From positions 462,561 to 498,649 of the forward strand of contig NW_002060966.1 in NCBI RefSeq assembly GCF_000150275.1: DNA of 36,089 nucleotides, written 5' to 3'. The notes beneath the pieces were generated by a model. That model was not told the DNA's origin and made no database searches. It saw only the letters and a program-made list of their open reading frames with translations. Positions 1 through 36,089 of the stretch are shown here, piece after piece. Origin of the DNA: Trichoplax adhaerens. Its lineage: Eukaryota > Animalia > Placozoa. Both the position numbers and the translations under genes were made by a program. Numbering within the stretch: the first letter of the stretch is position 1; every line of letters starts with the position of its first letter.

Positions 1-595
1 TTATACACGCTTGTAACGAGAAGCAAGCATTTCTCAATCATCAAGAATTTCTTGTATCCGTTAAATTGTCACCTGAATTATTCGCTCAAGGCAAAGTGGT
101 GGGTAAGTTCAACTTTATCAATCAGTTTGAAACGGAAGAGTTTCCTGCTTAAATTTTCTCTTATAAATAACACGAATCACCATATTAAGACTCAGCTAAT
201 CGAAGACAAATAAAGACAGTGCTGTGACAGCCATGATAAATTATCGTAGCAGTCATATTGCAGCGTAATAGTCCTGTACTTATTTAGCCTGTATAGTATT
301 TTATAGTACTTGTATATGCTATTAACAAAAATGCCTAGAAAAAGCTTGGCTATTGCATAATGAACTCTATCTTGATTTAGAAATAGCTATTCTCGAATTT
401 GTGATACAGTAGGGTATCCTGCTTACTTTATAAGAATAGAGAGAGAGACTATAGTGAGTCAAGAGTGATAACAAGTGATGATTTAACCGAATATAACTCT
501 GATTGCTTCATCATGCTTCTTTAACAAATTAGATTTGAAGGATAGGCAAAGCTTTTGGCTCTGACTTGTCCATATTTTATTTATGTAAACGTACA

Positions 596-693
596 ATGTC
601 TCTAATGATTGCAAAATTTATCTATATTGCAGTACCAAAAGTTTCCTTTCAAGAAAAATCTAAATATTCAGCTTTTGATTTAAACAAGATACC
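596..693 (+). CDS. PARP4: PARP4 exon 1 with ATG (MSLMIAKFIYIAVPKVSFQEKSKYSAFDLNKIP), donor GTAAGT at 694
   Basis: ATG at 596 and open frame up to a canonical GTAAGT donor. The peptide resembles the human PARP4 N-terminus (MVMGIFANCIFCLKVKYLPQQQKKKLQTDI). Exon ends in phase 2. Confidence 0.45.
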
Positions 694-1277
694 GTAAGTT
701 CCTATTACTATTTTCCTTTCTGTCTCTGCAAAGTTATTTGCTCATCAAAGCAAATAGTATTCATGAATGAAGTATTCAACTTCTTTTTATATTTGAGATC
801 TTACGTTTCCATTTATTTTTGTTATAAATCTCAAAGTTCTCTGCTCATTGAAGCTAAGCTAAAAGTAAACAAGCGTTAAAACGCAAATTATATCTAAATA
901 GTGAATGACTGATTTACAGTAGTTCTTAAATGTATTCAAGAGTCCAAATTTTCATCTTTTGTTTTATATTATTGACCTTCGAGCTGCATTTATTTGTTAT
1001 ATATCTCCAAAACTCATTTTATCATTTAAGCTAACCAATTACCTAGTAAACCAACCCACAAATAGATTTCATCTCCATAAAAAATGAATAATTAAATATA
1101 ACTCTTGAATGCACTCTAAGACTCCTATTTGGTCATGCAATGCTCAGCTCAGTAATGGACTAAAGTATGCTTCGTAAAATTGGGTTTTCAAATACCTAGT
1201 TCAAGATAAAAGCATCCAGTAAATATAGTAGATATGCTGTATAATTCTTCTCCATTGACTTGGAATGTGGCTATAAG

Positions 1278-1358
1278 CTAAACGTTCATAAAGCCGGTCA
1301 AGTTTTCCCTGATTTTGCCTATCTTGTCAAAGTAGTAAAAGACATGCATTGGAACTCT
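1278..1358 (+). CDS. PARP4: Candidate PARP4 BRCT-region exon (LNVHKAGQVFPDFAYLVKVVKDMHWNS)
   Basis: Open frame matching the human PARP4 BRCT segment KNHVHIANPDFIWKSIREKRLLDVKNY. Boundaries are uncertain (acceptor ataag|, donor |gtagag). Other BRCT exons between 700 and 1700 were not resolved. Confidence 0.3.
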
Positions 1359-1720
1359 GTAGAGCATTTTGAATTATAGAAATTATCACACAACCGTAAT
1401 CATAAGTCCGTAGTAAATTATTGTAACTCAATCCAAATAAATCAAGTATCCAATTTGCAGTTCCGTGCGTGTGCAACACCATTGGTAAATTAATCGAACA
1501 AACCTTTCGCAGCCATCCTTTAGGTTTCATATTTTATTATTAATCTTATAGAGTTTGGACTGACAATGATCGCCATAATGATACCTTTCAAAGCCGGTAT
1601 AAAGTTCTAAAACTAGTGCTATTAAAGGTAAGTTTAAGTGGAGTTACACTAGCCTTAACCTGTAAATTTACATTAATTTTGCATAATAATGGCCCTACTT
1701 TCAATGCTATTCAATTTTAG

Positions 1721-2023
1721 AATGATTCAGGCAGTAAGGAAAAGAAATTTGCTGGCATTGAATTGCAGCAAGGAGAAACTGAAAATTTATCCTTTCGTGT
1801 CTATGTGCATCGTAAGATTATTAAATACGAAAAGGAAGATGAAAACATCAATTTGAGAAATGCTCATTGTCAAGAAATCAAGGAATATCGATATTGTCCA
1901 AATCTTGATCAGGCAATTCAGTTATACTCCCATCTATATAATTTACACACCAAGTCACCGTATCATATGCAGAAATGCTGGACAAGACTTCCAATTTGTA
2001 TTGGTTCAGAAAGAGCAAATGAG
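1721..2023 (+). CDS. PARP4: PARP4 exon, linker between BRCT and regulatory domain (NDSGSKEKKFAGIELQQGETENLSFRVYVH..DQAIQLYSHLYNLHTKSPY..ERANE)
   Basis: Frame opens directly after acceptor tttag|. Position and partial similarity match the human PARP4 segment preceding the regulatory domain. The weak donor gag|gtttat at 2024 is phase-compatible with the next exon. The 5' boundary could instead be 1731. Confidence 0.5.
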
Positions 2024-2454
2024 GTTTATTAATTATTATATACTATGAGCTTTCAATAATTTCAATAGTCCACCCGAATAAAATGTTAATTTGTCAAGTC
2101 TTGATTAAATAGAAATTAAGTTAAACTTCAAAGCACTGCAACGATTACTTGCTAGGCATAAGAAATAAAACTATTTCCTACCCAAACTTATAGCGTAATA
2201 AAAGCCACTACGTCTAAGATAGCGAAAAAAATACAGATGTAACCTTAGATTATGACAGATTTCAATCTTAAAGCTAAAAAAATCACAGTATCTGATAGAG
2301 GATAGCTTAACAATAGGAAAGGATAATAAGAAAAATGAAGCTTTAAAATTGCAGATTCCTGCAAATCATCTAATTCTTTTTCGAACTAGATCATCGTTGC
2401 TGCTATTGTCGATGCATTGTTGATTTTACCTTTCATTTAATCTGATGCTACTAG

Positions 2455-2930
2455 GTTTTAAACTATTTCCAATCTGAAACCACAGACACCATAGTATCTG
2501 AAGATGTTGCTTCGTTAACGCAATGTTTATGGGCAGAAGCCGTAGGAGAATTAGATGAAATATTATCATCATCCGTGGAAGAGATTACGAACGAAAATAT
2601 TGCATCAGCGGAAGGGATTCTCCTCAAATTAAAGACCTGCCTATCCGAAAACCGCTATGATCAAATCAGCAACCTTAGTCAACAATTTTACTCCTTAATT
2701 CCACACAAAAATGATGATAGAACTATTGATTCATTCCGATTAATTAGTGATAAGCAAGATCTTTGTCAATTAATACGGGACATCATTAATGTTAGTGAAT
2801 TAACCGATTGGAAGATGGATAGTAGTATAAATGCCAAGTATAAAGCATTAAAGTGTGATATTCAAAATTTGGAAGAAAACAGCCATGAATTTAAATCCAT
2901 AAAGAATTATACTTTATCATCCTGGAAAGG
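2455..2930 (+). CDS. PARP4: PARP4 exon encoding the PARP regulatory (alpha-helical) domain
   Basis: VLNYFQSETTDTIVSEDVASLTQCLWAEAVGELDEILSS..ASAEGILLKLK..FYSLIPHK..DLCQLIRDIINVSE..AKYKALKCDIQNLEENSHEF aligns nearly motif-for-motif with human PARP4 (IWAEALGHLE..KAEGILLL..FYRLIPHK..DLCQLIRDMVNVCE..AKYRALRCKIEHVEQNTEEF). Acceptor tactag| at 2454, donor GTAAGT at 2931. Confidence 0.88.
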
Positions 2931-3047
2931 GTAAGTTAAAGTTATCTTACTTTACAGTAAATAATGTTCATTACTTATTTGCTAGAAACGGAAATTCCAA
3001 AACACTAAATACTGATTTAAAAAGTCTATAAACTTTTACGATCACAG

Positions 3048-3159
3048 CGAGCCTACAACAATAAAAATTAATAGAATATTTAGCTTAAGTCGGCAGAGCG
3101 AAGAGAGATTATTTACTCTTGACATTGGAAATAAAAAATTACTCTTTCACGCTAGCCAT
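3048..3159 (+). CDS. PARP4: PARP4 catalytic-domain exon (EPTTIKINRIFSLSRQSEERLFTLDIGNKKLLFHASH) containing the H-G-S position
   Basis: Phase-2 junction with the previous exon gives Gly. Aligns to human PVDVLQIFRVGRVNETTEFLSKLGNVRPLLHGS. Donor GTAAGT at 3160. The conserved NAD-site His-Gly-Ser motif reads His-Ala-Ser here. Confidence 0.75.
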
Positions 3160-3207
3160 GTAAGTCCAACTCTAATCTATTGCTAGTCAATGTTGAAACT
3201 GTTTTAG

Positions 3208-3253
3208 AAGATAGCGAAATTGACTTATTCTGGAATTCTATTCTATAATATAG
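3208..3253 (+). CDS. PARP4: PARP4 catalytic-domain exon (KIAKLTYSGILFYNI)
   Basis: Acceptor ttttag|. The phase-1 end completes Gly with the next exon, giving SGILFYNIGLLMPRIVV versus human VGILCRGLLLPKVV. Confidence 0.65.
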
Positions 3254-3447
3254 GTTGCTAACTTTGTTGGGATCCTTTCCAGGTGATCTTAATTTCAATA
3301 AACCTCATAAATTGTTTAAAATCGGTTGCTTAGCTAATTTCCAAGTCGAGTTAATACGAATAGTCAGGAATAGGCAACGATATGACCATTAGTGCTACAG
3401 GTGATGGAATTATGTTTTAATAATCTTTCAATTTATTTTTTGCAGAG

Positions 3448-3544
3448 GTTTATTAATGCCTAGAATTGTCGTTAGCAGTCATGGTGGTAAAAGGTCTGAT
3501 GTTGGTCATCTCGGCAGTGGAATTTATTTTGCTGATTCACTTAA
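3448..3544 (+). CDS. PARP4: PARP4 catalytic-domain exon (GLLMPRIVVSSHGGKRSDVGHLGSGIYFADSL)
   Basis: Matches human GLLLPKVVEDRGVQRTDVGNLGSGIYFSDSL. Contains the catalytic Tyr in the GIYFAD context. Donor aa|gtatgc, phase 2. Confidence 0.8.
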
Positions 3545-3927
3545 GTATGCAAGATTATTATTTTACGACCATAAGATATCCTCTAGTTCCTGTATTTAAT
3601 ACCCTTTAAGAAAATGGAAGTATAAACCCGTGATTTTATTGAATCACTAGCTCTTAACCATTTTCCAATAACAAAGTTTACTAGTGATCAGATTCGCTTT
3701 TTTTCCAATCAAATAGGAAAATTTCCGTTACAATTATAATGTAGGCTTATTATTTCTGATATTAAAGTAGGAAGCATTTGATACTCTCTGAATAGTGACT
3801 ATTGCAATTTTAATTACGATCTTCAACATTTTTATTTGATATTTATTGACAACTTAAATAGCAGTAAAATTAATACTATCAAGCAATGATTATTAACTAT
3901 TCGAATATCTATCTAAATTTGTTTTAG

Positions 3928-4012
3928 CACCAGCTTGCAGTTTACTGATGTTGGGAAAATGTCTGGAAATCGAATGATGATTATTAGTGAAGTTGCTTTA
4001 GGCAAGAGCAAG
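3928..4012 (+). CDS. PARP4: PARP4 catalytic-domain exon (NTSLQFTDVGKMSGNRMMIISEVALGKSK)
   Basis: Acceptor gttttag|, donor GTAAGT at 4013. Matches human STSIKYSHPGETDGTRLLLICDVALGKCMD. Confidence 0.8.
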
Positions 4013-4113
4013 GTAAGTTACGCTATGGGTATAGCAAAATGCTACGACTGTTAAATACTCTATATACAAGCAAGAAAAAATTAACTATTACTAATGTTTT
4101 CTAATTGTAATAG

Positions 4114-4233
4114 GAATATACTAATAAACAGACAGAATTAAAGTCTCCTCCACAAGGTTATGATAGCGTAATTGGAATTGCTGAAACTGAACAACAATCA
4201 TCCATGTATAAGGCAATACTAGCTATTTACGAA
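4114..4233 (+). CDS. PARP4: PARP4 catalytic-domain exon (EYTNKQTELKSPPQGYDSVIGIAETEQQSSMYKAILAIYE)
   Basis: Matches human FSLTEAPPGYDSVHGVSQTASV. The donor gaa|gtactt was chosen because it is phase-compatible. The alternative donor at|gtataag at 4206 is not. Confidence 0.65.
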
Positions 4234-4298
4234 GTACTTGGCGTTATAATCACCTTATCAATATCGAAATTTATTCGACTTATAACTTTTAATTGCAG

Positions 4299-4342
4299 AA
4301 TAACGAATATGCTATATTTGATGAAAAGCAACAAAAACTCAG
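4299..4342 (+). CDS. PARP4: PARP4 catalytic-domain exon (NNEYAIFDEKQQKL) with catalytic Glu
   Basis: Matches the PARP signature YNEYIVYD and human EDDEFVVYKTNQVK. Acceptor ttgcag|, donor ag|gtaatt. Confidence 0.7.
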
Positions 4343-4410
4343 GTAATTCTTTATGCGTATATCAATCTATGCTTTAAAGTAATATTAACTAGGTTAAAAT
4401 TTCTTTTCAG

Positions 4411-4529
4411 ATATTTAGTCGAATTCAACTTAGCTAGCGATCCGAAAACGACATCAACGTTAAAATTAAATTATCCGGAAACTTTGCAAGATCAGCCTGC
4501 GCCTTCGCATCTGTTTCTTGATAATTCAG
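4411..4529 (+). CDS. PARP4: PARP4 exon (RYLVEFNLASDPKTTSTLKLNYPETLQDQPAPSHLFLDNS)
   Basis: Completes the QQKLR codon in phase. YLVEFNL matches human YIIKFSM at the end of the catalytic domain. Donor cag|gtcaat. Confidence 0.7.
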
Positions 4530-4624
4530 GTCAATATTAATATTGTAGCAATATAGAGAATCGATTTCATAGCAGGATACAACTTATAAGTGTTCAATTC
4601 CTATATTCATACCGTCAACCTTAG

Positions 4625-4761
4625 CCGAAATTGATATAACCAAGCTACTAAATGGGACAGCCAAAAGAGTCAGTGAAGCTGGATTAAAGACTTCAAATGA
4701 TATTTCCATACCATTAACAGACGTTCATTTCAGAGCTAAATTATTGGATTTAGCCGCAGAG
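4625..4761 (+). CDS. PARP4: PARP4 exon (AEIDITKLLNGTAKRVSEAGLKTSNDISIPLTDVHFRAKLLDLAAE)
   Basis: Phase-matched acceptor ccttag|. Aligns with human KVEDYQLPDAKTSSSTKAGLQDASGNLVPLEDVHIKGRIIDTVAQ. Donor gag|gtagac. Confidence 0.7.
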
Positions 4762-5054
4762 GTAGACATAATTTACACTGTGAAAGGGTACTAAGAGTAT
4801 GAATTAGGATAGAGAGTATATATTTTAATGGCCTTTGTTATAATAAAATAGTTAATTTAGAATTCCCATTATAGTGTAAATTGCATATAACTTTATTAAG
4901 AGCTAAATTCGTTCTGAAGAGATCGAATTTAAACTGAGATATCGATGATGGCAATTGACTAACGATTATTTAGTGCCAATGCTGATATTCTAAATTTCAT
5001 TAAAAATTGATTTATTAGTGACCTTGACTAATTATTCTGCTAATTTATTTATAG

Positions 5055-5139
5055 GTGGTGGTATTACAATGCTATTTTAACAAATCATCACAACCAATTG
5101 AAGCAAAATATGTATTTCCTCTGGATGATAGAGCAGCAG
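5055..5139 (+). CDS. PARP4: PARP4 exon (VVVLQCYFNKSSQPIEAKYVFPLDDRAA)
   Basis: Matches human VIVFQTYTNKSHVPIEAKYIFPLDDKAA. Acceptor tttatag|, donor g|gtaatt. Confidence 0.82.
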
Positions 5140-5461
5140 GTAATTCATGAATATTAATTACGATAGTTTGTAATTTGAGGTTTATGGGTGATAGGTAAAG
5201 CTCACTTGCATGAGGTCTACCAGGCTATAATTACGGAGGAAAATGAAGCATTTCGCACAGCTAATATTAAACATAAACTGAGTGCTTAATTGTATTTTGC
5301 AATTAAAAGTATACAAATTTCTATTACTGTGCAGTTAGCTAAAGTATAATTGGCTAGTATGAGCAGTAATAAAGAAAAAAAATGATATCGAAGATTATTT
5401 TTTGATTGTTTGACGAGCTGAAATGCCCATATGTAGTACTAATTTTATTCCATCCCTACAG

Positions 5462-5595
5462 TATGTGGGTTTGAAGCCTTTATCAATAACAAACATATTA
5501 TTGGCCAAGTCAAAGAAAAAGAGAAAGCGCATAAAGAATATGAAGCTGCTGTAGCTAGAAAAGATGGAGCTTACCTAATGGACGAAGAATCACCA
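5462..5595 (+). CDS. PARP4: PARP4 exon (VCGFEAFINNKHIIGQVKEKEKAHKEYEAAVARKDGAYLMDEESP)
   Basis: Matches human VCGFEAFINGKHIVGEIKEKEEAQQEYLEAVTQGHGAYLMSQDAPD almost residue for residue. Acceptor ctacag|, donor cca|gtatga. Confidence 0.85.
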
Positions 5596-5826
5596 GTATG
5601 AACTTTCAAACACAACATAGCTACTATTTCATTAATGAAAATCATTTCAACTTTTTACGTATTTAATGAGAGCGGTTGCGGTAATTTCCTGTCTACAATA
5701 AGTTTATGTTAACATACGAGTATATAAGTTAATAACCACAGGCAATATTAGCCATCTTTTGAAATTCACTTCCTTTCAATGCATAGAAAGTTAAGCAGTA
5801 TTGCTTTATATTTACCATTTCTTTAG

Positions 5827-5991
5827 GATATTTTTACTGTCAGCGTTGGGAATTTACCTCCTAATTCTAAAGTATTAATCAAAATAACTTATGTCACCGA
5901 GTTGTCTATGGAAGGTGACTGTTTCGACTTTTTCCTGCCATCTAATCTGGCTCCGTGGAAAAAACAAGAAGCACTATCCAATGTAACCCAG
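5827..5991 (+). CDS. PARP4: PARP4 exon encoding the VIT domain core (DIFTVSVGNLPPNSKVLIKITYVTELSMEGDCFDFFLPSNLAPWKKQEALSNVTQ)
   Basis: Matches human VFTVSVGNLPPKAKVLIKITYITELSILGTVGVFFMPATVAPWQQDKALNENLQ. Acceptor ctttag|, donor cag|gtttgc. Confidence 0.88.
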
Positions 5992-6071
5992 GTTTGCGTA
6001 GAATTTTTACTTTCATCGCTAGACATATGGTTAATTAGTATCTAACTACTGAAATTTAAAATCTCATTTAG

Positions 6072-6112
6072 GATGCAGTGAGTACGGTCAAGATTAACGA
6101 AGTCAAATCAGT
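6072..6112 (+). CDS. PARP4: PARP4 VIT-region exon (DAVSTVKINEVKS, ends phase 2)
   Basis: Matches human DTVEKICIKEIGTKQS. Donor gt|GTAAGG, so that the next exon completes a Val codon. Confidence 0.6.
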
Positions 6113-6386
6113 GTAAGGCAAAAACTTTAAGAAATGATACTTTTATTATTGAGTAGAGTACATAGCAATAAATATAGTCGGATTATAAAGTTAAAATGCA
6201 ATAGTTATTTTACTAAATAATACCTTCTTGGACGGTGTACTGGTAATTTAAGCGCCAGCGAGATTTTAAAAGCCTGACAGTAATTTGCTAGCTATCGTTT
6301 ATAGAGAATAAGATCCCCTATCTTGCAATTATTTTACTGCACTCGAGGGTTTATGTGCTTGATTATTTCATCATTATTGATAATAG

Positions 6387-6468
6387 CAATGCAACGGTTC
6401 AGGTTCGAGTTGAAATGCCGTTCGAAATTAGATCGATTAGCTCGCCAACACATCAAATTAGACAAAAA
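6387..6468 (+). CDS. PARP4: PARP4 VIT-region exon (VNATVQVRVEMPFEIRSISSPTHQIRQK)
   Basis: Matches human FSLTMSIEMPYVIEFIFSDTHELKQK. Acceptor taatag|, donor aaa|gtaagc. Confidence 0.7.
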
Positions 6469-6535
6469 GTAAGCAATTCATTCTTTATCCAATAAAAATA
6501 AATAAAACGAGATAACGAAGCAATAATATTTACAG

Positions 6536-6670
6536 ACGACTGCTACTAAAGCTGTGGTGGAAACTGGACAAATGACAAAGTTCGATAATGGATTTCGATT
6601 ATTAATACGATTAGCGGAAATTCACGTACCAAGAATGTGGGTTGAAAAATATCCAGATACTGATAGCCAG
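6536..6670 (+). CDS. PARP4: PARP4 exon (TTATKAVVETGQMTKFDNGFRLLIRLAEIHVPRMWVEKYPDTDSQ)
   Basis: Matches human GFSLHIGLSAAYLPRMWVEKHPEKESE. Acceptor tttacag|, donor cag|gtcagt. Confidence 0.82.
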
Positions 6671-7069
6671 GTCAGTTGTTTCTATTCTATCTCGAAGTCA
6701 GTGCGAGAAAATAAGGATAGAAGTGCTTAAATAATTCATAGTCATTCTTAGTAATGGCCAATATTGATAGAGAAGATACCCAGTCAGGCTTTGCCGTTTA
6801 GTATAATTGTACGCGAGATATAATATCGAATAATTTAATATTAAATTCGATGGTCTTAAACTATCTTCAAATTCTGATTCAATGAGTATAGTAGAATCAA
6901 ATTAAACCGGTTTTGTTCAGTATAACCGCACATAAATGTCAAATAATTTAACTATATAATCTTGATAGTATTAAATGCTATTTAATAGTCTAATATTTAT
7001 TGAACCGTTATAATACAGATGCATCTTTATGTGTACCTCTAGGCATGCATGTTAACTTTCTATCCAGAG

Positions 7070-7135
7070 TTTGATGTAACAGAAAATCCTCGACCAGAAA
7101 TTATCATAGCTCTAGATATGTCAAATTCCATGAAG
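7070..7135 (+). CDS. PARP4: PARP4 vWA-domain exon with MIDAS-type motif (FDVTENPRPEIIIALDMSNSMK)
   Basis: The D-x-S-x-S metal-ion-dependent adhesion site motif starts the vWA domain. Matches human DVDLPDLASESEVIICLDCSSSME. Donor aag|gtgccg. Confidence 0.8.
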
Positions 7136-7628
7136 GTGCCGTTATTACATCTATGAATTAGTTATAAAGTTTGTTTGATTACCAACATTCTATTCTATGT
7201 TGATACGTCATAAAAAAGAAATTTCAATTAGGCAAGAGCCGTTATTGCCCGTAATCGTAGACAAGCAGTTGTAACCACGATCGTTCCTCTAGTCTAGAAA
7301 TGAAGTAATTAAAATATGAGTTAAAATGAGAAATATAAGATAATTAATAAACACTGTATAATGAATAGATCCAATAATATCTCCTAGTATATTCTTAACT
7401 AATATAGAATTGACATACATCACATTATCAACGCAGTATAATTAATATATGTAGATGCAAGATTACAGTAACGACATAAAAGAATATTTCTTTAAGATTC
7501 TTTTAGTCTACTTTAGTAGTAAAGAAATCGGAACAACGATATTTCCAAATGCCATCATCTATATTTCGAAAAGCTTTATTTATGTCTTATTTTACTACTA
7601 AGCCCAATAATTCTATCAATAACTGTAG

Positions 7629-7719
7629 CAATGCTTAATGGATACCCAGAAGATTGCAGCTTTAATCTTGACGAATCTTCCTCCAGAGTGTCGATTTAAT
7701 ATTGTTGTATTTGGTTCAG
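7629..7719 (+). CDS. PARP4: PARP4 vWA exon (QCLMDTQKIAALILTNLPPECRFNIVVFGS)
   Basis: Matches human LQAKQIALHALSLVGEKQKVNIIQFGTG. Acceptor ctgtag|, donor cag|gtaaat. Confidence 0.75.
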
Positions 7720-7802
7720 GTAAATGCAACCAAATTACTGTTGCACAAAGTAAATCTAAAAAAATTGACATAAGTTAAATCGTGTCTTGATTGTTTTCTT
7801 AG

Positions 7803-7876
7803 CACATAACGAGCTATTCCCGATGTACCAAGAAGTGAGTAAAGAATCGGTTAATATGGCAATAAAATTTATCGGA
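7803..7876 (+). CDS. PARP4: PARP4 vWA exon (AHNELFPMYQEVSKESVNMAIKFIG)
   Basis: Matches human GYKELFSYPKHITSNTMAAEFIMSA. Donor gga|GTAAGT. Confidence 0.75.
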
Positions 7877-8033
7877 GTAAGTAGATAATAAATCTGGAAA
7901 ATAAATATTCATAGTAGTGTTTAAAAAATTCATAGATAAAGGATTAGAGCTAATAGATTTACGATTCTAGTACATGACTATTGCCTTGAGAAGCTACAAT
8001 CATCAGTTAACATAATTATTTTATGATTTATAG

Positions 8034-8233
8034 TCCTTGTCGGCGTCTTGGGGAAATAGCAATTTTTACCACGTTATCGATAATTTTACGCATATCGTTA
8101 AAGAACTAAAAGCCAATTCCGTTTCTAACGTATTCTTAATTTCCGATGGACATTTTGGCGATGAAAATTCCATTACTGCCATTTTAAGGCGTGATAAAAT
8201 AGACAATTTGAGATTATTTACCTTTTCTACTGG
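8034..8233 (+). CDS. PARP4: PARP4 vWA exon (SLSASWGNSNFYHVIDNFTHIVKELKANSVSNVFLISDGHFGDENSITAILRRDKIDNLRLFTFSTG)
   Basis: Corresponds to ORF-track entry 8037-8288 (the exon begins at acceptor 8034, three nucleotides upstream of the ORF's first start codon). Matches human TPTMGNTDFWKTL..RNILLVSDGHLQDESLTLQLVKRSRPHTRLFACGIGST. Phase-2 donor gg|gtcagt joins the next exon. Confidence 0.85.
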
Positions 8234-8373
8234 GTCAGTAGTATTTTTAATATTTCTGATACTCGATTTTATGAACCAAGTCATTTAATATTAATGATAA
8301 TCCAATAAGATCTGATATAAAGAAGAATCCGCATAATCGGTTTGCTAATTTATCTTCTCTACGCATACAATAG

Positions 8374-8473
8374 AGATACGAGTAATCGTTATTTTATGCG
8401 TACTTTGGCGAAAATTGGAGCTGGCTATCATGAACACTTCGATACAAAATTTAGATCCAAATGGCAACAAAAG
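8374..8473 (+). CDS. PARP4: PARP4 vWA exon (DTSNRYFMRTLAKIGAGYHEHFDTKFRSKWQQK)
   Basis: Matches human STANRHVLRILSQCGAGVFEYFNAKSKHSWRKQ. Acceptor caatag|, donor aag|gttcaa. Confidence 0.8.
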
Positions 8474-8593
8474 GTTCAAAAATCGTCGTATAATGAGTGA
8501 TTGAAGGGATAAAATATATTCTGGCCTAATATATTTAAAATTTATCCTTTGTTTATACTATTTCACGTGTTATATCTAATCTAACCTAATTAG

Positions 8594-8689
8594 ATACAAA
8601 ATCAAATTTATAAAGCTTCTCAACCAACATTAACATCAGTAGCTGTCCACTGGCAGCAATTTGATGATAATCCTCAACAACTTATGCAG
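8594..8689 (+). CDS. PARP4: PARP4 exon (IQNQIYKASQPTLTSVAVHWQQFDDNPQQLMQ)
   Basis: Matches human IEDQMTRLCSPSCHSVSVKWQQLNPDVPEALQ. Donor cag|gtgatt. Confidence 0.8.
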
Positions 8690-8862
8690 GTGATTATAGT
8701 CAAATTCTGTATACATTCAGTGAATCTATCGGCTGCTAGAATTGAATAAATCTTCAAATTTAGCTCCTTGGGTATCGATATAAGAGAAGATTTAACACTA
8801 TTACTTCAATAAAATAAATTACCTTTGATTGCAGACAATATTTTAATTTTCTTTTACAATAG

Positions 8863-8937
8863 GCTCCCGCTGATATCGTTAGTTTGTTTAATGGATCAAG
8901 ACAAGTTATATATGGTTTTGTTTCCAATTGTACGCAG
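8863..8937 (+). CDS. PARP4: PARP4 exon (APADIVSLFNGSRQVIYGFVSNCTQ)
   Basis: Matches human APAQVPSLFLNDRLLVYGFIPHCTQ. Acceptor caatag|, donor cag|gttagg. Confidence 0.78.
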
Positions 8938-9029
8938 GTTAGGAAATAGAATCTTTATCTCACGAGCATTTGTAATTTTTGTAATGATCCTGTTAGTATT
9001 TTATGACATGAATTATGCCTGATTAATAG

Positions 9030-9110
9030 GCTACTTTGGAAGCCAGCATTGGTGAAATCCAAATTTCTACTGTCGTATCTACATCCGAATTGTGTATCAC
9101 AACAGGAAGG
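9030..9110 (+). CDS. PARP4: PARP4 exon (ATLEASIGEIQISTVVSTSELCITTGR)
   Basis: Matches human ATLCALIQEKEFRTMVSTTELQKTTG. Acceptor taatag|. The donor position is uncertain by one codon. Confidence 0.7.
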
Positions 9111-9440
9111 GTGGGTCTTAATAAAATTAAAACTTGGGTTTCACGCAATAGTTATCCTTAGGTTGAAATGGAGACTTTAGCTTAGTCGTTGTTCGATTTT
9201 CAGGCTTCTATTCATAATTACATTAGTAAATGTCATTTTACACATTAATTGATTGGTGCATTGACTGTAATAGAGCAAATAACGTTTAATCTAAGTATTG
9301 GTAATTGGTAAATGAGGAGATAGATTTGCAAATAATGTAGAAAATATTAAAAACATGATATTGGCACTTTAACTGTGTCATATTTAAATTCGATTTTTGA
9401 AATCTATTTTAAACCTTAAATTTACTATCAATATCACTAG

Positions 9441-9521
9441 ATTCTACATCAATTGACAGCGCGAGCTCTAATTCGTGATTACGACGACGGAGTCTATAAT
9501 ATAAAGCGCACCACCCATGAG
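9441..9521 (+). CDS. PARP4: PARP4 exon (ILHQLTARALIRDYDDGVYNIKRTTHE)
   Basis: Matches human MIHKLAARALIRDYEDGILHENETSHE. Donor gag|gtagct. Confidence 0.82.
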
Positions 9522-9611
9522 GTAGCTATCAAAAATATCAAAATGGGAACGCAGTGTAATCTATATTATAGATAATTAGATATTATGAATAACCGCTATG
9601 ACGATGTACAG

Positions 9612-9713
9612 GCTTTTAAAATAGATCGGAAAGAAGATATCATTAAAATAAGCCAACGCTATTCTATTGTCAGCCCATTTACGAGTTTCGTAGCCATTGA
9701 AGATCGTAGCCAG
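9612..9713 (+). CDS. PARP4: PARP4 exon (AFKIDRKEDIIKISQRYSIVSPFTSFVAIEDRSQ)
   Basis: Matches human LKSLIIKLSKENSLITQFTSFVAVEKRDE. Acceptor tgtacag|, donor cag|gtagca. Confidence 0.75.
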
Positions 9714-9802
9714 GTAGCATAAATGAGATATCTTGTCGCAGAGATTAAAATAAACAGCAGATTTATTTATTAAATGTAAATATAATTTACACTTTCGTAC
9801 AG

Positions 9803-9898
9803 GACCAAAGTGACCGAAGAGAATCCTTCGATTTAAGTAAATTAATAAGACTTGAAGACATCGATGATCTATCTTATGTGGGTTGGAGAGGAAAGACG
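9803..9898 (+). CDS. PARP4: PARP4 exon (DQSDRRESFDLSKLIRLEDIDDLSYVGWRGKT)
   Basis: Matches human SPFPDIPKVSELIAKEDVDFLPYMSWQGE. Acceptor cgtacag|, donor acg|gtaagg. Confidence 0.72.
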
Positions 9899-10365
9899 GT
9901 AAGGCGATCCTATAATTGGCAGTACTAATTTCAACGTTAGCTAAATGGACACGGTAATTATTTTGTTATTCTAGCAGTAGTTGTATTTACATCCAAAAGA
10001 CGGAAGTAAAATAGAACACCGATTGCTCTTAAATTTCTATATTAAAACTTATCTATCATTTAAGTAGTAAACTATTTAAAGTAAATTAGCTAGATTCGAA
10101 TTATTCCAGCAAGCTTGTACTTCCAATGCTTTTAATCCACTGTCAACAAAGTATCAGTAACCCTAGCAATCAATTCTATATCGCATACTCAATATTGATA
10201 TGTTACTATGGGTATAAAATTTGCTTCGGTATGGTAGCTTTTGTATCTAGTTTATAGTTTTAATAATTTGCGATCTCTAATATGACGATCATGTTCTATT
10301 CCATTGGCAATATCAGTTATCCATTTACTTACTTGAATGGTAACTTTGTTTCATGTATCGGCCAG

Positions 10366-10726
10366 GAAGACGATAATAAAGATAGTATGATATCTGGTAA
10401 AAAATCTGGAATTGGAGATTCACGACAATCTTCCAGAACGAGAGAAAATGTGATTCGGTGTTATACTCCAAGTTCATTCCCTTCAAGCTGTGCAAGTACG
10501 TCATCGGATGAATTCTCTACAAATAGCGAATCAAACTATTCTATAATATCGGAAACGGAATTACCGGAGTTTTCCGATCCTGAGGTTACCATTGATGTTA
10601 TCAATAAAGATGCGGAAGAGGAAGATGAAATTGAAGAAGAAGAAGCAGCATATTGCTGTGGAATAGATGAAGATGAAGAAAATGATGATGATTTATGTAA
10701 TGAATATATATTAGAGGCGAAAGAAG
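10366..10726 (+). CDS. PARP4: PARP4 acidic low-complexity exon (EDDNKDSMISGKKSG..SDEFSTNSESNYSIISETELPEFSDPEVT..EEEDEIEEEEAAYCCGIDEDEENDDDLCNEYILEAKEG). 3' end not fixed
   Basis: Part of ORF-track entry 10282-10836. Phase-0 acceptor ggccag| at 10365. Candidate donors at 10397, 10496, 10697, 10727 and 10772 are all phase 1, the same phase required by the Pro-rich exon at 12594. The acidic composition resembles the acidic stretch of the vPARP C-terminal region. Confidence 0.5.
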
Positions 10727-11738
10727 GTACTAGGATCGTATCAGATGATTTTAATGGTCTACTTTTAGGAAGTAATCAATGGATAAATAATAATTCTAAT
10801 ACTTCAATACATGAGAATAGATTAATAAAAAACTAGCCTTACCTTAGTAACTAATTTTGGCTGGATTTGAAATTAATATAAATCATTATAAAGTACCGTT
10901 ATCACTTAAAAGTTTGAATTCCTTGCTTAAACATTAAATTTGATTAATGACATCTATCGAGCCAGATGAGTGTGAACCAGAAATTTGCAAGGCATTTTCA
11001 AGTAAAGCAATTGATGACAGCGAAGAAGGGGAAATGCTTGCTTTACCTAAAAAGGTTTTTCATTGCTTAAACTAGAGCATTATTTAGCCATGATGAGATT
11101 ATTTACCAATAGAGCAATTTACAACTTGGTAATATAGATATATTGTCCGTTTTTCTTCCCTACGTATAGCATTTAATGCGATTTACATTAATGTATTCAA
11201 TGCTATTCATTATTCTAATTCTCACTCAAATATGAACTTCTGATTAATCATTAGTACAATATGCATAATTATGAGACGATAACAATATTAAGCTCATTAT
11301 TTAAAATTACAATGATAATTACAGGTAGTACAGCATTGATTCTTATAGTTTTAAGTTATAGCCCTCTTAGTAAAGGCAAAAATCGTCAACTTACTACAAG
11401 TTCATTTTTAATTTCATTCTGCTTTTACAATAACAATGAATCTTTAAAGTTGCCTTCATAGCATTACGTAACAAAAAACACCTTATAGAACTTGTTTAGC
11501 AATTTCATTGCTCCATCTTATTTCATTTTTAGAAAGAATTTTACGCGGCTGCAGGTAAACATTTCAAAATTATACCCACCATGAAGAAGAAAGCCTTATC
11601 CAAAAAAAAAATGGACAGGAGTAATCATAACTTCATACTAGCTGATTCGATCTATAGAACTCAAGGCATCATTAGCTTATTCTAGTCTGTCAGGTAAAAT
11701 TTATTTTATATAAGAAAATCTTTTTATTCGTTTAAAAG

Positions 11739-11827
11739 GGACAGAAAAGGTCCTTGACGATCAATTTGGGAACTTTTATGATCCATCGACCTCATCAAAG
11801 CACCTTTCAACTCGAACGTCTGAGAAG
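11739..11827 (+). CDS. Candidate small exon (TEKVLDDQFGNFYDPSTSSKHLSTRTSEK) with strong donor GTGAGC. Membership in PARP4 unresolved
   Basis: Open frame bounded by tttaaaag| and aag|GTGAGC. No clear homology, and its phase does not chain simply into the 12594 exon. Confidence 0.25.
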
Positions 11828-12593
11828 GTGAGCAATTACTCTTACTGAGTATAAAAATTAGGTTTGGACATGCTTGAGGAGTAAATTATCGATACAAATT
11901 CAATTTCCGTCTTTAGCTTGAAAGAGCAATAGTAGGTAGTTCTGAAAACTTCTCCATGGAAGAACAGACGTATACGGCAGAAATAAAAGATGAGAGAACG
12001 CAAAGTAAACAGTAAATCTATCTATGAAATTTCAAATGATATTCAATATGTATATATAGTATATATCTATCAGATAGAAACTGTCTATTAATCGTTATTT
12101 TTATATTTCCAATAAATTAAGAACTATCTATAGGTATGAAGCAGACTAGAGGTGCATTAGATTCTTCTATAGAAGCAATTTCATCATTTAATTCAAATTC
12201 TCCACGTACTGCTCAAGATGGCCTTCAAGCAGGGGTTAGTAAAACTTAAAGTGTATTCAAACAGCTTCAGAATTTGAATTTTGCTCTGGGAAGTCATCAT
12301 CCATTATATTATATTTGCTTTTTATCAGCAGAAATTAATTCGGAAGTTTAGAAGCCTAGCTACTCTCAGAAGAATGGAGGAGTCAAGTAATAATATAATT
12401 GAATTTTACTTATTAAGGCGATATTTTGCGTAGAATAACTAAGCTGGCAGTTTCATTTTTGGATAGAAAATGAGCTTTAATAACTTGTATGCATTTATAT
12501 ATCTATGCTATGTTCAATTTACACTCGCACAATAGATTAAGGTATTTTATTTAACTGAAATAGCTTAAAAAATTAAAATCATGTTATATACAG

Positions 12594-13202
12594 CTATCCC
12601 ACCTCCTCCGTCATCTTTAGGACCCACACCGACTTTAAGATCTCAACATTTTCGGATAAGTAAAAGTCGGATAGCTTCAGGACCTCCGCCAGCACAAGCA
12701 TCTCAACCATGTCCACCTCCTCCACTTCCAGGATCTTCAGCATCTGAGCTATTCCCGCCTCTTTCATATTCACAATCTAAGACTAATGAAGAACTATTAG
12801 TTCAACAAATACACAAGCCTAAACCAAGTTCGTCTATTGAAATAAACAAGCACAAGGCGAAGATAGAATATCAATACGCTAGTATGAATGGAGCTAAGGA
12901 GGATATTGTAGAAATAGAACCTAACAGGGCGGCTAAACTTGGTTCACTGGCAACTTCTGCTAAGGCCTTAAAAGGATTCTTACGTGTCGGGAGACAAACT
13001 AATAGCTTTCTATCTAGAACTAACTTTAATTCTTTAGGCGCAAGTGCTGATGATCATTCTAATTTAGCTAAGGAGGAAACATTAGACGATGATAAGAAGG
13101 TAGAATACAGGCAAATGAAATTCAGAAAATCTAAAGCGCTAGCAAAAAAGTACAAATCTGCGAATACTAAAGACAATCTTGTTGATGAGCCTGAAAATCC
13201 AA
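12594..13202 (+). CDS. PARP4: PARP4 Pro-rich low-complexity exon (IPPPPSSLGPTPTLRS..GPPPAQASQPCPPPPLPG..KFRKSKALAKKYKSANTKDNLVDEPENP)
   Basis: Part of ORF-track entry 12581-13213. Phase-1 acceptor tatacag| at 12593, phase-1 donor a|GTAAGA at 13203. Pro-rich composition parallels the human vPARP Pro-rich region. The 5' boundary is inferred from phase only. Confidence 0.55.
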
Positions 13203-13351
13203 GTAAGAATTAAATTGCAATATAATCAATTTATTAATAATTTACCCGCACTAAATTATGTTCTAATAGCCAGTAAGTTAATCTAAGAAAGAGTTTGTAG
13301 ATAAATTATATTAGTCGAGAAATTAATCCTAATCGTTTTAATTATTCATAG

Positions 13352-13410
13352 AGGAAATGAAAAATTTGACCTATATAAATTGCAGGGAATTGATGATGTT
13401 TCAAGTATCG
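13352..13410 (+). CDS. PARP4: PARP4 C-terminal exon (KEMKNLTYINCRELMMFQVS)
   Basis: Joins 13202 and 13573 in phase. ELMMFQVS|DGYWEV parallels human ELLSLQTEDGFWKL. Acceptor ttcatag|, donor tcg|gtacga. Confidence 0.6.
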
Positions 13411-13572
13411 GTACGAAATAATTTAATATAATAAAGTCATGATTAGAACATAGACTTACACTATCGATATAAGGAATCTTTTTAAAGATACACTAACGAT
13501 AAGCTGTTTTTTATAGCTGCCGATGTTTAGTATAACAGGATATCGTAAACTGATATTTCTTAATATTTAAAG

Positions 13573-13672
13573 GATGGTTATTGGGAAGTAACACCGGAAA
13601 TAGCTGCAATAATAAGAATATCTGTGGAAAAGTTATTTAGATTACTAACTGAAGCTGGAATTTATTCATTGG
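13573..13672 (+). CDS. PARP4: PARP4 C-terminal exon (DGYWEVTPEIAAIIRISVEKLFRLLTEAGIYSLG)
   Basis: Matches human EDGFWKLTPELGLILNLNTNGLHSFLKQKGIQSLG. Acceptor tttaaag|, donor g|gtaaaa. Confidence 0.82.
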
Positions 13673-13785
13673 GTAAAATCGAATTAATCTACAGTAGTAC
13701 TTTCAATACTATCATGCCATTGTAACTGATACTTTTATACCATGTAAAGTTTGTTCTAATATTTAATTTTATTCACTTTATTTAG

Positions 13786-13988
13786 GCTCTAAAGCTTGTA
13801 AAGATATTGTTCGTATGGTATTTACCAAGATTGTAATCGTTATTCTTGGAAAGATTGCACAGTTGCAGGAGTCACTAGCACGTGCTACGAAATGGCTGGT
13901 ATTCATGGATAAAAAATATCCATCGCTGCTATATCGTTTTGAATTAGGATCAAATTGGGAATGTGTGGCTAGAAAATGCCAGCTTTAG
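13786..13988 (+). CDS. PARP4: PARP4 terminal exon with stop codon (GSKACKDIVRMVFTKIVIVILGKIAQLQESLARATKWLVFMDKKYPSLLYRFELGSNWECVARKCQL*)
   Basis: Matches the human PARP4 C-terminus (ECLLDLIATMLVLQFIRTRLEKEG..ASEWVRRTEGQYPSICPRLELGNDWDSATKQL). TAG stop at 13986-13988. AATAAA at about 14439 is a possible polyadenylation signal. Confidence 0.82.
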
Positions 13989-16974
13989 GAAATTACATGA
14001 TTTTGACTACGGATGATTCCATACGGTAAAAGAGCTAAAGAATACACTTTAAATTTTTCCTTAATTCACAAAGCGATACGTCTGCTTTATTCTATCGTCG
14101 TTTATTTAATGTTTTATCTCTAACCAAAATGTGATAGGTATGTAAAAACTTTGCTTACTATGTCGGCCAAGTTTACTGGTATTTTTAATTTTATATTCTA
14201 TAACTAATCTCATGTCCAAAGTTTTGGCTATGGACTCCTATGATATGCTATAACACAGCAAGTAGATTCAGTTCTGCGTACAATTTTACATTTGAAATGT
14301 ATTACTATAAAACTAATTACGACTTCAGGCCATAAAACTGTATTATCTGCTTGATGCGAATTGATCAAATCATTTCCAAATATATCAATTTGCGACCATA
14401 ATACATCAATAATTTTGAAGGAAGTTTAATTTATTTGTAATAAATTGGTGTTATAAATCTTTGAAATAATTTTTGGGAGTATAATTGATAGAGCTGATGT
14501 CACTTTTCGGTATATTATACTTTTGGGCCTAAATTTTATATTTCAGAACATATTGAGTTTATGCATACTCGTATAATAAACAATTTAATATTTTGGTCTA
14601 TTTAAGCTGTAAAAACAAAAGCAAAAGCAAAAGCATGTATTCAATGCAGGGAGTTGGTTCGCATTGCAAGGTGACTTCTTGCTCTTTCTTACCTATGAAG
14701 TCGCGCTTTCGTTACAAGTTATGACTTAATATGGCCAATGAAGTTGCCACTAAATACTGATTCTCTCCTTAGAGCATTAAAATAGTTATTATCCAGTGTT
14801 ATATCACTTGCTAATAATATTCTTTGCCTTATGCTTACGAGATTCATAGAAGCAAGAACAAGTTAATAATCTCATGATTTCTGATATACACCAAAATTCA
14901 TTGAAAGGCTACTACACCTAAATTTATGTTTACCAATAGAGCGTCTGATAGATCAATACAAGGAAGTATATGTAATGACTAGCGCGTATTTCCTCTTCAT
15001 AAAGAAAATAGATAGTTATAATTGTTGTACTTATCAATATAGTGTATTTTGCTTTAGCTTTAGCTAGAGAAGATACGCATTATTACTAAGAGACCAATTA
15101 AATTTATTTTTATGTCAATTATTTTTGAGATAGAATATTGTTTGTAATCATAGATGTTATTTTGTTAGGATTATCGCAGCAGTCAATGTTAACGAACATT
15201 AAACTTTAGTCCTGTACACTATTGACGACTTGGAAATTCTCGAACTCTATAGTAATCACATTATGCAACTTATTTAATATGGGAATCAAAAGCTGCTGAT
15301 GATTGAACTGTGTCTTGGACATTTATAGTTACTAAATTTAAAAGGCTAAAACTTTAGTATAATTGGATAATTATATCCTTAATTTACATTAGGCGCAGTT
15401 TAATCAAAAGTATAAAAGGAGAGGTAGTAGCTAAAAATATTAATTTGACTTACCTATTCTTGAAGACTGAACTAGGAAATGCGAGTCTAACTCGTAAGTT
15501 CTTTTATTATACGCAAGCAACTATTATTGGTGTTTGGTGGTGATTGAGGCTAGATGCTGTGTCTTAGCCCGTAATGTTATTCGCTATACTTTTATTAATG
15601 CTTGATGGAGACTTAGTCTAGGCGCTACGTGTTAGACTTACAAGTTTTAAATTTCTATTTTCTTCTAAAATATTTTGTTTGAATGCTTCACGGTTGCTTT
15701 GATTGAATCATTTAATAATTTGCTTTATTGCCTCTATCAATTAAGTATTTTATAGAATTACTCACAATAATATTTAGTCTTAGCACCTACTGACATGCAC
15801 GCCTACAGTACATATTAGTGTTAGGTAGAGTACGATTTTAAGCCTACCGAGAGTTATACACTGCTAGGTTAGAGAATATCTGTCTTTTGAGATAGAGAGG
15901 TTTTAGCTTATAGCGGCTTCAAATAAAGAATTGCAATAATATCAAATTTATTTAATAGCAATGCTGATATCAATATCGGTAGGATAATACATTACAGTAC
16001 TGTACTAGTAATTGAACTAATTGTTCACTATGGGGTAATAGACTCTTAAAAATCATGAATATCAACTTTAATTAATAGAACTGCAGGTTTGTATTCAAAT
16101 TGAGAATTATATTGCTAGTATCTGCCTCTTCGACAATCTGCTCATTGTAACAACTCTATCAAGAGCCACCTTTATCTGATCATCATCTAAGATCTTTAAT
16201 TTTATTTAGTTGCTAGTCCTATATTTAATAAATATCTTTAATTAGGCCGTAAATGAGGCTATATCCGAAAATTTGATTAATATTCTCGATCGGTTTTTTG
16301 AAATTTCAAATAAATATTACAATCTAAGTACCTCTGTATTCACGGCCAGATAACTTTACTGAATCATTAATAAAATACCATCATTATTTAGCTATAGAAA
16401 CGTTAATTAGAGAAATTACTAGACTAAGTTAAATTACAGTAATGTCAGAACAAAAATGAAATTTCTATCCTACTGTATGTTAATAAATTTTTATGGCTAT
16501 TAAAAAGAACGACTTATCCCAAGAACTTTGATTCGTTACAACTACTATTCTTATATAATTAAGTAATCACTGTCTACGAATAATTTAACGTTATGTCTGA
16601 GTATTATTGTACTGTATATGTACTTCGAATAATAAGATACGTAACTCGTATAAATACATAATTCAATAATTAAATGCTTAGAAAAATTTGCAACTTAACA
16701 TGATGCATTATATTTGCAAGGTTAGCGCATTGAGAACGTCAATTAAAATATTAAATTGGTAGTACTTGTATTGCATTTGATTTAAGAATTCTCGGCCTAG
16801 TGTTAATTAATTAATTTCATTGGCAAAATGTCTATTATAGCTATATACGGGTACTAAAAATAAAATTTATCTTAGTTTAAATTTTATAGTAAGATTATCT
16901 AGAACATTTAGACGTCAAACTCTTCATAAATGATATGCACTAGAGTGTTGGAGCGTAATAGAAGCAAATTGCCA

Positions 16975-17191
16975 CGCATTTAGGCTTTTACTGGACTCAC
17001 ATTCAGAATTTGAAAAAGAAACTCCATTTAGTGTCGCCTGCCAATGCCAAGCCATGCCTTATAAATTGACCTCTGATCAATCAAAGACATTTACAGTAGA
17101 AATTTTAATCGATGTACCGCTCAAGCACCATCTATATTCGGTTGCAGAGAAGCTACGTGCAGCAGTACTCAAAGATGCAAATAGAAGCTAA
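16975..17191 (+). pseudogene. Degenerate death-domain exon copy (..AFTGLTFRI / EFEKETPFSVACQCQAMPYKLTSDQSKTFTVEILIDVPLKHHLYSVAEKLRAAVLKDANRS*), frameshifted
   Basis: Paralogous to the DD exons at 21.2 and 26.2 kb (the FEKxxPFSV..QC..M....TVEIL....L...L.SVAEKL pattern). Relative to those copies it has a 1-nt deletion near 17008 (cagaatttgaaaaa versus cagaaatttgaaaaa) that splits the domain across two frames. Confidence 0.45.
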
Positions 17192-18137
17192 GACGATATT
17201 AGAAGGGCTTAGCTATGTACAAAATTCTCGACAATATTAATCAGAGTTAGAATAGATTATATTGTACGATTATACCAGCGTGTTTTCTCGTATATATTAT
17301 TCACATTACACTTATTAAAGTCCCAATTGCGTACATGTTTATAGCCTATTATTGTAGGTGATGATGAACAAATCTATTTTACTTTTTACCAGGCAGGGTA
17401 TGTTACGGACATTACAAATATTGGTATATTAAATTTGCTTTATTGGCGGTATTTGAATTAAGCGCTGAACAAATAGGACTAGAACAGGATTACTAACTCG
17501 AATTTACATGATTTAAACGTTATTGATTATCAATCAGTTTATAGCTAGTTCTTGTTAGTTTACAATTCAATTACCCTACTCATACCATTGATGCAAGCTC
17601 AAAATACTATAAGGATCACTGATGATTATTCCTAGTATTAGATGCTACACTTAAATTACTGCTGAATAGTAAATTTTTACACGCTAATATTAAGTAGAAG
17701 TTTTCACCTACCGATAAGAGCAAGACATGCTAATGTAGAGCGCTGCCACATTGTTTATACGAATAAATTTATTTGCATTTTGTATAGAAATTGACCAATA
17801 TTAAGAGCGAATAAAATAGATATATGTAATTGTAATCTTCTAATTTCTGAGAGAGGTTGAATGATAAATTTGTACTCCCCTAATATTACGTCTGCCATTA
17901 GAGTGTCTAATAAAATAATACAATAAGTTGATAAAACGTCTATTGCTGTACTATCTGCCATATACTATTTGTAGTTACTAAAAGGTTAAAAGACATCTAC
18001 GATGATTGCTTGAAAATACCCGTTTGGTTTTAAGCCTATTTTATAAGCCATGCTCATATATAGCACTAAATTATCAACTCACTGTCAAAATAATTGGTAA
18101 TGTATGCGCATAAGCTTGTATTTATGTTCTATTTTCA

Positions 18138-18156
18138 TATATATATATATATATTT
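18138..18156. repeat. (AT)n dinucleotide microsatellite, about 9 units
   Basis: Direct reading: catatatatatatatatatattt. Confidence 0.9.
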
Positions 18157-20921
18157 ATCTTTTGCTTTATCGTATGATGCAATACCAGCTGACAATAAGG
18201 ACATGCACCAAGTTCCTCATAATCTGATATCAATATCTATTTGGTAATTACAACACGTAGAAAAACCAACGGCTAAAGATTAAAGTCAGGTAGTTTGATA
18301 AGGTATCATTCATTTTCAGGTACTGCTTTTTAATTTGTTTATCTAAATAAGAATTTTATTGCTTTAATGTTTCTTGTACCACTAATGATGAAAGCTATAA
18401 AGTTTAAAGGCAGGAACTACAAGATTACGTTATTTCTGCTGAATTGTCTATCCTCTACAAATCAAACAAATAAAGACCATCATGTAAGAAACTTTACTAA
18501 AGTATGAGTCAGTGATTGATAGATTCCACTTCATGATAGTAATTGCAAGAAAATCTACCAATTTTATGAAGACAAGCAAAGTATTGAAATAATTAGCAGG
18601 AGTGCGAGATTAATTTGAATATTTTCCACCTCCGTCCCGGTGCAGCATGATTTTCTTGTAGCACTCAGTCATGATAAATAGGTAATGGTTGATAAACTGT
18701 TAACAAACCATTAAAACAATCTGTAGGTAGGATAGATTAGTGGATGCATCTTTAAAAATTTAAACTCTCTAACGCCATCAACTTACCATTTAAGTGTTGA
18801 TTAGTGCAGCAGCAAGTAACTTAATTATTAGAATTGTAACCCCCGTAAAACCACCAGCTTCGCTAGATATTTTTCAAAGATTTACAATTTCTTAAAAACG
18901 ACTATGCAACGTTTTCATTGCCCATTGACTCCCATCGCCACGAGTTTCACTGACTTCATTGATGATTGCAATCTGAGGTAGAATAAAATAGTCGACGTAT
19001 CATATCATGAAACTGAGCTACAGTAAAATGCCATGAACTAAACAATATTATCTGGGTTATTGAATAACCTCTACCCTCATTTTTATAGCCCTTTATCGAT
19101 GGCGCATGAAACAACGTCCAGGAGAGATACCTATCAATCTAGAGAGAACATAAAATATTAAAAATAATGGCTAACACGAATTAATATGCCAATAGATACT
19201 CGAGGATATTAGATCCTCTAGAATCAGTAAATTCGACTGAAAGAGTAGCTTTTAATATATTTGTAGTAATATTCTGACTTCATACTGGTACGTATCCATA
19301 TCACATAATTTTCAGCTTTAAGTTGAAGTACAGTGTATCGCTTCCTTGCTCTCTTTAGTTACCTCTTGTTCGAATTAAATTTTCATTTAGTGCAAGCCCC
19401 AATGTGCCATGCAGTTGATATTTGATACGCAGCAACTTAATTAAAGAAATTAAAACAATGTTTGAATTGAAGCCAATGTTCATTAATTACTTATTCGCTT
19501 AACTAAATAGATATCAGCTATGGTACCCACTATATCGTATCGTTTCTACGCCTGAATTTTTTATTCATTTCATTTCTTTAAAGTTGATAGCCTATAACCA
19601 ACACACCATGTGGATCATTGAATTGAATTTAGACTAGATCATGACCTATAAAGTTACACGGGTTAATTTGTCAACTTTGGCTTAATTAATGTTTACGCAT
19701 AATATAATTAAAAATAGAAATTTATTTGGAGAAAAACTAAAACTACTACAAAAAAAATAAATATTATGGGCCTACTGTCAGGATTGTCATCTCTAAAATC
19801 TAGCTGCAGTACCGGTACGACTCTAAGTCCTGACTACATCCACATCATTAGCGAATTGCAGTAAACCAACAATCTCTCTAAGACAATAATTGGCCCAAAC
19901 TTTATTGAAATGTCAGCCAATTTAGAGTACAGTGATAATAACATTAGTTATCAGCATATAGATAATATTATACAACTATGCAGTTATCCATTAAAAAATA
20001 TGCTAACCGTCATAGATAAATTGATATCAACTAGATAATTTAGCTTTCACGAGCACGGACTTCTAGGTATCTAGTAGTCTATGTCACGAGTCAATTATCA
20101 ATATAAATAACATAACTTAGTTCTGGATCGTAGATTATTAGTCATCTTTGATATGAAGTGAGGCAGCAGAATTTATTACATTCATCTAAAGGCATCCATA
20201 GTAGCTCAGAGCCATAGAATATCTTATAGATTTATTAGAGTCCTGATGATCATACACACAGTAAGGTATTAAGTCACTACAGATATTTGGATAAGAATAG
20301 TATCGCAACTCATGTATTAGGATATGGTTACTTTATTGTACTTTAACTGCCAAATATGATGTCTAAGTTAATACTGTGACTATTACCACACTGGATGACA
20401 GATTAATCGCTGTAAGATATTATTAGTTACTACCAATAAATTGTAAAATTAGGTAAAATGTAAATATGCGTATACTGATTATAGCCGCAAATGCTACGAA
20501 AAGTATGCAGGTACAAGCAGTCAACTTCGGAATATCCTGGTACTTTCTTTTAGAAGTCTTTCTACTTATTGTATTAGGCTAGAGTAGATGTGTGCAGATT
20601 ATCTTTGTATTAGCAATCTAATAAAGTTCTAATTCCCTACAACTTTTTAAATCCCCTAATCGATTTTATCGAAATAAATTGCGTCATAGCCAATAAGTTC
20701 TCGGATAACTACCTATATATTACGATTTCTATGCAAAAGTTACTCTATAACAGATATACGACTATACAGTAGAGAATTTCGTTAACGGTTTACTTTAATT
20801 TACGCATGTATTTTTCTCGATATGACATAAGGAAAATGAACATGTTTCGCAAGACATAACGATATGTATGTTGGGTAGTTAAGCTAGATAGTTCCGTTAA
20901 TTGTTTAAAATAATGCTATTA

Positions 20922-21402
20922 CTGGATTCGTAAATTGGATTCAATTTGAATTAATACTAAAGAATAAAATTTTAGATAGTTATCAGTTAGCAAGTGAATT
21001 TGAGAATTCTATCTCTGTAACACCTGTATTTGTAATCTACTTAATTAGCTACATAGGATACTAAATAAATGTTTTCGTAGTATATACTTCCCATTCAGAT
21101 ATTTTACGTATATCATTTAGCTGTCTGACCTTACTTGAAAAAATATTACCTAGGAAATTAGAACAGTTTGAAAAGAATTAACTCCAACGCTACGCTATGA
21201 CTGGACGCCGGTTAAGAAATTTGAAAGAGAAAATCCGTTCAACGTAGGCGATCAATGCTTTGAAATGCTCGATACACGCAGCAAAAATAACAAATCTGCG
21301 CTTATAATAGAAATTCTAACGGATAAACTAATTGATTGCGGTCTTCGTTCTGTTGCAGAGAAGTTATATTCAGCAGTATATAGCGATCCAAACAAAAGCT
21401 AA
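20922..21402 (+). repeat. Duplicated ~480-bp block (copy 1) containing a death-domain terminal exon. Paralog of 25874-26361
   Basis: Extended nucleotide similarity, roughly 75% by eye, with the 25874-26361 block. It starts at actggattcgtaaattggattcaatttgaa and runs through the DD exon. Confidence 0.7.
21176..21402 (+). CDS. Death-domain-encoding terminal exon, copy 1 (LTPTLRYDWTPVKKFERENPFNVGDQCFEMLDTRSKNNKSALIIEILTDKLIDCGLRSVAEKLYSAVYSDPNKS*). Parent gene model incomplete
   Basis: Open frame with a DD consensus pattern (LG.DW..L...f...nP....eQ...ML.......at...L...L...gl...AekL). Phase-1 acceptor aaaag| at 21175, stop TAA at 21400-21402. Upstream exons not identified. Confidence 0.6.
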
Positions 21403-24400
21403 TGTAACTTATTAAGGGTTAATAACTGCGTATAAAAGTAGCTGCTTTGATCAGATTTAGTATCGATGAAATAATGTTATTTACTATAAACATGTACATG
21501 CACAAAATTTATTGCAATATAGATTATATTATACTGTAGATTGTAGAATAGATCAATTTAATAACCGTAACTAATAATAGTGATAAGCATTTGACTTTAA
21601 ATTGTCTTTATAAGATAGTTAGTGGTAATAGGATTAATTTCCGTAATTAGTGCTTATAAAAATGAAGCCTCAAGCTATTCTAGATTGCATTTTGCTTTAA
21701 ATTGCTGAAATAAAGTGCGGGCCTTTGACTAGAGAACTTATTCAAGTCTCAATTATATTCCTGATTTTAGGCGATAGCAAGCAAAATTACCTAACTTTTC
21801 ATCAGATGTGGTATGGTACTACTAATTGTCCACCCGTCTATTGCTATTACTTCATTATTAAGATTTGAATTAAAAAGCTAAAGAAACGGGAATTAAAAAA
21901 ACTTATTAACTCAAATTTGCTTATTTAAAATCTTGATTAATCAATAATCAATAATTTAGCTACTTTTTCTTAGTATAAATTTCAAGAACTTGTACACGGG
22001 TGCAAGATCAGTACATTATTTAAAACGTTGATGATTACTCCTTAAATTAGATTAAGACACTAAATTACTGCCTAGTAGTACATATGACAGCTGAATTCAA
22101 GTAGAAATTTCTTAACTGTTGCTAGAAGAAAGATATCTTAGCAGAGAACATTATAGCATTCTTCTGTTAGAACTGATTCATTTGCATTTTTATCGGAAGT
22201 AGCAAATGATAAGAGCAGATAAAGTAGAATTGTCTTTTTATTTTAAACTATACTAATTTATACAGATTAGGATACCCGATTAGACAATTAATTAAATTTA
22301 TTAGAATAATTGCGTCATATTCTTCTCTCGTTATATAAGTACTTACTTATTATTCAGCGTTATTTACTGCAACACTTTAACATTAGGCTGTACTAAATTA
22401 ATCTACAGGCTAGCGAAGCAAAATAATCTATTTAAATCGTGACTATAATGATTAATCTGGTGGCCGAGCCGTTAAGAAGTTGAAATAATAGAATACTAGT
22501 AAAATGGCCTAATTTGAAATATTGCAAACTACTACAGAGATAGTCTATCGTGGTAAACTGGTAGGACTGGCTGGTATTCAGATTAATGAGAAAAAGTTAT
22601 TCATGCAATACAGTTGAAGCTTCAAGCTCATGGTCAATTTACAATCCAAGAAGTAGGAGAAAATGTTTTTGTTTTTAATTTTTAACACCTCATGTTATAA
22701 TCCTTCCATATACTGTAAGTAGTCAAAAGAATCTCTTTCTAGCTAGTACAATTTATTACGCACACTGACTTCGAGGAAAAGTTAATTTCTCCATTTGATC
22801 CTGAATATTGGAAATTCAAGTGATCTTAACGAGACAAATTCCAATCGATGGACCCAAAGCCGATAAGTTAAAGTGTCCTATCAAACTTTGTATCGAATAT
22901 AAATAGGATTTGTAAACAGATGTTGTGATATCCGATAATTATAGCATGAGTGCCAGCAATGTAATTCAAGATAATATTGTTGAACTATGAACACTAATAC
23001 TAATACTTTCGGTTGTATTTGTTATTCAATTAAAATGCGGAAATAAAATAACGAATTATTTTATGAAACAATAGAATTACTTCTACTAAAAAGGTTCCAA
23101 CGTTGGAAACCCATGGATAAGAGGATGCAGTATCATAAATATATATGTTATGGCCAATATCAGTAACAATATCTCTCTTAAACTATATAATAGTATCATA
23201 TACTGATATGAATAATTTAAAGTTATGATGCTCAATTAACTCTTTAGTCCTACATGGCGGCAATTGTCATTAGAGCGTTCGGTATTTTATTGTCTATTGG
23301 ATCATCCATATTTTAAGCGGTGCACACGTAGCAGTCGTCATATTACCAACAAACTAGGTAGCTTTTAATAATCCTGTTGGACAGTTAAATGTGTCCTGCG
23401 TAGGTTCGTGATATCAAAGATAAGCGAGAGCAGTCTCAAAATTTTTCACTTAATTCAAGATTAATTTGGTGAGTAGATATAATTAGCAGTGTATGTACTT
23501 GGATTAATATACGATATGATCAGAAGAAATATAGCAAGATTAGGTTAAATTAAAGCAACGTTAGAACGAAAACGAAATTTCTGTCTTACGCTAATCAATT
23601 TTTGCAGCTGTTAAATCAACGACCTAACAAGAAACCTTTTATTCGTAAAAATTATTATTCTTGTATAATTCATTAATCACATATTAGGTATTATTAAGTG
23701 TTATGGTACAATTGTATTTGTACTTATTCTGAAAACTAAAATACTATAGCATAAGAACTATCTTGCAATTAGAGAAACACCCATCCGGCAATTTTCAAGA
23801 TCGTTAGAGTTTTAAGAACCCGCATACGTCACAATATCGATGTAATTTACTAGAACCGTAGAATAGTTAAATATATTCCAAAATAAAATACCCAGATTAC
23901 TTTCTTTCTATTTCAATCTTTACAAATGAGAATGATTATTTACGTACGATGTCAGAAAATTTTGTTTTGTATAACTTAAAATTTTACGATAGGTAATGGT
24001 TATTACAAGTTTTCTTGAGGATGTATAAGCATACAGTGCTTTATTTGCTTATTATACTTATTGTCTGATAATTCGAATTTAAAAATGCTATAGCTGGTTA
24101 TAAAATGATAGGATATTTTCATAAAATAGTATATACTTCAAGGTGTGGTAATGTAATATTTAGAATCTGTTAAAATTGCTACGCTTGTAATACTTAATAT
24201 CCTATTTTATTTTGCTATGTAACATTATATACTCTCATTACGGACTACTTCCTGACTAGTTTACTAGTCTAACGTAAAACAATTACTTTGAGTTGCCTCT
24301 ACAGATTACTACCCTAATCTATCGAAATATCTAGTAAGAATATAGTACTGCAACTATAACGCTTAAAAAGTACCCTTCTAAAAGGCTCACAACCAGTAGA

Positions 24401-25035
24401 TAGACTATACTATAATCTACAAAATATTGACTATTTTTAGCCAAAATAACAATAATCAGGTTATCGATATTCTACTATCTTTACAGATAAAAAATACTTG
24501 ATTATCTATACTACGGTAGACCACTTACATTTTATTATGGTATAACAGTAGATACCTTAGTAATTTAGCGTCATATGTCTTGCCATCAACACTCAAAGTA
24601 AGCTATCTTTAAAGCATCTCTGCAAGTTTTCTTAATAGAATATTATTCATAAATAATATTGCTAACAATTTTTAGGAAATTTCTGAAATGTGTAATAGTG
24701 TCCTTATCACGATACCCGTACTACTGTGAGTAGAATAATGCTGCGATGTAGGTTATCATTTAATATAGAATTGTACAGCATATTCATTTTTGGATAAGAG
24801 TAAACGAATTAGTCAGACACCTAATAATATTTATAAGAAAGCTCAAAGGACAGATTATCTTCATATCATAGTTTACCTCAAGTTACATTCGTACGCTAAC
24901 AATTTGTAAAATAGCGCACTAAATTATACTAATTTATATCTAAAATAATAAGGCTAATTTAGTTTATTAGTGTAACATTGCATGTAAATAGATACTCTGT
25001 AGCTGCTCGCGAATCTAGTTAGAAGCTATAAATAA

Positions 25036-25045
25036 GGGGGGGGGG
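25036..25045. repeat. G10 homopolymer (GGGGGGGGGGAGG) inside an AT-rich intergenic region
   Basis: Direct reading. Confidence 0.9.
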
Positions 25046-25873
25046 AGGAAATGTTTTAATACAAAGTGTTCTAATTTTCATCTTAGTAAAGATTGGCAGT
25101 TGTGCTTAGTCGCCGTTGAAAGCAGTCTCTGTGTTATACTTGGGGTTGTAATAACAAAATAGTTTAAAAATCATCAATATAGAAATTACTTTTGCCCTTT
25201 CAGTAGAAAGTAAATGATGCCAATGATGATAAATTTCAACACATTAGATATTTATATTTTAAAATAATGATAAAATTTAGAATATTAACCCTTACGTGAC
25301 ATTAGGTTAGTTGTCTTTCTGTTATTCTTAACTGACTTTCATTTAAATCTTTACTACTAACTAAAATCATTCTTTTAGTGATTTCTAAACAAGTAAGACT
25401 TATCATTTATTTCAGATGGAGAATACAGGTATTTAAAAGTTTATTAATTAATTTAAAGGCATGCAGATCAATAATTATCACATTTACTTTATAAATAATT
25501 TTTGATAATATATTTCAAGAGGTTAGAGTTAACCTATCATTTTAAATCTATGATGCAGCATTAGTTGCAACTGTCAAGACATCATGATTACTGCAAGTCG
25601 CTAACTGTAACTTATTCCATTGTGTACAGACTACCACATACATCATAAAAAGCAAGGAGAGCCTAAATTTTTAAAGCAAGGTTTGATTTCAGGCAGAATT
25701 ACTTAAAAATTTAGCAAAATATTTGTGCTTCTCTCGCTTAATGCATACTGACGTTACGATAAAGACTAAAATATTGTTTATATAAAGGAATTAAGTAGAA
25801 ATAAACTGTTATCAGTGTAGTAACGAAATACGTTCTATTGCAACCAGTGTCATTCAAAAAACCTGATATGATG

Positions 25874-26361
25874 TACTGGATTCGTAAATTAGATTCAATT
25901 TGAACGCATATTAGGATGTAAAATTTTTAGTAGTCTTGGTTTAACATTTGAATTTTAAGAATTTTACCTCTGTCGCGCATTTATAATGTTATTTGCAATC
26001 TGCATAATGCAGTACATAATGATGCCAACAGTAAAAGTTGTCGTAGTGTGAACTTCCTATTCAGATTATTTAAATGTATTATTTAGATGCCAGACCTTAT
26101 TTGAAAAATACTACAGAAGAAATTGGAACAAATTGGAAATAATTAGCTACGAAGCTGGGCTATGACTGGACCGCGGTCCAGAAATTTGAAAAAAATAATC
26201 CGTTCAGCGTTGACGATCAATGCTTTGCAATGCTCGATAAACGCTACAAAGATGGCAAATCTCAAGTTACAGTAGAAATTCTAAAGGAAAAACTTGTTGA
26301 ATGCGGTCTTCGTTCAGTTGCAGAGAAGCTTTATTCAGAAGTAAATAAAACTAGTAACTAG
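25874..26361 (+). repeat. Duplicated ~480-bp block (copy 2) containing a death-domain terminal exon
   Basis: Paralogous to 20922-21402 across both the intron-like upstream part and the exon. Confidence 0.7.
26147..26361 (+). CDS. Death-domain-encoding terminal exon, copy 2 (ATKLGYDWTAVQKFEKNNPFSVDDQCFAMLDKRYKDGKSQVTVEILKEKLVECGLRSVAEKLYSEVNKTSN*). Parent gene model incomplete
   Basis: Clean DD pattern. Phase-1 acceptor aattag| at 26146, the same phase as copy 1. Stop TAG at 26359-26361. Confidence 0.65.
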
Positions 26362-29111
26362 AATTTAATTTGTAAACTAGCTCTTATATTTTGCTATGAA
26401 TTTGGTTTTCGCTTGGTTATGTTGCACCCTGTCTCTTGTTAATTAATAATTTGGGTCTTTATTTGACTTTGCTAGTAATAAATATAATTTACCTCGTAGA
26501 AAGTTAGAGTGGATTTCAGTGTTATAGCTCTCATAATAAATGAACGTATGCATGAAAATGCTATCACCATCAGAAACTAGTTTTGATTCCTTCAATTCGA
26601 TAAAGAAATCAATTTGAATTATTAACATAAATATGAGAATTACAAAATCGTGAAGTATTTATAGTATATTGCATGGACTATTGGTATAGTTAAGCCTAAA
26701 ATAGGCTGCAACTTTGCGTAATACAATTATAGCTGGATGTGGCACATCTGGAGTTAGGGTAAGGATAGACTTCACCTATTTATCTTTTCGTGTGCAATGT
26801 TTAATAATATGTCGTTGATCGGGACTGTAAGCTAAACATTTGACTGTTAGAACAACATTATGATTCAAGGTCAGAAAGTGAACTAATAATGCTTTCATTC
26901 ATCTATCTAGCAAATCTATCTCGTAGCATGCTACTATTATAATTAAAGATGTATTTCTAATGTGTTTGCTACTGTACTGAACTAATTCTACTTCTCAATC
27001 TTAACCATAAAATACTTTCGCTCTTATATTTGGTAACATTAATTACCAATATTCGAAATGATGCATAGACTTCGATAAAATTGATAGCAGAATAAACCGT
27101 AATTCAATACGAGAAATGCTTATTACTGTAATTACTTATAGTCTGAATGAAGTATTGGTGCGAGTTAATGAACTCCCAAACTTTATGTAGCCATAATCTT
27201 TCGTAAAAAACGCATGGAGTCTTACAGATGTCAATGAAAGGCGAATTCTAAGTCTTTCTCAGACATTTTTTTAAATAAAAATTTTTAAACGCCATAGTTT
27301 AGATATTACGATACAAGTTATTTGAGTTCTAAAATGTTTCAATTGCTATTTTTACTTAAAGAGATGTTTAAAAATGACATACTAGAAACGCTGAAGACAA
27401 CAATAACGACCATTAATATCATAACTACTTATTCCATATAACTATATCTTACATGATAGCCACCAAATCCAATTCGATCCACAATAATTATCCTAAGAGA
27501 TAGATAAACCGCGTAATTGTTCACGATCTAACATTTAAAAAGTTCCTTGCCTTATAATTGGAAAATCCTGAACATTTTGAATATTACCTCAATAAATAAT
27601 TGGATACATAAATCCTCTACTAATTAGTTTCAATTACCTTAAATTTAGCCGAGAAATACATAACTATTTCGCAATATCACAAGGCATTGCAGATTTTGGT
27701 AAAAGGATTATCGGGGTTCGTACTGGCTGCGACTAATTTTAGTAATTTATCGGCTTTGCTAAGATAAAATATAAAATAGCAACGTAAGCTTAGATAATTA
27801 ATAAATTTATTCATAATATTTACAATCTATTAAAAGCAACATTTGCTCGCACGTTCATATTACTATATTAAGTAAACCCTTTTAGTATTTAACTTCGTTG
27901 CTTAACATCAGCTCACATTCTTGCGTTATTAAGCATGCTAAAAGTTAAGCGTAATTATTTCCAGAAATCACTCTGCAATGGCTATCTTCAGACAGCAAAA
28001 TAGAGCGAAATAGGTGTCAATAGACTATTAGCAAACTAACCTTTCTGCAATTTATAGAAGGAATTAATCTACTGACAAAGAAAGAGAGATCTGCTACTAA
28101 TAAGATATAAATTATACAGTGATATATCTCGATAACGTAGAGAATGGAAACTAAGGATCACGTCAGACGAGATTGCATTGGAATATTCACGCTCTGATAA
28201 ATCAAGTACATCAAGTCTAGAAAAGAGTACTGTGAAATTATATTATCCGTCTAACAGATTTACTAAATACTTTAGTAAATGATGATTGGATACTTATCGG
28301 TACCAAGTAATTGTTATACTTTATTCACATTGTATCAATTGAAGTATATCTGCATAATTAGAAATATAACGTACTTTTATTGAAATAGAAGAATAAATCA
28401 TCTATTGTAGTTACAATTAATTACATTATTATTATTATCATCCATGGACTTCTACCTGTTATTAATTAGTGAGCAAAAAGAATAGTTACAGTTTCCAATC
28501 GTGATATATAATACCGTTCTCAAAACACGTGATGTGAAAGAATCCAACTGTTGCACTGATAAGTATATTTACGGCCTAAAGTTGATAGTTTATCTAGTAG
28601 AAAAGATTCCGATAATAACAAGTCTAGACCATTGTAATAGACCTACTGCTACTTCGTTAGGTTGGTAGTTTAACGATCTTCCGGTCGTAGACAAACTTCG
28701 ATTCTTAAATAGCGTAGAAACGCCTAACTTTAAAGAATAGTTAACAAACCTTAAGTTACTAGCACATTTGGGCATAGTCTAGAAGCTGTCAGTCCCAGCT
28801 CTCAGAACGTGGTATAAGAGTGAATACTATACCGGTACTTTACTGTTTCATTATCAGCTACGGCCACTAACATAAAATATTTTGCGCAAACCATTACAAC
28901 CATAAAATGATCATTGGTCTTCGAAATCATAGAAAAACGAATAATAACGTTACACAATCCAAGGTAGTCAAGTAAGACGAAGAGTAACAGAGTATACTCG
29001 CACTGCTCTTTGAGGCTCTTTTATTGTTAGAATTAGAGATAGAAGAAATGGTGAAGATTTAAAACATGGAAAGATAATTTCATTGTTTCATTTAGTGAAA
29101 AGTCGTTGGAT

Positions 29112-30131
29112 ATGGCAAGTACAAATAAAATTGATAGCCTTACGCCTTGTGATAGCCAATCTAAGGAGAAAAAATCCATCATGGAGGACCTTAGAAACTT
29201 AATTACGACTGGTGGAAATGAACAGCAACAAAACAACTACGAACAGGCTTTAATAACCTATAACGAAGCTTTAGATCGAATTAATTTCGTAACGATGGTC
29301 GAAGACAAGGACGAGAATGAATATTATCATGGTCTTTATTTAGAAATCTATCGAGAAATGGTTAAAATTTACAAGAAACTACTTCGTTATGAAGATATCC
29401 TGTGGATTTATCAAAAAATGTTAAAAGTGCAAATTGAAGTATCCGGAGAAAAAAGTCAAGATGTAGCTAAAATCTATGAAAAGATTGCGTATGGTTATGA
29501 TAGTCTCAATCAAACCCATAAAGCTATTGCCATGTTTGAGAAACATCTACATATTAAATTAGAATTATATGGCGAAAATAGCCATGAAGCTGCTGATGCT
29601 TATTTTGATGTTGGATTAGAGTATGAGCGCCAATCACATCATTATAAAAGTTTGTCTATGCTTAAAAAATCATTACGGATTAAAATAAACCTTCTTGGAG
29701 GGGAGCACTACGATCTTGCCAGTATCTATAGTATGATTGGCGATATATATACTGATCAAGATAAATTTAAGGAAGCAATCGCCATGTACGAAGTCTGTTT
29801 AACTCTTGAAGTACGTCAATATGGAGATAACCATCTTTGTATTTCAAATCGTTATAACTCTATTGCATGGGCTTATCAATGCCAAGACCGATACAATGAT
29901 GCATTGGGCTTGTATCAGAAATCATTAAATATAGTTGTTGAATTATTTGACGAAAATGATGATCATATCCTCGAAATCCAAGAGCAAATTGCTTTAATCT
30001 CTAAAGAACAACATCAGCAAAAAAATTCTAAATTGATACCACAAGATAATCTTCAGAGCAATGAAGATGCCGCAACAGTAAATGAAATTATAATCAAGGA
30101 AGGTGATCAATCAGTAGGTAATGCTCATTAG
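29112..30131 (+). CDS. Single-exon TPR-repeat protein (TPR_12 / kinesin-light-chain-like repeats), 339 aa
   Basis: ORF-track entry 29106-30131. First in-frame ATG at 29112, with an upstream in-frame stop at 29052. It carries four to five 42-residue repeats with the A..Y..iG..Y..q.ky.eAi..ye..L.I pattern: VAKIYEKIAYGYDSLNQTHKAIAMFEKHLHIKLELYGENSHEAADAYFDVGLEYERQ, ASIYSMIGDIYTDQDKFKEAIAMYEVCLTLEVRQYGDNHLCISNRYNSIAWAYQCQDRYNDALGLYQKSLNI. Confidence 0.8.
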   Translation: MASTNKIDSLTPCDSQSKEKKSIMEDLRNLITTGGNEQQQNNYEQALITYNEALDRINFVTMVEDKDENEYYHGLYLEIYREMVKIYKKLLRYEDILWIYQKMLKVQIEVSGEKSQDVAKIYEKIAYGYDSLNQTHKAIAMFEKHLHIKLELYGENSHEAADAYFDVGLEYERQSHHYKSLSMLKKSLRIKINLLGGEHYDLASIYSMIGDIYTDQDKFKEAIAMYEVCLTLEVRQYGDNHLCISNRYNSIAWAYQCQDRYNDALGLYQKSLNIVVELFDENDDHILEIQEQIALISKEQHQQKNSKLIPQDNLQSNEDAATVNEIIIKEGDQSVGNAH

Positions 30132-31011
30132 CCAAAAAAAATATTCATTTAGTCTTATCTTATCGATTTTATTTATACCAATTCTTAGCCGATTTAGAAT
30201 TTATAAATATATATTCCTTACTATAGTTACCTGTTCTTGAAATTTCGTTATTGGTTTCGGTTCTATCTCACTTTAATTGCGGTTATCACGATATCAGAGG
30301 CGATTCTTAATGTAAATTTAATCCAATTGAGATTAGGTATATAAATCAGTTCTGATAAAGCACCGATGATAATTATGAATTTAACATAACGCTAATTAAT
30401 CATAGTTACAAAATCTATTCACTAGCTCTATTAATGGCTACGATATTTCTTGAATGAAGCACTTGAAATTGTCGTATTACAGTCAAATCAATCATTTTGA
30501 CTATAAAATCATACACATTAAACAAGAAAAAATTAGCCAATCATAAAATTGCTACATAATGTTTGGTAAGCTTTAAATTGCAGTATAATCAGCTTGATTT
30601 AAATTAGTTTTCGTTTACTACTGTCTCGCTTATGATTGGAGTAATTCCAGCTATCATGCGCTGTAATCTAATGTGAAGTCAACTTCTTATTCTAAATGGG
30701 TAGTTTCTACAGTACAGTAGTTAATACGGTTGAAATTTCACTTGCCAGATAGCGAATGGGGCGCTGCTCATGCTTACAAAGTTTGAGAAGTTTGATTTTT
30801 AAATGAAATTGATATCGTCAAATTTTCTGAATCATCAGCACTAATTAAACTAGTAGAATTTCAATTCTATCATTTACTTGTATTTCTACAGCCATTAGCT
30901 TGTGTATATGATAGTGAAATAAAAATTGACTAAGTGCTAGTAAATAGATACGCGTATTCTGTATATAAAATTATCGCTGAAATACTAACAACTAAACCAA
31001 ATTTGATGTAG

Positions 31012-31128
31012 TTTATAATTTGGAAAAAGAAGAAAGTACAAATGATGGTCGTTATGAAAGCCCAGTGGCTAAAAATGTACCTTTTAATTCTTTTAAAGCT
31101 AAAATTAATCCAGCCGAAAAGCAAGCCG
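31012..31128 (+). CDS. IDR-ZU5 gene, upstream coding exon fragment (..YNLEKEESTNDGRYESPVAKNVPFNSFKAKINPAEKQAG)
   Basis: Part of ORF-track entry 31020-31220. The frame has no in-frame ATG, so the 5' boundary (acceptor near 31011) is uncertain. The phase-1 donor g|GTAAGA at 31129 matches the acceptor at 31288. Confidence 0.4.
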
Positions 31129-31288
31129 GTAAGATATTTCATGTCTCTAGTTTGGATCTACCAGTGTTCCAAGGTAATACTGACCGAATTATCAATATAG
31201 TTTGCAGTGCCATGATGTAGGTTATTACATTATTATTTTTCCTAGTATTAGAGAAAATTTGCATAACCTATATTCATATTCCTAATAG

Positions 31289-34068
31289 GGAAAAATATTC
31301 TTACAAGATCGAGTCATTTATTACCTGAAGATGATCATAGTATGAATGACAACCGATTACAAAAGGCGACTAGCTTACAGGATAACGTACCAAATCCTAA
31401 TAAGCAACCAAATAAATTAAAGAAAGTTAATATTATCAATTCAAGGATTTATATTGTTGACGAGTTACAGGAAAAAATATCGAAAGGAGGCCTGAATCGC
31501 TCCGAAGAGAATGAGAGCAACTCTAGCTTACCAACTAGTAAATCGGATTCCGAAATTAGCACTAAAATTTTAATACCCGAAAGTAATTATGACACTCCAG
31601 GGCAAAATAAGTCTATTAGCGTAATAGATCCCAAGTACGATAATTCAGTATTTGATAGCATTGTTAAAACTGAATTCAAAGACTTGGAGAAATCTGAAAC
31701 TAAGCTGTTTTTACCTGAGAACAGACCCTATCCGCCGATCAGACAGCCTCGCCGTAAGATGAACAGTCATCCAGCAAGTACTAATTTAACTACTAATACA
31801 ATAAACCTATCTAGTCACAGCGATGATAGGCATTCAATAGCTGTAAATTTCAGTGAAGTAAGGAGTCAATCATGCATTGAAGAACTACAAAATGATAGTA
31901 ATCAGTCTATGAAAAAATCATCAAGCTGTCCAAACACAAGTATGAATAAGAGTCCTACTAGTCAGAAGAAATCCAAATTTAAACCAGACGATTTTTGGCT
32001 TAGTAGAAACCTCGCTACATCGAATGAAGATAGCGTAGCAAAGTCTAGGAATAATACTATGAATAAGTCTCCAACGGAGAATAAATTTAATAATAGATTA
32101 AATCTAGAGCAGCAAAATAATTATCAAAATGTCAACACATACAATCAATCAAATCTTAAACCTAGCCAAATTCGTGGAAAGGCCTCACAGCAGAGTGACC
32201 CTGAAAGTTCTTCTCATGATAACATTCAGCAATTAAATGGGAAAAACACATTGTCTAATAGCCAAAGTAATCGATCTCCCAGTAAAACATGGCAAGCTAG
32301 CAAGAGTAATCAGATCATCGAAACTACAAGCAAAAATGACTGGAGCCATCCATTACAAAAGGAAATTACTAATCCATCATCTACTAAGAAGAAAGTCGTT
32401 AGTACTCAGTCTAAGCTAGATAACCGATCTTTAATAAGCAACCCATCGAACGAAGAGAAGTCCGTTTCGATTGAATTACCTGTTCTAGACTACACTAAGT
32501 ATTCTCAGGAAATCAAATCCAAGCGGAATAATAGCTCTGGACGCCAACATGATAGCAATACTTTGATGAAGCACAAATTCCAAGCATCTTCAACAAATAA
32601 TGACACGTTTGATAAGAATAGACATCAGCAGAAAAATAATGTGAAATTTAGAAAGGGTTCGACATCAAGCAGTACTGAATTTCCAGATGAAGGTATTATT
32701 TGGCAGAAAAATACGAACAAGATTTCGTCAGAAAAGAAAGCGCAATGTGCTAGTCCTGAATCTCCTAATGAAGTTCAATCCAAACATAAAATAAAGCTAA
32801 CGTCAGGCATTAAATCTAATGAAACAGACTTTAAAGTTCAAGTAGAAAGCAACCAACAGCAACAAGATTATAAATCATTCAATTCTGTAAATAGATGTAA
32901 ATCAAATAGCTCATCATTTCAGAACGATGGCGGACCAATTCCTAAAAGTAATACAGGAATCTTGTCTACCGACTTAAAGCAAAAAGATAGTGCTAAACCA
33001 ACCTCAGCGAACCACTCGAAATTAATTAATTCTAGAATAGGAAATGATGGTAAACCTATAATTAAAAGTAAACCTAAATTGGGTCCTGGCGCCAATTCAG
33101 TAATGCGAAATAAAGGTAGCAGTTTATTTCCTAAAGATTCTTTCAAATCAACTCATACTGAGCCTAGCCAAAGCAACGAGAGGCCAACTGAAAATAATTC
33201 CAAATCTTCAGTGAATAATGATGGTCATGATTCATGGCCCCGAAATACGTACCTATCCAGATCAAGGAGTTCTGATGTTGTCCACCTAGATAAATATTCG
33301 TCTGATGATATAATCAAGCTTACTTCTAGTTCTCCCCAGCAGAAACTAAATTTTTATATAAGCGAATCAGAAGCGAACCTTTCCGTGACGGGAGATGTTT
33401 GTAAATTGGATGATAAATCGGAGACCTCACCACAGGACGACGTTAATATCGTAATAAATCAAAGTAAAAATCGCAGAATGCATCATACTATTCAGATTAC
33501 GAAAAAATACTCAAAGCAAGAACAACTTGATCAAGTGAGTAAGGTAAATTCTGATGTACCTAAAGGAATTAAAATACAAGATAATTTTTGCGACCCTTCG
33601 ACTCTGGTATCAACCGTTGCAGCGAATAAAAGTCGCGACCAAAACCGTAAAGAACTTACGCGTATGCCAGAAAATCAGCTAAGAGAAAGACAAAATATGG
33701 GAAACGAAATTCCAGCCCATCAATTCAAGCAAGTGAATTTACAAGAAAATAAGAATGCACAACAATCCAAGGCTCAATTTGGCAGCAATCAGGACCATTC
33801 TCAGCAAAATCAACTACCAAATCAATTCAATGATAAAGAATCTTTAGGCTGGCAAAATACGAACCATAACTATACTCCTGAATACCGGTCTGTTGAAATG
33901 CAACAGTTTGACATACAGCATGCTCAAAATTCTAAAACGATGTCTCATAAAGCCTCTATTACTGGCAAGAAAGGAAGTGCATATTCTAATTCCCAAGTTC
34001 GCTCATTCAGTGCTAAAAATAATTACCATGGACAAAATAACAATAATGGGGATCAAGCCGAATTTCTA
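31289..34068 (+). CDS. IDR-ZU5 gene, 2.8-kb exon encoding a ~930-aa low-complexity S/N/Q/K/T-rich disordered region
   Basis: ORF-track entry 31342-34185, extended upstream in frame to the acceptor cctaatag| at 31288 and trimmed at the proposed donor cta|GTTAGT at 34069. Strongly hydrophilic composition throughout. Confidence 0.65.
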
Positions 34069-34154
34069 GTTAGTAGGCAATTAAATCAATCGAAATTAGA
34101 AGGTCAGTATAACTATTATAAAATGATAGTAGCATTTCCTACAAAATACAACAG

Positions 34155-34416
34155 CAATATACTGATTGTAATGATCATGTTCTAGACACTAAGGATAAGC
34201 CCGTAATTAAAAAGAGCATCAGTGTCCAGAATGAGCATAGCGGAAAATCAGGTAATAATTCATCTAAAGCTCAACAAGATGTTACTGGGCAAGAAAAGAA
34301 TATTAATAATGACATCAATCGTTCGCGTAATATTTTGATAACTGACACAGATACACAAATAGTAGCATATAGGCCAGAATTACCACAAAAAATGCAAGTA
34401 ATAGCATCATCTCCAG
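34155..34416 (+). CDS. IDR-ZU5 gene, 87-codon exon (QYTDCNDHVLDTKDKPVIKKSISVQNEHSGKSGNNSSKAQQDVTGQEKNINNDINRSRNILITDTDTQIVAYRPELPQKMQVIASSP)
   Basis: Open frame of 87 codons with the same composition as the big exon. Acceptor tacaacag| at 34154 and donor g|GTAAGT at 34417. The phase-1 end matches the ZU5 exon start. Confidence 0.55.
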
Positions 34417-34757
34417 GTAAGTCTTTAGGTAATCAAGAGTGAGATACGTCGTAACTTAAAATCATTGCCAATTTCATTTCAGTAATCTATCCATACATTT
34501 ATCTCTATCGAAGTAGGAGATTCGGCTGTTTCAGCCCAAATAGTGTAATTTCTATAATTAATCTAATTTATTTACGTACTTTTCTCTTTGTAGTGTTATG
34601 TTTTCATATCAGATTTACACGGACTATTTAGCAAAACTTATAAACTAATCTTATCACTTCTATAGAATTGATTTAACTGTACAATCTGAAGATTTTAAGT
34701 ATACGGTAGCTAATTATAACTATTGCTAAAATATCTCACATGTTAATATTTCATTAG

Positions 34758-35698
34758 ATCACGATGAGTATCCTGAGCTATCGGCTACATTCGAATTAGT
34801 ACCTAATAAAGTCTTCTATTTCGAAAACAGTAAAATTTCTGGCCTACGAATTACATTTCCAGCTCAGGAAAGATCTAATAAAATCCGAACTCGCATGGTT
34901 ATTCATTATGCTGATCCTCCATATTCCAATGAATTAAAGGATCAGTCGATCATTCAGTTATCTTCAATCATTAAATTAGATAGCTATGATGCCAATCGTG
35001 GTTATAAACCTTCCATACTCTTACGATTACCAATTCCTTTGGCAACAAGAATTCTTGAAATATATAAAATTGACTCTGTGCAAGCATTACCGGTGAAGGT
35101 TTTATATCGTATTAGCGAGTATTTTCCTACGTGGGAAAAGCTAAATATAGACTACCAGTATTGCTTTGAGAATCAAGGTGGTCACTGCATAACAATTCCA
35201 ATCTATCGTACTGGATATTACGTTCTTGGATACCAATATCAATCAGATAGTTTCAATTCAAACTCATATCATAGTCTATATTATGTCTTTCCAAGTCTAC
35301 AACAAGAAGTTAACGTCTTAGCAGTTCTTTCTGCTATTCAATCACAGTCTGATCATGTTCATTTAAAATTTTTTGTGATCCGTAAGGGAGAAAACTCACA
35401 AAGTATAATTGACAAAATAGCACCACCCTACCGGGAGACTTTATTACAACATACTGGACTTGAGTATGCCATTCTAAGCAATGGCAGATATAAAATGAAT
35501 TTCTTACCAAAAGATATTACCTGCGAAGATAGATTTCAAGATAAAAACATAACCGTAAATTGGAGCCTTCGCCATTATATTTGTATCGATATTCAATGTC
35601 AGGTTATTAATCGTGACAAATTGAATAATTTGTGTGTAATAAAGTTAGAAAGATTGGATGAGAGTCATGACATTCTGGAATGTTATCAACTATGGTTA
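34758..35698 (+). CDS. IDR-ZU5 gene, ZU5 domain exon (plus probable UPA), 313 aa
   Basis: ORF-track entry 34895-35707, extended upstream in frame to the acceptor tcattag| at 34757. (D)HDEYPELSATFELVPNKVFYFENSKISGLRITFPAQERSNKIRTRMVIHYADPPYSNELKDQSIIQLSSIIKLDSYDANRGYKPSILLRLPIP fits the ZU5 pattern seen in ankyrin/UNC5/PIDD (sGlrv.iP.ga......i..r..kp........e..ls.ii.l.P.g..F..Pv.l.lPh). The following ~150 aa are UPA-like. Donor tta|gtaaaa at 35699. Confidence 0.7.
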
Positions 35699-35825
35699 GT
35701 AAAATGAAGGCTTTCCTGTAATCTTAAAGATACATTTACACAGATTTTACTTGTCGCAAATCTTGAGCTGATTCCAATCTTCCCTCAATGCAATTTTAAT
35801 GAGCTCTGCCACCTTTCTTTTTCAG

Positions 35826-35904
35826 CCTAAGCTTTCAGATCATCGCTCTAAAAAGTTGTCTAGAACTAGACGAAAACGACTACAACAGTCAATACTAGTA
35901 CAAA
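35826..35904 (+). CDS. IDR-ZU5 gene, small basic exon (PKLSDHRSKKLSRTRRKRLQQSILVQ)
   Basis: Phase-0 acceptor tttttcag| at 35825 after the 35699 donor. Canonical donor a|GTAAGT at 35905. The gene continues beyond the window. Confidence 0.5.
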
Positions 35905-36089
35905 GTAAGTACCAGTACCTTAATTAGTAATTATTGGATAGGTAATCTGTATCAGGTAGTGCAATAGCCGAAAAAGGCGTGGTATGTTGATGCTATAAGT
36001 CATATATAGTCATATTCTAGTAGAATTAAGAGTAAATTAAACTGTCAGTTGAATACGATGACTGACTACCGTACTCTTTCTTGATTTCA

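Follow-up and report, generated by a model that had tools for sequence, protein, structure and literature searches.

A vault PARP (PARP4) gene of Trichoplax adhaerens, one of two placozoan copies, with its 5' end beyond the edge of the analysed window

Introduction

The closest described systems are human PARP4 (vPARP), for which structures are available (PDB 11jf, 9bw6 and 9bw7; catalytic domain 8sx1 and 8swy), and a deposited placozoan protein. Human PARP4 begins with a BRCT domain and continues, further along, with a helical domain (HD), an ADP-ribosyltransferase (ART) fold, a VIT domain, a von Willebrand A (vWA) domain, a linker and the MVP-interaction (MINT) domain. The boundaries of MINT (human residues 1562-1724) and its contact residues S1614, K1618 and R1689 have been defined (PMC12280208), and PARP4-specific active-site residues, namely T484 in place of PARP1 K903, plus K516, N471 and D545, have been tied to mono-ADP-ribosylation (PMC10711553). 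Mouse vaults form without vPARP (PMC2964712), and the presence of PARP4 is therefore no proof of vault function.

In placozoans, PARP4 and its duplication in T. adhaerens were published in 2014 (PMC4245714), and the genome of T. adhaerens is reported to contain a gene for major vault protein, MVP (PMC2655684); we found no report in the literature of vault particles seen in a placozoan. The protein RDD38355.1 of Trichoplax sp. H2, deposited as "Poly [ADP-ribose] polymerase 4", has 1857 aa and comes from an evidence-based Maker model of 42 exons. The published genome-wide identity of H1 and H2 is 99.1% (PMC6057997). Here we describe a window of 36,089 nucleotides from T. adhaerens (contig NW_002060966.1, positions 462,561 to 498,649). 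We conclude, with a probability of roughly 0.92, that its first 14 kb hold the counterpart of RDD38355.1, a vault PARP (PARP4) gene that is one of a placozoan pair, is cut in coding exon 2 at the left edge and has the canonical metazoan PARP4 layout.

Results

Exon coordinates were obtained by spliced protein-to-genome alignment of RDD38355.1 to the window. Within the window the gene runs from 3 to 13988 on the + strand, which also carries all features given below. It consists there of 41 coding exons, the first of them partial, whose product corresponds to residues 77-1857 of RDD38355.1. Exons 1-10 in the window lie at 3-102, 633-693, 1552-1627, 1721-2023, 2455-2930, 3048-3159, 3254-3282, 3446-3544, 3928-4012 and 4114-4233; exons 11-20 at 4299-4342, 4411-4529, 4625-4761, 5055-5139, 5462-5595, 5827-5991, 6072-6112, 6387-6468, 6536-6670 and 7043-7135; exons 21-30 at 7629-7719, 7803-7876, 8034-8233, 8374-8473, 8594-8689, 8863-8937, 9030-9110, 9441-9521, 9612-9713 and 9803-9898; and exons 31-41 at 10366-10726, 10966-11054, 11533-11620, 11739-11827, 11917-12004, 12122-12234, 12332-12386, 12594-13202, 13352-13410, 13573-13672 and 13786-13988. 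All 40 introns are GT-AG, and the joined exons give a single frame of 5346 nt (1781 residues, no internal stops) that closes at a TAG at 13986-13988. Median sizes are 96 nt for exons and 145 nt for introns. An initial annotation, built by hand from the sequence, had proposed more than 30 short exons, in agreement with the 40 coding exons found at 633-13988 (41 with 3-102). It had also supposed that its gene structure probably differed from any automated model; instead, the H2 Maker model fits the window with the same 26 core exons and 24 substitutions over 1781 residues. Those 26 exons, covering 2455-9898, were derived independently from the T. adhaerens paralogue and from mollusc and rat proteins. 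The linker exons (10366-13410) are based on the H2 Maker model, and an ab initio chain differed in detail there.

Comparison with H2 contig NOWV01000181.1 showed 99.33% DNA identity over 23,987 nt, and the window product matched the H2 protein (E = 0, 3623 bits) far better than chance would allow. Over the whole part of the gene that lies in the window, which excludes exon 1 and 97 nt of exon 2, the two loci have the same exon-intron structure. Exonic substitutions number 34 and amino-acid differences 24 in 1781 residues; 16 of these differences fall in the linker, and the 1165 domain residues carry 7. Exons are less substituted than introns (0.64% against 0.97%), and indels number 0 in exons and 12 in introns. 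The nonsynonymous to synonymous ratio of 24:9 gives no clear constraint signal at such shallow divergence.

The 5' end differs from what had been proposed. The gene had been called complete, with a start codon at 596, but further upstream, at 3-102 and outside the range first annotated, the window retains the 3' portion of coding exon 2, which the edge interrupts. This portion codes for the last part of BRCT and the first part of the spacer behind it. Its translation is 100% identical to RDD38355.1 residues 77-110, a donor GT follows at 103-104, and Mytilus PARP4 residues 80-111 (the end of BRCT and beyond) align to it. At the H2 locus, exon 2 spans window coordinates -96 to 102. Most of BRCT is encoded by exon 1 together with the opening 97 nt of exon 2; both precede window position 1, and residues 1-76 of the orthologue correspond to sequence 97-1829 nt upstream of that position. 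In the H2 protein, which is 98.7% identical, BRCT occupies residues 2-92 (PF00533, E 5e-8; PF16589, E 1.1e-7) and is encoded upstream of position 1. The domain therefore belongs to the PARP4 gene but sits outside the window, which retains just its last residues, within 3-50. The window thus cuts 76 codons from the 5' end of the gene.

Could the gene nevertheless be complete, or a BRCT-less isoform arise from a promoter in the intron, with translation from ATG 596 reading MSLMIAKFIYIAV into exon 633-693? The ATG is in frame with that exon, though only by read-through of the acceptor site, and segment 539-694 is the fourth-best, correctly ordered match to an N-terminal PARP4 profile; that match, however, is not significant (E 0.57, the value also given by a BRCT profile for 596-632). 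The proposed start codon and first 12 codons (596-632) are the last 37 nt of intron 103-632, a pyrimidine/AT-rich tract ending in CAG, as is typical of acceptors (TTTATCTATATTGCAG, then TACC at the exon start, with AG at 631-632). The evidence-based H2 model joins 102 to 633, the protein of exon 3-102 is fully conserved in H2 and homologous to the BRCT end of mollusc PARP4, and BRCT stands at the N-terminus of PARP4 proteins from sponges to mammals. We consider a start at 596 very unlikely; the exon begins at 633.

A Pfam scan of the spliced product, which is numbered here from the window edge, returned the domain order that had been described, each domain above its gathering score. The PARP regulatory (helical) domain (2578-2808, residues 222-298; PF02877, E 7.6e-9, 36.2 bits against a cut-off of 26.8) lies directly N-terminal to the ART fold. 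The PARP catalytic (ART) domain is spread over 8 exons (2881-4429, residues 323-508; PF00644, E 6e-31) and is followed by VIT (4714-5892, residues 572-682; PF08487, E 1.3e-36, full profile 1-111) and vWA (7097-8596, residues 820-988; PF13768, E 1.9e-17; PF00092, E 9.7e-11). The D-x-S-x-S MIDAS motif noted earlier was found as DMSNS at 7115-7129, with the distal Asp in LISDG (motif start 8136) and Ser at the MIDAS Thr position (GNSNF, human GNTDF). A lineage-specific linker rich in S (13%), E (10.5%) and K (9.7%) occupies 10369-13383 (residues 1166-1672), and its acidic and Pro-rich character, also described before, resides in runs at 10609-10692 and 12596-12733. It had no Pfam match, did not significantly resemble the linkers of PARP4 proteins from outside the placozoans, and is fast-evolving and disordered. 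A WGR region was not detectable by sequence in the window protein. From N- to C-terminus the full protein would carry BRCT (most of it encoded beyond the window), an intervening stretch, HD and ART, VIT, vWA, the linker and MINT.

The product was collinear with human PARP4 as had been claimed (PDB 11jf_P, 1724 aa, E 3e-246, 823 bits), human residues 251-1219 being aligned at 785 bits. Alignment places the H-Y-E triad at H373 (3148-3150), Y413 (3525-3527) and E490 (4305-4307), with a 7-residue insertion relative to human ahead of the catalytic Glu (MYKAILAIYE). Human T484 corresponds to T420 (codon start 3929) and K516 is conserved, while N471 is replaced by H and D545 by N. The H-Y-E active site would use NAD+ and probably add single ADP-ribose units rather than chains. 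Mono-ADP-ribosylation by Trichoplax PARP4 appears probable because the Thr that replaces PARP1 K903 and the Lys matching human K516 are retained; the substitutions at N471 and D545 mean, however, that catalytic output could differ from that of the human enzyme.

The C-terminal tail, previously noted as conserved, is by sequence a MINT-like (MVP-interaction) domain encoded by 3 exons (13384-13973, residues 1673-1777). When a 136-residue tail was compared by phmmer with all 177,635 PDB sequences, human PARP4 was the sole significant match (E 2.4e-10, to residues 1574-1636 and 1665-1701), and the tail also matches the C-termini of vertebrate PARP4 proteins. About 30 residues of human MINT (1637-1664) are without a Trichoplax counterpart, and the human linker is unrelated in sequence to that of Trichoplax. 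Equivalents of the MVP-contact residues S1614 (codon start 13666), K1618 (13791) and R1689 (13935) are kept. The tail would dock Trichoplax PARP4 on repeat domains 3-5 of MVP, inside the vault shell.

The second Trichoplax copy is represented by H2 RDD38342.1 (1755 aa), which corresponds to the partial T. adhaerens TRIADDRAFT_32651 and lies on the same 160-kb H2 contig, beyond the window. It shares the domain architecture, BRCT and a MINT-like tail included, and is 60.6% identical to the window copy in residues 1-1240 (48% in the tail), but its linker is unrelated, and its K1618 equivalent is Ala (IQSFGLAAY) although the S and R equivalents are retained. The window gene had been termed a PARP4 ortholog; it is a PARP4/vPARP gene, but because Trichoplax has two PARP4 copies it is properly a co-orthologue.

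A duplicated gene might also be a pseudogene or be losing function, and the existence of a paralogue, the 24:9 ratio and the concentration of changes in the linker would fit such decay of the window copy. We regard it as most improbable: the reading frame runs without stop or frameshift through canonical introns, indels relative to H2 are confined to introns, the domains have barely changed, and the catalytic triad, MIDAS and MVP-contact residues are intact, including the K1618 equivalent that the paralogue has lost.

Other PDB families scored far below PARP4 (PARP2 and PARP1 about 73 bits, ITIH4 54 bits). Among the matches listed, the named non-placozoan ones were PARP4 or PARP4-like, and the others were unnamed or uncharacterised proteins with the same Pfam domain set. 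Membership of the PARP1/2/3 clade was rejected: similarity to PARP1-3 is confined to HD-ART (about 66-73 bits), and ART is not C-terminal in the window protein, being followed by about 1270 more residues that include VIT and vWA. ITIH proteins have the VIT and vWA tandem in common (ITIH4, PDB 9c4f, query residues 657-1213) but are without PARP, BRCT or MINT; this family was rejected as well, PARP_reg and PARP lying on the same frame as VIT-vWA. That three adjacent genes were misjoined, one for a PARP, one ITIH-like with VIT/vWA and one, unrelated, for the C-terminal part, has next to no probability. In favour of it are a linker (10.4-13.4 kb) without homologues beyond the placozoans, linker exons taken from the H2 model, and a detectable relationship of ITIH4 to the VIT-vWA part. 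Against it, PARP, VIT, vWA and MINT follow in the same order within a single chain in animals ranging from sponges to mammals, the solved human protein among them; exon phases are compatible along the whole gene; the tail is homologous specifically to the PARP4 C-terminus; and no start codon or signal-peptide-like exon occurs where an ITIH-like gene would begin.

Discussion

The window gene is an ordinary and already known one, deposited as PARP4 for Trichoplax sp. H2, and its significance is small beyond correct annotation. The lesson lies at the 5' end, where a hand-built model read an intronic in-frame ATG as the start of a complete gene although the real 5' end was outside the window.

With an MVP gene reported in the genome, it is plausible that Trichoplax makes vaults. 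A tentative and rather unlikely reading is that the two linked placozoan copies have split an ancestral role, in which case the window copy, the one of the two that keeps all three contacts (S, K and R), would be the resident vault enzyme, and the paralogue, with Ala at K1618, would bind MVP weakly or not at all and work outside vaults. Conservation in a placozoan of the MINT tail and of three experimentally defined MVP-contact residues suggests that the vault-PARP4 docking mode is older than the placozoan-vertebrate split. Trichoplax is a small, early-branching animal for testing the role of PARP4 in vaults and, if the role split were true, would offer a naturally occurring separation of function through which to approach what PARP4 does.

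Gene structure

The flagged region of the AT-rich window (G+C ~32%) contains no long prokaryote-style ORFs on its forward strand, which carries short open segments with unmistakable PARP, VIT and vWA motifs. A protein search with these segments roughly joined returned hundreds of PARP4 proteins; among the matches listed, which extended to proteins of at most ~1.75 times the query length and did not include P0121, the best was P0001 (TRIADDRAFT_32651), a partial T. adhaerens protein (60% identity). Exons were mapped with a purpose-written spliced protein-to-genome aligner using BLOSUM62, GT-AG introns only and all three intron phases. Spliced alignments of P0001, two mollusc proteins, one gastropod protein and rat PARP4 yielded an identical set of 26 exons (2455-9898) whose splice sites are canonical and which join into an open frame of 2952 nt. 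When the search was repeated with a draft protein of 1758 residues, it retrieved P0121 (RDD38355.1), the PARP4 protein of Trichoplax sp. H2, at 3623 bits. Spliced alignment of this protein to the window gave 41 exons at 3-13988; over 1781 residues the alignment is ungapped and contains 24 substitutions. Each of the 40 introns is GT-AG, and the 5346-nt coding frame is open and ends with TAG at 13986-13988 (median exon 96 nt, median intron 145 nt). That several genes were wrongly joined is unlikely, and the initial annotation was correct in describing many short exons in one gene: the 41 exons in the window form a single open frame. The H2 gene set is an evidence-based Maker prediction with RNA-seq (Kamm et al., PMC6057997). 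Window positions 1-23987 share 99.33% DNA identity with the H2 locus (L001); across whole genomes, T. adhaerens H1 and H2 are 99.1% identical (Kamm et al., PMC6057997). The window sequence thus belongs to T. adhaerens or to a relative just as close to H2.

Several alternative structures were rejected. An ab initio exon chain, built with codon and splice models learned from the 26 core exons, was dropped in favour of homology; it missed the conserved tail exon 13573-13672, used a false donor at 13962 and so ran past the true stop, called a false start at 1109, and its extension was unreliable toward both gene ends. An alternative splice, 9555/9637, for the exon pair around 9441-9713 was rejected on its scores (3.3 and -6.3 bits vs 8.4 and 7.0) and on the H2 model. 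For exon 4114-4233, a donor at 4205 was considered and rejected because no acceptor lies in a compatible frame.

The 5' end of the gene

The H2 gene comprises 42 coding exons, with exon 1 at window coordinates -1829 to -1701 and exon 2 at -96 to 102. The left edge of the window thus falls inside exon 2, so that the first 76 codons, encoding most of a BRCT domain (residues 2-92 of P0121 in Pfam), lie upstream. Consistent with this location of the BRCT exons, neither a profile of 73 PARP4 N-termini nor low-penalty spliced alignment of 40 homologues revealed consistent BRCT exons inside the window. Exon 3-102, which was absent from the hand-built model, has independent support, as the final part of the BRCT domain of Mytilus PARP4 aligns there.

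The initial annotation described a complete gene starting at 596. Neither claim held, because exon 2 is truncated (exon 1 and 97 nt of exon 2 lie beyond the left edge), the ATG at 596 is intronic, and a supported exon precedes it. This ATG sits in the last 37 nt of intron 103-632 (sequence TTTATCTATATTGCAG up to the boundary, then TACC), and is in frame with exon 633-693 solely by reading through the acceptor. The in-frame run through the acceptor (596-632, forward strand) is what misled the hand-built model. It is also conceivable that translation starts at ATG 596, or that an internal promoter drives a BRCT-less isoform; both are unlikely, and nothing supports the isoform.

Domain architecture and catalytic site

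The window gene is a PARP4 in identity and architecture. A Pfam scan of the spliced protein (numbered here over its 1781 residues) identified, all above gathering score, PARP_reg at residues 222-298 (E 7.6e-9), the PARP catalytic domain at 323-508 (E 6e-31), VIT at 572-682 (E 1.3e-36) and VWA at 820-988 (E 1.9e-17 and 9.7e-11), confirming the regulatory, catalytic, VIT, vWA order that had been proposed. Full-length human PARP4 was by far the best PDB match (E 3e-246, 823 bits); PARP2 and PARP1 reached ~73 bits and ITIH4 54 bits. The D-x-S-x-S MIDAS predicted for the vWA domain is present as DMSNS (7115-7129), with Ser in place of Thr and an Asp within LISDG.

The catalytic triad H-Y-E is intact (H373, Y413, E490). 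Frigon and Pascal (PMC10711553) describe a set of residues by which human PARP4 loses a working acceptor site and is confined to mono-ADP-ribosylation; of these, the equivalents of T484 and K516 are kept, whereas N471 is replaced by H and D545 by N in the window protein. Just before the strand bearing the catalytic Glu, an insertion of 5-7 residues (MYKAILAIYE; 4204-4233, forward strand), bounded by a weak donor, GTACTT, distinguishes the window copy from its paralogue and from other animals; the H2 model has it too.

Linker and C-terminal tail

Residues 1166-1672 form a linker rich in S, E and K, with the acidic (10609-10692) and Pro-rich (12596-12733) runs that had been noted from the sequence. 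It has no Pfam matches, and no similarity to the PARP4 linkers of other animals was detectable with phmmer. In sponge, cnidarian, lancelet and oyster PARP4 (P0122, P0125, P0136, P0140, P0155), Pfam gives significant matches, in comparable places within the linker, to parts of abundant cytosolic proteins. They cover the last ~95 residues of 14-3-3 (around residues 1252-1347), the first ~60 of actin and, in oyster, part of the Hsp70 substrate-binding domain. Attachment of 14-3-3 has been published before (PMC4245714); no earlier account of actin or Hsp70 pieces in PARP4 linkers was found. Unlike these linkers, that of Trichoplax shows no 14-3-3, actin or Hsp70 pieces, and searches for 14-3-3 or actin remnants (Pfam; phmmer against other PARP4 proteins) gave nothing significant.

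The last ~105 residues are conserved. Against 177,635 PDB sequences, the 136-residue tail had human PARP4 as its only significant match (E 2.4e-10), aligning with human residues 1574-1636 and 1665-1701, and vertebrate PARP4 proteins also matched it at their very C-terminal ends, in agreement with the conserved tail of the initial annotation. Judging from these alignments, the tail is the MINT domain (human 1562-1724). Human PARP4 contacts MVP through S1614, K1618 and R1689 (2025 cryo-EM study, PMC12280208), and all three are kept, as S1713, K1717 and R1765.

Duplication and constraint

The vPARP clade was defined in animals and Amoebozoa by Citarelli et al. (PMC2964712), and PARP4 duplication in Trichoplax is published (PMC4245714). 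A cluster look-up found the second H2 copy, RDD38342.1 (P0237; full-length, 1755 aa), outside the window, on a contig equal in length to that of the first copy and assigned to NOWV01000181.1; its T. adhaerens counterpart is TRIADDRAFT_32651. Identity between the two copies is 60.6% for residues 1-1240 and 48% for the tail. In the MINT-like tail of P0237 the equivalents of S1614 and R1689 are kept, but that of K1618 is Ala.

With two copies, the window gene might be a decaying duplicate, which we consider unlikely. Relative to H2, substitutions amount to 0.64% in its exons and 0.97% in its introns; the introns carry 12 indels and the exons none. Nonsynonymous and synonymous changes number 24 and 9, with 16 of the 24 in the linker. 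This comparison, which has low power, fits a gene that is functional and whose linker evolves fast.

Remainder of the window and flanking H2 genes

Scanning the entire window for Rfam families, tRNAs and tandem repeats gave no matches; the introns therefore hold neither a vault-RNA-like gene nor an RNA gene of any other known kind. Downstream of PARP4, three similar open segments on the forward strand, which follow one another at intervals of ~4-5 kb, resemble a tandem array of Death-domain genes (Pfam Death: 26143-26358, E 6e-8; 21172-21399, E 0.0026; 16934-17188, no match). In the H2 locus, the 10 kb that follow PARP4 have no listed gene call, despite the Death-domain exons there. Further along the same strand, a 358-codon segment with an internal ATG (29055-30128) encodes tetratricopeptide repeats (TPR_12 E 1.8e-31, four stretches; a weaker match is the NPHP3 TPR domain) and presumably belongs to another gene. 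Beyond it lie a 972-codon low-complexity segment rich in S, N, K and Q (31267-34182, forward strand), very A-rich on that strand (AT skew 0.245 in 32-34 kb), and a 325-codon segment (34730-35704, forward strand); neither has a Pfam match. Upstream of PARP4, the H2 locus carries a 7tm_1 receptor (L001 332-1468, forward) and a cytochrome P450 (5723-7201, reverse).

Function

The PARP4 gene is real, already known and incomplete in the window; the last two points make the finding one of low interest. The gene is most likely an ordinary, functional vault PARP. We infer docking, activity and expression of its product: the MINT tail would dock PARP4 inside an MVP shell, the VIT, vWA and BRCT domains would serve as interaction modules, and the H-Y-E active site, probably mono-ADP-ribosylating, would have vault components or cargo as its substrates.

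Follow-up and report, generated by a model that had tools for sequence, protein, structure and literature searches.

Amphioxus, sea urchins, sponges, cnidarians and bivalves carry large, tandemly duplicated repertoires of death domain (DD) genes which include many pseudogenes. For the oyster, duplication of innate immune gene families on a large scale is reported (PMC4346834). The locus presented here, in a window of 36,089 nucleotides of Trichoplax adhaerens DNA (the whole stretch analysed), differs from invertebrate expansions of DD genes in that only exon fragments were duplicated and none of them is intact. The array is probably composed of pseudogenised relics of a terminal exon encoding a C-terminal DD, that is, of dead partial duplicates and not of working signalling genes.

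Searches by tblastn, hmmsearch and nhmmer revealed three DD-like segments on the + strand and no more, spaced 4211 and 4965 bp apart (about 4.2 and 5.0 kb), thereby bearing out the three paralogous copies of a DD-encoding terminal exon described in the first-pass annotation. Copy 3 matches the Pfam Death profile PF00531 at 48.2 bits (E 1.2e-12), above the gathering threshold of 22.6 bits, and covers profile positions 4-85 of 86; the HMM match on which the DD assignment had been made to depend is therefore present. After repair, copies 1 and 2 score 19.4 and 18.0 bits, both below this threshold, while their homology to copy 3 in tblastn is at E 1e-10 and 1e-29, with amino-acid identities of 47% and 60%, respectively. 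The segments are paralogous copies of the exon together with upstream intron-like sequence, and their features are listed in Table 1.

Table 1. Features of the DD array, in positions of the window.
Feature	Position	Strand	Remarks and evidence
Copy 1 intron-like upstream block	16692..16911	+	ends in acceptor TTTAG 16907-16911; blastn, three-way alignment
Copy 1 DD terminal-exon relic	16912..17191	+	six-frame translation, tblastn, Pfam Death, hmmsearch
Copy 1 3' flank, block D	17310..17846	+	common to copy 2 only; blastn, nhmmer
Copy 2 intron-like upstream block	20920..21120	+	ends in TTTAG 21116-21120; blastn, alignment
Copy 2 DD terminal-exon relic	21121..21402	+	tblastn, alignment, Pfam Death
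Copy 2 3' flank, block D	21736..22259	+	blastn, nhmmer
Copy 3 intron-like upstream block	25860..26086	+	ends in TTTAG 26082-26086; blastn, alignments
Copy 3 DD terminal-exon relic	26087..26361	+	ends in TAG 26359-61; Pfam Death

In all three copies, DD homology extends in frame about 60 bp upstream of the exon starts assigned previously (16975, 21176 and 26147). These starts are wrong, as the homology reaches further 5' to a conserved TTTAG acceptor, directly 3' of which lie the true starts at 16912, 21121 and 26087. The acceptor thought to be identical in copies 2 and 3 is not so either: when aligned, the AGs at 21174-75 and 26145-46 sit 6 nt apart, and each reads AT or AA in the other copy. 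Both follow directly after in-frame stops and are not kept between copies. The 3' ends had been placed correctly, all of them being stop codons (TAA 17189-91, TAA 21400-02 and TAG 26359-61). When aligned, the stops of copies 1 and 2 coincide and that of copy 3 lies at most 2 codons away, and because this position at the domain end is conserved across copies, the DD exon is a terminal exon. The same conservation rules out the DD of copy 3 as a 5' exon of the neighbouring TPR gene.

An uninterrupted frame across the ~85-residue, six-helix Death domain is retained in none of the three copies, in-frame stops or frameshifts being present in each. The most decayed is copy 1, with stops TAG 16941-43, TAA 16956-58 and TAG 16959-61. 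Its frameshift, already noticed in the first pass, was recovered by six-frame translation and tblastn as a 1-bp deletion near 17005, which splits the DD over two frames (16905-17018 and 17006-17182). Copy 2 contains stops TGA 21126-28, TAG 21151-53 and TGA 21169-71, and a 1-bp insertion in the form of one additional A in the run 21138-43. Best preserved is copy 3, whose sole lesion is an in-frame TAA at 26140-42, GAA in copy 2; its stop-free part alone, without helix 1, scores 28.6 bits on Pfam Death. Since the added ~60 bp bears in-frame stops in copies 2 and 3 too, copy 1 is not the sole broken copy. The proposed decay is thus real, but it affects all copies from the true exon start and not only one. 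An alternative genetic code as an explanation of the stops is ruled out by standard-code ORFs of 947, 341 and 325 codons in the window.

Comparison of the copies by blastn recovered the diverged block of ~480 bp, including upstream intron-like sequence, that had been attributed to copies 2 and 3 (20920-21382 and 25874-26347; 475 bp, 75% identity, E 1.5e-87). Copy 1 aligns with copy 3 at 62% identity (16692-17191 and 25860-26368, E 2e-35), and identities of 61-62% against 75% give the topology (1,(2,3)). Block D of copies 1 and 2 is 62.8% identical over 554 bp (blastn E 5e-38). In copy 2 it is separated from the exon block by ~260 bp of copy-specific sequence (21473-21735). No further copies of block D were found by nhmmer, and copy 3 has no 3' flank homologous to the other copies.

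Copies 2 and 3 diverged neutrally, at the rate of the adjoining intron-like block. Their exons are 78% identical and their upstream non-coding blocks 74%, identity by codon position is 0.76/0.79/0.80, and dN/dS is 0.99 (bootstrap 0.51-2.57, dS 0.24). With copy 1 as the outgroup, 22 copy-2-specific and 21 copy-3-specific changes were counted in the exon (271 sites), against 21 and 16, respectively, in the intron block (193 sites). Because the bootstrap interval of dN/dS reaches 0.51, drift is not confidently assignable to one lineage. With this ratio, and with divergence equal to that of the flanking non-coding block, the view of copies 2 and 3 as live exons is not supported. Values of 0.57-0.67 for copy 1 against copies 2 and 3 point to some older history under constraint.

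These results bear on the possibility that one copy at least, copy 3, serves as the functional 3' exon of a DD gene which has several exons and has escaped annotation, its short 5' exons having been missed; the TAA at 26140-42 would then be an assembly error, a strain polymorphism or a codon bypassed via an acceptor at 26146/26147. Copy 3 has a single lesion at a Pfam Death score of 48 bits, a conserved TTTAG acceptor and stop position, a stop-free part among the best coding-potential segments of the interval, and a dN/dS of 0.57 against copy 1, all as expected of such an exon. However, its dN/dS against copy 2 is 0.99, its rate is that of the flanking intron block, and changes specific to it are as many as those of copy 2. 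An exon beginning at 26147 would be without DD helix 1, and the AG there is AA in copy 2, while the TAA lesion is a substitution and not a homopolymer indel typical of assembly errors. In addition, upstream exons were sought in vain in the 13.2-29.1 kb interval, as were upstream Pfam domains and paralogous blocks, and we regard a live gene as quite unlikely. A narrower form of this reading has very little probability; in it, the gene would encode a fast-evolving DD adaptor specific to the lineage, with 5' exons too small to have been detected, and copy 3 would be its terminal exon, either still live or inactivated only as a polymorphism. With one nonsense codon, an intact acceptor and a strong Pfam score, copy 3 may have died only very recently, or it may be polymorphic or the product of a faulty assembly.

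No other exons were detected between 13214 and 29105 on either strand. The Pfam scan covered 200 stop-free segments of at least 30 aa from both strands of this interval, a length below which pieces would be missed, and its only match was the DD of copy 3. A codon-usage log-odds scan ranked the DD pieces as the best segments, and tblastx self-comparison gave no further paralogous blocks. Upstream exons of the parent genes had not been found between the copies in the first pass, and the Pfam and codon-usage scans of both strands have the same outcome. Two explanations had been offered for this. That of short exons missed is disfavoured, as no Pfam domain or coding-like segment was found between the copies on either strand. 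That of orphaned exon relics is favoured by lesions in all three copies, neutral drift and failure to find upstream exons. Neither ZU5 nor UPA was found upstream of the DD by Pfam among the stop-free segments of at least 30 aa in 13214-29105, a search that heavily decayed relics could escape.

Of the traits of tandem segmental duplication, the array shows a common orientation and colinear blocks, but homology does not span the units, being confined to 0.5-1.15 kb out of 4.2-5.0 kb. The duplication suggested at first sight is supported as a local event, whereas tandem copying of whole 4-5 kb units is not supported. The regular spacing of the copies on one strand (4211 and 4965 bp), and the dN/dS of 0.57-0.67 on the older branch, which suggests a functional period after the first duplication, would also fit an array of complete DD genes duplicated as 4-5 kb units in which all but the DD exon has eroded. 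In that case, equally old neutral DNA should remain 62-75% identical, yet neither lenient blastn of the spacers nor blastn and tblastx of the whole window showed further colinear blocks, and homology ends abruptly ~210 bp 5' of the exon in all copies; such an origin is extremely improbable.

A nearly common point at which 5' homology ends in all copies (about 16692, 20920 and 25860-74), and the unrelated nature of the intervening 3-4 kb, could alternatively indicate that a non-autonomous transposable element captured a gene fragment of ~0.5-1.2 kb, in the manner of Helitron- or Pack-type elements, and spread it; the copies would then belong to a genome-wide repeat family and be clustered here by chance. 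An unrelated ~220-bp repeat (16411-16640 and 23525-23744; core 75% identical, remainder 67%) shows that other repeats have been active in the interval. Terminal inverted repeats or other terminal structures were not found around the blocks, however, and none of the domains of a transposase, reverse transcriptase or helicase was detected by Pfam in the interval. Furthermore, the 3' extent varies, as copy 3 lacks block D, and local duplication fits the shared orientation of all copies, their placement within 10 kb and their nested divergence, so we consider spread by a mobile element unlikely. The ~220-bp repeat was rejected as part of the ancestral unit, being more alike between its copies than DD copies 1 and 3 (62%) and absent near copy 2.

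Regarding the surroundings, the GC content of 28-32% in the array region compared with 30-37% in the rest of the window does not make AT-richness a mark of the array. The interval lies between a PARP4-like gene and a TPR gene, and the latter is real (TPR_12, 108 bits). The assumed ZU5 neighbour (ORF 34730-35704) is unsupported: Pfam offers no match to it with E values as high as 5, its BLASTP comparison with a ZU5-DD protein has an E of 2.7, PDB phmmer returned nothing relevant, and its AlphaFold model is unusable (pLDDT 34). With ZU5 unconfirmed and no intact DD gene or functional family member in the window, the idea of a locally expanded apoptosis or innate-immunity family is not sustained. 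The whole window was also scanned for Rfam families, tRNAs and tandem repeats, with negative results.

To place the domain, copy 3 was compared with known proteins. Its best PDB matches in phmmer are the DD of ankyrin-3 (4o6x, E 0.0016) and the ZU5-UPA-DD of ankyrin-2 (4d8o), and the pattern '...W.ELA..L......I..F...NP.S...Q...ML' is common to copy 3 and ankyrin DDs. As in DDs of the ankyrin/UNC5/PIDD type, the domain is located at the C-terminal end of the reading frame; unlike in ZU5-UPA-DD proteins of this type, frames are broken in all three copies and no ZU5 or UPA coding sequence was found upstream. Judging from sequence similarity, the ancestral DD appears closest to ankyrin/UNC5-type DDs that follow ZU5-UPA modules. 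An exhaustive phmmer search of a 1.84-billion-protein library with the stop-free part of copy 3 yielded five weak matches (best E 4e-7), with DD identities of at most about 30-39%. Ranked highest are two multi-DD proteins, one from amphioxus (Branchiostoma belcheri KAI8485794.1, four DDs and NHL repeats) and one from a starfish (Patiria miniata XP_038062863.1, four DDs and ZU5), and two bacterial non-DD proteins among the five are probably spurious. Word-indexed protein searches with the repaired DD of copy 3, a 270-aa ORF (34895-35707) and the TPR ORF gave no matches. One metagenome locus retrieved with the three-copy alignment is not a relative, being a contig of 51% GC that matches only 'LGYDWTAVQK'.

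Altogether, a single ancestral segment probably gave rise to all three copies through two local duplications of partial extent, leaving non-functional relics that drift neutrally. This segment would have taken in ~210 bp from the 3' end of an intron, a phase-1 acceptor, a terminal exon of ~92 codons with a C-terminal DD, and 3' flanking sequence of ~0.55 kb or more. We infer that copy 1 split off in a first local duplication on the same strand, and that copies 2 and 3 arose from their common ancestor in a second one. From the second duplication at the latest, substitutions, stops and 1-bp indels would have gathered at the neutral rate. As most of each 4-5 kb interval is non-homologous, simple tandem duplication would have to be followed by insertions of unrelated DNA, and no signature of transposable elements was found that could account for these. 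An intact parent gene is probably located elsewhere. Judging from DD biology, the ancestral domain may have formed the C-terminus of a signalling or scaffold protein and mediated homotypic assembly with other DDs. Without upstream exons, the copies cannot make a DD protein, and the relics would have no present function, remaining as a record of birth-and-death in a DD gene family.

For annotation, the three segments should be labelled as DD pseudogene fragments and not as exons, so that death-domain gene counts are not inflated. The relics show local partial duplications in a DD gene family and could help to date its turnover; beyond annotation, their importance is little. If copy 3 were live, the locus would be an active birth-and-death site for innate-immune DD modules, and its host would have a DD repertoire without a likeness in present protein databases, identity to any DD protein found being no higher than about 30-39%.

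Among described classes of pseudogenes, a processed (retrotransposed) origin was rejected, as each copy includes ~210 bp of homologous non-coding sequence 5' of the acceptor; no poly-A tract was found at the block ends of any copy. Apart from a sole oddity, namely spacers that for the most part bear no relation to one another, the array resembles duplicated (unprocessed) partial pseudogenes, with which it shares retained intron sequence and acceptor, close placement on one strand, missing 5' exons and a dN/dS of about 1.

Three plus-strand death-domain (DD) segments, numbered here 5' to 3' as copies 1 to 3, were proposed in the first-pass annotation, and they are real: tblastn with the copy-3 peptide gives exactly three plus-strand matches, and HMMs built from the copies detect no fourth. 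With its lesion mended, copy 3 reaches 48.2 bits on Pfam Death (E 1.2e-12; gathering score 22.6), and the alignment, which spans profile positions 4-85, takes in the N-terminal stretch; the score is 18.0 bits for copy 2 and 19.4 bits for copy 1. The copies, whose starts are spaced 4211 and 4965 bp apart, are similar far beyond chance at the DNA level (see table). Copies 1 and 2 share an additional 3' flank, block D. About 260 bp separate exon block and block D in copy 2 (21473-21735, +), the counterpart in copy 1 being merely ~47 bp (17263-17309), a difference that reflects an insertion or deletion in one copy.

Coordinates of homologous blocks, lesions and neighbouring coding features in the window
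Feature	Position	Strand	Details
Copy 2 / copy 3	20920-21382 / 25874-26347	+	475 bp, 75% identity, E 1.5e-87 (whole-window self-blastn)
Copy 1 / copy 3	16692-17191 / 25860-26368	+	62%, E 2e-35 (more lenient blastn)
Copy 1 / copy 2	16838-17262 / 21046-21472	+	61%, E 7e-27 (more lenient blastn)
Block D, copies 1 and 2 only	17310-17846 / 21736-22259		62.8%, E 5e-38 (lenient blastn)
Copy 1 lesions	16941-43, 16956-58, 16959-61, near 17005	+	TAG, TAA, TAG, 1-bp deletion
Copy 2 lesions	21126-28, 21151-53, 21169-71, 21138-43	+	TGA, TAG, TGA, extra A in run
Copy 3 lesion	26140-42	+	Single TAA; GAA in copy 2
PARP4-like (vault PARP) multi-exon gene	1-13213	+	Pfam, weak to moderate: PARP_reg, PARP catalytic, VIT, VWA
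PARP_reg exon	2455-2931	+	Pfam 41.7 bits
PARP catalytic exon	3405-3596	+	Pfam, weak, below curated cut-off
VIT exon	5827-6042	+	Pfam
VWA exon	8037-8288	+	Pfam, weak, below curated cut-off
Last ORF of PARP4-like gene	12569-13213	+	Proline-rich, then lysine-rich
TPR_12 protein, single exon	29106-30131	+	~339 aa from ATG 29112; Pfam 108 bits
947-codon unbroken ORF	31342-34185	+	Very low complexity, S/N/Q/K-rich; no Pfam domain
325-codon stop-free stretch	34730-35704	+	No recognisable domain

The exons begin further upstream than first annotated. Both alignments and raw sequence show DD homology running in frame ~60 bp 5' of 16975, 21176 and 26147, which are therefore wrong as exon starts, up to a TTTAG acceptor kept in all three copies (exon starts 16912, 21121 and 26087; phase-1 junction). 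Read from there, every copy is disrupted, and the former starts fall directly 3' of the lesions. The supposedly identical acceptor phase of copies 2 and 3 does not represent a conserved site, since the AGs concerned (21174-75 and 26145-46) are offset by 6 nt in the alignment and each is non-AG in the other copy. The description as a 3' terminal exon survives apart from its 5' boundaries: the domain-ending stop codons of copies 1 and 2 align with each other and that of copy 3 lies within two codons of them, so the ancestral exon was indeed a terminal one encoding a C-terminal DD.

Local duplication of a 3' module with subsequent decay is likewise upheld, but not decay of a single copy, as lesions affect all three and Nei-Gojobori dN/dS between copies 2 and 3 is 0.99 (bootstrap 95% range 0.51-2.57, dS 0.24). 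Identity of these two does not differ between codon positions (0.76, 0.79 and 0.80), and at 78% the exon is conserved no better than the non-coding ~210-bp intron block upstream (74%); outside the shared block identity falls to ~45-48%. When copy 1 serves as outgroup, changes private to copy 2 and to copy 3 are equally frequent in the exon (22 and 21 over 271 sites) and similar in number in the intron block (21 and 16 over 193 sites); slower evolution is therefore not the reason why copy 3 scores better on Pfam. Some 20 neutral substitutions should create about one stop in a stretch of ~90 AT-rich codons, in agreement with copy 3. Weighing its Pfam score and single lesion against these counts and ratios, we regard a live copy-3 exon as quite improbable. 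The copies are pseudogenised fragments drifting neutrally, not modules of live genes. Values of dN/dS against copy 1 (0.57-0.67, with dS near saturation at 0.8-0.9) hint at constraint during some of the earlier history.

Homology covers no more than 0.5-1.15 kb out of every 4.2-5.0 kb interval, and similarity is lost at nearly one point in all copies, ~210 bp 5' of the acceptor. The intron block and block D show that neutral DNA of this age remains recognisable here; most simply, then, upstream exons were never part of the duplicated segment, and the partial copies were dead from the start. Two local duplications, in the order (1,(2,3)) indicated by the nested identities (75% vs 61-62%), would have left fragments consisting of an intron tail, the terminal exon and some 3' flank.

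Short, overlooked upstream exons between the copies had been one of two alternatives put forward, orphaned exon relics being the other, and no such exon emerged by Pfam, codon usage or self-comparison. All stop-free segments of at least 30 aa on both strands of 13214-29105 (n=200) were run against Pfam; the copy-3 Death domain was the sole match, with no ZU5, UPA, TPR, NACHT or transposable-element domain among them. Relics in pieces below 30 aa would slip past Pfam, but not past DNA self-comparison if co-duplicated. The DD pieces rank top in the interval by codon-usage log-odds (trained on the window's long ORFs), nothing else there being prominent, and tblastx of the window against itself gave no further paralogous blocks between units. 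An eroded array of whole genes is very hard to credit. Capture and spread of the fragments as cargo of a mobile element is also unlikely; besides the Pfam result, no inverted repeats bracketing the DD blocks were found.

A separate ~220-bp direct repeat occurs in two copies only (16411-16640 and 23525-23744, +; 75% identity over a 160-bp core, 67% over the rest), one abutting DD copy 1 and the other 2.1 kb 5' of DD copy 3. The two are more alike than DD copies 1 and 3, and so probably represent a short repeat or non-autonomous element independent of the DD unit.

The DD copies sit in the 16 kb separating the PARP4-like gene from the TPR gene. PARP4 is the poly(ADP-ribose) polymerase of the vault particle; introns of the PARP4-like gene are mostly ~60-400 bp, whereas the stretch 3' of it is exon-free for 16 kb. 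The window is AT-rich throughout (GC 28-37% in 1-kb bins) and has the look of nuclear DNA from an animal; scans of it for Rfam families, tRNAs and tandem repeats were all empty.

Word-indexed protein searches with DD, TPR and 270-aa ORF queries gave no matches. For the TPR ORF this means no homologue at E 1e-5 or better among 5.8 billion proteins, though the repeat type is common, which suggests a source lineage sparsely covered by databases. Exhaustive phmmer against 1.84 billion representatives returned only five matches with E <= 1e-3, led by a four-DD protein of Branchiostoma belcheri (E 4e-7, 30% identity) and followed by a four-DD and ZU5 protein of Patiria miniata with the UniRef label 'Netrin receptor UNC5'. 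In a sequence comparison with solved structures, the DDs of ankyrin-3 and ankyrin-2 match best, followed by RIPK1, CRADD and FADD. These similarities weakly suggest an ancestor among ankyrin/UNC5-type DDs. A metagenome scan of the DD gave only a spurious pattern match.

DDs of the ankyrin/UNC5 type normally come after ZU5-UPA. The 325-codon stretch, clearly coding by its length, had been taken for ZU5, an assignment that gained no confirmation: Pfam gave nothing at E up to 5, the Patiria ZU5-DD protein aligned with it in BLASTP only at E 2.7, and a PDB sequence search yielded nothing relevant; protein databases gave no homologue of it either. Its single-sequence AlphaFold model, made up mostly of predicted beta strands, was unusable at pLDDT 34. 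Possibly the 947-codon ORF forms a long 5' exon to a gene running on into this stretch; were the stretch a ZU5-UPA gene, its DD would fall past the window end.

The DD gene family expands and contracts by duplication in many invertebrates, and relics such as these are an ordinary outcome for a family of this kind. In the oyster, duplications of immune genes are among the findings reported (PMC4346834).

Follow-up and report, generated by a model that had tools for sequence, protein, structure and literature searches.

The window, a 36,089-nt stretch of Trichoplax adhaerens DNA, contains two long open reading frames (ORFs), one of 947 aa at 31342-34185 and one of 270 aa at 34895-35707. Do they belong to one gene, and what would that gene encode? 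A first-pass annotation had proposed that splicing joins a Ser/Asn/Gln-rich disordered region of about 1000 residues to a ZU5 domain. Our analysis indicates that the locus is probably a single multi-exon gene and that it probably encodes a soluble protein of ~1875 aa. Seven of its exons would fall in the window, spanning 28907 to 35904, and two more past the window end. We assign a probability of about three in four to the following reading. One gene encodes a death-fold scaffold in which a TPR array and then a polar disordered linker of ~1050 residues are followed by a highly diverged ZU5-UPA module and a short basic linker, with a C-terminal CARD-like domain in the orthologue from Trichoplax sp. 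H2.

Exon structure of the locus

An exhaustive HMMER search found the protein RDD38356.1 of Trichoplax sp. H2 (P0001; 1876 aa), whose residues 1418-1727 are 99% identical to the ZU5 exon. The window and the H2 contig are 99.85% identical over 17.2 kb. The H2 gene model, mapped on the window, has GT-AG at all junctions and zero stops, and the reconstructed spliced product is likewise free of internal stops. The H2 models come from an evidence-based MAKER pipeline with transcript evidence (Kamm 2018, PMC6057997). Exact-protein look-ups of the 947-aa and 270-aa ORFs found none on record, and the spliced exon 5/6 junction had no match in metagenome contigs. RDD38356.1 is deposited as a "hypothetical protein" recognised only for its TPRs; we now read it as a death-fold scaffold. 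Past the window there are two further exons. In H2, the first of these, exon 8, begins 143 nt after the window end, and the last exon, of 107 aa, encodes the CARD-like domain.

Table 1. Features of the gene in the window (slash, splice point)
Feature	Position	Strand	Basis or detail
Exon 1, start codon (MIIGLRNHRKTNNNVTQSKVV)	28907..28971	+	tblastn of H2 model P0001 on window; stop-free reconstruction; donor AA/GTAAGA, phase 2
Exon 2, TPR array, kinesin-light-chain / NPHP3 type	29096..30117	+	Pfam; 99.7% identity to P0001 residues 22-362 (tblastn)
Exon 3, small, polar, without in-frame ATG	31012..31128	+	tblastn and reconstruction
Exon 4, giant, most of disordered region	31289..34102 (to 34068 in first-pass variant)	+	No Pfam domain
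Two mutually exclusive in-frame introns	34069..34185	+	34069-34154 (first pass) or 34103-34185 (H2 model)
Exon 5, end of disordered region	34186..34416 (from 34155 in first-pass variant)	+	tblastn and reconstruction; donor CAG/GTAAGT, phase 1
Exon 6, first half: ZU5 beta-sandwich	34758..35212	+	Model residues ~6-151; ZU5/UPA boundary approximate
R150-T151-G152, position of HF/S self-cleavage motif, degenerate	35207..35215	+	Alignment A1
Exon 6, second half: UPA-like beta-sandwich	~35213..35698	+	Model residues ~152-313
1-nt deletion relative to H2 beside two overlapping donors	35687..35704	+	GTTAGT at 35695, GTAAAA at 35699
Exon 7, basic linker (PKLSDHRSKKLSRTRRKRLQQSILVQ)	35826..35904	+	tblastn, reconstruction; donor GTAAGT at 35905

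The first-pass annotation had started the gene at 31012, but that site is a phase 1 acceptor, and the gene begins 2.1 kb upstream with the TPR array. The TPR exon matches Pfam TPR_12 in three stretches (108.6 bits; cutoff, 30.1) and TPR_10 at 59 bits. It is linked to exon 3 by gene prediction and by agreeing phases, because exon 3 is in phase 1 at both ends, as exons 2 and 4 demand. There is an in-frame TAG (30129-30131) four codons past the proposed exon 2 donor that closes the TPR ORF, so the TPR array could form a gene of its own. A second gene would then run from the in-frame ATG at 31342, early in the giant exon, through the disordered region, ZU5-UPA and the CARD-like domain, with exon 3 untranslated or not an exon. 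The 894-nt gap between exons 2 and 3 would suit this division, and Kamm 2018 cautions that multidomain and TPR gene models differ between annotations (PMC6057997). However, the evidence-based H2 model joins the two parts, the phases of exons 2, 3, and 4 agree at canonical sites, and exon 3, if coding, needs an upstream exon. Moreover, paralogues P0007 and P0018 also combine TPRs with ZU5-UPA within a single protein, as two independent annotations have it. We therefore regard two genes as unlikely and favor the single gene.

Within this gene, the long frame runs for 972 codons without a stop, for which the chance at this composition is ~1e-31.6; the other five frames over it contain 47 to 158 stops. 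The joins 34416/34758 (where G+AT yields Asp) and 35698/35826 are GT-AG, in frame, and in agreement with the frame of the H2 model. The remaining join proposed in the first pass, 34068/34155, removes an 86-nt intron (GTTAGT...ACAG) and is also canonical and in frame. Its validity stands, but it has a rival in 34102/34186 (83 nt, GTCAGT..CTAG), likewise GT-AG and in frame, which the H2 gene model uses. The two are equally valid on sequence, leaving the choice ambiguous, and either intron removes the TAG at 34183.

Could the two ORFs instead be separate genes, the first ending at that TAG and the second beginning at the ATG at 34895? Both are intact from ATG to stop. However, the conserved N terminus of the ZU5 domain, including four predicted strands, lies upstream of that ATG. 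Paralogue alignments begin at query residue 2 or 24 to 27, and the first Met of the 270-aa ORF is residue 46; the homology thus reaches 20 to 44 codons upstream of it. Because conserved ZU5 residues precede its first ATG, the 270-aa ORF cannot stand alone. In addition, canonical in-frame splice sites span both gaps, and RDD38356.1 joins the same exons. Separate genes are the least probable of the alternatives that we considered, and the proposal that both ORFs belong to one gene holds. The exon structure is compatible with such a gene, from which we infer the structure of its transcript.

From the TPR exon to the ZU5 exon runs a segment of 1054 aa that is rich in Ser (15.1%), Asn (11.8%), Lys (10.3%), and Gln (7.7%). 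Hydrophobic residues make up 21% of it and polar or disorder-promoting residues 73%. Its mean hydropathy (0.363, against a boundary of 0.425) puts it past the charge-hydropathy boundary, among disordered sequences; disorder is defined here by composition and charge-hydropathy metrics. The segment had no significant Pfam match. Tandem Repeats Finder found zero tandem repeats in the gene; the linker thus has a compositional bias without being repetitive.

The window allele has one T fewer than H2 at 35687, next to the exon 6 donor. Its sole in-frame donor is at 35699, and H2 splices at the GTTAGT 4 nt upstream. The two assemblies do differ by this indel, and GTTAGT, with G at -1, is nearer the donor consensus than TTA/GTAAAA. 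Use of this upstream site would shift the window allele out of frame and truncate its protein 24 residues after the UPA, before the CARD-like domain. One could then see a decaying allele, which has already lost the HF/S motif. However, splicing at the donor 4 nt farther on brings back the exact frame, the remaining exons (5.2 kb of coding sequence) are all intact, and one or other genome assembly could be in error at the indel. We consider a decaying or truncated copy improbable.

The ZU5-UPA module and its degenerate cleavage motif

An AF2 model of the ZU5-UPA exon, built with the paralogue alignment, had a pLDDT of 75.3 (medium confidence); from the single sequence, AlphaFold gave a pLDDT of 33. 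Foldseek returned only four matches at E<1e-3, each of them to a ZU5-UPA protein: ankyrin-B (1.2e-9), UNC5b (1.4e-7), rat NLRP1 (1.8e-5), and AnkG (6.9e-5). Alignments of 322 to 337 columns to 3g5b (ZU5-UPA-DD), 7crw_A (FIIND), and 4d8o cover the entire 313-aa query. TM-scores of the model against ZU5-UPA tandems were low (0.31 to 0.36), which a different domain orientation could explain. As modeled, the window protein has the ZU5 beta-sandwich fold with a second beta-sandwich directly after it. The ZU5 assignment is thus upheld by fold. The second sandwich is called UPA, as opposed to a second ZU5, by its position. The UPA had been expected beyond the window, but the UPA-like half lies in the ZU5 exon itself.

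The window protein had zero matches to Pfam ZU5 (PF00791), UPA, or FIIND (PF13553), with ZU5 and FIIND searched to E<=1; a Pfam search of the spliced C-terminal part returned nothing useful. Both phmmer and family-profile searches of PDB sequences gave chance matches only, and word-index homologue searches with the ZU5 exon and with the CARD-like end found nothing. A search of the rest of the window for another ZU5-like copy was negative.

ZU5-UPA modules beside death-fold domains drive PIDDosome and NLRP1/CARD8 inflammasome signaling. In alignment A1, 12 paralogue sequences at the ZU5/UPA boundary read HFS (eight), HFC (two), HLC (one), and ELA (one), so that HF(S/C) is kept in 10 of 12. The window protein has R150-T151-G152 here, between model strands 142-148 and 152-159. 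The (S/H)-F/S motif with its Ser or Cys nucleophile is absent, T and G replacing F and S. CARD8 and NLRP1 cleavage needs Phe and Ser each (D'Osualdo 2011, PMC3210808). With both residues replaced, self-cleavage is not expected, and the window protein would probably persist as one chain, as ankyrin and UNC5 do. For most paralogues, the sequences predict self-cleavage like that of PIDD, NLRP1, and CARD8.

The C-terminal domain and the paralogue family

The C-terminal domain was examined in the H2 orthologue. Pfam CARD matched it over profile positions 3-81 of 85 at E=0.025 and 15 bits, below the cutoff of 23.9. In hhalign, it aligned with 10 Pfam-validated CARDs over 72 gapless columns (P=6.9e-4). 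A CARD HMM scored 12.8 bits, which none of 5000 shuffles matched. The end of the orthologue is thus probably CARD-like, a CARD identity below the Pfam threshold. A Death domain had been anticipated at this end. That identity was dropped, as hhalign against Death domains gave P=0.3 and 771 of 5000 shuffles equaled the score of a Death HMM. Upstream of the locus are Death-domain genes, and in H2 a TIR gene is found downstream.

Trichoplax paralogues, counted as 12 clusters at 50% identity, share the diverged ZU5-UPA module with the window protein at 26 to 34% identity (E 1e-10 to 1e-66). Significant Pfam Death matches occur in P0003, P0004, P0005, P0009, and P0020. Weak Pfam ZU5 matches occur in 3 of 13 family members, ZU5 being the commonest weak match; P0002 passes the ZU5 cutoff of 21 bits, scoring 26 when its two copies are added together. 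FIIND had no match at E<=1 in any member. When the family profile was used in a word-index search, all proteins returned were labeled Trichoplax or unnamed (ENA). Within these searches, the diverged ZU5-UPA family was found only in Trichoplax. A survey of placozoan immunity (PMC6321704) does not mention ZU5 or PIDD. Through the window gene, a Trichoplax family comes to light that is overlooked by standard domain searches. Named paralogues (TRIADDRAFT_54880 / RDD40932.1 "Nephrocystin-3," TRIADDRAFT_54879, and TRIADDRAFT_52770) combine the common module with TPR or Death domains. They differ from the window gene in having neither the giant disordered exon nor the CARD-like end, and they mostly keep HF(S/C).

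In NLRP1 and CARD8, functional degradation requires self-cleavage. A sensor of the CARD8 type cleaves itself, frees UPA-CARD once its N-terminal part is degraded, and is restrained by DPP8/9. We raise, as a speculative and rather doubtful extension, a placozoan radiation of self-cleaving ZU5-UPA-death-fold proteins with HF/S or HF/C motifs, C termini of Death or CARD-like type, and N termini made of TPRs or disordered sequence. They would act like PIDD, NLRP1, and CARD8: loss of an N-terminal sensor or bait would free a UPA-death-fold fragment that nucleates caspase activation. The window gene would be an uncleavable derivative, serving as a regulator or decoy or as a scaffold with a giant disordered tether, and FIIND-type functional degradation signaling would be older than bilaterians.

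To our knowledge, ZU5-UPA/death-fold modules have been studied almost solely in vertebrates. Most members of this family keep the self-cleavage motif, with Death, CARD-like, or TPR partners. The family offers a tractable early-branching system for dating autoproteolytic death-fold sensors, and its cleavable and uncleavable members provide a natural comparison inside one genome.

Proposed function and comparison with known systems

The most likely role of the window protein, judged from its analogues UNC5b, ankyrin, PIDD, and CARD8, is that of a cytosolic death-fold signaling scaffold. In this scheme, the TPR array and the disordered region may bind partners or signals, and the ZU5-UPA pair may serve as an intramolecular clamp and scaffold beside the death-fold domain. 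The CARD-like domain may recruit CARD-bearing partners, for example placozoan CARD-caspases and Apaf-1-like proteins. Both CARD-caspases and Apaf-1-like proteins have been reported in placozoans. We found no TM-like or hydrophobic segment in the window protein and on that ground rejected a membrane receptor of the UNC5 type.

At the site where human CARD8 and the C-terminal FIIND-CARD of NLRP1 have SF/S, the window protein has R-T-G. It differs from them also in its N-terminal TPRs and ~1050-aa disordered region (roughly 160 aa in CARD8) and in having no Pfam FIIND match, and identity is ~10%. The CARD identity of its C terminus is only probable.

Like PIDD1 and UNC5CL, the window gene has a repeat-type N-terminal domain, then ZU5-UPA, and then a probable death fold. 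The HF/S motif of PIDD also occurs in the paralogues, several of which end in a true Death domain. However, the window gene has TPR rather than LRR, one ZU5 rather than two, and a CARD-like rather than a Death domain; its protein lacks the motif and carries the giant disordered insert. The PIDD1 layout (LRR, two ZU5, UPA, Death) was not found, there being no LRR, a single ZU5-like copy, and no Death-profile match.

Compared with the ZU5-UPA-DD supramodule proteins ankyrin and UNC5, the window protein has no ANK repeats, Ig/TSP ectodomain, or TM segment, and its probable death fold is CARD-like. In giant ankyrins, the disordered exon follows the ZU5-UPA module, whereas here it precedes ZU5. The first-pass view that this is not a standard described family fits the exact architecture, which had no match in the literature searched, but not the locus as a whole, since the gene model is deposited and the kind of module is well known. 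ZU5-UPA-death-fold modules behind variable N-terminal regions are of that kind, and the window gene represents a variation on an established scaffold of cell death and immunity.

Exon structure of the gene

The window is eukaryotic DNA rich in AT (about 31% GC), and its plus strand has open reading frames (ORFs) of 947 and 270 aa. The long frame runs for 972 codons without a stop (chance at the same composition, about 10^-31.6), and the remaining five frames have 47 to 158 stops. The first-pass annotation had joined the two ORFs into one gene. All three of its joins (34068/34155, 34416/34758, and 35698/35826) have GT-AG borders and leave the combined frame uninterrupted, the codon across the second being G+AT, for Asp. 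The 270-aa ORF has its first Met at residue 46 of the ZU5 exon. Paralogue alignments begin before this Met, at exon residue 2 or residues 24 to 27, and four strands precede it in an AlphaFold model. The conserved domain must therefore start ahead of every start codon available to this ORF, so that a further exon has to precede it and the two ORFs cannot be separate genes.

We searched 1.84 billion representative proteins exhaustively with HMMER, using the ZU5-candidate exon (34760 to 35698, 313 aa) as the query. Of 17 matches at E ≤ 1e-3, the 13 strongest and one fragment (P0017) carry the module, and the other three are repetitive proteins of a different sort. All family matches whose names were checked came from Trichoplax; three are nameless ENA sequences, and five fell outside the check. 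The strongest match (P0001) is RDD38356.1, "hypothetical protein TrispH2_009717" of Trichoplax sp. H2, which has 1876 aa, is 99% identical, and contains the exon as residues 1418 to 1727. Its gene model is already public; the H2 models were built with MAKER, an evidence-based pipeline that was given assembled transcripts (PMC6057997).

Window positions 18909 to 36089 are 99.85% identical to the H2 contig NOWV01000181.1 (L001). The H2 model, mapped onto the window, gives seven exons, with GT-AG at all junctions, consistent phases, and no stops. Two more exons lie beyond the window, and in H2 the nearer begins 143 nt past the window end.

Features of the locus (window positions, except where L001 is stated)
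Feature	Position	Strand	Remark
Exon 1	28907-28971	+	H2 model mapped onto window
Exon 2, TPR array	29096-30117	+	H2 model mapped onto window
Exon 3	31012-31128	+	H2 model mapped onto window
Exon 4	31289-34102	+	H2 model mapped onto window
Exon 5	34186-34416	+	H2 model mapped onto window
Exon 6, predicted ZU5-UPA	34758-35698	+	H2 model mapped onto window
Exon 7	35826-35904	+	H2 model mapped onto window
947-aa ORF	31342-34185	+	ORF track
270-aa ORF	34895-35707	+	ORF track
First-pass intron	34068/34155	+	GTTAGT...ACAG, 86 nt, in frame
H2-model intron	34102/34186	+	GTCAGT...CTAG, 83 nt, in frame
PARP_reg/VIT gene	~1721-8285		PARP regulatory 2455-2931 (40.9 bits), VIT 5827-6042
Tandem Death-domain exons, upstream	21172-21399 and 26143-26358		Pfam Death, 18.3 and 33.1 bits
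TIR_2 gene, next called gene	L001 22438-23017 (H2)		118-aa product, ~3.8 kb downstream of gene end

The H2 model shares the 34416/34758 join. However, near 34.1 kb it uses a different intron. The two introns are mutually exclusive, and either removes the TAG at 34183. Either is equally plausible, because the affected residues lie within a disordered region without homologues. At 35687, close to the 3' end of exon 6, a T present in the H2 contig is missing from the window, and two overlapping donors follow, GTTAGT at 35695 and GTAAAA at 35699 (affected stretch, 35687 to 35704). The H2 donor, ATG/GTTAGT, would shift the frame in the window and end the protein 24 residues on. The first-pass donor, TTA/GTAAAA, 4 nt downstream, restores the exact frame of the H2 C terminus. 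Each allele is in frame with one donor only, and a different one. The indel may be a polymorphism that is compensated at this tandem donor, or one of the two genomes may be misassembled here.

The gene does not start at 31012, as had been proposed. That position is a phase-1 acceptor, exon 3 has no in-frame ATG, and the gene extends further upstream, where exon 2 codes for an array of TPRs (Pfam TPR_12, 108.6 bits). With an in-frame TAG lying four codons past the exon 2 donor, the TPR exon could belong to a separate gene. We consider this unlikely, because the H2 model joins the exons, the phases match across exons 2, 3, and 4, and the paralogue pair P0007/P0018, two independent annotations, also has TPRs and the ZU5-UPA module in one protein. 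In the single-gene reading, 1054 residues separate the TPR exon from the ZU5 exon (S, 15.1%; N, 11.8%; K, 10.3%; Q, 7.7%; hydrophobic, 21%). Their predicted disorder agrees with composition, the mean hydropathy being 0.363 versus a charge-hydropathy boundary of 0.425. We found no significant Pfam domain, tandem repeat, or membrane-like segment in this region.

The ZU5-UPA module and the C terminus

By sequence, exon 6 is only barely assignable to ZU5. The window protein has no Pfam match in its C-terminal domain, and a family profile had no match among PDB sequences. ZU5 was the commonest weak Pfam match among family members (3 of 13), and the paralogue P0002 exceeded the ZU5 cutoff (26 bits versus 21, two copies summed). 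AlphaFold gave a pLDDT of 33 from the single sequence and, from an alignment of the exon with 12 paralogue sequences, a pLDDT of 75.3 with two β-sandwiches. Foldseek of this model against the PDB returned four matches below E 1e-3, all ZU5-UPA proteins aligned over the entire query: ankyrin-B ZU5-ZU5-UPA-DD (1.2e-9), UNC5b ZU5-UPA-DD (1.4e-7), rat NLRP1 (1.8e-5), and AnkG (6.9e-5). The fifth-ranked match had an E value of 7e-3. The fold thus bears out the proposed ZU5 domain. UPA had been placed beyond the window; the model instead puts ZU5 and UPA together in exon 6.

P0002 (TRIADDRAFT_52770, T. adhaerens), a predicted protein, has two ZU5-UPA copies (residues 9 to 318 and 405 to 714, 122.4 bits each). 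They appear identical; either the module was duplicated in tandem very recently, or one copy is an artefact of the assembly or of the gene model.

In the H2 orthologue, the last exon, whose counterpart falls outside the window, encodes 107 aa. It matches Pfam CARD over nearly the full profile (positions 3 to 81 of 85), but below threshold (E 0.025). As a reference we used ten vertebrate CARD sequences, each checked against Pfam CARD (60.8 to 94.9 bits). Their profile matched the exon over 72 gapless columns (P=6.9e-4), and their HMM scored 12.8 bits, a value not reached once in 5000 shufflings of the exon. A Death-domain control built from Trichoplax sequences gave P=0.3, with its score reached by 771 of 5000 shuffles, which speaks against the C-terminal Death domain (UPA-DD) suggested earlier. 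The CARD signals are weak, but several and consistent, and we have moderate confidence that this domain is CARD-like. Several paralogues have Pfam-significant Death domains at their end or start.

PIDD, NLRP1, and CARD8 self-cleave at HF/S or SF/S directly after ZU5, with Ser and Phe each required (PMC3210808). The equivalent column, between model strands 142-148 and 152-159, reads HFS in 8 of 12 paralogue sequences, HFC in two, HLC in one, and ELA in one; the window protein has R-T-G. From these residues we infer that most of the family would self-cleave and that the window member would not. In a bolder and less likely reading, the family would be a set of self-cleaving death-fold sensors of ancient origin that expanded independently.

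Genomic neighbourhood and known systems

Many genes near this one are of death-fold or immunity type. The PARP_reg and VIT exons suggest a PARP4/vault-PARP-like gene, and the TIR_2 gene downstream in H2 places the locus among death-fold and TIR genes. The tandem Death-domain exons are parts of upstream genes, separate from the TPR/ZU5-UPA gene, and their DNA copies (20920 to 21399 and 25874 to 26358) are 75% identical to each other. A third similar ORF (16934 to 17188) had no Pfam match. Nor did two plus-strand ORFs, 12569 to 13210 and 10267 to 10833 (214 and 189 codons stop to stop), one Pro/Ser-rich and the other acidic and Ser-rich, which are probably exons of other genes.

The architecture had been called nonstandard. 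The combination of TPRs, a disordered exon of about 1050 aa, ZU5-UPA, and a CARD-like end was indeed not found in the literature searched, and papers covering both FIIND (the autoproteolytic ZU5-UPA domain of NLRP1/CARD8) and Placozoa leave it undescribed. A survey of placozoan immunity mentions neither ZU5 nor PIDD (PMC6321704), and Aravind's group described ZU5/FIIND fusions to TRADD-N domains without mention of Trichoplax or placozoans (PMC8195603). However, the gene model is public, and the module is of the known ZU5-UPA-death-fold kind. The closest architectures are CARD8 (disordered N terminus, ZU5, UPA, and CARD) and the C-terminal half of NLRP1, and PIDD1 likewise has a repeat domain ahead of its ZU5-UPA module. 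The defining trait of FIIND and PIDD, a cleavable xF/S motif, is absent from the window protein, which matches neither the FIIND nor the ZU5 Pfam profile. We therefore place it outside the FIIND proteins; its likeness is to ankyrin and UNC5, which represent the non-cleaving type.
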